NCBI GenBank assembly: GCA_043228905.1
Contig: JBHGNT010000021.1
Span: 8,494,001 to 8,558,000, forward strand
Source: Azolla caroliniana
Lineage: Eukaryota; Plantae; Polypodiophyta
Direction of reading: 5' to 3'
Length of the DNA stretch: 64,000 nt
Within the stretch, counting starts at the first letter, position 1, and the number at the start of each line of letters is the position of its first letter. Positions 1-64,000 of this stretch are shown here, one piece after another. The position numbers and the translations under genes are program-made. The notes under the pieces were generated by a model. It made no database searches and was not told the DNA's origin. It saw nothing but the letters and a program-made list of their open reading frames with translations.

Positions 1-434
1 CCTCATCTTGTGTCTCCTTATGATCTTTTCGTTTAGACGTCATTCTGGTATAAAAAAAATGTAAAAGTAATGGGTGGAAGACTTAACCGAGCCTATGCGG
101 ACGTCGCATTGACATTGACATTTTGTTGGTTTGCATGTAGCACGCGACGAGCATGCTGAAAGAATCCACAAAAGAAGGCATGCACTCAAAGTGAAACACA
201 TACACCAACACGACAACCGATACCAGCCACACAATAGACAATAGCAAACGACGATGACACAACAACACGATAGCAAGCGGCAACAATAGACTTCAACACA
301 ACAAAAACACAGAGTTAGAGAAGCGGTGACAACAACACTGCGACAAATGGTGGCAACACGGCAACGACAGCAGGTGGCGGCGGCGACAACAACAACAACA
401 ACAGGTGACAACGGCAATAGGAGGCGGTAGCAAG

Positions 435-437
<3 letters not shown>

Positions 438-485
<48 letters not shown>
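438..485. repeat. (GA)n microsatellite next to a CAA/ACA-rich low-complexity tract
   Basis: Perfect GA dinucleotide run; the overlapping poly-SL and poly-C/V ORFs are by-products of the repeat. Confidence 0.95.
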
Positions 486-488
<3 letters not shown>

Positions 489-2467
489 GACAACCTGAGA
501 GAAGAAGCAAAAGAAGAGGAGAGTTTGTTTTTGCTGCGACAATCTCCATCGGTAACAAAAGTTTACACAGAGACAAGCATTGGAAAGACCTCAATCATAG
601 CTTCATAAGATAGATTGCAAATTTAAATTGGTGATATCGATAAGTTATAGAAATAGAAATAAAGAACCACGCGTTGTCAACATACACCTACTCAACATGC
701 GTTAAGGGGCTCTTAATGTCTTCATCATCATCGTTCTCTTCAATTGGGTGAGTTCTGGTTTTCTCTCTTATTCATGGAAAATCTATTTTTATCTTGGCGC
801 GATATGACATTAAGAATAGAGGACATGAATTGGACTTCCTCGCAATCTGTGGGGGACATAGAAATGGAAACAATTGCTCCAACAAAGAGCAATATTATGT
901 TTGAATGCAATCGCGCAAGGGAAGAATTGGGGAGCTCTAAGAGACTTAAGGGTACGGAGGAATTTAGTGAGAAGAATATGTCGAGTCTAAACAAGGGTCA
1001 CAAAGGTAATCATAATTGGGATAATTTATGGTGTATGGGGATTGCTAATACCTTGTACTTTGATATTGTGGAGAAAAATGAAAATGAAGCAAAAGAATGC
1101 ATTAATGAGGATGTGTATGATGTGGAAGTTGATGCTAAGGCAATTTTGTAGTCGTTTAATTATTCTATGATTGTGTGGTTATATTATTTTTTTACTAGAA
1201 ACTCCCATTCATAAATAGGATTAAATAATGGTTTGACACAATCGTATCACCAAATTGTCTTGAGAATATATATGCAATCCCACAAAGGTTCTATGATGTT
1301 CTATTCCGTTCCCCTGAACATCCAAGTATTGTTGGATCAAGTTGTCGTGTTCTTTGATCAAGGGTTGGTGTATGTAATGTAATGGTTCCCCGCAATGGGC
1401 TATCACGCTTTGTTGAAAAGCATGCAGTTTTATAGTCTATTCTACCATAGTTGATGAGTCAAATGGGTAAAGTATTGATATCCCCACATAAAAATGCTAC
1501 AAATAGATGCAAATTTTGTGTGTTATGGGATATAAAGTCTTAAGATGAAGGGTGTGTATAAGCACACCTAGTATGAGAAGACTTTGTTTTAAAATTGAAG
1601 TGGAAGACATTTGTAGGTCATTGCTTGAATGAGGTCCTATTATGGTGGAATGCAAACACCATTTTATGGAGGTGTTAATGAATGAAGTGGTAAGGAAGGA
1701 GTTGGGAGAAATGTTGGTATGCCAGATATTGTGGTTGGTATGGATGAAGGAATATTATATGTATTAGGTGACAAAGAGGCCTCACTTCAAAGTTTTGGGC
1801 CTAAGAATAAGGGAAATCAATCTATGGATATGGAAAATCAAAGTCTAGCGCTTATGAATAAGGGGAAAAAAAACAATTTGATACCCTAGTATCAATGCTG
1901 TGGTTGATAAAGATTGAAATAATGCAGAAGGCAAGTCGAAGGACAAATTAATGAATATGCAACGTAATAGTTTGCCACTACTCATGATACTACTTTGCAA
2001 GGGAGTTTAGGAACTTGAGAAGGAGTTTGGAAGTGATTACCCCTTCAACTTCAATTTGATTCAATGGGACGGGTTGTAAATGCTTCAAACCCTTGATTTC
2101 TTCATAAGGTGGTGTAGAAAACCCATATATAACATTGGAAATACTTTGACTAGTTTCTTGGCACTGGTTGCTTTGAAGGACTAAATGTATCCATATCATT
2201 ACTAATTGAATGAAAGTGGTAACATGAAATGTGACATGGGCATGTTCTCCTTAGAAGAAGTATATATTACAAGAAACTTTGTAAGTAGAGAATGAGATAT
2301 ATTATATGCACTTGAGCGTAAGTGTCATTGAGTTAGCAGATCGAATATTCCTTTACGTGGATATTAATCATTCTATGCAAGGCATCTTAGTAATCATTAT
2401 TCATGTGTGGTATTAATTGTGCGGGATAAATATTATCCTCAAGTTGTCCATAGTGATCACCAAGAGT

Positions 2468-2512
<45 letters not shown>

Positions 2513-2516
<4 letters not shown>

Positions 2517-2603
2517 CTATTATTGTCTTCGATGGTCAAAGATGACCTATGAGACCAAAAATATTACATTTCACAGATACATGTGAAAGTGAGTAGCAAC
2601 TCT
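2513..2603 (-). mobile_element. 5'-truncated copy of the 3' end of the RTEX-like LINE, abutting (GA)n at 2473-2514
   Basis: 'atgacctatgagaccaaaaatattacatttcac..gatac.tgtgaaagtgagtag' matches 11263-11320, the ORF2 stop and 3'UTR of the full-length LINE. Confidence 0.85.
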
Positions 2604-2642
2604 TGTAAGTTAAGTAGCTATTCTTGATTCAAGGATGGTTCA

Positions 2643-2720
2643 CAACAAACTATATTATTTTGGTGGATTGGCTAGGATATAGTCCGAGCGACCGTACTTG
2701 GGAACTGACTGAGAATGTTG
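2643..2720 (+). pseudogene. Chromodomain fragment of the Tcn1-like chromovirus family
   Basis: LVDWLGYSPSDRTWE matches the chromodomains in ORFs 29999-30757 (LVDWLGYTPSERTWE) and 59097-59369. Confidence 0.7.
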
Positions 2721-5700
2721 TAGAGAGAGAGAGAGAGATATTAAAGTTTTCTAAGACCAAATTTGGCCCATGGGCCATGAGAGAACACCAAACTAAAGGT
2801 TATAGCCACTTTGTAATTTTACCTTCGGAATTTTCCAAACGCAATGTCATTATTAGAAAGCTCATTCTTGTTTCTACGTATATATATGAGATTGGGCAAC
2901 TTTCTTTCCATTCATTTGGAAGCCTTCCCTAGTTGTATGATTAATAACAACATAGCTCAAGTTTAATATGTTTGTCGTTCATTAAGTAAGGTCTCCAATG
3001 ATAATCACCACTTCTTTGTACCTTATTTACATATTTAGGTGAAAGGGTGAAGTTTCGTTGTTTTCAATATAGGTTAGTTGCTCTTGTGGAATTTTGCAAA
3101 CCATGTTATATTTTTTAGTACTTTCTTATTTAGGGGACTCTTTTGTGAAATCCTAGTCTTTCTTGTAGTTTTTTTTTGGGATAATGACTTAGATTGTCAT
3201 TGTATAAACATATTCATGAGCTAGAGCTTTACTATCTCCGTTATATAAAGTAGTTCTAAACTACCTTGGTGTTGGGGTGTATGAGATAATGGGAGAATGA
3301 GAAACAAGTTCTTGTTTGATTGGCTCCATGAAATAGTAGAGCAAGTATGCATGTTGAAAGGAAAATTAATTTGGATTTTGAAGGATTTGAGCTTTGTAGA
3401 TGCCTTGTTCTTAGAGGAGTTCCCTTTATGTTGCTCTTATAGCCCCTCATAGGAGTTTGAGGAGAATGTTGCACAACATGTGTTGATGGAGAGGAGCTTT
3501 GCCTTGACATCAGCAAATGCAACATATTTGATTTGAGATAAATGTTTTCCTTGATCTCATGGCCCTACCATGTTTTGTTATGCATGATGGTTCATTTTAG
3601 CTTGTCATTTCACTTTATAGTGGGTAGGTTATGACTATATCAGGGTGTACCAACATGGGGTTTGGAAGCTAAGTTGTATGAAAGTAATGGTTCGGATGGT
3701 GGATAACGGGATGGGCTCCAACAAGTATTGATGTGTGTGGTTTTCAGGTCAATAAAGAAAATGATTTTGTTGTTAGGTGAAACATTTTTAGTATAACGTG
3801 TGAAGTGATATCTATCTACATACCTACCTATCTATATATATCTTTGTAACCTCCATGGGAACCGATTGCGATCCATGAGGTGGGGTTTAGCCCATTGGAG
3901 GATCGAACTTGGGATCTCACCAAAAGACTGATTACAAAGATAGATGGATTGATCGATCTTTTTAATGTCCACAAAAGACCGATTACAATCAATGAAATAG
4001 GGCCTAGACCTTGCGAGCATAATTACCAAAAATTCTATGAAGGGTTATGAATGACCATCCAATATGTTATAGACAACTACAATTTTGTCCATGTGTTCGC
4101 AATCTTTTCATGGATAGAAGGCCTTCCTAATATCCAAACTTGATTTACACTAGCTTCCTTGGATTTAACATTGGGGACACCTTGTTTTGCATGGGTCATA
4201 CTTCACTTGTGGGATTTATGTGTATGTGTCACAATATGTGCTAATAAATTGCAATTTGGTTAGGAATAAGGCAAACGTCTCCACTACGATTAAGTTGTGT
4301 GTGTTGTTAACTTTATATGTTGATTAGAAACAAGGAATATACAAATTGAAACTTTTTCACATTTAACTATTGCTCCTACATCCAACCATGTAATGCCAAT
4401 ACATATAATTTTTCAACATATATATTTATATACAGTTTAAATTATACACATGTACTTTATTTAATTCCTAACGAAATATATGTACGCTTGTCTAAATTTT
4501 AAATGGCACATTCTCAAACATGAAAGAATAGACATATGATGATGCATTGCTGAGGTCCTCGGGCCTTATAGTGCTTACAATATTGCCAATCTATAATGAC
4601 GTGTGACGTTGACTTTATGATTCTAGCATTCATTGATAGGATTGCAATACTTTTCAACCAAATTTAGAAGACATCAAAGCAAAGATTACATTTCTACTTA
4701 GGCACATGAAAATCACAGATAGTTTAAAAATTAAGAGAGGAAAGGCCTATGGGCATAATGGTTGACCTAGTTGTAAGATGTGCTAAAAAAGGAGATTGAA
4801 CCATGTCTAGTTTTTGACCATTGATCATCCAATGCATCAATCTCATAGAGCTCCTTAAATTTGGACAAAAACATCGTTGCCCCCATAGGCATATTATGCA
4901 TTATGTACTTAACGCAAACACCATGTTATAAAAAATGCACGAGACACATATTGTCCCCCTCCATTAGCAAAGGAGAATCTTGTAGTAGAAGTTTATGGGT
5001 GCCATGGATCATTTTATTGTGATATTGACAACAATACATCATCATCTCGCTCCCTAATCTATACATGTAAACGCATATGTGAAAATCTTGAATACTTATG
5101 TCATATATGACGACCCAACTTTGAAAAAGAAATATCTTTTTGTTTATTAAATATTCTTGGCTATCTAGAGACAAAACAAAAAATTATTATAAAGCCTACA
5201 TTATCTTGAGAAGCGTCAATAACAAAATGGCATTTTTGTTTCCCTTACATAAAGTGAATACATTTATTTTGACGTGTTTTCTCGATCAATTTTAATTATG
5301 ATAAAATATATTTGAATATTTAAACAATAAGTGAGTGTAGGGCTCTATATTGAAGCATGGGGATACAAATTATTAAGACAAGAAAGATGATTGTATTAGA
5401 TGGATGGGTTGAGGATTGCTCGAATGGATAGGCTTGCCGTTGCATCACCTTCTCGTATTCAATAGACTAGCTTTTCTTGATGAAACACTTATCTTTGAAC
5501 CTAACTCCATGTCATCTACAAAAATAATTCACATGTATACGAAAAACCCAATGATACAACAAAAAGTGCAGGTTATTTGTCTTTATATAGAACAATGGAA
5601 CCATTTTTGTACAATAAAGCACATATAAAATGATGGTTTTCAAGCGTGAAGTAACTATTTTACATAATAAAGAGAAATTGATAGAAAAAAATGTATGCTT

Positions 5701-7447
5701 CAAAAAGGGGACAAGGAATAAGATGTTAGATGATTAACATTTTCTTATGAGATTATTATATAGTTTAATCTCATTAAACATCAACCTCGACTTCGAATCA
5801 TTGTGGGTTTTGTCAAAGAGATAAATATTTTTAAGTTGCAAATGGTTCATGTTTTAGTTGTAGCACAACTTGACCATTGCGAAACAAATTTGGCATCATA
5901 CTTGAACCAATTGTTTTTGAGTAAGTAAAGTTGTGCTTAGGATACATCTTTTCACAAAATTGATTGAAAATTTGCGTTATAAATTAACAAACATTAGACA
6001 TGGTAGTCTTAAGTACTTTTTTAAATGATTTATCATGCATCTATGATACATTATGATAGTGACTATCCCTTTTTGACGTAATCAATGATTTAAACTAACA
6101 ATATATGACACTCTTTAAGTGTTTTCTTTTTTTAAGTTATTTACCATGCATGCATGTATGGAATGCATTATGATAGTAACTATCACTATTTGAAGTAATC
6201 AATGAGCAAATATCATAGGTATGTTGTTCAACGTCATACATATACTTGTTTATAGAAAAAGTTTTTAACAACGTCATACATATTAAAGAGATTGCATGCC
6301 CTTGTCATGTCATACAAGACAAAAAGTAACCTAATGGTAATACTACTGATCATGTAACTTGAAGCCAATGACTCATGCCATTGATTGTGTCAATATCTAT
6401 TATAAAATATTAGTATATTAGTGTAAGTCATCGTCCTATATTAAGTGCAAATAAGAATTTCTTTCATATAATTTGCAACACATGATAGAGTTTCTTTAAA
6501 ATATGTCTTTAATGTAAGTGATCTTAGCTAAAAGGAGAATGAATGTTGGATTTGTAAATTGTAACAATGCATGCATTAAATGTCTATTATGTGTGAAGCA
6601 CATGATTATATGGGTGATTATGAAGGGGTTGTAGGAGTCTCCTAATGGTTGATGACTTTCTTTACTAAAGTTGGTGACAATGAGGTAGTTCTATGAAATG
6701 GCTTAGTGTGATTTCTTAGAGATGAGGAAGAGGACAATTAGACAAGATGACCTAAATACTGCACATGCTAAGCATTCCATCCCTTGTTCAAAACCTTGTT
6801 TTCATGGCTTTCTTTGTCTTCAAACATTATCGATTTGTACAATATATTAGAGTCTCACATCCCAACATATCGAGTGAATACTTTAAAGCACCAAATGCTT
6901 TTTAAAACCAAGTTATTCTCTTTCTTAAGAAGTTCACATACATATATACAACACATATGGTGGTAATACATGAAAGGGCATACAATTACATTTACCTTGT
7001 CATTAACAAGAAACCTCCAATACTTTTGACAACTTTAATTTATTGATGGGACCTTTTGGTCATGCTAATATTAGGATTAGGAAGAAGACAAGGTATTAGT
7101 AGTTTCGAGTTGTCATACTCTATAAAAATTCAATATCTAAATATCTAACACGACTTATGTTGACCATGATTTGACAAATATATACATGGCTAGAAGGCCA
7201 TAATGTATAAAAAAGGATATACAATATAGGTAAGATGAATATGTTTAAGTAGTTGTGGAACGAAACTAAGATGATAGCCACTAGTGTTAGTAACCCAACA
7301 TTTATGTACTTAATGCTATATGATAGGATAACAACCTACCAAACATGCCAAAGCTACTTGAAGGGCACATCATGCAAAAGAGAAATATATGCAAAAGAAT
7401 AAGAATAATCATATGAATGATCAATTTCTACACTCAATGAGTAATAC

Positions 7448-7929
7448 TGATCCGAATCGCTGTCTGGATAGGCATTCATAAAAAGCCATGTATGTAAATA
7501 GGTTTTGTGTTGCGCTTATTTAGGTCAGATTTGTAAATAGCCTTAAAGTTATATCATAGTTATATCAGTATAAATATAACTAGGGCAAAACACTAATGAT
7601 GATAGATATATAGTTATAGTTGGTAGTTGCCTTTGTAGCTGTGAGTGTGTAGGAGAGTGAGAGCGTATAGTAACTCTGTTGTAACCGTCGTATAACGAAG
7701 AAGTCAAGGTAGTTGCCTTAGAGTTTCTTAGTTGTATTTCTCTTGCATATAGTGATATTCTTGGAGTCTGTGGACTCCCGTGGTTTTTCTCTATTAGGGT
7801 TTTCCATGTAAAAATACTTGTGTCTCTATACTTTTGTTTTCCACCGTCTCTGTGATTTCTGTCTGTTCAATCTTTGCACCTGCATTCGAATAAGTGCAGA
7901 CTAGTTGTGGCCGGTTAGAGATCCTCTCA
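7448..7929 (+). mobile_element. Copia-type LTR, left boundary uncertain
   Basis: TATA-like 'agtataaatat' at ~7567, motif 'ccgtggtttttc...gggttttcca.gtaaa' shared with the Copia LTR at 27500-28126, and a ...ctctCA end. No TSD found. Confidence 0.5.
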
Positions 7930-9280
7930 TACTTGTATCGGTAGACCCACTTACAGGGTAGCGGCTTCCTTCCGGCGGGTATTTTGACCAGCTCCCATAT
8001 GGTATTTTCCTTGATCGAGTCCATCTCAGATCGCATGGCTTCTAGCCATGTGTCGGTGTCTGGTGCAACTATAGCTTCCTCGTAGGAGGTTGGTTCGCCT
8101 ACATCCACGTAATTGACGTAGTCAAGGCCCAGTTGATAAAACTCTGTTGGCCTTCAAACTCGTCTAGATCTCCTTGGTGTCGATATTATCCGTTTAGATT
8201 CTTCAATCGGCATGTGGCCGATCAACATTCTTTGAACCATTGTCACAAGGAGTCCGTTGAGTTGATCTGCTATGCCAATTGTCACACGTATGTGTCAGAT
8301 TATCCTCTTCCTCGAGAGTGATTGACTGGTGTATGGATGCCTTGGCTAGTTCAGATCGGTCATTCGGCATCTTGGCCACTTTGGCTTTGTCAATTGTGTA
8401 GCCAATTCAGAGTCGGCTACTGAACCATTTGCTTATATAGATTCGACAGGGGGTTTGTTGGCTGAGTTAGCTTCGACAGTTTGCCAAATGGATGATTCGG
8501 ATTCAATGATCAACGTGTCTACTTCTGATTCTTTCTCAAAAAGGTTGAAGGTGACCTTTTTGCCAATTGCTAGTTGGGATCGGCTGAACAGGATTGAATC
8601 TTCATTGAAGACTACATCAGTGCTTCAGATCAGTTTTCAGTTTTCTAGATCCCATAACATGTATCTGAATTCCCCATTAGTTCCATAGCCAAGAAAAGTA
8701 CACTTTATCGAATGGGGTGCTAGCTTGGTCCTTTTCTCCCTTGGAATGAATGCATAGGCTTCACATCCAAATGTACGGAGCCTATCGTAGGTCGATTGTT
8801 TTCCTGAATAAAGTGCCTGTAGCACTTGGAGCCGGATTGTTCGTGACGACGATAGATTGATCAAGTAGATTGTTGTCTGCAACACCTCAACCCAAAATTC
8901 CAGCTTTAGTTTGGATTGCTAGAGCATTGCCATCACTTTTTCTTGGATTGTTCGGTTCATCCGTTCCGGCACACCATTTTGCATGGGGGTATATGGAACA
9001 GTCTTTTGGTGCCAGATCCCTTTGTCGGTCAGGTACAGTTTGAAGGCTTAGGAGGTGTATTCACCTCCATTGTCGGACTAGATTGTCTTCACCCGGTGTC
9101 TGGAATAGTTCTCCACTTCAACTATCCATCGAGTGAAGACCACAATCGCTTCATCTTTGGACTTAATCGAGTAAGCCCACACTTTCCGTGTACATATTCT
9201 ACAAATGTTATGAAGTACTAAGAACCTCCTAGCAATATTTTGAGCATCAACCCACATATGTCTGTGTGTACTAGGTGGAA
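7930..9280 (-). pseudogene. Degenerate Ty1/copia integrase to RT-start fragment
   Basis: HLVHTDICG, RTFGCEAY..KRTKL..KCTFLGYG, EPTSYEEA..WLEAMRSEMDSI..WELV..CKWVY; split by stops and frameshifts. Confidence 0.85.
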
Positions 9281-9639
9281 GCACGCTATACTGTACCAAC
9301 TTTTGGCCAAAAATTTAGTACTAAATCAAGGAAGAAAATAAACATTAAAAATTGAAAATAAAACAATTACTGCAAAAAATAGTGGATCATCATCCATTGA
9401 ACGAGGTTCAAATTCAAATAACAAATTCAAATGTAAGAACTATACGAATGTACAAGGATATTATAGCTCACAGTCAAAGTGTCCTGATTGAATTTAATAC
9501 ATTAATTATAACTTCATTCTCCTAGGTAGAGTTGTGTGGAAGCCAAGCTGGAGAAGATCTCGAACGTTGTCGTGAAAATCCGTCACTATGAGCAGATCGT
9601 GAGGCGGAACTGCTGGGGTTATGGACGAGAAGGAAATAG

Positions 9640-10660
9640 GGCTCACATGCACAACACAAGGAAGTTTTACACAAACAAGGCATGAGTATTCGAACACGTT
9701 TGTGAAAAGGAGAGGTGCATGGGCAAGCCCGAATCAACCCCTAGTCACAAGGCGAACGAATGCACGTGAGAAAGGCTTACACATGGACACACAAGGAAAA
9801 CACTTACTTACACACACGAGAGACAAAGTTTCGAACGCGTTTGTGAAAAGGAGATGTGCATGGGCAAGCCCGAATCAACCCCTAGTCACAAGGTGAATGA
9901 ATGCATGTGAGAAAGGCTTACACACAGACACACAAGGAAAAGGCTTACTTACACACACGAGAGACAAAGTTTCGAATGCGTTTGTGAAAAGGAGAGGTGC
10001 ATGGGCAAGCCCAAATCAATCCCTAGTCACAAGGTGAACGAATGCACGTGAGAAAGGCTTACACATGGACACACAAGGAAAAGGCTACATACACACACGA
10101 GAGACAATGTTTCGAATGCCTTTGTGAAAGGAGTAGTGCATGGGCAAGCCTGAACACTCCCTTGTTACAAGACACACGAACACACAAGCAAGGTTTACAC
10201 ACGGGAGACACAATTTTGAATGCCTTTGTGAAAGGAGAGGTGCATGGGAAAGCACGAATGCTCCCTTGCCACAAGTCTCAGGATCACACAAGCAAGATTT
10301 ACACTAACACGAAAGACATGAAAGATTGAATGCCTTTGTGAAAGGAGAGGTGCATGGGCAAGCCCGAAACGCTCCCTTGTCACAAGACACACAAATAGAT
10401 AAGCACAAATTACAATAACATATAAGACACGTAAGTTTGAATGCCTTTGTGAAAGGAGAGGTGCATGGGCAAAGCCCAAAACGCTCCCTTGTCATAAGAC
10501 ACAAACAAAAAAGCACAAATGATGATAACATATAAGATACGTAAGTTTGAATGCCTTTGTGAAAGGAGGGGTGCATGGGCTAGCCCGAAATGCTCCCTTG
10601 TCACAAGACACACAAACAAATAAGCACAAATGACAATAACATATAAGATACGTAGGTCAA
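9640..10660. repeat. Tandem satellite, about 8-9 units with core 'gaatgcctttgtgaaaggagaggtgcatgggcaagcccgaa'
   Basis: Core recurs at about 9699, 9840, 9981, 10120, 10225, 10335, 10446 and 10556; period ~140 bp, then ~105-111 bp. Confidence 0.9.
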
Positions 10661-10959
10661 ACCAAACATTAGTTTTGTTAGGAAACAGATCCCTCCGGAT
10701 GGGATAGGAGTACCCGGTGAGAACCAGATGACGAGTGCCCGGCAAGAGCCGGATGGTGAAGACCCGGTGGGCTAGCCTGAAACGCTCCCTTGTCACAAGA
10801 CACACAAACAAATAAGCACAAATGACAATAACATATAAGATACGTAGGTCAAACCAAACATTAGTTTTGTTAGGAAACAGATCCCTCCAGATGGGATAGG
10901 AGTACCTGGTGAGAATCGGATGACGAGTACCCGGCAATAGCCGGATGGTGAAGACCCGG
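10576..10959. repeat. 192-bp tandem duplication spanning the satellite/Copia-LTR junction
   Basis: 'tgggctagcc' at 10576 and 10768; LTR start TGTTAGGAAACAG at 10676 and 10868. Confidence 0.9.
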
Positions 10960-11182
10960 TGAGAACCGGATGACGAGTGCCCGGCAAGAGCCGGATGATG
11001 CAGGCCTGGTGAGGAGTGCTCACCGGATGAAGGGACATATTCGTAAATATGTTTCTGAGAGTCCATTGGGAATATATTTGTAAATAGCCGAAAAGTCATA
11101 TTAGTATAAATATGACTTAGGGAAAATTTAGAGTGAGAGGTGTGTGATTATCGTTGTTGCGATAATTCTGTGCGTAACTGTG

Positions 11183-11215
<33 letters not shown>
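10868..11215 (+). repeat. Copia 5' LTR, left part (up to the GA tract)
   Basis: Colinear with 27500-~27850 of the 3' LTR. Confidence 0.92.
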
Positions 11216-11220
<5 letters not shown>

Positions 11221-11292
11221 TAGATAGATAGATAGATTATATTATCGTCTTCGGAGATCAAATATGACCTATGAGACCAAAAATATTACATT

Positions 11293-12261
11293 TCACGTGA
11301 TACGTGTGAAAGTGAGTAGTGACTCTCGATGTTCAAGAACTTTACCAATGAATGTTGCAATCGAGAGTGCACATTGTGGTTGTGAGAGGAATTCATGCAA
11401 AGATTGGGCTCGATTGAAGAGATGTGGAAAGCATGGTCGAATATGATCAAAGGCAGAGCATTGTATCAAAGTGTGATACTCAGACTCGCGAACTTGTTTA
11501 GGGCAAAGTGTGCATAGCCGACCACTCTCATCACTTGTACCCCAACGCCCTGTTTCACATCGCAATGCATGTGAGCTAAGTCGCATGGAAGCAATGGTTC
11601 GAATGGCAGATAACGGTATGGGCTCTAACATGTATGGATGTGTACGATTTCCCCGTTCCGCAAAGAATATGGTTTTGTAGTTAGGTGCAACATGTGTAGT
11701 ATAATGTGTGAAGCGTGAGCCTCCACATTTGTCCCATGTCATGATACATTGGCGTTGCAAAAATGCCTCATTTACAGAGGAATCTAATGATGCATCATGA
11801 AGCAAGTGTCTCGCATCCCATCTACCAAACCATTTTTCTATATCTTGCATCCAACCGGAACACAAAATTTTGCTTTTATGCGTCTTTTGGATCTTTTTGC
11901 TTGCTTCCCACGCAATTCTAGGAAGTCGATGTGAGGGACTTTTTTGAACCTTAAGCATGTATTCAACAACCCTTTCCATGGCCATGATCTCAATGGGAAG
12001 CGATCCCGTCTCAAGGAGGAGGAGGGTGTAGGGCGTTTGTTTCTTAACTTGTAGAAACTTGGTAAGAAAATGCTTTTGGACATTTTCAAACTCTTTCCAC
12101 ATAGACTTAGGGATGCTACCGCCCCATACTTCCACCCCATAGAGAAGAACTGGTGTCACCAAAGTGTCAAAAAGATATTTCTTGAGGACCCAACACTTAA
12201 TATCTCCAAGATTGCATGTGTTCTCAAATGCATAGTATGCTCGTTTGCCCGCCTCTAAGCG
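11293..12261 (-). CDS. LINE ORF2, 3' part with C-terminal zinc-finger-like domain
   Basis: Removing 12262-19592 gives in-frame ...WNECATR|RLEAGKRAYYAFENTC...LFDTLVTPVLLYG...; reconstructed ORF about 1124 aa with no stop. Confidence 0.9.
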   Translation of the reverse strand, partial: RLEAGKRAYYAFENTCNLGDIKCWVLKKYLFDTLVTPVLLYGVEVWGGSIPKSMWKEFENVQKHFLTKFLQVKKQTPYTLLLLETGSLPIEIMAMERVVEYMLKVQKSPSHRLPRIAWEASKKIQKTHKSKILCSGWMQDIEKWFGRWDARHLLHDASLDSSVNEAFLQRQCIMTWDKCGGSRFTHYTTHVAPNYKTIFFAERGNRTHPYMLEPIPLSAIRTIASMRLSSHALRCETGRWGTSDESGRLCTLCPKQVRESEYHTLIQCSAFDHIRPCFPHLFNRAQSLHEFLSQPQCALSIATFIGKVLEHRESLLTFTRIT

Positions 12262-12265
12262 GCGT

Positions 12266-13083
12266 TGTCGTGCCTTTCGGCTCCGGATCGTTGCGTGAGT
12301 CGGGTGGGAACCACAGAGGTCTTGGACTAGGAGAAAGAAGTTCGTGAGATAGAGATTAATTATGAGTAAATAGCAAAGAGAAAGATAAGAAACTCGTGAA
12401 TCACGCGAGTATACTATATTAATTGGTACTTAGGGTGTTAAGAGAGAAGTAGACGTATAAATCGTGAATCCCACGAATAATTTTTGTATTGATTAATTCT
12501 TAATCCAAATAATCAACAACCCTTTACATATTTCTCTCCTCCTTATATAAGGGAGGAAGAGCTAAGCATGGCTTCATGCTTTTTTTTTTTTTTTTTTTTT
12601 ACAAAAAGTGTTCATGTCCACTAAATGTGCATGTGATGCTTTTTTATTTCCTAAGTATAGGGCTCATGCACGCTAGATGTGCATGAGTTATTTTTAGTGT
12701 CTCGTGTTTTTCTTTTTCATATATTAAAAAAATACACGATTTACCTTTTAATAAAGGTATGCATAAATAAAGGTCTTATACGTATTAAATCTATATTTAA
12801 AACACTTAAGATAAGTTAATGTAATGGTAAGGTTGGGGCTTGTCAACGTGGAGGTGCAGAGTTTGAATCACGCCCTGCGCAGTAGTGAGTATTTCCTTTC
12901 ATTTTACATTTATGTCTCTTTATCCGGCTCTTCCTTGCCGGTATGCCGTTTTCTTCCTTGCCGGTATGCCGTTTTCCTCCTTGCCGGTATGCCGTTTTCT
13001 TCCGGTTCTCACCGAGCACTCCATTCTCTATCCGGAGGGACAAAAATATAATTTCCACATAGTGTGCAACCTACACTACGACA
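12266..13083 (-). repeat. G1 3' LTR with three copies of a 22-bp repeat
   Basis: TG..CA ends; direct repeat of 18751-19592; TATA in 'ccttatataagg' at 12541. Confidence 0.95.
12817..12869 (+). promoter_or_regulatory. tRNA-like A-box/B-box module in G1 3' LTR, antisense to the element
   Basis: TAATGTAATGG at 12817 and GTTTGAATC at 12861; 44-nt spacing as in tRNA T8 to G53. Confidence 0.5.
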
Positions 13084-16000
13084 CTCGCCCCCTCCAAACC
13101 CGCACATCCTCCGGTATGTGCCGAAGTTCTTGATTCTTCGTATCCGTCTTCATCCGAAGCTTCCTCCGATTCTCCCCTTATGTCGACTATGAGTTGTAAT
13201 CCACTTTCTTCGCTTCCCGCATCATTGTGGTCTTCGTCCGATTGCTCCTCGTTGTCGGCCTCGACTTGGATCACATAAGGTTTGTCGTCGGTCCGCTTCT
13301 TGAAAATCTTCACCCGCTTCCCGGCTATAGGCACTCATAGTATTGTTCCATCCAACTCGGACAGTCGGTACGTCCCGTTGTCGAAGACCTTCCGAACCTC
13401 GTACGGCCCGAACCACCTTTTCGCGAATTTCCGCATCGTTGTATGTTGATGGTCCAAGCTACTATCATAGACGATCACCCAATCTCCTTCTTCAATCCTC
13501 CTCGGTCGTAGTCGGTGCTTTGTGTCGAACCGGCTTCTGTTCCGGAATCGTGCTTCTTGTTGTCGGCGTGACGCTTCCGCTACATCTTTCGGTCTTCCCT
13601 CCAGTTGTCGTATCCGGACCGCTAGTAGATCTTCCCGGCTCATCTCTTCCTTCCACGGTAGTATTGTCCATGTCGCGATTGCGGTTTCCGTTGGCATTAC
13701 CGGTGCTTGTCCGGTCATGAGTTCTGCCGGCATGTAACCGGTCACGGAGCTATGCGTCGTCCGATCCGCCCATAGTGCATACGGAAGCATTTGTGGCCAA
13801 TCCTTCACCCTTCCGTCGCATGCCTTCGCAAGTGCTTTCACGATCGGACTATGTCCTCGTTCGATCTTCCCGTTGGCCTCCGGATTGTAGGCCGTTGTCA
13901 ACGTTAACCGAACTCCATGTTTGGCGAAGAATCCCCTAGCTTTGTCCGAGTCGAGTTCTCCCCGGTCCGCAATCACTTGTCCTACGCAGCCGTACCTACA
14001 AAACACTTCTTCCAAAAGAAATTGGCACACCGCGGCACACGTTTTCCTCCGAAGCGCTCGACCTTCAACTTGGTTTGTGAGATCTTCTCGAGCTAACACC
14101 AAGTATTTCTTTTGTCCAATCCCGGTCGGCATAGCTACAATGTCGACCATCCACTTGAAGTTGATTGTCGGTGAGAATGTCGGATGCAGCTCATCTCGGT
14201 GTCGGACCCCGGAGTAGACTTGACATTTCTCGCAGCTTTCTGTGAACTCCGCGACATCTTTATACATGTTCTTCCACCAATATCTTTGCTTGATTTTCAC
14301 AAAAGTTGCCCATGTTCCTCGATGTCCAGCCCAATCGGATTCGTGGAACTCGGACATTATCCGGTTTCGTTGCTCTTTCGTCCCGACTACTCGAAGTGGT
14401 ATCCCATCCGGTCTTTTCGGCGCCCTCCATATTAAACCGTTTTCCAAGAAGAACTTTTGGACTTGCCTCTTCTTCCTTCGGATCTCGGCTCTCCTTTCTT
14501 TATCATTGGTTGAATCCTCGACCTCTTGTAGCATCTTCCCGATCATCAAGGTTTCCCCCTCGTATTCTTCTTCCCGGAATTCTCGGATCACGTTCACTCG
14601 GCATATGTGTTCTGACGTGAAGTAGTCTTCGGAAACTTCTTCATTATCTGATTCGGTTATGTCGTCTTCAAACCGCGCCCTCGATAACATGTCCGCTACC
14701 GCGTTGTCCTTCCCCGAGATGTGTCGAACCTCCGGATTAAGTGACTTGACATATGCAATCCACCTTAGCATAGCCACATCCGGTATCGTACAACACCGCA
14801 TCATCCCGAGTATCGGAAGACAATCCGTCTCGATCACCACTTCAGCTCCGATCAAATAATCCCGATCCGATTTTATCGCCGACACGACTCCCCACAATTC
14901 TCTTTTGACTTGTGCATATCCGCGTTGCCTTTCGTTGAGGACCTTTGCTCCAAATCGGATCGGATACCGCGAACCATCCGAGTCGGCTTGATTGATGACC
15001 CACCCGATACCGGTTGGACTTGTATCAACCGTTACTATGATTGGCCGCTCGTAGCTTGGCTTCTTAAGTGATTCCGCCCTCCATAGTGTCTTCTTGAGCT
15101 TCCTCATGGCTTTAGTGTGTTCCGGTTTCCACTCGAATTTCTTACCTTTCCGCAACAAGTGATAGAGCGGGTCCGCTATATGTGCATAGTGCGGAATCCA
15201 TATGTGATAGAATGCACACGCACCCAGAAACCTTCGGACTTCCGATGTTGACTCACATACTTCCTTCATAGCTTGAATCGCATCGATCTTTGTTGGTGAC
15301 GGTCTTCGGCCGTAGGGTCCACATAGATGTCCGACCACCAATATTTCTTCTTGCCCGAATGCCGATTTCTCCCCGGAAAGTGTTAGGTGCACATCTTCTA
15401 GCTTTCGCAACACTTTCTCGCAATCATGAATATGGTCGACCACGAACTTTCGGCATCCCCGATCATCCATAGTCTCATCTTTTTCTTCCACCGCGCATCC
15501 TTTCATCGGAATGTCATCTAGAAACGGCATCGTTATCTCCGGGATGCAATCTCGAAGCACCTTGTTCATCGCGTTCATCATATGTGCAACCGAGTTTGTC
15601 GCTCCTTGTGGTAGTGTGCACATTCGAACTAGTCCTATCGGTGTCCGCATGGTAGTGATGTCTCGGCTCTCCACGGCTAGTTGGAATTGGTCATACCCCG
15701 AGTATAGGTCCCCGATGGAGTATATCGCACGTCCGGCAAAAGCTTCCGCGAATTCGTCCACTATCGGACCGACTCCCGAGTTCCGGATCGTGACCTTGTT
15801 CACCGGTTGCAAGTCTTGGATGAATCGGAGTGACCCATTCTTCTTCGGAACCGTAAACCATCGATTTGAGTACGGAGCACTTGATGGCTCTAGAATCCCC
15901 ATCGCCACCTTCTCCTTGAGCAAGTCGATGACTTTCGGAATATGCGCCCGTGGCACCGGAATCGGCTTCAGGTTCCACGGTACATGATCAATCGTGAAAA

Positions 16001-16676
16001 TCACCATCGGCTCCACTATCTTTGGATCAATGCATCCGATCTCCCTCGATGTGAACGCGAATGCTTTGCCATGTTGCTCCAACATCTCTCGAAACCGTTT
16101 TTCTTCTTCTTGTAAGAGGAACCCACCTCCACCGATCCGAAGTTTCTTCCGGGTCTCATCTGTGAAGGCATGTCCGATATCCACGGACTTCCGAAGTGTC
16201 GGATCTCCCGAGACTTCTTTCTTCTTTTGTTCGCTATCGGCGGGTAGTGGTCCCGCGGCCGGTTTCACCTTCTTCTCCACGGTCTTGTATTTCGTACTTA
16301 CCATTGCTTCTTCTTTGCGGAGCGCATCCGGCCCCATTTTCGCAACGATCTCGTACATCTCGACCGATTCCACCGGGACTACCCGGTTCCCTTGGCTTTT
16401 ATCTTCCGCAAGCTCTTCAAGCCGTTGTAGTGTATTCCCATAGAACACTTCCTTGATCACTCCCACGATTTCTTCGTCTTCTTTTATTATTGATGCCGAC
16501 CGTAACTTATCCTCCACTTGTCGGTATTGTTTCTTCATTCCTTCGGTTACGGCCGTGTACGTAGATGCCCCATCCGGGCCGATTCGTACTTGTTTTGCTC
16601 CGAGAGTTTTCTTCCTGTGTGGGGTATCAGGGCTTCTCGGACTATCACTTCCCCACTTCGCAATAGTCCGCTTTAA
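13071..16676 (-). CDS. G1 pol (RT-RNase H-integrase) in the -1 frame; late premature TGA at 13335-13337
   Basis: 1067-aa ORF with DLYSGYDQ, LPQG, FLDDI, VDTSPTG, TDC, H..GH..C..C, D,D35E core and WFGPY; frame is open upstream to the slippery site. Confidence 0.92.
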
Positions 16677-18733
16677 AAATCCATTCTCACTTGGGACAAG
16701 AGTTCCCTCTTGTTCCTTTCGTGATTTGCCGGCACCGTTAGGAATTGGACGGATTTCCCTCCGTTTTGGCTCCGAATTCGCGCAAAAGCCGCACCACTAT
16801 CGAGCACCTTCGTCTCCATCCGTGAAGCCGTGATAAAGGGTTGGCCGAGGATGACAGAATGTGAAACCTCATCCTGCACAAAGAAATTTTGGTCAATTTC
16901 GACATCCCCGATCTTTACCGTCACATCCGGACAAGCCGCAAATAGGTCTTCTGTCGTTTTCGTGGCTGCCCGAATCTTCCATCCATGGTTGGTGTTTATA
17001 GGCCACTTCCCCTTTCGGTAGAACTCCTTGGACATCAAGTTGATCTCCGATCCGTGATCAATCAATGCTAGCATGGGTTCTTTGATGTTGCCGATTCGGA
17101 CCGGAGTCTCCGTAGTCGCACGTGCCCAGTGTGGCCTTGTATAGTGGGAGTTCGGAATTTCGCCTTCCACTTCGGTGTCGTTCATTGAAACGGTATTTGC
17201 ATTCACCCTTGGAGCATTTTCCTCCGTACTTTGTCTCTTCCTTTTCACAAGATCCATGAGAAGATCGTGAAACTCCTTCTTCGCTATTCCGAGTAGTTCC
17301 CGCAGCGAAAAATCGACCCGGCTATCCAAGATTCTTTCCTCGAACACTCTTTTCAAGTCGGTTTGTTGTTCTATGTCCGAGGCGAGCTTGAATGCCGGAG
17401 TCGCCTTTTCTTTTCCCTTACCTCCGGAGTTCCAGCTTTCCGGTATCTTCGATGGTCCGGCCGCATCCTCCGTGCGCCGTCGTTTCTCGTCCACATACAC
17501 CTCATGTAATTGACACAGGGCGTATATGCTATTCTTGTCGACAGGGCACTCCCATCCCGTAGCTTCCCGGACGCCTTCCACGGTGTTTCGGATATCGTTG
17601 GAGTCGGTTTTCTCGGTGTTTCCTAGCACCTCCGGCCAGAAAGACGCCTTCGCTCCCGTTGACTCCCCGACACATATTCCCGCGGTTGTCGCATAGTTGC
17701 TTCTTGCCGCTAACTCCTCCTCGAGCACCTTCTTCATGCCGCCTTTCCGGAAGTTCGGTCGGAGTGGCTTCCGAGAGTCCATCGAATGAATCCGGTTTCC
17801 CTCGTAGTAGATGAGATCCCATCGTAGCGCCTCCTTATGGTCGTCGCAATCCCTCCGATCGTGTTCGGCGCTATCGCACCATATGCACCGTCGATCCGTA
17901 TATTTGGAGCTTGTGGGGCGGTCATCCGACTTCTTCACCATCGCGATCTTTAGATTCTCCATCTCCTTCAGCAGCTGCTCCACCGTAGACGCGTCGACTC
18001 CCTTCTCGGCCGTAATCTCTCGAGCCCTCGGTTGATGGTCTTCCAGTCCCGTTCTCGGTTTCGGAATCGGTTCCGAAACCCTCTTTTCTTCGTTGGCAAG
18101 CCATTGCCCCCTCTTCGTGTAACGCGCGACGATATCCCGCACGCTTTCCCATGTTTCGGTGAGGCCGCTTTCGGTGGTCGTGTCCTCAAGAAGCACTCCG
18201 AGATCTTTCCGGTCCCGGACGTCCACAGCTCGCAAAAACATGATGACTTTGTCCGGTGCAAGAATAGTTTGATCTCTCGCGGACAACCTCCCGAACCGAC
18301 TTTCGAATGTCGAAAACACTTCGAGGACCTTCAGCCCCTTACCTGACGTTTCCACCCAATCCTCGAATCCCCTCCGCGTTGCCTTGGAGGAGTCCTCGAT
18401 GGCAAATGTGGTCTTTAACGCCTCTTCGAATGCTTCCCACGTCGGATTTTGTTGTTACAACCCGTGGATACTCCCTTGAAGCCCGTCGGTCGCCACCCGG
18501 TTAAAGGATGTCACTTGCAGTCCTTCCGAAGCCCGGCACCGGAGCATCTCCGCCTTGTAGTCCTGCAAATATCGCGACACATCCTTACCATTAAATTGCC
18601 CGTTGCGTTGCACGAGCCGCTCTACTGATGCCGAAATCTCCGACATCGTGCGTTGTTCTTGAAGCATCCGTTCGAACATCGCCATCATATTGTTAGCTTG
18701 TTGAGCCTCCATCTCCTTGCCACCCGCTTTCAC
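16673..18733 (-). pseudogene. G1 gag-protease ORF with one premature TAA at 18455-18457
   Basis: ORFs 18455-18733 and 16673-18355 are in the same frame; CCHC knuckle CIWCDSAEHDRRDC; protease ALIDHGSEIN. Confidence 0.88.
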
Positions 18734-18746
18734 GTCGGGTTCACCA
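18729..18746 (-). promoter_or_regulatory. PBS complementary to tRNA-Trp (TGGTGAACCCGACGTGAA)
   Basis: Complement of the plant tRNA-Trp 3' end as recalled (..TTCACGTCGGGTTCACCA); identical PBS at 50001-50018. Confidence 0.85.
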
Positions 18747-18750
18747 ACTG

Positions 18751-19592
18751 TGTCGTGCCTTTCGACTCCGGATCGTTGCGTGAGTCGGGTGGGAAAAACA
18801 GAGGTCTTGGACTAGGAGAAAGAAGTTCGTGAGATAGAGATTAATTATGAGTAAATAGCAAAGAGAAAGATAAGAAACTCGTGAATCACGCGAGTATACT
18901 ATATTAATTGGTACTTAGGGTGTTAAGAGAGATGTAGACGTATAAATCGTGAATCCCACGAATAATTTTTGTATTGATTAATTCTTAATCCAAATAATCA
19001 ACAACCCTTTACATATTTCTCTCCTCCTTATATAAGGGAGGAAGAGCTAAGCATGGCTTCATGTTTTTTTTTTTTTTTTTTTTTTTACAAAAAGTGTTCA
19101 TGTCCACTAAATGTGCATGTGATGCTTTTTTATTTCCTAAGTATAGGGCTCATGCACGCTAGATGTGCATGAGTTATTTTTAGTGTCTCGTGTTTTTCTT
19201 TTTCATATATTAAAAAAATACACGATTTACCTTTTAATAAAGGTATGCATAAATAAAGGTCTTATACGTATTAAATCTATATTTAAAACACTTAAGATAA
19301 GTTAATGTAATGGTAAGGTTGGGGTTTGTCAACGTGGAGGTGCAGAGTTCAAATCACGCCCTGCGTAGTAGTGAGTATTTCCTTTCTTTTTACATTTATG
19401 TCTCTTTATCCGGCTCTTCCTTGCCGGTATGCCGTTTTCTTCCTTGCCGGTATGCCGTTTTCCTCCTTGCCGGTATGCCGTTTTCTTCCTTGCCGGTATG
19501 CCGTTTTCTTCCGGTTCTCACCGAGCACTCCATTCTCTATCCGGAGGGACAAAAATATAATTTCCACATAGTGTGCAACCTACACTAGGACA
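18751..19592 (-). repeat. G1 5' LTR with four copies of the 22-bp repeat ttccttgccggtatgccgtttt
   Basis: About 11 substitutions by eye and one repeat-unit indel versus the 3' LTR. Confidence 0.95.
19303..19355 (+). promoter_or_regulatory. tRNA-like A-box/B-box module in G1 5' LTR
   Basis: TAATGTAATGG at 19303 and GTTCAAATC at 19347. Confidence 0.55.
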
Positions 19593-21998
19593 GCGTGTAG
19601 CACATTCATTCCATCTATGATTTGAAGGAACTTCAAGGCCAAGATATTTGAAGCTTTCCACACATTCAAGTGGCTCATTGTTGTACATAATGCATGGTTT
19701 ATCTCTTTTTTGGCTCTTCACAAGCATAATCTTTGTTTTAGAGCTATTGACACTTAATTTAGTATGCATGCAAAATTTTTCCAATGCCTTCATAAGCTTT
19801 TGTGCATCTCCTAAAGTATTTGCAAAAAGCACTACGTCATCTGCATATAGCAAAAGCATAATCACAACATTCCCAATGGCAACTTCTTCAACACATTCTT
19901 CCTTTGCAAACTTGGTAACCATTTCTTCCAATTCATCAATGCATAGACCAAATAGTGTTGGTGAGAGTGGGCATCCTTGCTTAACACCAATAGTGATTTT
20001 GAAAAAATCTGAAAGTTTATCTTTCATGCGCACACAACATATAACCTTCTCATAAATTCGGGAAATTGCAAGCATATATTCACTTGGCACCTCAAGTTCT
20101 TCCATTCGCCTCCAAAGATGCTCACGAGGTACCATATCAAAAGCTTTCTTGAAGTCTACAAAGCAACAATATAAACCTTTACCTCTAAGGCGACTTTCCT
20201 CCATTAATACTCGAAGGGTGATAAGGTGATCAATGGTGCTATGGTGTTTCCGAAAGCCAGCTTGCCCATAAGCTCTCTTACCACTTTTTTCAGCCCATAC
20301 ACTTATCTTTGATTCCATTATACATCCAAATAGTTTTGCCATTAATGAGCCAACCATGATGGTTCGATAATTGTTTACATTATTTATATCTCCACCTTTA
20401 TGTAAAGGTTTGATCCAATTTGTAGTCCAATCGTACGGCATACCATGTTGCAATGCATCATTAAACATATCGCTTATCCATATATGTGCTTCCTTTCCCG
20501 TCCATTTGAGCATTTCAGCCTTTATACATTGAAGATCGCTTGCCTTTCGAGAGGCCAATTTCTTAAGTCCTATGCATATATCTTCAATTGTAAAGAAGGA
20601 AGGCATATGTGAAAGAGAACCATAACACATCATCTTTCCGGCAAGAGATAACTCATATAAATTCTTACAATGCATAGATAAGTCGTGAAGAGTTAAGTCA
20701 CCATAACTCTCAACACGTTTTCCCTTTAGATTTTCCCAAAATTTAGCACATGCATGTGCTTTCTCTTGCGTTTGGATAAATTGTTGAGTAACTTCCCATA
20801 TTCTTCTCTTTCTTTGAATAAGCCTTTTATACTCATGCAAATGCTTTTGGTAATTCTCTTTATCCTTAACTACATCCAAAACCATAAGGCACTTTCGAGC
20901 TTCACGACATTCTTTATCAAACCATTTTTTCCTAAGTTTCTTGGTACATTTCCAAGATGTGCGGTTGGTCGAAAAACATTTGTTTGTACATGAGAGAATG
21001 ACTTTCTTGAAAGCTTCCCATTTGCATTCTAGTGTGGCACCATGTTGTATCTTTGTCATTTGTAACATATCCTCAACCATCTTGGAATACATGGGTGCTC
21101 GCTTAAGGTTCATGCTCAAGTGCGGTTGTTTATTATCTTCAATAGCCTTCTCACAATCAAACCTATGCATACATTTGAGATCAATACATAAAGGCCTATG
21201 ATCTGATTCCGGTGTCCATTCACCAAGTGAGAATTTATGTATACGATCCAAAATACCTTCGGAAAGTAGCACATAATCAATCACACTATTTCCGTTGTAT
21301 TTTCTACATGTAAAACCATTAGTGTTGGGCCATAAGGAAATACCATTTGCAATAAGCAATCCGGTACTATTGCACATTTGTAGGAGTAGTTTCCCAAATT
21401 GGTCCGGATCTTTTTCATCGCTAGAAGAGCGGTTATACATTTGCATATCCTCTTGCATCCTTGAGATATGTGGCATGAAAGATTCTTGTGAATCAAGTTG
21501 GAAACTTCTTGTACGAGCATTCATGTCACCAAAGACAATAACTTCCCCTTTGGATTTGAAATAAGCAATATCATCTTCTAGATTGGCAAACGGTTGATCT
21601 TTATCCAAACAAGCATAAAAGTTAGAATCTTGATGAGGAATGTAACATCCAACAACAAAAGTGGGCAAATCATTAGGTGTTTCTATTTTGAGCCATATGT
21701 AGCATTTATTTTCATCATTTTTTATGATTGACACATATTTCTCTATTTCCTTCTTAATCAAACATGCCACCCCTCCTTGTCCTCTTCTTTGTCTTGGATT
21801 TTTCTTCCATATCAAAGAGTGTACATTATAGTTTCCTAAACCTTGAATCCTTTGAGTATCATGCTCCCATGTTTCAACAAGAAGTGTGATATCCGAGTCA
21901 TTGGTGAACTCCTCTATGCCAAATCCCGCATTCCATGGGTATCCATTGCAATTCCAAAAGCATAGTCGTAAAAGGCGTGGGTTAGTCTCATAGATCAC
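19593..21998 (-). CDS. LINE ORF2, 5' part: AP endonuclease plus reverse transcriptase
   Basis: APE motifs WNCNG, VETW, GDMNAR, IDYVL, SDH; RT motifs YRTI, QAGFR, FVDFKKAFD, GVKQGCPLSP, LLYADD, FKYLG. Interrupted by Gypsy at 19592. Confidence 0.92.
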
Positions 21999-22004
21999 GT
22001 GTCC

Positions 22005-22874
22005 CTATTTGCCTACATTTCCATCTTTAGGCACATCCTTAACCTTGTTTTTCAATCTTTCTTCATATGCTTTACGACGAGCATTTTGTTGTGAGATAGT
22101 ACGATCTTCACTCACAAAGCATTGTGTACCTTTGAGGTATACCCAACTATTTTCGAGTATGATCCGCCGCTTTGTATCATCTGTCATTGTGCATACAATA
22201 GGCCTTTCTCCGGAGCGAGTAACACCATGTTTCCCAACTCGGTGTGCCCCATATACATTCACATCTGACATCCCATAATGCATGCTAAAAAATTCACCAA
22301 TGGCCTTTCCAAGGGATGCGGGTGTTTCCATACTCTCTTCTTTAATCCCACGGACGACAATGTTCTTTGATCGTCGTTCGCGCTCTTTCAATTCTCGGAC
22401 ATCTATGCTTTCTATATTCTTCTCTTGATGCATCACATGCATATTAGATGAGTTTGATAACACATCCCCACCACATACATCGGCCCATGACTTCGTTGTA
22501 CATACATTTTTCATCTCACTTACATCCCGCCTCATCGTATCCAATTTTTCTTCTTTTAATGCTTCCTTTAACTCAATCTTGTTAAGGCGCTCATTTGTTT
22601 CAAATGAAGCTCTTTTACATTCTTGAATCTCTTCTTGAAGTTTTGCAACCACTTGTTTAAGACTTTCATTCTCAATGACAACACTTTGGAGCTTAGTATT
22701 CTCTTTCATTAACATCCTAATCTCTTCACCTTGCTTGTTTATGGTTTCTTGAAGAGAAATCAAGTGACTCATAAGCATTTTGTCCATTGCATTAGAATCA
22801 AGATTTGTTGGTGATCTCGGCTCATTATCAATCATACCCCCAAACTTTGCGGCGGTTTTACGAGTATTTGCCAT
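22005..22874 (-). CDS. LINE ORF1 protein, coiled coil plus RRM-like domain (289 aa)
   Basis: Heptad-rich N-terminal half, then RRSKNIVVRGIKE...AHRVGK...RPIVCTM...VSEDRT, a typical LINE ORF1 signature. Confidence 0.85.
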   Translation of the reverse strand: MANTRKTAAKFGGMIDNEPRSPTNLDSNAMDKMLMSHLISLQETINKQGEEIRMLMKENTKLQSVVIENESLKQVVAKLQEEIQECKRASFETNERLNKIELKEALKEEKLDTMRRDVSEMKNVCTTKSWADVCGGDVLSNSSNMHVMHQEKNIESIDVRELKERERRSKNIVVRGIKEESMETPASLGKAIGEFFSMHYGMSDVNVYGAHRVGKHGVTRSGERPIVCTMTDDTKRRIILENSWVYLKGTQCFVSEDRTISQQNARRKAYEERLKNKVKDVPKDGNVGK

Positions 22875-23126
22875 TGTAGGGACAAACCGTACGGGAAAAG
22901 AGAGACAAAGAGGGAAGGAGAGAGAATGTACCTTTCACTCGATTTAGGGCTTCAAAATCTACCTTCCGTTTGAGGAACCGTGGGGCAAAGATGGCTGCGG
23001 ATGAAAATGCTCATAACTTCTCGCCACGGTAACGGAATTCAGTAAATGAACATTCTTTAGAAAGCTCTCTCAAAGAGCTTTCCAACGAACTATAGAACGT
23101 AGAAAACGATGGCCGGAGTGAACTTA

Positions 23127-23420
23127 CAGAGAGAGAGAGAGAGAGAGGAAGAGGTCGTTGCCTTTGTTGTAACCGCCGCTTGTGGCGAAGATAGCAAGCT
23201 CGAGGTTGTTGCCTCGGTGCTTTACTATTGTACATTGTGATATAGTGATAGTTTGTAGTCTGTGGGCTACCATGGTTTTTCCCTAGTTTGGGTTTTTCCA
23301 CGTAAACATCCTGTGTACTCTTCTCTTTACTGTGTCGTGCATCCATTACCCATTTTTCTGTGTTTGATCCTAGACTCGGTTGTGGCCGAGCGTTGTTTTG
23401 GAGAGCGTGTAGTCCTTTCA
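23127..23420 (+). repeat. Copia 5' LTR, right part (GA tract to CTTTCA)
   Basis: Colinear with ~27817-28126; followed by the PBS. Confidence 0.92.
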
Positions 23421-23423
23421 AAG

Positions 23424-23433
23424 TGGTATCAGA
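23424..23433 (+). promoter_or_regulatory. Primer-binding site, tRNA-iMet (TGGTATCAGA)
   Basis: Canonical plant iMet PBS 3 nt after the 5' LTR. Confidence 0.9.
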
Positions 23434-23450
23434 TCGAAACGACACAAAAA

Positions 23451-26400
23451 ATGGACGATTCGTTGGAGGCATGTTCAAGCTCACCGGCTCCAACTATTCA
23501 GTGTGGAAGTCGAAGATGAGGGACATGCTCGTGGTTAAAGATCTTTGGTTGCCGGTTCAGTTTGGGGACAAGAGACCGGACAAAATCGATGCCATGATAT
23601 GGGAGGTGATGCACATGAAGACAACGACGTACATACGGTGCTTCATCGACATGAGTCTATACAACAACTTCAATGAAGAGAGCAAGGCTCATGAGCTCTA
23701 GAGAAGATCAACATTATGTTTCAGAACAAAAATGCCGTTAATCAGGTTTCGGTATTTCGGAAGCTAGTAAGACTCCAGTACCAAGATAGCTCCAGTATGG
23801 AGGAGCACATGAATGCCTTCCAGGGGCAGATCTACCAGGCAACATCATTGGAAGTACCTCTCGCCGATGAGGTACTAGCACTACTCCTGCTCGGTTCCCT
23901 CCTAGATAACTGGGAGACGTTGGTTGTCACTTTGGGCAATGCCGGGCCGGAAGGGAAATGGTTATCCCTAACAAGAGTGAAGTCGAGCTTGCTAGATGAA
24001 GAGGCGCGTCGGAAAGATAAGGATACGAGCTCTGACTCCAAAGCGCTCCTTACCGAATCAGAATGCGGAAGACAAAGGAACCGTAGTCCCCAAAACCGGG
24101 AGAAGTCAGGGACACAATCAAAGTCAAGGGGAAGGCCTACTTGCTTCTATTGCGGCAAGCCAGGATACTTCCAGAAAAACTATCGGCATTTCCGAAAAGA
24201 CAAGGAAACTGATGGTACTGATTCGAAGCGAACATCGGACCAGAACGGTAAAGATCGGAGGGGAATGGACCGGAAGGGAACGACGGCAATCACGGCAAGT
24301 GAAGAAGAGTTGATGCTCATCACTGAGGAGAGTGAGCTAAACCTTGCCAGCGACGAGGTGACCTGGGTGGTCGATTCCGGAGCGTCGTTCCACCTTACCC
24401 CGAACCGGAAATGCTTCTCATCCTACTCAGCCGGTGAACACGGTTGTATCCGAATGGGGAATGAAGGTACATGCCGAATTGTCGGCATAGGAGACGTGGG
24501 GTTGACAACCCCCACTGGATGCAAGCTGCTGCTAAAGGATGTCCGACATGTTCCGGAGGTTCGACTGAACCTGATATCAGTCGGTCCGCTGGATGATGAA
24601 GGCTACACGGGTAACATCCAGAATGGAGTCATGAAGTTCAGCAAAGGGAGCCTGATTGTGGCTCGGGCCTGGAAGGTCAACACGTTGTACATGATGAATG
24701 CCCGGTTATGCCCGGAAGAAGTGAACGTGGCTTCCGACACTGCCGGTGAGCTGTGGCACAAGAGGTTGTGTCACATGAGCGAGAAGGGGATGAAGAGGCT
24801 TGCAAACGACAACCTCATTCTAGTGAAGAACGTGCACTTGGAGAAGTGCACTCATTGTCTGGCCGGTAAACAAAACTGGACCTCCTTCCGACCAAGGCCA
24901 CCGATGAGACGTAATGCACCACTAGAGTTGGTGCATACTAATGTGTGTCAAGTGGACACGAAGTCACATGCAGGATCGCAGTACTTCGTGACGTTCATAG
25001 ATGACCACAACCGGAAGCTGTGGGCCACACTGTTGAAGACGAAGGATCAGGTGCTATCCATCTTCAAAGAGCTCCATGCGAGAGTGGAAAGAGAAACCGG
25101 CCGGAAGCTGAAGGCGGTTCAAGCAGATAATGGAGGTGAATACCGGGGGCAGTTCGAGGAGTACTGCCGCTCGAAGGGAATCCGACTCGAATTTACCGTG
25201 CCGAAGACGCCATAACTAAACGGGTTGGCCGAGAGGATGAACCGGACCATAATGGAGAGGGTCCGGAGTATGCTGGCGCATGCAAAATTACCCAAGAAGT
25301 TTTGGGCTAAAGCACTGTCGACGGCGATATATGTGATAAACAGATCACCCTCAGTACCCTTGGACGGAGACACGCCACAGAGAGTCTGGACCGGTAAGGA
25401 AGTGTCCTACCGGCATCTGAAGGTATTCGGGTGTCTTGCGTACATGCATGTAGCTAAGGACCGGAGAGGAAAGTTAGATCTGAAGACCCGACCATGCATA
25501 TTCCTTGGTTATGGTGACGATGAGTTCAGCTACTGAGTGTGGGACCCGGTTGACAAGAAGGTATTCTGGAGTCGAGATATTATCTTCATGGAGGACAAGA
25601 CGCTCGCCGACTGGGAGTTGGAGAAGAAGATAATGAACTCCAAGTCGACCGGTAAGGATCGATTCTACGATGAGCAGACCCAACCTGCAAGAGACCGGTT
25701 TGCACTCGATGAACCGGCCGGTGACGGTAAGGAGACAAGACAGGCCGAAGAAGAAGAGGAAGCTTAAATCGGAACCCGTCAAGACCCCGAATCGGATTCG
25801 GATGAAGAACAAATAGAGGAGCCAGTTACTAAAGCCCAAATGCGGAGATATCCTCTCAGAGAGAGAAGGCCCCCCTGGAGATTTCTGGATGCAGAGCATG
25901 TCCTGCTAACCGATGAGGGGGAGCTAGAAAGTTTCGAGGAAGCTAAAAGTGACGCCCAAGCTGCAAATGGTTAAGTGCCATGCAGGATGAGATGGATTCC
26001 CTGCATGAGAACCATACGTACGAATTGGTGGAGTTGCCGAAAGGATAGCGGGCACTCCGAAACAAGTGGGTGTACAAGTTGAAACTGGGAGACGCCGGCA
26101 ACCCCCCGAGATACAAAGCCAGGATCGTGGTGAAGGGGTTCCAGCAAAAGAAGGGCGTGGACTTCGACGAGATATTTGCCCCGGTAGTAAAGATGACCTC
26201 CATCCGGACGGTGTTGAGTATAGCGGCAACATGGACCTCGACGTAGAGCAGCTGGACGTGAAGACAACATTCCTTCACGGTGACCTCAAAGAGGAGATCT
26301 ACATGCAACAACCAGAAGGATTCGTGGAGAAAGGGAAGGAGCACCTGGTTTGCTGGTTGAAGAAGAGCCTGTATGGACTGAAGCAAGCTCCCCAACAATG

Positions 26401-27489
26401 GTACCGAAAGTTCGACTCCTTCATGACCGATCAAGGGTACCACAAGACGCAGGCCGATCACTGCGTGTTTGTGAAGAAGTTCGAAGGAGGCAACTTCCTG
26501 ATACTTCTTCTGTACGTGGACGACATGTTGATTGTCGGACGAGACCAAGCCAAAATTCGGATGCTGAAGAAGGCTCTCAACCGAACTTTCTCAATGAAAG
26601 ACTTGGGTTTGGCAAGACAAATGTTGGGGATGTATATCATCCGGGACCGGCCAAAGAAGCAATTGTGGTTGTCACAGGAGAAGTACGTGACAAAGGTGCA
26701 TCAGCGGTTCAACATGTCAGACGCGAAACCGGTCGGATTGACACTTTCGGCAAACTGCAGATTACCGGTAAGCAAAGCCCGAAGACGAAAGCAGAGAAGG
26801 CGGATATAATGAAGGTTCCATATGCCTCTGCCGTCGGGAGCTTAATGTACGCAATGGTGTGTACTCGACCAGATATTGGATACGCAGTCGGAGTGGTGAG
26901 CTGGTTTATGAGCAATCCCGGCAAGGAGCACTGGAACGCGATCAAATGGATACTCCGGTACTTGAAGGGCACTTCGAATATGTGTCTTCGATTCGGCTCC
27001 GGTAAACCCCAGCTTGACAGTTTTACCGATTCGGATATGTCTACTGATGTGGATACCAGCCGGTCTACATCCGGGTATGTAATGACATATGCAGGGGGAG
27101 CTGTTTCGTGGCAGTTGAGGCTGCAGAAGACGGTTGCGTTGTCACCCACGGAGGTGGAGTACATGGCGGCTGTTAAAGCCGGCAAGGAAATATTATGGAT
27201 GAAGGACTTCATCGGTGACCTCGGTATACGACAAGATGAATATCGGCTTTATTGCGACAGTCAAAGTGCCATCCACCTTGCTAAGAACGCAACGTACCAT
27301 TCCAGGACGAAGCATATCCAACATAGGTATCATTGGATTCGGGAGCGAGTAGAAGATCGAGAGTTCGCGCTCATGAAGATCCACACGGCCGAGAACGGGT
27401 CAGATATGTTGACCAAAGTACTGATACCCGACAAGCTGGATGCATGTCGGAAGCGGATCGGACTAGTAAGACATCCCATGCCAGAGTGA
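23451..27489 (+). pseudogene. Copia gag-pol, disrupted
   Basis: Gag (KLTGSNYSVWKSKM), degenerate knuckle CFYCGKPGY, protease WVVDSGAS, GAG-pre-integrase LWHKRLCH, IN core, RT LLYVDDML, RNase H CDSQSAI; several stops and frameshifts across ORFs 23360, 23716, 25225, 26066 and 26350. Confidence 0.93.
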
Positions 27490-27499
27490 AGGGGGGGTT

Positions 27500-27814
27500 T
27501 GTTAGGAAACAGATTCCTCTGGATGGGATAGGAGTACCCGGTGAGAACCGGATGATGAGTACCCGGCAAGAGCCGGATGGTGAAGACTTGGTGAGAACCT
27601 GATGACGAGTGCCCGACAAGAGCCGAATGATGCAGGCCCGGTGAGGAGTGCTCACCGGATGAAGGGACATATTCGTAAATATGTTTCTGAGAGTCCATTG
27701 GGACTATATTTGTAAATAGCCGAAAAGTCATATTAGTATAAATATGACTTAGGGCAAATTTAGAGTGAGAGGTGTGTGATTATCGTTGTTGCGATAATTC
27801 TGTGCGTAACTTTG

Positions 27815-27856
<42 letters not shown>

Positions 27857-28126
27857 GAGGTCGTTGCCTTTGTTGTAACCGCCGCTTGTGGCGAAGATAG
27901 CAAGCTCGAGGTTGTTGCCTCGGTGCTTTACTATTGTACATTGTGATATAGTGATAGTTTGTTGTGTGTGGGCTGCCGTGGTTTTTCCCTAGTTTGGGTT
28001 TTTCCACGTAAACATCCTGTGTACTCTTCTCTTTACTGTGTCGTGCATCAATTACCCGTTTTTCTGTGTTTGATCCTAGACTCGGTTGTGGACGAGCGTT
28101 GTTTTGGAGAGCGTGTAGTCCTTTCA
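27500..28126 (+). repeat. Copia 3' LTR (627 bp) with uninterrupted (GA)n tract; PPT at 27488-27497
   Basis: TGTTAGG...CTTTCA preceded by GAAGGGGGGG. Confidence 0.95.
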
Positions 28127-29570
28127 AGTTTATTACAATATAATAGATTCTTTTATAAAATAAGAATAAATTCTACAATGGGTTTGATATGAATATGAGA
28201 AATAATTTATAAAGGAAGGGGGAAGAGAGGTGGAGGAAAGAAGAGAGTGGAATATAGAAGAAGGTGATTCTTTGTTGATGATGCATCTTGATGTTGTTAA
28301 TCCTTCTTCTTTTGCCTTCCAATTGAGTAGAGCTTCCGCGTTCCATCTCCCTCCCCCCCGTCTTCACTAGAATAGGTTCTTATTTATAGGTTTAGGATTG
28401 TTTGCCTTTTCCCCCCTAAAAAAAAGCTTTTCTATATGAGTCAACTTTTCTTTTCCTCACTATTTCTGTTTTCTAGCCCCAAATTTCCCATGCAAGATAT
28501 TCTTGGAAAGCTCTTTGGGTTAGCTTTCTTATGCATCTTTGTTTTTCTAATTTCGACATCTGAAGAGGAAATTATGAGCTTTTTTCTTTACTGTGCTCCT
28601 CATATCCACACGTGTTTTTTTTTCTCTACTTTTGTCTACTTTTGAAAACCGCCTCTAACTTAATATTCATCATTATTTATTGTAAGGTTCAATCCTTTGA
28701 CCTTTTATTTATAAGGAATTATCTTTGGCAAAATGAAAAAGTATTTTTGCTACCAATAAAGTTGACTTCATAATACTAGTTTATTTAAACTACTATTTTG
28801 CTTCTTTTCGAGGGTGGTTTCAAACTATGTGTTAGAAACATCACGACAACGTGTCAGTTGGTAAGTCTGTTAGTCTCTCTCTCTCTCTCTCTCTTGTCAC
28901 AAAGTTGTCAGTCGGACAATGACAAAAAGTTTCTATTGCACATATTACCTATCTCTCTCTTTCTCTCTTGCTCTCTCTCACTCCACCTTTGATTCTTTGT
29001 TTCCCGTGTTGTTCTTGCTTTTCCCCCTTTGTGCTCGTTGTTCTTGTTGTTTCCCTATGTTCTTTGAACTCTGTATATGTAGAGATTGTTGTTTCCCCTT
29101 TGTGCTCGTTGTTCCTGCTGTTTCCCTACGTTCTCTTAACTCTGTATATGCAGAGATTGCTCTGCAGCCAACATGCATCCTCTGCGTTGTTGTATTGCCT
29201 ATTGTGAACTCCTCTGTAGTGATTGAGCAACGAGATTTTTTTTCTCCTCTGCACGACCTCGTCAACGACCTCTTGCATATAGGTGATTTCCTCGGCTTGG
29301 TGTGCTCCCAAGGTGAAGAAATCAACGCGGTGTGGTACCACTGCCTTGACCTTGGCTCGCATCATTCCATCTGCAACTTGTACGACCTCCAGGTATTCAC
29401 TGTGCCGCATTTACGGTATGTTTTGATTTTTCATATTCTCTATTTTGCATGTCCAACTGTTTTGATTTTTTGTATTCTCTATGTGTCAGGAATAGTACTA
29501 AAGCAAAGAGAGAATTAGTACTAAAGAAGAGAAGTACTATTAGTACTAAGAGGACGGGACTGCGTAAGAT

Positions 29571-29613
<43 letters not shown>

Positions 29614-29861
29614 CGAGGATGAGAGAGAGAGATGATGATGATAACAACTAATATATTATGTGAAGGATAATTACAAAATGGCGAAGAGGCTTAAGACTGG
29701 CGTTGAACCAATTTGGTGCAACATAATGCCTAGTGCCTTCTTTTATAGTGTTCTCAGGAGTAATCCTAAAGCTTCTAGAATGTTCCAGAGAAATCTGGAA
29801 TATACATTAATTTCCTATAATAAAACTTAAATGAAAATAATATGCTACGTATTACAATAGA

Positions 29862-29916
29862 TGGTATAATGGTCAAGAGCTCGAGCCATATAACATAAGG
29901 TCATGGGTTCGAGTCT
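29862..29916 (+). promoter_or_regulatory. tRNA-like A-box/B-box module at the U3 tip of the Tcn1 LTR (also ~42061-42115, and inverted at ~59455-59510)
   Basis: TGGTATAATGG at 29862 and GGTTCGAGTC at 29906; T8 to G53 spacing of 45 nt. Confidence 0.65.
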
Positions 29917-29998
29917 TGCCATATCATGACACTATCCCCCCCTTAAGATGACGAGTGGAACGAGTCGACGCTGATTGAGGACCGGCTTTGTCGGGATA

Positions 29999-31471
29999 CT
30001 ATTGGTGAAATTCAGCAAGAAGAGCATTGACGACATGCTCGACGGGCTCCCAAGTACGTTCGCTCGGAGTATAGCCAAGCCAATCAACCAAATAATAAAG
30101 TTTGTTGCGAACAAATTTGGAGTCGAGGATGGCAACAACTTCATACACCGGGCCGACGTCTAACTCAAGTGGGGGCGGCGGTGGTGTAACTCGATCAAGA
30201 ATAGGGTTTGCGTTATAAGGTTCAAGAAGAGAACTATGGAAGACCGGATGTATCCGAAGATGTGGAGGAAGATCAAGGAGGAACGTGACATCATTAATCT
30301 TACTGGTAATACGGAAAGGACCGAATCGTCGATAATCCAACTTGTCGCACGGTCGAGTAGTCTTGATGTGACAACGTAAAAGCCATACTCGATGACGATC
30401 CGCATAAGTCTTCTGTGTCTGTTGAGCATGACGAAGATGAGTAGAGAGATCCATCTGGATCTTGCGTAGTCTCTCCAAATGATCCTCGGCACGAGGATTG
30501 GTAGGTAGCTCTGGGGTGTCGATCACCGACCAGCGAGGATGAGAACCGGTATAAGCGTAGAATGGGGAGACTCGAGTCGAGGAGTGAACAACATTATTAT
30601 ACGCAAACTCTGCAAAGTGGAGGAAATGGGCCCAATCGTCCTGTTGATAACTTAGGAAACACCGAAGATATTGCTCCAGCGTTTGGTTTGTTCGTTCCGC
30701 CTTCCCATCGGTCTGAGGATGGTAGCCGGCGGAGAGGTTGCAAGAGACCTTGAGCATCTTGAAGAGATGCTGCCAAAATTTGGAGACGAATTGCGGTCCT
30801 CAGTCACTAATGATACTATCTGGGAGGCCATGATGCTGAAATACCTCACGGATGACAAGGGCGGTGGTGTCCTCGCTAGTGATGGCCTTAATACATGGCA
30901 CAAAATGTGGCATCTTCGTATATCGATCGACGACGGTTAAGATAGCATCGAACCCCTTTGAGACCGGTAGATTTGTGATAAAGTCAAGACAAATAGACTG
31001 CCACGGCTTACTTGGAATCGGTAAGGGTTCCAACCAGCCGTATGGATGGTGTCGTGGCATCTTTGCTCGGCAACAAGCATCACATGTCCGAACGTAGTCG
31101 TCGACAAAACGTCGCATATGGGGCCACCAAAAGGATCGTTGAACTAGATCCAATGTCTTAGTGCTACCGAAATGTCCCGCCATATGGGTGTCGTGACAAC
31201 TTTGGACGATTTGAGGGCGACAAGAGCAATCGGGGACATATACAAGCTTTTTAAAGAATAACAAACCATCATGATATTCGAATTGTCGGTAGTCCATACC
31301 TGGTTGTTGAGACTGGGAACAGGATGCCCGAGAGCTATCAATGTGCGCCAGAATGTCTTGAGCAAATTTGTCCGTCTTCAAGTTTGCACGTATGGTGTCA
31401 GTAATCTGGGAATCTATTGGGGTGTGAAAAATCTGCATTGTGTGCAATCGTGTTGGTCCCAAGATTACTTG
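29999..31471 (-). pseudogene. Tcn1 integrase plus chromodomain
   Basis: CHD..AGHFG..CDAC, ICLDFI, IISD, ERTNQTLEQYLR, GPF, IHPVFH, YLVDWLGY...TWEP. Confidence 0.9.
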
Positions 31472-31910
31472 CTTTTTGTTAACTCTTAGGGCCGGACAAT
31501 GGCCTAACACAGGGTGTCTACGGAAGACACTTCACCAAAGGGTGTTACGGCAACAAGATTAGACTCAACGATTAATCCGACTTAATTAGGTTACTTAGCA
31601 TGATCGTCTTTAATAATCACACGCGTAAGATATAACAATGAATGCAGAACGGCAATTAACACAGAGAGATAACAACACTAAGCTTTATTAATTAACCGCT
31701 ATTCATTACATTGTATCCAGGCCTTTAAATAGGTTTCCGGTCTGTATTACAGAACGGTGCCATCCGCACTTGTTCGGGATCGGTTCGGATCCGGAACGGC
31801 ATACCGATTCTGGTCCGTCCGTCCACACTCGTAGCTTACTTACAACCATTCCTACTAATTAAATAACTCCCCGTTTCACACTCTGGACTCCTTTGCCGGC
31901 CGGTAACACA

Positions 31911-31927
31911 TGGCATGCTCGTGGGAC
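31911..31927 (+). promoter_or_regulatory. Inverted PBS-like site TGGCATGCTCGTGGGAC at the PPT position of element E
   Basis: 2 nt from the 3' LTR; no purine tract on the sense strand; homologous site at 43999-44013. Confidence 0.7.
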
Positions 31928-31962
31928 AGTACCTTGTACGTCGAATCCACAACCGACCCTTG

Positions 31963-34713
31963 CTATTCTTCGTCCAAAATATCCAGAATGCTTCGTTCGA
32001 GAGTCTCCAATGGTTCATCTGGAATTGGTTGTTGTTGCTGCTGCTCTGTTGATGTCTGCTGCGACGGGTCCGTTGGTGGCTGCTGCGACTGCTTCTCCGT
32101 TTGTTGCTCTGACACCGGCGTCTCCGTCGTAGTGGTCTCCGGTTGACTGGTTCCGGGCTGGCCCTCGGCCGGCGACGGTTCCTCATCACTAAGGTTAACC
32201 GTTGCCGCTTCCCGAACTCGGGACCGCTCGTAGCTTTCAAACTGGATTTGAGCGTCCAACCAATCATCGTCTAGCTGAGCTACGAGTTGTCGGACCTGCG
32301 CCAGCTGTTCATCCGCCAAGACTTGGAAGTCGTCGGCCAGCTCGTCCCGTATGGCGGTGAAGTCCTCGGAAGTCAACGTATAACAATCATCTCCTTCCTT
32401 CCGCCGGTTTGCCACGTCTGCCCGTAGCAATTGGAGGTCTGCCGCGTTTTGTGCCCACTTTGTCCACCATCTTACGGAGCTTTCGTCAATCAAGTGTTTT
32501 GTTTGATTCAACCATGCCCGAAGAATGGACTGAATCCGGCCCGTTCCCAATTGCGATTTGGTTTCCACCGCTTGTCGTTCCTCCTTCATTTGCTTGATGA
32601 TTTTGACGTTGTCTTCCGCCTGCTCCCTGTAATGCGTCAATTGCCTTTGATATGTGCTTTGTAATTTCTGCAATACCGTTGACGCTCTCTCCTTTTCTTC
32701 CTGCTGCTGCCTCTGGAGCTCCATCCGGACCTTCTCCACCTCGTCCAAGCGTCTTGTATTTTCTGCACGTTCGTCGGCGATCGCCGTCGCGGCCCGATCA
32801 ACTTCCTGCTGGAGCTCGACCATCCGTTCCTTATGCTCCGTTTCCAGCCGTTTGTAGTCCCGGTGCAGGTGCTCAAAATCATCTGTCTTTTGCTTGAGCC
32901 GTGCGTTGATTTGTCGACGGGCCTGGTCCTCGCGGTCCTTCTGCTGGTGGAGCTCTTCCTTTAGCCGTTCAATTTCCGTTTCCGCCGTCTTCCGCAGCTT
33001 GTCCTTTTCCTGCAGCACTTTGTCTTTTTCCTCCCTTAGCCGGTCGTACGCTTGATGGCCTTTCCGGAGGCTCTCCTCTGCCCGGCGGAGGTTCTTAGTA
33101 GTATTCTTTAATTCGGCTTCGACTGCTGTCTTCAATTCCCGTTCACGGCTCCTTAGCGCTTCTTGTGCGGCAAGTTCATCTCTCAATTCCGCAAGCTCCT
33201 GGGCTTGCGCCGCATCTCTTGCCGGAACGGTTTCCGTTGCCGGGGTCTTATTGGTATGTACAGGTCGATCCGTTTCTTTATTCTGTACACTTATCGGAGT
33301 CACCGGTGATTGGATCTGTGTTGCCATTAAGGCCATTTTGGCCATCTCTGTCGTGACCTGATCCAAGTCTTTTTCAAGGCACCGGATTCTGGACCGGGCC
33401 GTCTCTAGTTGTTCGGTTATGACGAGCAACCGTTCGCTTTGCGCTCTTTCTTCTGCCTCAATATACCCCACTGCTCCGACTATCTGTTCGCCTATCCACT
33501 GGAGCCACAGGCTACCGGTGCATTGTTGTGCTTGCACGGAGGTTTGACAGATGGGCTCACTTGTAGATGGGTGGTCCCATCTGGTTGCGCCGAGTTGCAA
33601 TTCCGTTTTTGCCCGTGGACCACCCTGCTGTCCTGGTTCCCCTTGCGCTTCTTCTTGGTTGGCCGAGGGAGGCTGCATTGACCTTTCCGGCTCTGGCGGG
33701 ATGGGACTTGGCGGTGTTGCCGGTGGTGCCGGGGCTTCTGATTCCGGTGCCATGCGCACCGGTTCTGGTTCCTCCCTTGGCGTGGGAGTCTTAGTATGGG
33801 GAGCCGGTGTTCCCTCCGTCTGAGGGTCCGAACGTTTCCCGGCTGCCTCAACGGTCCTTGCCGACGACCGTCGCTGGAGGTGCTCCGTAGGCTCCTCCTC
33901 TATTTCCTCTTCCTGAGTCCCGGCATTGAGTTTTGCCACCAAGGGGTCCGCTTCTCTATTCACCGGTCGGCGGAGTGTAACCTTTACGGGCCGTGCCGGT
34001 GGTTCCTCCTGCGCATCCGTTGGCCGCTTCCGGATGCCGCTCTCCTTTCCCTCCTGTTCTGCGTCCGCCGCCTTCCCCTTAGTGGCCTCAGAGACCAACA
34101 ACTGTTGTCGTTTGGAAGCCGTCTTTGGGGTGCCGTCCGCCACTCTTCCTCGCTTCTTGGGCTGGACGGGCTGGACGGGTGGCACAAGCAAGGTGAGCCA
34201 CTGCGTTACGGCGTGCCATATCCTCCGTCCGTCTCGGCTTTCTTTGCCGTCTTTGCCTCTGACGATCTCAATCGCCGCAGACAACCCGTCTGCGATCAAT
34301 ACCGGCCAATCCACCTTGATCCCTTCATAGGTGGCGATGATCATCCCTGCCCGGTTCTGCGGCATGACTGGGGGTCTAGGGTACACATGGCCGTATTCGT
34401 GGAGCACACGAGCAATCTCGCGGAACAACATATCTCCGCCGCCCTGTGTCCGGTAGCCCTTGCTGGCTAGGGAGTACTCACCAAAATACCTGATGAGTTG
34501 CTCCGGGGTCGGATTGTCAATCGTGAGTATGCCTCCCTCTGGGAGGCCTGTTAACGCTCGAATCGCCTCCGCCGTTATGACCTCTGTGTCGATTTCTTTG
34601 ATCACCTTGTCGGCTTCTTTGTGTGGTGGTACTTCCGTCATCATCAAGAAGCCCTCGAGCCCATGTTGCTTTAGCCATGTCTTGGCGGCTTCCGACAGCG
34701 TTTGCGGGTCCAT
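31963..34713 (-). CDS. Element E extra ORF3, 916 aa: globular N-terminal domain, Pro/Glu-rich linker, long coiled coil; function unknown
   Basis: Uninterrupted ATG-initiated ORF ending ~55 nt before the 3' LTR; N-terminal domain homologous to ORF 46104-46562 of element F. Confidence 0.85.
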   Translation of the reverse strand: MDPQTLSEAAKTWLKQHGLEGFLMMTEVPPHKEADKVIKEIDTEVITAEAIRALTGLPEGGILTIDNPTPEQLIRYFGEYSLASKGYRTQGGGDMLFREIARVLHEYGHVYPRPPVMPQNRAGMIIATYEGIKVDWPVLIADGLSAAIEIVRGKDGKESRDGRRIWHAVTQWLTLLVPPVQPVQPKKRGRVADGTPKTASKRQQLLVSEATKGKAADAEQEGKESGIRKRPTDAQEEPPARPVKVTLRRPVNREADPLVAKLNAGTQEEEIEEEPTEHLQRRSSARTVEAAGKRSDPQTEGTPAPHTKTPTPREEPEPVRMAPESEAPAPPATPPSPIPPEPERSMQPPSANQEEAQGEPGQQGGPRAKTELQLGATRWDHPSTSEPICQTSVQAQQCTGSLWLQWIGEQIVGAVGYIEAEERAQSERLLVITEQLETARSRIRCLEKDLDQVTTEMAKMALMATQIQSPVTPISVQNKETDRPVHTNKTPATETVPARDAAQAQELAELRDELAAQEALRSRERELKTAVEAELKNTTKNLRRAEESLRKGHQAYDRLREEKDKVLQEKDKLRKTAETEIERLKEELHQQKDREDQARRQINARLKQKTDDFEHLHRDYKRLETEHKERMVELQQEVDRAATAIADERAENTRRLDEVEKVRMELQRQQQEEKERASTVLQKLQSTYQRQLTHYREQAEDNVKIIKQMKEERQAVETKSQLGTGRIQSILRAWLNQTKHLIDESSVRWWTKWAQNAADLQLLRADVANRRKEGDDCYTLTSEDFTAIRDELADDFQVLADEQLAQVRQLVAQLDDDWLDAQIQFESYERSRVREAATVNLSDEEPSPAEGQPGTSQPETTTTETPVSEQQTEKQSQQPPTDPSQQTSTEQQQQQPIPDEPLETLERSILDILDEE

Positions 34714-35193
34714 GTCCGTGTCGAGGTCGGATTGCGGTGGCGAGGTTGGATGGTGATGAGAGTGAGATTGAGAGAGAGAGAGTTCAGAAGGCGGGGGTTC
34801 TCTGTGCGTAGGTTCTCATCTGATGTTCTTGCAGCGCCTTGCTGCTTCTGTGCTCCTGGGTTAGCGAAAGTAAAGGGTCTCCACGCGCAGTGCTTTTTCT
34901 CTGTGCATTCTGGCGCCTTTTTCGAGTGTGTGCACGTTGTGTACTAAAATAGCATTATGTCCTGTGGTGGCGCTTTAAATGCCCACTACGTACCTTTTCG
35001 CTCCTCGCTCTTTCATCCATTCATTCCTCGCTTTTGCATGATTACTTCGTTTTTTTTTTCATGATTACTAGTGTGACGTTACTTGTCCGTTGGTCCTCTC
35101 AGACCCTTACTGGCCTCATTCTCCCCAGTTACCGGCTTGCCGTCTCTGCTGTCTTGGTGGTTGCCGTTTCCCTCATCGGTGTCGGTCCTTTGC

Positions 35194-38000
35194 TCAAATG
35201 GGTTCCAACGCTTCCTGCGCTTGCCGTAACCCCCGGATTGCGTCTTTATCCGGTTCTGCTTCAGCCTCTTCTGGTTGCGGTAAGTATGGTGCTACTGCTT
35301 CGGCAATGTCAATTTCGAAGAGGGGTATGATCTTCGGGTTTTCCTGCAAGTACTGAGCTTCTTCTTTGTCAGTTAACCCTTCTAGCATGTTGACGCGCTC
35401 TGCATACAACGGTGTACATTCCTTGCCAGTGCTCGTCCTTGTCTGTGTTGGTACCCTTACCTTGGCTTTTCCTCGCCGGAAGGTAATTATATTTTTCCTC
35501 CAATTCTGTTTGATATGTGCCGTTTTCAACCACGGCCGCCCCAGCAATAGCGGGTATGCACCTTGTGCCTATAATTGTAGCACTACTGCCGAGATGTGAA
35601 ATGTATGACCGCCCACGGTGACTTCTAATTTCCGTATTAATCCTGTCGGCCGCACTGAGCTTGTATCGGTCATCCGCAACCAGAACGGACACGGCTCCCA
35701 CTCGTGGATTCCTAGGGCATCACATGTTCGGAGGCTTATTACATTCACCCCAAAGCCTCCGTTTATAACTGTGCCGGGGAGTTCTTTCCCTTTTACAATG
35801 GCAGTGATTACCGGACTGTTGGTGTCCACCACCGTTGGTCCCTCCTCCGGATTCAAGAAGAGTACCGGTGCTGGTGATGATTCTCCTGCCGTCATGGCCG
35901 TCTTCAGTCCTTCCGTGAATCTTGGCACGAGTTTCAGCAGTCTTCCTAGTGGCAACGTAGTCTGGCATTCTTGCAACGCCTGCCATGTCTCGTTCTCGGA
36001 GTGACTGCCGCTGGCAAGCCCTACGGTGTTCTCCTTTTGCCATTGTAAGTCTGTGACATTCTGCTCGTTTGCTTTCTTCACCCATTCCGTCGCTTGTTTC
36101 CGGATGGTCTCCTGCGTCTCCCATTCCTTGGCCATGCCCTTCGACCTTGTGGTCACCTGCTGCAGATCTGCCACCTCAGGGACTACCATATTTACCGCCG
36201 GTCGTTTTTCATAGCTCTTCACCAGGCATTGATTACTATAATGGCCTTCTTGTCAGCAGTAGTAGCAGTAGGCTTTCCGGGTATTGCTGGATTCGGCATT
36301 GTCTGTTGTACCCGAGGCAGGTCCTGTGGTACACGCGGGGTTTTGGGCCGGTTGGCTGCTTGAAGCTCCTTGTTCCGGATCTTGTGGGTAGCCGCCTTTT
36401 TTGAAATGCCGTTTTTTTTATAGCTCTTCTTATTGCGGTACTCTTGACGGGGTTGCCCGTTATATTTGCCCTATTCCTCCCATTGCTAACGATACCCGGG
36501 GGAGTGCTCTCGGTCGTAATGTTCGTATCGTCTATTGTAATCCCGGTACTGATCATGCCGGTCATAGTTATCCCGCCGATCACCGTACCGGACATCATTC
36601 TCCCGTCGATCGCCATACCGGACATCCTGTGCCGGTCGGTCGCGGTCCATTCGCCACCAGCGTTCCTCTTCTTCATCCTGGCTGCTGCGTGGGTCAATTT
36701 GTCGGACGGGCGGTGCTTGATGGTTCAATAGATTATACTTGCACCTATCCGTCGTATGGCCCTTGGATTGATAGATTACACATTGCGTCCTCATAGTGCA
36801 TTCTAGAGCCGAGTGTCCGGAATTTAAGCAGGTTGTGCACTGTATTGCTTGCCGAAACTGGAGGTCTTCATCGGACGGTAACGCCCGTTGGAGTGCTCCC
36901 AGTGTGAGCTAGGAGCTTGTCTTTTCTATCTCTCTCACCAGGTCAATGACCTGGTCGATGGTACTTGTGTGGAAGTCAATTACCGTGCAAACCGTGCGTA
37001 GGGGTTCCCGGAGCGCGTTTAGGAATATAGTCCGTAATTCCTCCTCCGGGGGTGCGCAGGCAAGCTGACTATGCATCCGTTGAAACCGGATGACAAACTG
37101 GGGAATGCTCTCCCCTGCTTCCTGCCGGATGGTATAAAATAAGCCTACCATTACGGTCTGGTCCACCTCCTTTTGGAAAAAATGCAAGAATTTAGGTCTT
37201 AAATCTGCAAAGGTGTTGATGGTAGACGGGTCCTGCGTCCGGCGCCATCTTGCTGCCGGTCCCTCCAATGTGACACCAAATTTCGCTATCTTAGAGCGTT
37301 CCTCTTCATCCGGGGTCAATCGCTGGGACACATGGTTGGCTTCCCATGTCTGTTCAAAGGCGTGCACATGAGCTTCCGCGTCTGGATCATCTCTATACAT
37401 GGAGTACTGGAACGGCATGTCATCGTCCGGTATCGGTGCGCGGGCTGGTAGTGTTGGTGCTCGTTCCAGGATTTTCTCCAGCGTCGGTGGTCTTTCCCGA
37501 TTTGTTTCCGGCGTTAGTGGTTTTTCCTCTTCTTTTGGTGACGGAGGCCTCTCCTCTTCGACTTCCGGTGTCAGAGGTCGCTCTTCCTCTGCTGGTTCCG
37601 GGGGTTCCAACGTTAGCACTTCCGGTTCCGGTGTCGGTAAGGTATCCGATCCTTCGTTCTCCGGTCCGCCCGGGGTTTCGTTGCTGTGACGGTAGTTCGT
37701 GTGCACGCTGTATTCCCCTTCGGAGTCCGATTCATACACTGGAAAGGCTTCTGCTTCGCCTTCTCCGTTTGCCAACACCTGGAGAAGGGATTCGGTTTCC
37801 CGGAGGCTGCTGCTGTCGTCCGGGTGCGATGTTTGTTGTAACCAGAGGGAGTCCTCCGCTACTCTCCGGATTACGTTGGAAAACGAGCGATCCGCTCTAA
37901 TTTCCTGGGCCGCTTGCTGGAAAGCCTCACGTCTCCTTTGCCTTTCGGCAAGGCGTCGAGTTCGATCTGTAACCAGGTCGTGCATTGATCTAGTCATCCA
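35194..38000 (-). pseudogene. Element E gag-protease, several stops
   Basis: Retrotrans_gag core (AEAHVHAFE..LEGPAARW..RQEAGESI), knuckles C..C...GH....C, protease VINGGFGVNVIS..LLGRPWL with the catalytic D read as N. Confidence 0.85.
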
Positions 38001-38033
38001 TTCGTGCCGTCGTTCGTTGCAAAAACAGGAATC

Positions 38034-38043
38034 GTGGTCGCCA
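38034..38043 (-). promoter_or_regulatory. Element E PBS, TGGCGACCAC (tRNA-Arg-like), 7 nt after the 5' LTR
   Basis: TTTTTGGCG context typical of Athila/Tat; 10-nt match to plant tRNA-Arg(UCG) 3' end as recalled. Confidence 0.6.
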
Positions 38044-38487
38044 AAAACTGTGTTAACTCTTAGGGCCGAACAATGGCCTAACACAGGGTGTCTACGGAAG
38101 ACACTTTACCAAAGGGTGTTACGGCAACAAGATTAGACTCAACGATTAATCCGACTTAATTAGGTTACTTAGCATGATCGTCTTTAATAATCACACGCGT
38201 AAGATATAACAATGAATGCAGAACGGCAATTAACACAGAGAGATAACAACACTAAGCTTTATTAATTAACCGCTATTCATTACATTGTATCCGGGCCTTT
38301 AAATAGGTTTCCGGTCTGTATTATAGAACAGTGCCATCCGCACCTGTTCGGGATCGGTTCGGATCCGGAACAGCATACCGATTCCGATCCGTCCGTCCAC
38401 ACTCGTAGCTTACTTACAACCATTTCTACTAATTAAATAACCCCCCGTTTCACACTCTGGACTCCTTTGCCGGCCGGTAACACTTTT

Positions 38488-41400
38488 GATTATCGAACAC
38501 TGGATCACCAGGATGAGGTGCAAGATAGGAACGCCGTGATAGTGCATTTGTCTTTCCTTGTTGCTTCCCTGGTCGATATGCGATTTTGAAATCAAAACGT
38601 GTGAGGAATTGAGCCCACCTAGCTTGCCGTCAATTTAGCACACGAGCGTTATGGAAATAAGAAAGATTCTTGTGATCACTGAAGACGATGACCTGATGTG
38701 GAGAGCCCTCCAAAAAATGCCACCATTGTACAAATGAATCCACGATGGCTAATAACTCCTTGTCATGTATTTCGTAGTTGATTTCCGCAACATCGAATTT
38801 ATGCAAATGGAAAGCCACAGGATGTAACTCTTCTTTATGTCCTTGTTGAGAAAGGATGCTACCGAGGGCGAAATCTAATGCGTCGGCCTACATGATGAAT
38901 GGTTCGCTTGTATCCACATGAGCTTGAATAGGTGCTGATGTAAAGGCTTTCTTAAGATGCCGAAAAGCCATGTCTGCTTCATTGGACCAAAGAAATGCTT
39001 GTCCCTTCCTTGTAAGTTGTGTGAGAGGTAAAATAATCTTCGAGTAATCCTGTATAAACTTGCGGTAGAAATTAGCGAAACCTAGAAAACATTGTACATC
39101 TCGTACTGACCGTGGAATTTGCCACTCTAGCACAGTTTGGACTTTAGCTGGATCCATGGAGATGCCCTTTGAGGAGATAACGTAGCCTAGAAACTCCACT
39201 TGCTTGCAGTCAAAACTACATTTTTCTAGCTTGGCATAAAGACCATTCTCATGGAGTCGATTTAGTACTAATAGTACATGAGAATCGTGTTGTTCCTGGG
39301 TGTTCAAATAAATCAATAGATCATCCAGATAGATGATCAAACAGATATCCAAGAGGTCTCTGAATATATCATTTGGCATGTGTTGGAAGACTACGGGTGC
39401 ATTGGTTAGACCGAACGGCATAACAGTATATTCGAAATGCCCATACCATGTGCGGAAGGCGGTCTTCCATTCATCTCCCGTCGGATCCGAACGAGGTTAT
39501 ACGCTCCTCATAGATTGATTTTTGTAAAAAACTTGGCACCATTAACTCGCTCTAAAAGACTTGATATAAGAGGAAGTGCATACCTATTCCAGATGGTGAC
39601 CTTAGTTAAGCCGCGGTAATCAACGACGAGACAAACTGAGCCATCTTTCTTCTTGACAAAGAAGATGGGTGCTCTGATTGGAGATTTCGAATGACGAATA
39701 AACCTGCTTGCCAAGTTCTCCTCTATGTAGGCTCGAAGGACTTCTAACTCGGTGGGTGACAAGTTGTAGATTGGTCCCCATGGTGGCTCTGCTCCTGGTT
39801 GTAAATCGATGGGACAATCGTAGGGACGATTATGAGGAAGAGTACCGTCTTTTACCTTGTCAAATACGTCGGCGTAAGGATGATATTTCGCCGGAAGTTG
39901 CACTAAGGATTCCTCCTTAATATTGCTGGAAGGATGTACTGATATGGCAAATAGGAACATTGCCTCCTTGTGTCCTTCTTCACGTAGTTGACGTAGTGAA
40001 ATGGTCGAAACTCGGTGAGTAGATTCTTGGGGTTGTCGATATCAAACTTCTCTTGTTCGCTAATCTTTGTTTGGATTATGTAGTTCAAACCAAGGTAATC
40101 CCAGGACAATGAGATGCTTTGGACTACTAATAATATTAAATGATACTACACACACAAAACTACCTAGGACAACTTGAATGGGTTCTGACTCTTCTACAAT
40201 ATTCCCGGAAGCAATGGGACGACTATCAATGACTACTACAGATGTGGGGCAAGGAAGTTTTCTTAAGGATATCTGAGAAGCTTGGGCCAAAATTTCGATC
40301 CATGAAACAAGAATTGGCTCCGGAATCTAAATGTGCTAGGACTTGTACTAAGGGAGTACTTTTAGTAGTAACCATGACTTGGGCTAGGAACATATTTCTA
40401 ACTTGCTTGGAGGGAATGGAACCACTAATGGGTTGTACAGATCTAGGGCCGTCCAACCAAACGGCTCCTATTTTGGCTGGACTCAATCGTTTAACTCTTC
40501 ATCTAATTGACTAAGGATTTCAAATTTGTTTGAGATACTTGGGCTATTAGTACTATTAATACTATCGAACACTCTATTAGTACTATTGATACTATTAGAC
40601 ACTCCTAAGGGAAGAATTGACTCTGTTTTAGTACAGGCTACGATTTTATTTACTTGTCTTCTTGGCCTATGGGGACAATTGATTGCGATATGCCCTGGTC
40701 CACCGCAATAAAGACATAATTGATTTGCATGACGTTGTTGCTTTTCTTATTCCGATAACGGGCCACGTCGACGCATGGTCTCAATCTCCATCGGTGTCGG
40801 AGTATTTGCTTGAGGTACGTCACGTGTGAACGCTTTAGCCGTGATTGAGGCGTATGTGGGCTCTGGCCTAGAGCGTGGTATTTGTAATTGACATTTGGAA
40901 CGCCGTTCGAAAAGGTGGTTGTCACATCGGACTGCTCGATTGATTGCCTCCGTAAGAGATTTTGGTTCTTCGGGGAAGGTTAAAAGTAAATCTTTTACAT
41001 CGTTTCATAGGCCGTAGCAAAACTGCTCCATTAGTACCTGATCATCCTAGGGGATATTGGAGGCGAGTAGACGGAAATCCGCCGCGTAGGCAGAGGCTGG
41101 ATGATTGCCTTGACGCAATTGTTGGATCTTGTTGATCGCTGTCCTAATGCTGTTAGTGACTCCAAAGCAGGCTTTAAACTCACTAATAAAATCTTCAAAG
41201 TTATTAAGCAAGGGCGATTATTTTTCTAGAAGCGGAGCGAAGCATGCTAAGGCTGAGCCGCTAAGCAACGTGCCTATTAGGCCGACTCAGGATGCATCAG
41301 TGGGGTATCGGGAAGGATGCATTTGGATGACTAATCGTATCTGATTAAGGAGTCCCCTGAATTGCGATCGCGTTCCATCAAATTTCACAGGAAGTCCAAT

Positions 41401-41640
41401 CTTCGGCTCTTTATGAAATCCTTGGGGACTTGATCCTTGTTGTTGCAATGCTGCTTCGAGTCGTTGTACCTGTAACGCTAACTCCCCATGTTGTTGCTGC
41501 GTTTGTTGTTTTTCTAGAGCGATTTGTTGTAGATCCCCTATCAGCCATTGGTTTTCTTGTTCCAAGGCAACAAATTTTTCTTTTAGGCATTGTAGCTCGG
41601 AGAAAACGGATTGATATTCTTGGGTGCTAATAGTAGCCAT
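38488..41640 (-). pseudogene. Tcn1 gag-PR-RT-RNase H, frameshifted
   Basis: EPKIGLPVKFDG (gag), LDSGANSCFMD (PR), MPFGLTNAP and YLDDLLI (RT), NYEIHDKELLAIV and SDHKNL (RH). Confidence 0.9.
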
Positions 41641-41693
41641 AGTAGGGAAAAGGGTAGGAAGATGAGGGAGAATGACAAGTAGGCTTGAGGAGA

Positions 41694-41705
41694 AAATTGG
41701 TTCAA
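41694..41705 (-). promoter_or_regulatory. Self-priming PBS (TTGAACCAATTT) complementary to the predicted RNA 5' end in the LTR (41902-41913)
   Basis: No TGG tRNA PBS; exact 12-nt complement lies about 33 nt downstream of TATAAAA on the minus strand. Confidence 0.75.
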
Positions 41706-42313
41706 ACTGTCAGGAATAGTACTAAAGAAGAGATGTACTATTAGTACTAAGAGGACGGGACTGCGTAAGATTCTCAAGAGAGAGAGAGAGAGAGAAGAGG
41801 AGAGAGAGATAGCGAGGATGAGAGAGAGAGAGAGATGATGATAACAACTAATATATTATGTGAAGGATAAGTACAAATGGCTAAGAGGCTTAAGATTGGT
41901 GTTGAACCAATTTGGTTCAACATAATGCCTAGTGCCTTCTTTTATAGTGTTCTCAGGAGTAATCCTAAAGCTTCTAGAATGTTCCAGAGAAATCTGGAAT
42001 ATACATTAATTTCCTATAATAAAACTTAAATGAAAATAATATGCTACGTATTACAATAGATGGTATAATGGTCAAGAGATCGAGTCATATAACATAAGGT
42101 CATGGGTTCGAGTCTTGCCATATCATGACACTATGTTCCATGTACAATTGTTTTGATTTTGTGTTGGATGAGATTTTGTCCTCTATCCAAGAAGAGGCTT
42201 GTACATGCAAACAAGATTGAGTTGGCTATGATTATTTGCTGGTTGTTGATGGTATTTTGATGAGTTTTCTTCTCTGATTAATTGGGAGTCTTGTATACGC
42301 ATATTCTTTCAAC

Positions 42314-43530
42314 ATGAAGAGTGAAGACCAGGACAATGACGAAAAGGACACCTATAAAGAAGACATTGGTGAAAGAGAAAGTGAAGAAACCAGTAAAGGA
42401 AAGAAAAAGGACACCTATCAAAAAAAGCAAGAAGATACCCACAAGAGAAAGGGTGATGAATTCATCAACTCAGAGGAAGAAGATGTGTCACTCCATCATT
42501 CGAGGCACACCCCTCGCATAACGTTATTTCCTTCTAGCACGACCTGAAGTTTATGAAGAGCTGAGAGAGTGGTTGATAAAAACCTGGGGTTCACCACATC
42601 CCGATACAAGGTGAGGATTCCACATAAGTGGGTTGAAGAAGGAATATGTGAACTTATTGAAGACGAGATATGAACACGTTTATGATACTAATCAAATTTG
42701 TAACAATGAGGTGGGTACTATTTTTGCACGTGCATTTGCATGTGAAGTTTAGGGTGGCATCGACGTTGATTGGGAAGATTTTAATCGTCACCAATCAGAA
42801 CATTATAAAGGGCCCTTCAGTACCAACACTAGCTTGAAGTCGGATGGAACCTCTCATGTGGATATTCCGGCTAGGACACCTGTCCACCAAGTTCAATATG
42901 CAAAAGTAAGGTTCACAATGACTGAAAAGCATGAACAGATGATGGTTGGTTGCATAGCTTCCATGAACTAAAAAATACAAGCACTACTTGTTGATTTTGA
43001 AGCAATTAAATCAGCTGAGATACAAGTAGAAAATTAATTCTCTTCAATAAAGACTAAGTATGAATGGATTGTATCGACAATCCAAAATTCAGAAAGTGAG
43101 GTGTTGAAAGAGGAGTTGAAGAAAGAGTTGAACAATATGGGCACTCAATTAGGATCACAGATGAGAGACCTTGATTCTTGCAAAAATGCACATTGCGAAC
43201 TTGATAATAAGTTGTCAGCTTTAAAGCTGCATTCCGAGAACCTTGTGTGCTTGATGCAAGATTTAAAACAGAAAGGTTTTGAAACTTTGTGTCCATTTGT
43301 AATTGAGCACCCACGTGGTATGGAAAGTACCATTACAAGTATAACTATATCATGGTATTGGCTTTATAAGTTATTTATTTTTACTTCTGTGGAATAAAAT
43401 ATCATATTAGCTAATATATTATTACTACACCATGCTTGAGGCTATGGATGTTGTGATTACACCATGCTTGCACACATATCATGTGCTATGTGCTAAGTAC
43501 CATTTTGAGAAAGAAAATACATGTATGGAC
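42314..43530 (+). pseudogene. Degenerate, probably spliced gene remnant: acidic/basic tract, coiled coil and RING-like finger
   Basis: PCLHTYHVLC...NTC resembles the second half of a RING domain, cut by the LTR at 43535; stops upstream. Confidence 0.35.
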
Positions 43531-43998
43531 TTGTTGTTAGGTCGACAATTACTACTTTGCCGACATAGTATAAGACGAACGTTTGTACCGAACGTTCTAT
43601 CAAGAAGTTGTGGTTAGAAGAATAGATATTAATTATTTGTAAACTTATCGGTGATAACAGACACCGAGATCGTGACTTATGTAATATAGTTTAGACAAAA
43701 AGAAATAGATGGCAAAAAAGTAATTCGTACACAGAGATTTCCTAACCAAACTTTATATTACTAATTACAACGATAGATCTTTACAATGCCTTTGGTTTCC
43801 TTTTATAGGTAACCCGAAGGTCTTTTCTCATCAAGAAATCCTATTGCCTATAATTATCAAGAATTACAAAACTTCGTAACTAACTATGTCCTATTTGGCT
43901 ATCTGTTGAGTCATCGATCTGAACTGTCGATCTGACTCTGACTCTGACTCCGAACATCCTTCCGACTCCGACGTATCTATACTTGTTCGGGTAACACT

Positions 43999-44013
43999 TG
44001 GCACGCCCGTGGG
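43999..44013 (+). promoter_or_regulatory. Inverted PBS-like site TGGCACGCCCGTGGG at the PPT position of element F
   Basis: 2 nt from the 3' LTR, same geometry as element E. Confidence 0.7.
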
Positions 44014-46643
44014 CTAGGACGTTGTCCGGCGAACCCACAGAACCCTTTTACTCCTGCTGCTCGGAGGAAAAATCCTCCTCCATCTCCAAATCATCGTTTG
44101 CGTCATCCTGCAAAATGTCGAATAAGGAGGGTTCTGCTTCCTGTGTTGCCACGCTTACGTCGTCTTCATCTTCATCTTCGGTGTCCTCTCCGTCGTTTAC
44201 CTGGCAGGCTTCTTCAGTTGATGGTCTTAGCTATGTTGAATCCGGTGCGCCGAGTCCAGGGTTTTGGTTACTCTTTCGGCTTCGATATTGTCTAACTCGA
44301 CCGATGTCTCGACATCATGCTTGTCGAATTCCTGCATGATTCGGTTAATTTCTTCTTTAAAATAAGCCGCCATGTCGTATAGGTCCTTAGCAATATCTTC
44401 CTGAATTGTTGCCATTGCTTCCTCCAACATCTTGAGGAAGCCTTTGCCTTGCACTTTCCTATTTTCTCTAAAGCTCTACGGCTTGCATCGACCATGTTTG
44501 CCAACCCTTCTCCAATGATTCATTGACCAATTTTAGGGTGTTAATTCGGTGACGTCTAATGATCGCTTGAACCCTATCCTGAGTCATGCTAGCCTCAAAC
44601 TGTGTTGTTGCTAGTGTTTTCCGTAAATAAATGATTACCGCATTGGTATGTCCTTCTGCCTGCATCAGTTTAGCTTGTGCCACTAAGAGGTCAAGTCGCC
44701 TTTTCTCGGAGGCCGTTTGAATCTCTGCACATCGGTTTTCCAGCTTCGCTTTCTCTTCATTCCAGTCGTTTTGCTGCTGGATCATTTTTTCATTGATTTC
44801 GTCTATCAGTTTGTCTTTACCAGCCAACTGTGTTGTAAAACAAATCTCTTGGCTCTTGACATACTCTCAGTTCCTCGACTTGTTGCCTTGTAGCCTCTTG
44901 CTGTTGGGCTAACTATCGACGTAATTCTTGTATTACATTATCTTTTTCCCCTAAAGATCTGTCAGCCGCCGTTTTTGCCAACTGTAATCGAGCCTCCATC
45001 TCTCTGGACCTGTCCTCGGTCTTTTCTGCCCTAATTTCTGCCTCTCTTCGTGCTTTTTCAGCTTGGTCCAACCTCTTTTGAAATTCCAAATCCGTCTCCA
45101 AAGGTTGTCTTTGTGACTCTGGCTATAATATCTGTTCTCTCACTTTTTCTAGAGCCACTTGTTCTTCTTGCAGTTTATTCTTCAACTGCTAATTCTCTGC
45201 CTGCATCCGTTTATACTGTGCATTAAGCACATCTGCAACTGCTGTAGCCTGTTTGTATAATTCGGCCATATCCCTGGCCGCTTTGCTAGCTTTTTCATAT
45301 TCTCGGTGGACTTCCACCAATGCCTCATGTAATGGTGGTATCTGAATGGCTTCACCTCTGTTTTTAGCATTTCGATGTCGACCAAGTCTATCCACTTCCG
45401 CTTGCTCGTTTGGTTCGATAGCTCCACATAATGACTTCTGGATCATTATTTGAACTCTGTGCTCTTGTGCCATTCTTTCCGACACTTCTTGAAGTCTTTT
45501 AGCTAACCATTCTACCAGTTCATATGATGTTTCGAACTACAGAATGGCAGCTAGCTCATGTGCTATTGCTGGGATGTCGGAAAAACCAAGTGCGTCTTGC
45601 ACCGTTGCCATTGATGCCTGCCCTTTTTGAACTCGTGACGTGTCATCTGGATTGACACGAGGTACTTGTGTGCTTTGGGCGGCTTGATCGTTAGTTCTCT
45701 TTTTCTTCTACGCAGGTTGCTCTTGCTTTGGTCTATAGTATCTTTGGGACCATTGTTTCACCCTGCGTTGCTTCGGCGGTTGCTGGTCAATGTCGACTCG
45801 TCTTGACTCCTACTTCTGTGACGATTGCTGGTCAATGTCGACTTGTCTCGATTCCTGCTGCTCTAACGGTTGCTCGTCTATCGTCCCTTGTTGTTGCATC
45901 CTCTGTGATTGGAAATTAGACGGTTGAGTCGGCGATTGCTAGGCAAGTTTGGGTTGCGGTATCGACTGTTGAGACTGCGTCGACTGTTGTTGTTCCGATT
46001 CTTGTTGGTGCCTTGGGTCCGGTTTGACAAATTCGGTCTGAGTGGTATCGTCCTGCGTTGATTCTTCTTCCCTCCACTCTTCCTGTTGGACTTGTTGTCG
46101 GGTTCAGGATGATTGTACCTTAGGCGGCCGACACACCTCTGATCGATTTTCTGGCTCTGAAGTCGGAAATAATACCGATAACCAACGAGCAAAAATCGGC
46201 TTCATTGGTTTTCCTTTTTGAACTCCGTTTAGTTGCTCTCTCAGAGGATCTGCCGACAGTAGCCCCCAATCGAAAGCCTCACCTTCATAAGCGGCGATAA
46301 TAAATCTGGCCCTCTTTTTGGGCATACAATAGAATCTGGGACTAACAAACCCTACTTCCAATAAAAATTTTGCAACTTCATGAAAAAACACATCCCTACC
46401 TCCTTGTGTCTGATACGCTTTGGTAGAGGGCGAATATTCACCGAAATAGAACCAAAAAACATCCTTTGTGACCTTGTTGACAACGTCAAACCCACCTCTT
46501 GGCATCTCCAACACGGCTCTTACCTTCTTATTCGTGATTGTCGAGACATCGATTTCTGCCAACAGAGCTTTCGCGTTCGGGTGCAGCTCTGATTCTGCGA
46601 CTTAAAAAAATCCCTGTAACTTATTGCAAACGAGCCAATGACG

Positions 46644-47387
46644 TGACAAAAAATACACGCTCACTAAGCACAACGCTCGGCCACAACCGAGGCTAGCATC
46701 AAGACACACGACACAGTAAAGAGAAGAGTACACAGGATGTTAACGTGGAAAACCCAAACTAGGGAAAAACCACGGCAACCCACAGACTGCAAACTATCAC
46801 TATATCACAATGTACAATAGTAAAGCACCGAGGCAACGACCTCGAGCTTGCTATCTTCGCCACAAGCGGCGGTTACAACAAAGGCAGCGACCTCTTCCTA
46901 TCTCTGTCTCTCTCTCTGTACACAGTTACGCATTCAAATCTTGCACCAACAAGAATGACAACTACGATTCCACTAAGTTTGCCCTAAGTCATATTTATAC
47001 TAATATGAGTTTTCAGCTATTTACAAATATAGCCCCGATGGACTCTCAGAAAACATATTTACGAATATGTCCCTTCATCTGGTTAGCACTTCTCACCGGG
47101 CCTTCACCATCCGGCTCTTGCCGGGTACTCGTCATCTGGTTCTCACCGGGTCTTCCGTTGCCGGGTACTCCACATTCGGTTCTCACTGGGTCTTCCGTTG
47201 CCGGGTACTCCACATCTGGTTCACACCGGGTCTTCCGTTGCCGGGTACTCCACATCCGGTTCTCACCGGGTTTTCCGTTGCCGGGTACTCCACATCCGGT
47301 TTCGGCCTCGGCCTATCGTCTTGGGCCGAGTTTCCTCATAGACATTGTTCTTCTCACTTCCCATCTGGAGGGACCTGTTTCCTAACA
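46644..47387 (-). mobile_element. Solo LTR of the same Copia family as 10868-28126, with ~40-bp internal tandem repeats
   Basis: Reverse complement of the LTR (TGTTAGGAAACAG...TCA); flanks TGACG/CGACG (TSD with one transition); splits the start of F ORF3. Confidence 0.88.
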
Positions 47388-48013
47388 CGACGCAAGTTGT
47401 TAGATACGACAATCAGCATGTTGTCGTCGTCGATTGACAGAACATCACTTAGTGGTGGCTATGAGAAACGTTGTGGGCTATGGCGACTAAAATCAGAAAA
47501 CCTGTAAGCTCGAATGCGTTTTTGCTTTTGTGGTGAAACAATCATTACAGAAATAGGTTTTAAGAGATTAATTTTTTGCACGATGCCTAGGGAATAAAAG
47601 TACTATTAATTTTGTAATGACTATGCGTACAAGTGGAGTGATGGCTAGAAATAGTAATAATGACTAATAGAAATATGCCTCCACTACTTGTACTTATAGT
47701 CTTTTGAAATTACTCCAAGAATCTCTTCGTGATAGTTAGTTATGATTTGGCAAGAAAATATTCTATAGTTAGTTTATTTTTTATTTTTTATTTTACTTTT
47801 CTTCTGATTCAGCCTTGAATGGGTTTTTCGGCATGGGTCCATGATATGGTTTAAGCTGGAAACCATTTACCCATTTCGGTAAAATCTCACTTGATAGGGC
47901 TCCCAATTGATATGTACCAGTTTTATTGTTCACAATCCAAACTGGTCCCGTCCATCTATACCGAAGTTTTCCTGGCATCGCCCCCATCTTGGTCTGGAAA
48001 ATTAGTATTCATT

Positions 48014-48390
48014 TGTTGAGGGATGGGGGGTGGAGCCAAGAACGGCTCCACCCCCTTGCCAAGGGGGTTGAGCGTGAAGAAACTAGAGAGAAAGAGAAAG
48101 AGAGAAAGACAAAACAATGTTGAGAGGAAAACTAGTGTTCTCATTCATGTCCCCTATGGTGGGGTTATATAGGTACATTCCATGAGGGTTACAATCCAAG
48201 AACATCCAATGAGGGTTGTAAGTTAGTTACATAACCTTGTAACAACCTACCCACTTTACATATTAATATACTCACACTTATGTGCACATGTGCACATACA
48301 CTTACACATGACTTTTAATACAAAGACTTTACACTTATCTCGTACCATCACTTATACACTTATACATGTATAATCCCACAGATAACAAGA
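48014..48390. mobile_element. LTR-like segment of an unidentified family that truncates element F
   Basis: Starts TGTTG, has 'ttatataggt' TATA-like motif and ends near ..TAACA; no TSD or partner. Confidence 0.3.
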
Positions 48391-49310
48391 CTGTAAAAGT
48401 ACAGTTGCTGCTGAATGGTTCTTAACTTGGGGTTTAAAAGTACACCCGTATGGTATGTGACTCTATTATTCTATTGTTTGTATTATGTTATGTCAATTTA
48501 CATTTGGTTTAGAATTGGTGTAGGTCACAATTCATACTTCAAATTAGGAAAACAATGAATTAGTACTAGTGTCTCTCCAACAACTAATATGTGGAACTCT
48601 ATTAGAGATATGCCCTAATGTAAGCATATGATAAGGATAAAAGAATGATAGATAGAAAGGAGAGAGAGAAAGAAGGGTGTTGATCCACCCGACCACCCTC
48701 GAGCGAAGGGATCGAGATGGACTCGAGCCTCGATTGGCGTCCCATACCACTGTCGTGGCGTCGAGCCGTACCTGGTGCTGGCGTGCTCGCAACAAGAGTT
48801 GACCCACCACAAGAACAGAGTCTCGACGTAGTCAAAAGATGATGAAATGAGGGTAGCTAGCCCTCTTATTTATAAAGATACCCAAGGCCGCCAACCCAGG
48901 CAAGTTCACACTTGGCCTAATGGGTTGTCTCAATCCCGAGGATTAAAAGTAATCCTCCCCTTCTTTACACTCTCATCTAACCCTCACTCTTATCCACGTG
49001 TATAGAATACTACGGTAAATTCTCACTACGGGATATTATATCGTCATGCCCGTAACATACTCCCCCCCTCTTTAAAACATTGCACTCTTGCAACGGAAAG
49101 TTAGGGAAGTTAGTTTTGAGAGTATTTTCCCGTTCCCATGTGGCATCTTTTATTGATTTATCCATCTATTTTATTTTAAATTCTCGGATTTCTTTAGTAC
49201 GTAATTTTCTGGTTTTAACATCGAGATTTCTTTCTCATACCTGTGGTTTAGAAGATAAATCTTTAGAACTCACTTGAGTTTCAGTTGTAACGGTATTGTC
49301 ACCAGAACGT

Positions 49311-52300
49311 TGTTGTGGAGAAAACCGTCCCTAAGCGGAAACCGCGTATAACGTGCGTAAACCGGCCCTTACATGTGGGCACAAGTTTTGTTCTATAGTA
49401 CGTAGATAGGTACAAGTCGGCTGAGGTGAAATCCTAAGTAGCACGCATTCAGTAGGGAGAAAATCAAGGCATATTTTCGGACAGGGAATAAACATGATGT
49501 AACGGGTGGTAACGGCCTCCCTCCTTGGGCTATAAAAGACAGGGAGAGGTATTGAAAGGATAACTACGTTTGTGGAGGACGAAGTGCTGCCGGACTGGAA
49601 CCAAGCACTTTTCCTCTCCTCTGTCGTCTCCATAATCGTTCTGTGTAGGCTTCGGGAGGCCGACTTTGCTCTGCCGGACGCCCGAGTTCTCCCGGCAGAG
49701 CCTCCATCTCGCGTTCTGTGTGTGTGTGTGTGTGTGTGCGTGTGCGTGCGCGTAGGCATCGGAACCCATCACTCGTCGGCTTGCTGGTTGTAACACGTTG
49801 ATTTATATATACATATACATTGGTTCTGTCTCCATCTCGTGTTCTGTAGCTAGTTGCAATTCCTGTGATTCTGTGGATCTGTGCGCGTGCAAATTACATC
49901 GCTACTTTCCTTCCCCTCCCCTCATTCGGTTATTTCTCGGTTCGAGGCCCTGGTGGTCCCACCTCGTTCTCCACACACATGCATAACAACTCGACATATT
50001 TGGTGAACCCGACGTGAACAGGCGGTAGAGGAATAGAAAGATGAGAGGGTCGGATCTTGTAGAAGCCATGGCTTCGGCTGTGGATCGAATAGTGAGTGTG
50101 CGTGAAGGCACATGCGCCCTTGATAGGGCTATTGAAGCGGTCATTGGCACGATAGGCTGGTTCGGGGGCAAGGACGCCACGAGCTATTTGGAGACCTACC
50201 GAGCTGAAATGGTGATGAGGGACATCCCGCAGGATAGACGACTGGCCGGATTCCCTCGGGTGGCGATGCCGGGCATCCACGCGGAGGTGCTTGAGGTACG
50301 GGGTAAGAGTCGAACTTGGGAGGAGTTCGAAGGTCGGCTCCTTGAAAAATACGGCCTTGATGACGCGCTTCGGTTGTCGAAGCAGGACTTCACGGAATGG
50401 GTGGAGACCCCCGAAAAGGGGAGAAACGCGTCGGTGCTCCTTCGGGAGTTTGAAGAACGCTTCGCACAACTTTCGGCGCTGGACCGGACCGTGCTGGAAC
50501 GCAAGGGACCGGGAGCAAGTGGGCTTCTTGCTAGAGACCGATGACAGCCTAACAACTGATTGGGCCGTGGTAAAGAGATTCTGCGGCCGTTTTGACAAAC
50601 GGCGTGAGTGGGTCGATAAAGGCTTGATGGGGGCGGGTTCTGTTGCGACAAGGAAGGTCGAGGTACCCCCACTAGCATGAAGGGAAGAGACCCGAGATTG
50701 GCTCGAGCCCGGCTCGACTTCAACCGGCATGGTCAAAGGCTCGTCCGGAGGAGCGGCTCTGGAGGAGCTGACTCAGATGGTGTGGGACCTCCAGATTGCG
50801 CAAGCACGGAAGGACGACGACGAACAAGTCCGTGACCGAAGGCCTCCGACTGGGAGCCGGTGCTTGTGGTGTGATGTGGTCGGCCACGCCCGAAAGGACT
50901 GCGGGGACTTCGCCGAAGCGATAAGAGCTAACGTGGTGTACCTATGGAACGGTCGGGTGCACGCTAGCGAGACCCGGAGGGCCCTGGATCTGAATGTCGG
51001 ACAAGGGGGTATGAAATGACTGATGGAAGAAGCGGCGGCTCGTCACGCCGGGACCATCCACTACTCGGCGTTGGCTGGAATCTGGGTCGGAAGCGATGAA
51101 GACCGGAAGACTAAGGAAGCTGGATTCTGGTCGGTGATGCTGGAAGGCCTCGCCGGCGTAAGGCTGAAGAAAGAGGAAGCGAACCGCGCGGAAAGATGGG
51201 TCTGGGAGGTAATTGGGTGGAGTGAGAAGAGAAAATGGGCTCCGTGAAAGCCGCGTGCCAGAACTACGAGGTTCTGCTGGAAGACAAACGAGCGGGAAAG
51301 ACCGGGGGGGCCGGACCCTCACCACGGTATGAGACCTGGTTCGGGCCGAAGCAGAGTGATGTCGGTGCATCCGGCGCACTAGACAAGGCCAAGAAGGCTG
51401 GTTATCGGTTGAGTACGAATATCGAAAGGACCATGGACCTATGAAAGGTCCTGGAGGAACGGATCCTCGACAGCAAAGTGGAGCTGTTGCTAAGGGAAGT
51501 GCTCGGTATCGCCAAGAAGGGGTTCCACGACTCCATCGTAGACTTGGTGAAGCGGAAAAGGCTTTCAACGGAGCCGGAGCTAGAGAAGCCGGTGGAGGTG
51601 TGAACGACGCACTTAGAAGACATGGCCCTGGAGGACAAATTGGCGGAAATCCACTACTCGAGGCTACATTGGGCTAGGGCCACTACGGAAACCCCTGTTC
51701 AGATCGGGGACGTCCAGGAGCCGGTGGTGGCGTTGGTAGACCACAGTTCGGAGATCAACTTGATTTCCATGGACTTCGACAAGAAGGGAAAGTGGCCGAT
51801 CAAAACCAAGCACGGGTGGATTATACGGGCAGCAACGCGCACCACGGAGGAGCTACACGGAGCCTGCCCGAATGTACGAGTGAAAATCGGCGATGTCGAG
51901 ATCGACCAACACTTCTTCGTGAAGGAGACGTCCTCGCATCCGGTGATACTCTGAGAACCGTACATCACGGCGGCGCGCATGGAGACAAAGGTGCTGGACA
52001 ACGGGTCGGCATATGCACGAGTGAAGAGCCAAGATGGGCGTCACTTGGTTCAGTTCCTAACGGTGCGACCGAACCTTGAGCATAATCGCGAGACCCTCGG
52101 TGCTGAAAACCGAGGGGATTTTTAGAGAGGGCTATTAAGGAGTGGGGCCGCGATAGTCCGGACACTGTGGAAAAACCCCACAGATGAACTATAGGCGAAA
52201 AGACCTGTACCATAGGAAGAAAATTTTGGTTCTTCGATAGCAGAGGTTGTACGATAGTCGGCGTAGTTGGCTGGGAAAAGAAGCGGGCGGAGGAGCGACT

Positions 52301-55300
52301 TCGGGCATGGGGGGTCCTCAGCCTTGAAGATGAAATCAACGGAGCCATGGAGGCAGTCTCTTTCAACGACACCTTGGGGAAGTTACGGGAGGTGTTTAGA
52401 GAAGGCCTTAATGAGGACTGGACGATTCCGGTATGTTCGGAAAAGATGTACGAAGTCATCACCGACTTCGGTAGTGGACTCGAGTCGAATCGGACGGCCC
52501 GAGTGGGTACGAAGTACAAGACTGTAGACCGGAAGGTGAGGCCAATCGCGGCACCCTTGCCGGAGGACAGTGAGTTACGGATCAAGGGGGTCGCGTCGAA
52601 CCCAAGTTTACGAGATCCGGCCAGCATGGGACACATGTTCACCGACATAACGCTACGGGAGCTCAAGATAGGTGGGGGTGGTTTTCTACTGGCAACGGAA
52701 GAGGACCGGTTTCAGAGAATGCTCGGGAGGCACGGGAAGGCTTTCGCATTCTCACCGGAGGAGATCTGGTGTGTAGACCCGAAAGTTGTGGAACCAATGG
52801 TGATCTTCACGGTACCGCATGTGCCGTGGAATCTCAAACCAATTCCGGTACCCAGAGCTCACATCCCGAAGCTAATGGAACTACTGAAACAGAACGTGGA
52901 GATGGGCATCCTTGAACTATCGAGTGCCCCATATTCGAATCGGTGGTTTACCGTGCTGAAGAGGAACGACACACTGCGCTTCATACAAGACCTGCAACCG
53001 GTCAACAAGGTGACCATTCGTAACGTAGGTATCAGACCGACCATCGATGAGTTCGTGGAGGCCTACGCAGGGAGGTCGATCTACTCGGTGGGGGACCTGT
53101 ACTCAGGGTACAATCAGTTCCAGCTAGCCATAGAGAGCAGGGATGTCACAACGATGCGAACTCCTTTCGGCCTAGTTCGGATGTGTACCCTGCCACAAGG
53201 AAGAACGAACTCGGTGGCGCACATGGTGCATGCGATGAACAAGGTGTTGAGGGACTACATCCCGGACATCACCATGCCGTTTCTTGACGACATCCTGATC
53301 AAAGCGAGTCCGGTGGAGGACAAGGACGAGTCGGTCAGGCCCGACGGTTGCCGGAGGTTCGTGGCGGATCACATCCGCGACTGCGAGAAGGTGCTACAAA
53401 GACTCGAGAGTGCGCGACTCACCTTCTCAAGAGAAAAATCAGCCTTCGGACAGCCGGAGCTCCTGGTAGTCGGACACCTGTGCGGGCCTTTCGGCCGAAA
53501 GCCGTCCTCGGCAAAGGTAGAAGCCATTTCCGTGATGAAAGATGATTGTGGGTCGGTCACCGAGGTGTGAAGGATCCTTGGGGCATGTGCGTTCTATCAC
53601 ATCTGGATTCCGCACTACGCGCATGTCGCGGAACCGCTTTAGGGGTTGCTGAAGAAAGGGCGTAAATTCGAGTGGAGAGACGAGCACACGGAGTCGGTCC
53701 GGAGACTGAAGGAGGCGCTCGTCGCGGCACCGGCTCTCTGGAAAGCGGTTTACGGTAAGGAAGTCCCCATTTACGTGACGGTGGACACGAGCCCGACCGG
53801 GATCGGGTGGGTGATCAACCAGGAAGACGAAGACGGCGTACAGTTCCCGAACCGGTTCGGGGCAAAGGTACTGAGCGAGCGGCAGCGAGGATACACCCAA
53901 ATCAAGCGCGAACTATGGGGTATCGTTTCAGCAATTAAGGCTGACAAGGACTATCTGATCGGGACGGAAGTGATCATCGAGACTGACTGCCTACCAATTC
54001 TAGGTATGGTTTCCAGATGTGTGACTCCGGACCTGGCAATGCTCAGGTGGATCGTGTACATCAAGTCCCTAAACCCGGAGATACGGCACATCTCCGAAAA
54101 GGATAACGCCATGGCCGATATGCTTTCAAGGGCGAGGTTCAACGACGAGGACGGCATGGTTTCAGATAACGAAGAAGTTGGCGATGACTTCTTCAGGTCA
54201 GCTAACGTAACAACAAGAAAGGGGAGCACTCCGACGCTTAACGAATTCGACGAGAGCAAGTACGACGGAAAGTGGCTCCAGATTGGCAGGTTCCTGAAGA
54301 CAATGACACCGGATGTGGCGTGGACGAAGGAAGAGGCCAACCGAATTCGGAAGAAAGTGTACCGATTCTTCCTACGGGACAGGAGCATATGGAAGCACCC
54401 CAAGAAGAGAAACGTCATCCCGCTCCGAGTGGTGGAGAAGAAAGAGGAACAGGAAGAATTGTTGACGGCGTACCACGAGAGTCCCTGGGCCGGACACCGC
54501 AGGACGTGGGCCACATTCGAGAAGCTAAAGGGGAAGTACTGGTGGCCGGGACTATACCGGGACGTGCATCGGTTTGTGACGACTTGCGAAAGCTATCAGG
54601 TGCACTCCATAGTTTGACATCGGGACAAGCTTCACCCGACCTACCCTTCGATCGGTCACTTCAAGTGGATGGTGGATCTGGTGACGATGCTGATGAGGGT
54701 AGGGCAGATGCGGTATCTGGTGCTGGCTCGGGAGGACCTGACGAACCAGCTGGAAGGCCGTTGTTGTAGAACAAAACGATTGCAGCCGTGTGCTGATTTT
54801 TTATCGAAGAAGTGGTATGCCGGTATTGGTGCGTAGGTAAGATCGTGGCCGACCGCGGGGAATTGGACGCGCAAGAGGCGGAAGAGTTGTTTGACCGGCT
54901 AGGAACTAAACTCTTGCTCACCACGACGTACAATCCGGAGGCGAACAGGAAGGTGGAGCACAGACACAAGCCAATCGTCAAAGCGTTAGTACAGGCGTGT
55001 GGAGGGCAAGTCGAGAATTGGCCGCGGCTCTTACCTTACGCGTTGTGGGCGGACCGAACTACGCATAGTTTGGTAACCGGGTTCATGCCGGCAGAGCTAA
55101 TGTATGGGTAGAAGCCGATCATGCCAATGGAGCAGACAATCTCCTCATGGGCCATGGTGGGCTGGAAAGACGAGATGAGCCAGGAGGAGCTATTAGCAGC
55201 ACGGATTCGGCAACTGGAGCGAAGATCGGAGGACGTGGACCGAGCCGCGGAGAAGTTGCAGAGGGCGAGGGTAAAGAACAAAGGACAGTTCGACCAGATT

Positions 55301-56374
55301 CACTGACTGAGACCAAAGAAGATCGAGGAAGGCGACTGGGTGTACGACAACAACCTCGATAACCAGCATAGGGCAATGCGGAAGTTTGCAAGAAGGTGGT
55401 TCGAGCCTTATGTGGTGACAAGCACCAACGACAATGGGACCTACCATCTCGCGGAGCTCGACGGGACGAGGATGCCGGTACCGGTGGCGGGGAAGAGGAT
55501 CAACACATTCAAAAAGTGGCACGAGGCTGAACCGGACCTGGACGACCTGGATGGCGACAACGACCGACACACAACGGATGTCGATACAGAGGATGAAGGG
55601 TGAGCGTGGGCCGGTCTTCTCCAGCCAGAGTCTAATTTTGGCACATACCGGTGGATGCGGGGTTAGGTGGGGGCGGATGTCGTGGAGAAAACCATCCCTA
55701 AGCGGAAACCGTGTATAACGTGCGTAAACCGGCCCTTACACGTGGGCACAAGTTTTGTTTGTATAGTACGTAGATAGGTACAAGTCGGCTGAGGTGAAAT
55801 CCTAAGTAGCACGCATTCAGTAGGGAGAAAATCAAGGCGTATCCCTGTCCGAAAGGACAGGGAATAAACATGATGTAATAGGTGGTAACGGCCTCCCTCC
55901 TTGGGCTATAAAAGAGAGGGAGAGGTATTGAAAGGATAACTACGTTTGTGCAGGATGAAGTGTTGCCGGACTGGAACCGAGCGCTTCTCCTCTCCTCTGT
56001 CGTCTCCATAATCGTTCTATGCAGGTTTCAGGAGGCTGACTCTGCTCCACTGGACGCCCGAGTGCTCCCGGCAGAGCCTCCATCTCGCATTCCATGTGTG
56101 TGTGTGTGTGTGTGTTTGTGTGCGTGCGCGCAGGCGTCGGAGCCCATCACTCGCCGGCTTGCCGGTTGTAACACCTTGATTTATATATACATAAACATTG
56201 GTTTTGTCTCCATCTCGTGTTCTGTAGCTAGTTGCAATTCCTGTGATTCTGTGGGTCTGTGCGCGTGCGAATTACATCGCTAGTTTCCTTCCCCTCCCCT
56301 CATTCGGTTATTTCTCGGTCCGAGGCCCCAGTGGTCCCGCCTCGTTCTGCACGCACGCGCATAACAACTCGACA
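49311..56374 (+). mobile_element. Full-length decayed Gypsy G4, same lineage as G1
   Basis: LTRs 49311-49996 and 55678-56374 with (TG)n; 4-bp TSD ACGT at 49307-49310 and 56375-56378; Trp PBS 50001-50018; PPT 55666-55677. Confidence 0.95.
50041..55603 (+). pseudogene. G4 gag-PR and pol, many stops and frameshifts
   Basis: Fragments are homologous to G1 proteins (WARATTETPV, WNLKPIPVPRAHIPK, FLDDI, VDTSPTGIGW, YALWADRTTHS). Confidence 0.92.
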
Positions 56375-59029
56375 ACGTAGAAGTTCTTTTAGAAAACTCA
56401 CATGAAAAACTGGGTGAATTTCAACACCATCGAGAAGAGCGAGACAATAGGCTGATGACCTAATGCGTTTGAGGACTGTAAAAGGTCCACAAAACCGTGG
56501 GGCTAACTTAGCGCACTTACCCTTAGACAACGTCTTAGAATTGTGAGGTACACGTAAAATTACCTTCTATCCAGGGTTGAATACACGAGGTTGCCAGTAT
56601 GATGATCGACATAAAAACACGCTCTATCTTGAGTTGTTTTTATATTATCTCGTGCAATATGCAACATATCTTGCATATCCCGAAGAAAGTTTTGCGTACT
56701 TCGCAACTCATCATGATTTATATTAACATCAATCGGGGCTCTTGGCTGAAAACCATACATCAACATAAAAAGACAATATCCCGTCGACGTATGCTGGAAC
56801 TGTTATAAGCAAACTCCAAAATTGGGAGATAACGTTCCCATTTTGTTGGTTTTGTACCAACATATGCTCGAAGCATGTCCTCAATAATTTGATTTACTCG
56901 TTCTGTTTGTCCATCACATTGAGGATGATCCGTGGAGCTCATGCTCAATGTAGTTTTTAACTTCTTAAAGACTTGCGTCCAGAAGTCACTAGTAAATTTT
57001 GGATCTTGATCACTCACAATATCCATCGGTAATCCATAAAAATGAAATAACTCGTCAACGAAATGGTAAGCCAATTCAGGAGCTGTTACCATGGTTTTAG
57101 TAGCAATAAATCTGACCATTTTAGTTAGTCTATCAACCACAACCCAGATGGCATCATGGCCTTTTTGGGTGCGAGGAAGGCTAACAATAAAATCCATGGA
57201 TATACTTTCCCAATAAACCCAACCTTTCCATAAAGATAATGGCGCCATGTTTTGAGCGCATGTATAACTACAAATAATTCCTTTTCGTGAACGGTATACC
57301 GACATTGAGCAGAATCAAGTTTCTTACTCTCGAATGCTATTGGTTTACCATCTTGATATAAGATAGCACCTATAGCATAATCGCTTGCATCGGTTTCAAC
57401 CTCAAAAGGTTTTGAAGGATCGGGTAAAAGAAGTGAAGGAACCTTGCACACCAGGTCCTTCAGTTCCTTAAAGGCGAGGTCTAGTGTAGCATTCCAGACA
57501 ATAGGTTTTGTAGACTTACGCGTTTGACCTTTTAGAATATCAGTAAACGACGTCGTCAATTGGGAGTAATTACGAAGGGATTTTCGCAAAAAATCGACGA
57601 AACCAAGGAATGATCGAACTTCGCGAATATTTCGAAGAGTGGGCCAAAGCTTGATTTTCTCGATGCGAGAAGGATCAATTTCAACTTCTCGTTCGGTTAT
57701 GAGATGTCCAAGATAAGTAATTGATCTCACATTTTGAAATCTTCGCATAAAACTATTTGTCATGCAATGTTTGTAAAACAAAGCGAACATGTTTAGCATG
57801 TTCTTGTAATGTACGGCTATAAACTAAAATATCATCCAAGAAAATAACGACAAATTTTCGAAGTTGTTCTCGAAAAATGTCATTCATTTCTTGTTGAAAT
57901 GTAGCCGGAGCATTGGTCAAACCAAAAGGCATAACCAAAAACTCATAATGGCCATAGCGCGCACGAAATGTCGTTTTAGGAACATCGTCCTCACTTATAC
58001 GAATTTGATGGTATCCAGTACGGAGATCAAGTTTCGTAAAATACCGAGCTCCCTGGAGACGATCAATTAGATCGTTAGCCCGGGCCAATGGATACGAATT
58101 CTTGATCGTCACTTTATTCAAGCGTTGGTAATTAATACACATACGCCATGTGCCCTCTTTCTTTTTAACCAAGAGAACTGGTGCACCCCATGGAGATTTA
58201 CTATAACCCATTCGTAAATAGTCTTTGAGTTGCTTAGATACCTCATCCTCTTCGGATCGACGTAAGTGATAAGGAGGTATACTTATTGGTGCAATGCCAG
58301 GTACAATATCTATATGATGGTCTATATTACGTTTAGGAGGTAACCCATCTGATAGTTCACTCGGAAAAACATCACGAAAATCATTTAAGATTTCATTAAG
58401 TTGTTGTTGCTCAAAATATGTTAATTGAACCAAGACATCATCGATATTGTAAACGTGAATGTCCGGATCAAGTACACAATAAAATAGAGTAGAACAATAC
58501 AACTCGGATATTGATGGAGAGGAAACAATTGAGAGGGATTGTTTTTTTACACATTAAATAAAATGAGTACAATCGTTTAGTACAAAAGTTATTGAATGAT
58601 GAACCCAATCAATAGATAAAGAAGAGTTTTTATTATAGAACCAGGGATAACCCAGTATTACATCAGTGGTACAAAGATTCATTACATGGAAGTCTACTTC
58701 CTCTATATAAGTATCAATAGAAAGTTGTAATGAATGAATCGCCCCGTTGATGTATTGTACTCTTCCTTCAACCAAGTGCACCGTATAGGCGTGATCACTT
58801 ACGGTGGGTTGGATTCCCCATATCTGAACCAAACGATCATTCACAAAGTTGTTTGAGCTTCCCGAATCAAACAAAAATTGTACTGGAGATCCATTGATTT
58901 ACCTGTGTGCACATAGTAAATCATTGGGACCCAATACATAGTGAGGGAAAGAACATTGACAATTACTTAAATGATGTGTATAAACCTGAAGGACATTAGG
59001 AATCTGACCTTTACCGGATCATCATCAAG

Positions 59030-59899
59030 ATTACTCGACCGTGCGACAAGTTGGATTATCGACGACTCGGTCCTTTAAGTATTACCAGTAAGGTTAATGA
59101 TGTCACATTCCACCTTGATCTACCTCCGCATCTTCAGATACATCCGGTCTTCCATAGTTCTCTTCTTGAACCTTATAAAGCAAACACAATCGCCCCCCCC
59201 CCCCCCCCCCCCCCTTGAGTATGAAGTTGCTGCCGTCCTCGACTCCAAATTTTTTTGCAACAAACTTTATTATTTGGTCGATTGGTTTGGCTATAGTCCG
59301 AGCAAACGTACTTGGGAACCCGTCGAGCATGTCGCCAATGCTCAGGATCTTCTTGTTGATTTCCACTGATAGTATCCAGACAAACCCGGTCCTCAATCAA
59401 CGCTGACTCGTTACACTCATCATCTTAAGGAGGGGATAGTGTCATGATGTGGCAAAACTCGAACCCCATGATCTTATGTTATATGGGTCGAGCTCTTAAC
59501 CACCATACCATCTATTGTAATACATAAGATATTATTTTCATTTAAGTTTTATTATAGGAAATTAATGTATATTCCAGATTTCTCTAGAACATTCTAGAAG
59601 CTTCAGGACTCCTCCTGAGAACACTATAAAAGGAGGCACAAGGCATTATATTGAACCAAATTGGTTCAACGCCAGTCTTAAGCCTCATAGTCATTTTGTA
59701 CTTACTCTTCATATAATATATCATTTGTTATCATCATCATCTCTCTCTCTCTCTCTCTCTCGTCCCCCCCCCCCCCTCTCTTTCTCTCCTCTTCTCTCTC
59801 CCTCTTTCGGGAGTCTTACACAGTCCCATCCTCTTAGTACTAATAGTACTTCCCTTCTCCAATACTAATTCTCTCTCTGTTTTAATGCTATTCTTGAAA
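59030..59899 (+). mobile_element. Tcn1-family 3' remnant: IN end, chromodomain, PPT and 3' LTR (59440-59899)
   Basis: Reverse-complement match to 29484-30360. Confidence 0.88.
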
Positions 59900-60135
59900 T
59901 CTACCATTGATAAATTAGCTATGCAAAAAGCTACCATCGAAAATAGTAGAGAGTTTTAATTATATAAATGAACACCATAAATGTGCAACATAAACGTGCA
60001 ACATAAATTGATATGTGCACCATAAATTATATACCGAATTCTTAGGTCCATTATGCATGATCCTTTGCCACATCACGTGTGCCATCTTTGGTTGAGTATT
60101 CTGGCTTAGATTACTACCATTGTTGCTAAACCCTA

Positions 60136-60750
60136 TTGAGTCCACTCCTCCATTGTTGCCATTCTACACTCAGTTACCGACACAATGTGGTCCAAGTATC
60201 ATCTACCACTTTTCGATCCGACGGAGTTAACTCCGTCTCCACTGCCGCCATTCTACTCTCAGTGACCATCATTGTGCGTTCCAAGCATCATCTGCCATTG
60301 CTCGATCTGACGGAGTTCACTCCTCCATTGCCATCATTCTACACTTAGTTGCCGCTACTATTTGGTGACCGGTCCTGGATTGCTGCCACTTTTCGATTTC
60401 ACGGAGTTCACTCATCCATTGCCATCATTCTACACTTAGTTGTTGCTACTGTTCGGTGGTGTATTGCTGCCACTTTTCAATCCAAAGGAGTTCACTCCTT
60501 CTCCACTACTGCCATTCTACTCTCATTTGTTGTCATTATGCGTTCCAAGCATCATCTGCCACTGTTCGATCCGACGGAATTCACTCCTCCATTGCCATCA
60601 TTCTACACTCAGTTTCCGCCATTGTTCGGTCTTGGATTGTCAAAATTGTTCGATCAAATAGAGTTCACTCCTCCACTGCCGCCATTCTACGCTCAGTTGC
60701 TGCCACTATTCGGCCCTGGATTACCGCCACTGTTCGGTCATGGATTTGAA
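60136..60750. repeat. Tandem repeat of ~80-95-bp units with core 'gacggagttcactcctccattgccatcattctacactcagtt'
   Basis: About seven degenerate copies of the core. Confidence 0.8.
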
Positions 60751-60898
60751 TAATTCTTCTGTCTATTGATTATCTTGTGTATTGTTGTGTATAATCTTTT
60801 GTATTGCGGAATATTTTTGTGTATTGTTGTTGCCCATAGCCATCATTAATACGTGTCTTTTTTTCGGGAAAATTAGGGTTTAAACCCGTCGAGCCAAA

Positions 60899-61665
60899 TG
60901 GAAGGGGAAGGAGGGTGTTTAGAATTACCCCTCAATGATCATCAAGATAGGGATGACGCTATCAAGACACGACAAGCAATACGGAAGTTTTGAGCAGAAA
61001 AAAAAAGAAAACATCGTCAATTGTTGAAGGATACAAAAGCCACACTCACTAAAGGTAAAGATAGTATTGGTTGCAATATAGGTGACTCTAACTATCACTG
61101 AGAATGGAAGTAATGAGACTACTATCATAGAAAGAAAGGTTGTAGACTATTTCAATGTTCAAACCAAGCACATCTGCAATGAAGACAAGAAGGTAGTACT
61201 TTATGGAATATTAAATGATCCATCGATAAAGGAGTTAGTTGATTGTGATGGTGTTAATCCAAACAGAACATCTGTACTAGTAAATAATCTCCGCAATAGT
61301 TTCGTATCCATGAGTGGGTCAAAAGATGATCTTTGTCTTAAAAAGGTCTAGTCTAATGATGTTACTTAATAGTGATGTTGACGATATTAACATCAGTGTG
61401 CTATCTAAGGTAATTGGTGTTAGTAGAAAAAGTGTGTACAATACATTGAACCGGATAGTTTCCTCTGGTGAAGGAACTAGTCTGCTAAAGCTAACAACAA
61501 GATGTAAGATAATGACACCCATAACATCAGAAATCAAGGATATAATCACAATATTTTGGACTAATGAGAGTAGGGTTTCACCCAATACGAAGGATTTATG
61601 CAGGAAACGTGTTGGACGGAGTCAATACGAGGAGCGTCCCATTCATCTTCTTGATGTACCTCGAG
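60899..61665 (+). pseudogene. Disrupted ORF with an HTH-like segment, possibly a DNA-transposon protein exon
   Basis: INISVLSKVIGVSRKSVYN (HTH-like), then FWTNESRVSPNTKD..RKRVG; possible GT donor at ~61665; telo-box TTAGGGTTT at ~60873. Confidence 0.3.
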
Positions 61666-61704
61666 TATTTACATTTATCTCAACATTTGTTTTAACTTTT
61701 GAGC

Positions 61705-62690
61705 TTAGTTAGTTAGCTTATTAGATACCTCTGAATATGACCATACCCGAATAGCTAATTACCTACCTCAAAATATGACCATAGCTAACTAGCTACCAAT
61801 AATAGCTAATTAGCTACTAGAATAGCTAATTAGCTCCCTAAGAATATCGAACATAGCTATTTAGCTACTAGAATAGTTAATTAGCTACCCTTCATAGCTA
61901 TTTAGCTACCACAATAGCTACTTAGCTGCCTATAACAATAGCTAATTAGCTACCAAAATTGCTAATCCCCTACTGGAATAGCTATTGTACTAAACTATGG
62001 TAGTACCTAATTAGCTACCAATTAGCTAATTAGTGACTCAGCTAAAGTATGGTAGTCACTAATTAGCCACTATAACTAAAGTATGGTAGTAGCTAATTAG
62101 CTACCACTTACTAATTAGCTACTATACTAAACTATGGTAGTAGCTAAGTAGCTACCACTTAACTAATTAACTACTATACTAAACTATGGTAGTAGCTAAT
62201 TATCTAATGTACTAAACTATGGTAGTAGCTAATTAGCTACCACTTAGCTAATTAGCTACTAGTTGGCTAATTAGCGACTCAACTAAAGTATGGTACTAGC
62301 TAATTAGCCACTATAACTAAAGTATGGTACTAGCTAATTAGCTACCACTTAACTAATTAGCTACTATACTAAACTATGGTAGTAGCTAATTAGCTACTGT
62401 ACTAAACTATGGTAGTAGCTAATTAGCTACCACTTAGCTAATTAGTTACTCAAGTAAAGTATGGTAGTAGCTAATTAGCTATTGTACTAAACTATGGTAG
62501 TCGCTAATTAGCTATTGTACTACACTATGATAGTAGCTAATTAGCTACTGTACTAAACTATGGGAATAGCTAATTAGCTACCAGTTAGCTAATTAGCTAT
62601 TGTATTAAACTATGGTAGGAGCTAATTGGCTACCACTTAGATAATTATCTACTCAAGTAAAGTATGGTAGTAGCTAATTAGCTACCACGT
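61705..62690. repeat. Palindromic minisatellite built on GTAGCTAATTAGCTAC and TAAACTATGGTA
   Basis: Dozens of degenerate copies in tandem. Confidence 0.92.
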
Positions 62691-62699
62691 TAAATACAG

Positions 62700-63190
62700 G
62701 TACGTAAACAACCATGGTCTCGACTCTCATTTATGTTGGGATTAGGTGTAGTGTCACATGTCATGTTAAATGGTGGAGTGACTAAGGCAATATCATTAAC
62801 AAGGTCAGTGAGACAAGGATGTCCATTGAGTCCATTATTATTTTCCATTGTTACCCACCCAATTTTGGTTAAAATGCATGAGTTAGCAATATGTTGAGAT
62901 ATAGTGGGACTTGTTTTACCTCTGGGAAACAGCTGATAGCGCAAGCATTGGCAGATGATTCATTTTTGTTTCTTAAAGCACATCCCAGTGACATAGGCAA
63001 AGCTATGGAGGTGTGGAAGGTGTTTGCCTTAGCATCAAGTTTACATATTAATATGCAGAACTCATTGTTGATTAGATGCACTGAACAAGATTTGGTTAAT
63101 CTTGGTTGGAGTGGCCAAATATTAGATAAAGGGAAGATTTGTCGGCATTTGGGCTATCCGATTAGTGTCGATATTTCACCAAAGCGAAGC
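62700..63190 (+). pseudogene. LINE (L1/Tx1-like) reverse transcriptase fragment
   Basis: RSVRQGCPLSPLLFSI, LADDSFLFL and RHLGYPI; stop at ~62895. Confidence 0.8.
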
Positions 63191-64000
63191 CTAGCACAAT
63201 ACAATGACATAAAATATATAGTTGATGAGGATTGAACTTAGAACCTTTCATGAACAATACACAATGCTCAACCATCTTCATATGAGCATTGTATAAGATA
63301 TATTTGATCTACATATCATTACAGTATAAGATGTACATAATCTAGGTATACTCTGTAGACATCTACAAAGTTCTAAGGTTCGAGAAGGTTCTAGAATATT
63401 CTTCAAAATATTCTAATGCATATACTTCAACTTAGAGTATAAATACTTGTAACCTTCTTGGTTCCTTTCAAGGGATTCAACACCAGCCACGAACATGTCA
63501 ATCTAGTATTCTTGTTTAGCCCCATCTTCTTTCCTTGATTTACATCTTTGTCTTTATGCTCTTGTATTGTTCCTAGCGTCTTAACTTCCTCATTTCGTTG
63601 CTCCCAACTTCCCGAGTTTCTAGCCTCATCACGTTCAGTTCCGCGTTCGTAACCTTATCGGTCGTAGCCTCGTCATTTGTGCTCCGTCGTAGTCGTTGGT
63701 GTGTCTGTGACAGTTTGAATACCTTCCAACTAGAAGCATCGCTCATCTTCGTCATCACCCTTGCTTCTAGAGTTCCCATCGTCTCCGTCCTTGCTTTACC
63801 ATCATCAACATCCCTTCGTTTCTTATCTTCCTCGCCATCTCTATCTCCTAGTTCCTTCTATCGTTGTCTTTGTCTTTTCGTTTCTCCTCAACATCGTCTT
63901 TGTTTTATAGTTTCTTCTCATCCTTCACATATCTATCTCCGTATTACTTATCATCATCATCCCTATCTCTGCGTTTTTTGTTATTGTCATCCTTCTCCTT

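Follow-up and report, generated by a model that had tools for sequence, protein, structure and literature searches.

A two-part inverted tRNA-Arg(UCU) site occupies the place of the polypurine tract in a plant Ty3/gypsy family and is a candidate site for plus-strand priming by a second host tRNA

The 64,000-nt stretch of Azolla caroliniana DNA analysed here (the window) holds, at positions 31477-38482 on the minus strand, an LTR element that we call element E. It belongs to a high-copy group and is an internally deleted copy of a Ty3/gypsy family of about 9.9 kb, from which a deletion of about 2.85 kb has taken RT, RNase H and most of the integrase. Its two LTRs, of 432 nt each, differ from one another at 11 positions, and the insertion is flanked by a target-site duplication (TSD) of 5 bp. 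The coordinates of its parts are given in Table 1. Element E sits inside a chromovirus-like element (29516-42134; integrase, SH3, chromodomain and RT), where it interrupts the integrase region. Elsewhere in the window are two gypsy elements (12266-19592 and 49311-56374) with 4-bp NCGN TSDs, a common PBS and G-rich ends resembling a polypurine tract (PPT), which served as PPT controls; a LINE-like endonuclease-RT ORF (19518-22934); a copia-type element (23128-28127); and degenerate tandem repeat arrays (60100-62750 and 9640-10960). A truncated relative of family E, at about 43700-46650, retains a remnant of the extra ORF, an LTR and an inverted site. No tRNA genes were found inside the 64-kb window.

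Table 1. Positions, in the window, of the parts of element E and of the inverted site in its truncated relative
Feature	Position	Strand	Remark
Target-site duplication, left copy, 5 bp	31472-31476	.	identical to 38483-38487
3' LTR, 432 nt, TG...CA	31477-31908	-	U3 end at 31908
2-nt spacer, U3 end to inverted site	31909-31910	+	same spacer in tRNA-U3 junctions of a related family
Inverted PBS, block 1	31911-31927	+	complement of tRNA-Arg(UCU) nt 59-76 minus one base; two C>T here
13-nt insert with 4-bp hairpin	31928-31940	+	compensatory changes between families
Inverted PBS, block 2	31941-31952	+	pairs with tRNA-Arg(UCU) nt 47-58 at 11 of 12 positions
Extra forward ORF 3' of pol	31963-34815	-	950 aa, stop to stop
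Integrase C-terminal remnant	35082-35204	-	at the ~2.85-kb deletion junction
gag and protease region	35203-38018	-	broken by stops; gag = PF03732
5' PBS	38031-38043	-	13-nt perfect complement of the host tRNA-Arg(UCG) 3' end
T-rich 7-nt spacer, U5 end to 5' PBS	38044-38050	-	
5' LTR, 432 nt	38051-38482	-	
Target-site duplication, right copy	38483-38487	.	
Two-part inverted tRNA site of the truncated related-family member	43999-44040	+	other hairpin stem

The minus orientation assigned to element E in the original prediction, which was made from the sequence alone, is confirmed: gag (PF03732), the protease region, the 950-aa ORF, TATTTAAA and AATAAA all read on that strand, and the last two occur in both LTRs on the minus strand only. 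A reversed orientation, in which the inverted site would be the true 5' PBS and the genes would be antisense, is excluded by the genes, the TATA and poly(A) motifs and the 13-nt PBS, all of them minus. The 950-aa extra ORF has no Pfam match; a weak Atlas lead (0.86) points to Transposase_32/ATHILA ORF-1 clusters.

On the plus strand, the end of the 3' LTR (31908) is followed by a 2-nt spacer (31909-31910), in agreement with the gap first noted there, and then by TGGCATGCTCGTGGGAC at 31911-31927. The absence of a PPT before the 3' LTR also held, the longest purine run within 60 nt being 5 on either strand; four other LTR elements of the window have G-rich ends at the PPT position. The inverted site itself, first placed at 31909-31930, proved to be real but longer, running to about 31952. 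A search of the 523-Mb genome returned 1,445 exact matches to the 13-nt core of the site and 0 to a reversed control, and the site is therefore not a chance occurrence. Viral contigs gave 1 match to the inverted-site search.

Among 30 copies picked by the junction of inverted site and 3' LTR, the exact 17-mer was present in 23, while the window copy departs from the commonest form by two C>T changes. Within the 25 nt adjoining the 3' LTR, the longest purine run was 3 nt in 29 of these copies and 5 nt in the other. We also assembled an unbiased set of 20 copies chosen by the 5' junction only. The 3' LTR lay within the fetched 9.9 kb in 10 of them; all 10 had the inverted site and none had a PPT. 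LTR starts with an upstream purine run yielded 30 matches (overlapping duplicates included), and the family's internal region was upstream in none of the 10 inspected. Family copies with a normal PPT, which the original prediction had named as evidence against itself, were thus found neither by the purine-run search nor in the unbiased, 5'-picked set.

Host genes for tRNA-Arg(UCU) and tRNA-Arg(UCG) were found by pattern searches and ARAGORN; an Rfam tRNA search of the genome, with 63 candidates scored, was left out of the tRNA results. Alignment of host tRNAs to both ends of the element, the check proposed at the outset, assigned tRNA-Arg(UCG) to the 5' end and tRNA-Arg(UCU) to the 3' end. The site earlier described as PBS-like, which a 7-nt gap separates from the 5' LTR, is a perfect 13-nt (not 10-nt) complement of tRNA-Arg(UCG) plus CCA; it is kept in 30 copies, 21 of which are identical over 24 nt. 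At the 3' end, the inverted site matches 17 of the last 18 nt of tRNA-Arg(UCU), as 11 perfect nt, one unpaired tRNA base and 6 nt, so that the anticipated host tRNA match, one nucleotide short, is present. The whole site is in two parts: beyond the 17 nt lie an insert of 13 nt, which holds a 4-bp hairpin, and a second stretch of about 12 nt matching tRNA nt 47-58. Cofolding at this site, with RNA parameters as a proxy, gave -36.4 kcal/mol for tRNA-Arg(UCU) versus -21.4 kcal/mol for tRNA-Arg(UCG), and the predicted structure is a three-way junction in which tRNA-Arg(UCU) forms about 29 pairs with the site.

The site was compared across 149 occurrences, 83 from the host genome and 66 from metagenome contigs, GC-rich metagenome matches having been filtered out as chance. 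Grouping by flanking sequence gave 52 clusters, of which one (three metagenome sites without an LTR end) was left out of the alignment, leaving 51 flank-defined families. The metagenome contigs show a median identity of 77% to the loci in hand, with a maximum of 94% and 46 of 120 loci aligning; median and maximum point to another plant as the probable source of the contigs. In the 51 family representatives the hairpin is 98.5% paired and has two-sided changes at three of its four pairs. When nine pairs were tested jointly, 37 cells had changed on both sides, a count of a kind that relatedness inflates and that none of 500 shuffles reached. The second block has a mean of 8.2 matches out of 10, compared with 3.9 in flanking controls (52 clusters). 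The site also contains a helix resembling a T-stem, 83.9% paired and without two-sided changes, one of its sides being fixed by the search pattern. This pattern fixed the first 15 nt of the site, and the between-family conservation of those positions is therefore partly circular. Conservation of the motif beyond a single family, on which the original prediction had staked its case, is borne out in the 51 flank-defined families drawn from genome and metagenome contigs.

Six copies of family E were retrieved complete or almost so. Five of them measure about 9.5-10 kb and encode gag-PR-RT-RH-INT and the extra ORF; the remaining one, like element E, carries a deletion. The full-size copies (loci L061-L065) carry gag-PR-RT-RH-INT between two LTRs, and element E has TG...CA LTRs, a TSD and a tRNA PBS after the 5' LTR, as do Ty3/gypsy elements; it departs from their general rule of a PPT before the 3' LTR. 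The catalytic D-E-D-D of RNase H, whose state in autonomous members had been singled out for checking, is intact in 25 of 27 complete domains. Pfam scans found no additional RNase H in ten ORFs (from L061, L062, L063 and L065), with about 110 aa between the RNase H match and the integrase zinc-finger match, and no chromodomain in family-E ORFs. In an RT tree of 46 rows, a named Athila reference not being among them, the family-E-like RTs of the host genome form their own clade (support 100/98; 15-16 rows, with two database proteins besides P0002), apart from the chromovirus-like and Phygy-like RTs of the window. Among named proteins, the closest to them are unclassified ones from ferns and liverworts, with 49-60% identity over the RT core. 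The family-E RT is 33-35% identical to the group that holds the window's chromovirus-like RT, from which it stands on a separate branch, and 22-26% identical to the window's elements with NCGN TSDs. By domain order, the element E family is Ty3/gypsy, and it is non-Tat, non-chromovirus and non-Phygy; its layout is Athila-like, but with Arg primers.

These assignments can be set beside the lineages described in the available text of PMC6317226. Athila, portrayed there as a non-chromovirus OTA lineage, shares with family E the lack of a chromodomain and of an additional RNase H, a 5-bp TSD, a length of about 10 kb and an extra ORF after pol, a likeness in layout. The dominant PBS types listed for it are Asp, Asn and Ala, in contrast to Arg(UCG) or Arg(UCU) in the families studied here, and that text makes no mention of a second tRNA site in Athila. 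The same source gives Phygy a 4-bp NCGN TSD, a tRNA-Trp PBS and no extra ORF, whereas element E has a 5-bp TSD, an Arg PBS and the extra ORF; the window elements at 12266-19592 and 49311-56374 fit the Phygy description in their NCGN TSDs. In the Tat lineages Ogre, Retand and TatIII, a tRNA-Arg 5' primer is reported there in 89%, 30% and 64%, respectively. Tat elements carry this Arg site in the ordinary 5' position and have an additional archaeal-type RNase H, a domain not found in the scanned ORFs of family E. The complementarity of the site to tRNA-Arg(UCU) that was proposed at the outset holds; the element is not of Tat type.

Copies of tRNA ends fossilised in the genome indicate which tRNA was reverse-transcribed and where. 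A tRNA tail with CCA in DNA is the product of reverse transcription of a mature tRNA. The 18-nt Arg(UCG) tail has 97 genome matches, 94 of them at U5 ends, three unplaced with U5-like spacers and none at U3, a distribution that supports minus-strand priming by tRNA-Arg(UCG). Of the first 30 such tails, 27 end at 18-19 nt, which we take to fit an RT stop at methylated A58. The mature Arg(UCU) tail has 37 genome matches: 11 at U5, seven at U3 (four events) and 19 that similarity did not assign to an LTR end, 16 of which have U5-like T-rich spacers. All seven U3-joined tails are in register, have the spacer of their own family and show the tRNA version of the sequence, including the base absent from the element's site.

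The first event (C2) comprises three tandem copies of one join, in which 57 nt of tRNA run through the 2-nt spacer into U3; one of the copies lies at the 5' LTR (L072 region) of a full-size element that shares about 77% identity with family E. The second (L123) has 56 nt of tRNA and its family's 4-nt spacer outside the 5' LTR. The tRNA thus stands at the outer end of the 5' LTR in both the L072 region and L123, and the 5' PBS of the elements concerned is UCG. The third event (C16) consists of two identical U5-to-U3 junctions in one insertion, each with a U5 extension, a tRNA segment of exactly 18 nt directed into U3, and the spacer typical of the family. The fourth (C3) is a tRNA/element mosaic at the U3 side of a chimeric insertion. 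L079 is a fifth case, with 64 nt including mismatches, its U3 end judged by LTR polarity; it too, like all U3-end cases, holds the base that the element's site lacks. Junctions C2, C3 and L079 lie in recombinant contexts. These tRNA-U3 junctions were found in relatives of family E (about 77% nucleotide identity and more distant) and none in family E itself. There, a search for LTR-LTR junctions gave six matches, two of them real junctions: one has a UCG tail from the U5 side and the other (L148) an ambiguous 4-nt remnant.

Several further loci carry unusual tRNA-derived or repeat sequences. At L158-L159 (G000:C3, about 8087100-8094720), a single insertion with a TSD has the interior of a family-E relative inverted with respect to LTRs of another family, both joins being at tRNA-Arg(UCU) sequences. 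The element at L113 (G000:C1:14810628) has, instead of its 5' PBS, a full-length reverse copy (76 nt) of mature tRNA-Arg(UCU). Tails of tRNA-Arg(UCG) are joined head-to-head in fold-back structures at L087 and G000:C8:19460356-19460389. In L124, L125, L135 and L151, a U5 end and an 18-nt tRNA copy are followed by the antisense 3' region of an element; these are apparently strong-stop DNAs mis-paired at the inverted site. Telomere-like TTTAGGG repeats follow the tRNA tail at L289, AACCCT repeats lie near the LTR U5 end of a small non-coding relative at L295, L298 and L305, and L067 is a degenerate cluster of tRNA-like repeats in which ARAGORN calls Leu, Lys and Ala.

On these sequence comparisons, we consider it likely that, in the PPT-free clade of element E with its two-part Arg(UCU) site, tRNA-Arg(UCU) primes the plus strand while the tRNA at the ordinary PBS primes the minus strand. 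Nearly as firmly, we hold that a whole plant Ty3/gypsy clade has probably dropped the PPT, intact host tRNAs starting both strands, the second of them on DNA, through a two-block site with a hairpin at 58/59. The cycle would begin with tRNA-Arg(UCG) binding the 13-nt 5' PBS, where the match is observed, and priming the minus strand. After strand transfer, as in the standard cycle, minus-strand synthesis would extend over U3, the spacer and the inverted site, with the RNA cleared by RNase H. tRNA-Arg(UCU) is predicted to anneal to the exposed DNA over about 29 bp in two blocks, with the extruded hairpin sitting between tRNA nt 58 and 59. RT would then extend the CCA end of the tRNA through the spacer into U3-R-U5. 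RNase H would normally remove the tRNA, and integrase would trim the 2-nt spacer; where removal failed, the tRNA would be copied, giving tRNA-U3 junctions such as those observed.

Plus-strand priming by tRNA-Arg(UCU) would account for the missing PPT, the fixed short spacer and the tRNA-U3 junctions, as well as for the UCU match kept in families whose 5' PBS is UCG. The one-base deletion and the inserted hairpin could persist as fixed features because the site would be inherited through RNA and not recopied from the tRNA. The original prediction had left two primers side by side, a second host tRNA and the tRNA-like RNA of the element itself. We favour the host tRNA, since it is the tRNA sequence that is found in the primer-like remnants at U3 ends.

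If instead the element primed itself, RNase H would cut its RNA after CCA, and the remnant would act as a non-purine substitute for the PPT. In its favour, the tRNA-like stretch of the sense RNA finishes with CCA, 2 nt short of U3, and can form a T-arm-like stem that encloses the hairpin; the 4-nt remnant at the family-E junction L148 is compatible with either primer. However, every long remnant at a U3 end is in the host tRNA version, and a search for element-version remnants of 17 nt at outer ends, which detects cuts of exactly that length, found none, all five matches being ordinary internal sites. The T-stem-like helix, with no two-sided change, also speaks against self-priming, a point weakened by its search-fixed side. 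We therefore regard self-priming as unlikely.

Binding of a tRNA for another purpose, such as packaging, RT positioning or pausing, with the junctions as template-switch by-products and another nearby RNA as the primer, appears less probable again. Several junctions are recombinant, and the four inverted joins (L124, L125, L135 and L151) show that the site attracts mispairing. At L152, the partner of the 18-nt tail is an internal gag-protease position that shows hardly any complementarity, so tRNA-tail joins do not always need the inverted site. A template switch from element RNA onto an annealed, unextended tRNA would give similar junctions, and the junctions thus do not prove priming. Against this reading, the end that pairs with CCA keeps a constant short spacing from U3, as expected of a primer end, no other conserved primer candidate was seen, and complete elements hold the tRNA outside their 5' LTR. 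Least probable is a first-strand PBS on antisense RNA, which would allow either strand of the element to be copied, each tRNA priming on RNA of one sense: PBS geometry at both ends with a PPT on neither strand would suit it and the same tRNA-U3 junctions would be expected, but genes, TATA and poly(A) motifs all lie on one strand, and a single RNA of either sense would still require one tRNA to prime on DNA.

Plus-strand priming by tRNA-Arg(UCU) on DNA would set the family apart from the systems known to us from the literature. In retroviruses and LTR retrotransposons, the plus-strand primer is the PPT, according to the available text of PMC5371799. Yeast Ty3, as described there, shares with the family the gag-PR-RT-RH-INT order, TG...CA LTRs, a 5-bp TSD, a 5' tRNA PBS and an intact RNase H. 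The bipartite PBS of Ty3 serves one tRNA, on RNA, for the minus strand (PMC5371799), whereas element E has its second site on the other strand, in place of the PPT and with a match to another tRNA. The portions of PMC6317226 at hand list three primer types, all for the minus strand. Self-priming in Tf1/Sushi, Tcn1 and TAR (PMC6317226, same portions) indicates that LTR elements can change their priming route; there the minus-strand tRNA primer is replaced, and in element E the plus-strand primer. Alternative plus-strand priming is not mentioned in the accessible parts of PMC13524379 and PMC4139406. In line with the original claim that a dual-PBS element was undescribed, a literature search whose scope excluded most subscription journals and Repbase-type entries found no description of a tRNA site replacing the PPT.

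Plus-strand priming from a PPT is treated as a rule common to LTR retrotransposons and retroviruses; what is available of PMC5371799 gives it for retroviruses and for Ty3. Annotation tools that require a PPT, or that orient elements by their best PBS, can miss or invert elements of the kind described here. If the proposed priming is correct, RT is able to start from a tRNA paired with DNA at one exact position, and the PPT specificity of RNase H would be dispensable. The family would then offer a natural system for asking what the PPT is needed for.

Follow-up and report, generated by a model that had tools for sequence, protein, structure and literature searches.

Element F and its surroundings

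The window, that is, the whole 64,000-nucleotide stretch of Azolla caroliniana DNA that we analyzed, reads GGTAACA, then CT, then TGGCACGCCCGTGGG (43999-44013) at 43990-44013. The first of these is the end of a long terminal repeat (LTR), as GGGTAACA closes an LTR at 43996 and is followed by CT and TGGCACGCCCGTGGG. This LTR belongs to element F. What remains of F is the 3' half of a Ty3/gypsy element on the minus strand, with the following parts.

43532..43996, minus strand: 3' LTR of F, with U3 at the high coordinate; its minus-strand start is TGTTACCC
43997..43998, unstranded: 2-nt spacer, CT on the plus strand, between the LTR and a tRNA-complementary site
44060..46643, minus strand: broken ORF3 of F (extra 3' ORF, sense with pol), a conserved N-terminal domain followed by a coiled coil
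46644..47387, unstranded: later insertion splitting F, solo-LTR-like and related to repeats at 23125-23411 and 27536-28117
about 47817..48020, minus strand: C-terminal tail of the F integrase, 63% identical to that of the family (E value 2e-30)

We compared F with a full-length relative, L061. F was colinear with the 3' end of L061 (89.7% over 43532-46638 and 85% over 47387-48007), and its LTR was 92.7% identical to each of the two L061 LTRs. The insertion at 46644..47387 appeared as a gap in this alignment and was also detected by self-BLAST. The N-terminal domain of ORF3 (46242-46646, minus strand) showed 42% identity over 135 amino acids to the ORF3 of element E, which also lies in the window (E value 2e-29). 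Because ORF3, the integrase tail and a TATA-like CCTATAAAAGG inside the LTR (43799-43809) all read on the minus strand, and because of the colinearity with L061, the orientation of F is minus, as the first-pass annotation had concluded from ORF3 and the integrase tail. Therefore, the motif beside the LTR sits inverted at the position where a polypurine tract (PPT) is expected. The converse reading, in which 43535-43996 would be the 5' LTR of a plus-strand element, did not hold: 43532-43996 is a 3' LTR of a minus-strand element. The LTR end given earlier stands, and its start moves from 43535 to 43532. The remainder of the 5' half of F was not found in the window or in the following 40 kb.

The window holds several other elements. 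Two Phygy-like elements lie in opposite orientation at 12266-19592 and 49311-56374, with target site duplications (TSDs) GCGT and ACGT and with G-rich PPTs. A gypsy element with a chromodomain occupies 29486-42134 and carries E nested in its pol; a reverse LTR related to it is located at 59023-59897. A LINE with endonuclease and reverse transcriptase (RT) domains was seen at 19518-22934, a copia element at 23128-28127, and a tandem repeat array, largely palindromic too, at 61744-62696.

Complementarity of the inverted site to tRNA-Arg(UCU)

The host tRNA-Arg(UCU) genes end in CCCACCGGGCGTG, and positions 43999-44047 of the window are complementary, in blocks, to the 3' part of this tRNA.

43999..44013, plus strand: block 1, complement of tRNA-Arg(UCU) positions 76-66 and 64-61 on minus-strand cDNA, with one G skipped
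44014..44029, plus strand: hairpin of 16 nt, in place of the complement of tRNA positions 60-58 (including A58)
44030..44039, plus strand: block 2, complement of tRNA positions 57-48 (T-loop and 5' strand of the T-stem)
44043..44047, plus strand: block 3, CCCTT, complement of the 3' strand of the anticodon stem, present in some families only, including those of F and E

Aligned with the tRNA and its CCA, the site thus shows 11 matching nt, 1 skipped, 4 matching, the hairpin, and 7 to 10 matching nt. A tRNA-complementary motif 2 nt from the 3' LTR, as first described for F, can be read directly in the sequence; the extent of 43997-44016 given for it was too short, as the complementarity continues to about 44047. 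An A at position 11 of the tRNA complement had also been a candidate and was ruled out: the host tRNA has C there, and the five matches with A were CpG-decayed copies. The tRNA-Arg(UCU) genes and decayed copies of them form tandem clusters in the genome assembly searched (G000), at C4:19.51-19.59 Mb, C11:0.69-0.70 Mb and C22:1.43-1.51 Mb.

A pattern combining the LTR end with the motif gave 1,317 exact matches in G000 and 0 in a reversed control, so the motif is not a chance occurrence; the genome count for block 1, the gap and block 2 together (763 matches) ruled out chance as well. Among the best 30 matches to the F LTR, 2 were 5' LTRs and 28 had the site beside their U3, although the query included flanking sequence, which favours 3' LTRs. 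All 28 site-bearing matches had the CT spacer. The 2-nt spacing is kept in F, E and most families, and one non-autonomous group has 4 to 5 nt instead.

We built a column profile of the site from 149 contexts. Between family variants, the tRNA-matching blocks were approximately 90% identical, a figure inflated by the collection of sites through those same blocks, compared to 29 to 32% in the adjoining LTR and downstream sequence. The length of the hairpin was fixed, and five of its six pairs changed on both sides across 18 variants. Its covariation score was reached by 0 of 500 shuffles (0.39, compared to 0.04 to 0.12 in slid controls), with the proviso that related sequences can exceed shuffles. 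Block 3 was present in 55 of 151 sites and in 0 and 2 in two downstream control windows; these copies are related and so do not count as independent. Together, the covariation of the hairpin and the conservation of the blocks against diverged flanks support selection on the motif, which had been proposed from the divergence between the surroundings of F and E. The LTRs of these two elements had been described as having no obvious alignment beyond their termini. Indeed, no significant local alignment was obtained (best E value 0.083), but the global score of -156 was about 5 SD above shuffles (-262 +/- 21), so the two LTRs are remote homologues.

The commonest fixed variant was a C-to-T change at site position 36 (38/151 sites), which gives a G-T wobble on the minus strand and an A-C mismatch in the stem of the sense RNA. 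At six loci (L243, L244, L253, L256, L232 and L255), a T fills the skipped position, resulting in a mismatch with the tRNA instead of a gap.

A Ty3/gypsy clade without a PPT

We fetched 20 stretches of the F family, 5 of which had both full LTRs (9.1 to 9.3 kb). All 5 carried the inverted site at the 3' end, no PPT, and a normal primer binding site (PBS) 11 nt after the 5' LTR; the PBS of the family is a 13-nt match to tRNA-Arg(UCU). The absence of a PPT noted earlier for F itself was borne out: of the 20 nt preceding the 3' LTR, 11 are purines in F and 9 in E, compared to 13 to 15 in three control elements from the window that terminate in G-rich tracts. Among the clade copies scored, 13 of 13 had 9 to 11 purines in this stretch, and none had a PPT abutting the 3' LTR. 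Pfam searches on L086, L061, L063, L078 and L080 revealed the domain order gag-protease-RT-RNase H-integrase, followed by ORF3 in sense. An archaeal-type RNase H domain (aRH) was not detected by Pfam on L086 and the F-family copies, which have only the RT-type RNase H. The LTRs are of the TG...CA type, with 5-bp TSDs (GCAAC in L061, ATTAT in L080 and CTTTT in E). The ORF3 of the clade is 1,000 amino acids long and matched no Pfam family; an atlas search gave weak leads only, to Athila ORF-1 and Transposase_32 (0.84).

Element E, the other member in the window, has these parts.

31477-31908 and 38051-38482: LTRs of E, with TSD CTTTT
31911..31958, plus strand: inverted site
38031..38043, minus strand: 5' PBS, complementary over 13 nt to tRNA-Arg(UCG) and separated from the LTR by 7 nt

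The E family, too, has autonomous members. Every full-length member that we recovered, from many families, had the inverted site in the primer position, and all site-bearing families placed in an RT-RNase H tree formed one clade (16 rows, 100/100). Full-length relatives with gag, protease, RT, RNase H and integrase carry the site; the trait thus belongs to a pol-encoding lineage, as the first-pass annotation had argued. Its description of F as an independent second example needs qualification, since F represents a second family but not a second origin: E and F fall in one clade, with RT-RNase H 80 to 82% identical. Otherwise, the earlier reading of the F motif is supported.

In a tree without REXdb-labelled rows, liverwort and fern proteins surround the clade, whose sister group consists of pine and angiosperm elements. 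An Athila-like relative in the same genome, with RT approximately 53% identical, retains a G-rich PPT in the one copy of eight (L415) that had both LTRs in the fetched range; its PBS is presumably of the tRNA-Asp type. Since this more distant family keeps its PPT, the loss in the clade is derived. Window elements A and G, with NCGN TSDs, are 24 to 26% identical to the clade in RT-RNase H.

L415 also bears on the polarity of the elements. If an antisense RNA were the template, the inverted site would be the first-strand PBS and the 5' PBS would prime the second strand, still with two tRNAs. The inverted site does have the canonical 2-nt spacing and the longer complement, compared to 5 to 11 nt from the LTR and a length of 13 to 18 nt for the 5' PBS, and the tRNA copies described below leave the polarity unfixed. 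However, the TATA-like box and all ORFs read in one sense, and L415, which bears a PPT, has its PBS at the same 5' place after a similarly long spacer. We consider this reversal extremely improbable.

The clade is Ty3/gypsy by its domains, LTRs and PBS but lacks the PPT feature. Its nearest named proteins (of liverwort, fern, pine and angiosperm elements) appear to lie on the Athila/OTA side of the tree. The only aRH-bearing protein in that tree forms a long, unplaced branch. As far as the available portions of PMC6317226 (Neumann et al. 2019) go, the clade resembles Athila in the absence of aRH, the 5-bp TSD, the single gag-pol frame, the extra 3' ORF and the long spacer before the PBS. It differs in its Arg PBS (Asp, Asn and Ala dominate in Athila), in its sense ORF3 (the 3' eORF of Athila is listed as reverse), in its size of 9 to 10 kb and in the missing PPT. 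The tRNA-Arg PBS is shared with TatIII, Ogre and Retand; unlike Tat, the clade is without aRH. Phygy is similar in being non-chromoviral and in length (7.7 to 10 kb) but has a 4-bp NCGN TSD, a mostly tRNA-Trp PBS and no extra ORF, and Selgy has a 4-bp TSD, a length of about 5 kb and a tRNA-Ala PBS. By the REXdb table of that paper, the clade therefore fails Phygy, Selgy and Tat and agrees with Athila only in part. It may be related to the moss Tat-like elements of PMC4408406, which, in the part of that paper available, also lack aRH but are reported without extra ORFs, unlike the clade with its 1,000-amino-acid ORF3.

A metagenome scan for the motif returned 94 stretches. Judged by eye, an LTR-like CA end precedes the motif at a distance of 2 to 5 nt in 78 of the 80 matches listed, and 51 have an antisense ORF3 behind the motif. 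A wide host range does not follow from these contigs, as some of them are near-matches to G000 families. A scan of viral contigs found no relative, and a search of protein representatives found distant relatives only.

tRNA copies at U3 ends and proposed plus-strand priming

We searched for perfect tRNA complements beside LTR ends, which gave 94, 11, 32 and 25 matches in overlapping sets; 30, 11, 30 and 4 of the loci fetched, respectively, were read in detail. Seven independent insertions had a DNA copy of tRNA-Arg(UCU), 18 to 63 nt long, fused to the U3 end. Their G000 coordinates are given below.

C2:12014872: 57 nt, 0 mismatches, CCA, spacer CA; 3 local copies
C2:12742741: 56 nt, on a 5' LTR with PBS Arg(UCG); the spacer CATA is that element's own inverted-site spacer
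C20:881284: 18 nt, on a 5' LTR, then an Arg(UCG) PBS
C16:17527350: 18 nt, U5-spacer/tRNA/U3 junction, F-related family; 2 local copies
C6:16780295: 63 nt
C3:8094146: 18 nt, then resumed, with 7 hairpin-like bases inside the copy
C11:1420822: 18 nt; spacer one base off the family's inverted-site spacer

The element behind the copy at C2:12014872 is of E type, full-length (9.9 kb, 12005006-12014869) and has PBS Arg(UCG); the copy adjoins its 5' LTR. All seven copies have the CCA, which is absent from the tRNA genes, as well as the base that the element site skips, and none has the full hairpin. Because the skipped base is present and the full hairpin is absent, they were made from the tRNA itself. 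The first three are at the outer end of the 5' LTR and cannot derive from the first primer, since the 5' PBS there is Arg(UCG). The copies are joined through the spacer of their own family's inverted site, with the one-base difference at C11. Our count omits L237, L247 and L250, where the end is ambiguous, L104 and L166, which have 10 matching nt at the U3 end, and L190. The U3-tRNA junctions were seen in one assembly, and none of the contigs of two public runs bridged the one junction checked. Sites with TGGCACGCCC-TACG (2-nt spacer) and the perfect 18-nt sites of L105, L191 and L143 had been candidates for plus-strand sites; they proved to lie at the U5 end, in a small non-autonomous family.

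Copies of tRNA-Arg(UCG) at the U5 ends of the same E-type families gave 141 matches. Exactly 18 nt was the stopping point in 21 of the 30 read (a further 4 of 30, of a second isodecoder, fell outside the scoring), and longer copies were found at L363, L365 and L367. The modified base m1A58 is a known block for RT copying on retroviral primers, and the 18-nt stop fits this block. U5-end matches to tRNA-Arg(UCU) numbered 60, including normal 18-nt PBSs. Copies at U3 ends are thus far rarer than those at U5 ends (7 events compared to 141 and 60 matches).

Several other junctions were recorded during this reading. L463 (C1:14810619) has an entire 76-nt tRNA-Arg(UCU) copy at a U5 end. At L423 (C2:2289286), a U5 end with an 18-nt tRNA copy passes directly into TTTAGGG repeats, which resembles the addition of telomere repeats to the end of a cDNA. 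L367 (C597:60-118) is a fold-back in which an LTR U5 and approximately 40 nt of tRNA-Arg(UCG) copy run into an inverted LTR. L168, L191, L216, L357 and L449 are members of a small non-autonomous family that has the two primer sites; its inverted-site spacer is 2 to 5 nt, its 5' PBS alternates between Arg(UCU) and Arg(UCG) with an unchanged flank, and some of its LTRs contain telomere-like CCCTAA repeats near U5. The LTR of L449 (C3:8094146 region) directly follows the 5' half of what we take to be a tRNA-Phe gene. Finally, at L205, L206, L211 and L224 (C2:18769768, C3:8087663, C4:14909590 and C9:2128293), an 18-nt PBS copy at the U5 end runs into an antisense inverted site, in some cases with partners from different families. 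These are likely inverted chimeras produced by mis-transfer of plus strong-stop DNA; such junctions, a visible cost of the arrangement, would result from occasional annealing of strong-stop DNA to the wrong site.

The sequence evidence makes it likely that this non-chromovirus Ty3/gypsy clade without a PPT primes its plus strand with host tRNA-Arg(UCU) at the inverted site. According to our model, the first strand transfer and clearing by RNase H would expose the site on new minus-strand DNA. tRNA-Arg(UCU) would then pair through its acceptor and T arms, with the hairpin looped out opposite positions 58-60, and RT would extend the tRNA primer across spacer, U3, R and U5. RNase H would normally remove the tRNA, and integrase would trim the spacer. 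If removal failed, RT would copy the tRNA onto the left end, to position 59 or to the anticodon/D arm. Mis-annealing of strong-stop DNA may be kept in check by three features, namely the base missing from the site, its hairpin and the choice of another isoacceptor for the 5' PBS; this is speculation. Self-priming by pairing of the two ends was ruled out as a conserved function; the two end motifs of E match different tRNAs and are not complementary to each other.

Alternatively, the primer may be the element's own RNA, if a CCA-ending tRNA-like hairpin survived RNase H or were cut after CCA, as a substitute for the PPT; no second packaged tRNA would be required. The sense RNA does resemble a tRNA 3' end, with a T-arm-like stem of -16 to -22 kcal/mol in several families; in F this is a stable hairpin with a free CCA end (-16 kcal/mol). 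Moreover, 103 of 151 sites keep a possible 5-bp stem (86 in register and 17 shifted by one base), and the hairpin covariation is silent on DNA versus RNA. Conversely, the L086 family, the youngest we looked at, with identical LTRs, retains GTGGG but only three of the five stem pairs, and the C-to-T variant disrupts the sense-strand stem. The pieces retained at U3 ends are real tRNA sequence, not that of the element, as found with a search pattern that was itself a perfect tRNA complement. The same junctions could also arise by template switching, from a primer derived from the element to a free tRNA, over 11 nt of shared sequence. On balance, the retained-primer junctions favour a tRNA primer over a tRNA mimic, and we regard priming by the element's RNA as unlikely.

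Under tRNA-Arg(UCU) priming, U3-end copies should be rare if they are located beyond the LTR and mostly eliminated. Their rarity is also compatible with mispriming now and then and speaks for another reading, in which the site binds tRNA for packaging, strand transfer or tRNA-fragment regulation, tRNA priming is accidental, and a cryptic purine tract is the usual primer. E and F have a short AAGGG approximately 45 to 50 nt upstream, and five of six copies contain purine runs of >=11 at 147 to 367 nt upstream. However, the position of these runs is not conserved and L061 has none, AAGGG belongs to the tRNA-like sequence (block 3), and the U3 boundary, which is set by the end of the plus-strand primer, lies 2 nt after CCA. 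We therefore consider a cryptic tract highly improbable.

The proposed step would amount to a second use of the PBS/tRNA mechanism of Ty3 or HIV-1, in place of the PPT step. In the available portions of PMC5371799 and PMC6317226, priming of the plus strand by a PPT is presented as the rule in retroviruses and LTR retrotransposons, and the primer variety described concerns the minus-strand primer. As in Ty3 and HIV-1, to the extent covered by the accessible text of PMC5371799 and PMC13332604, a tRNA binds the 5' PBS, RT/RNase H and integrase are present, short spacers lie beyond the CA ends, and strong-stop DNA copies part of the tRNA (12 nt in Ty3 and the 18-nt PBS in HIV-1); split primer sites are known from Ty1 and Ty3. 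Unlike the clade, which has no PPT, Ty3 and HIV-1 begin their plus strand at the RNA of an element PPT. The 3' PBS segment of Ty3 is in sense and aids minus-strand priming (same sources), whereas the site of the clade is inverted, abuts U3 and leaves tRNA copies there. We found no description of an inverted PBS replacing a PPT in the literature searched, and closed papers, Repbase or the REXdb supplements may hold one. The tRNA-Arg(UCU) copies at the U3 ends of seven independent insertions are new.

Together, these results suggest that in an abundant and recently active clade, a second tRNA primer site probably replaced the PPT, so that both strands are primed by tRNA, in some families by two Arg isoacceptors, with the retained-primer copies as a record. 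These junctions make the idea of tRNA priming directly testable. These elements would be misread by LTR annotation tools that expect a PPT or that infer orientation from whichever PBS is closest to an LTR. If the model is true, the PPT is replaceable, as shown by a successful clade with >1,300 sites in one genome and copies with identical LTRs, and the clade would be a natural system for what RT and RNase H need in starting and removing a plus-strand primer and in setting the U3 end.
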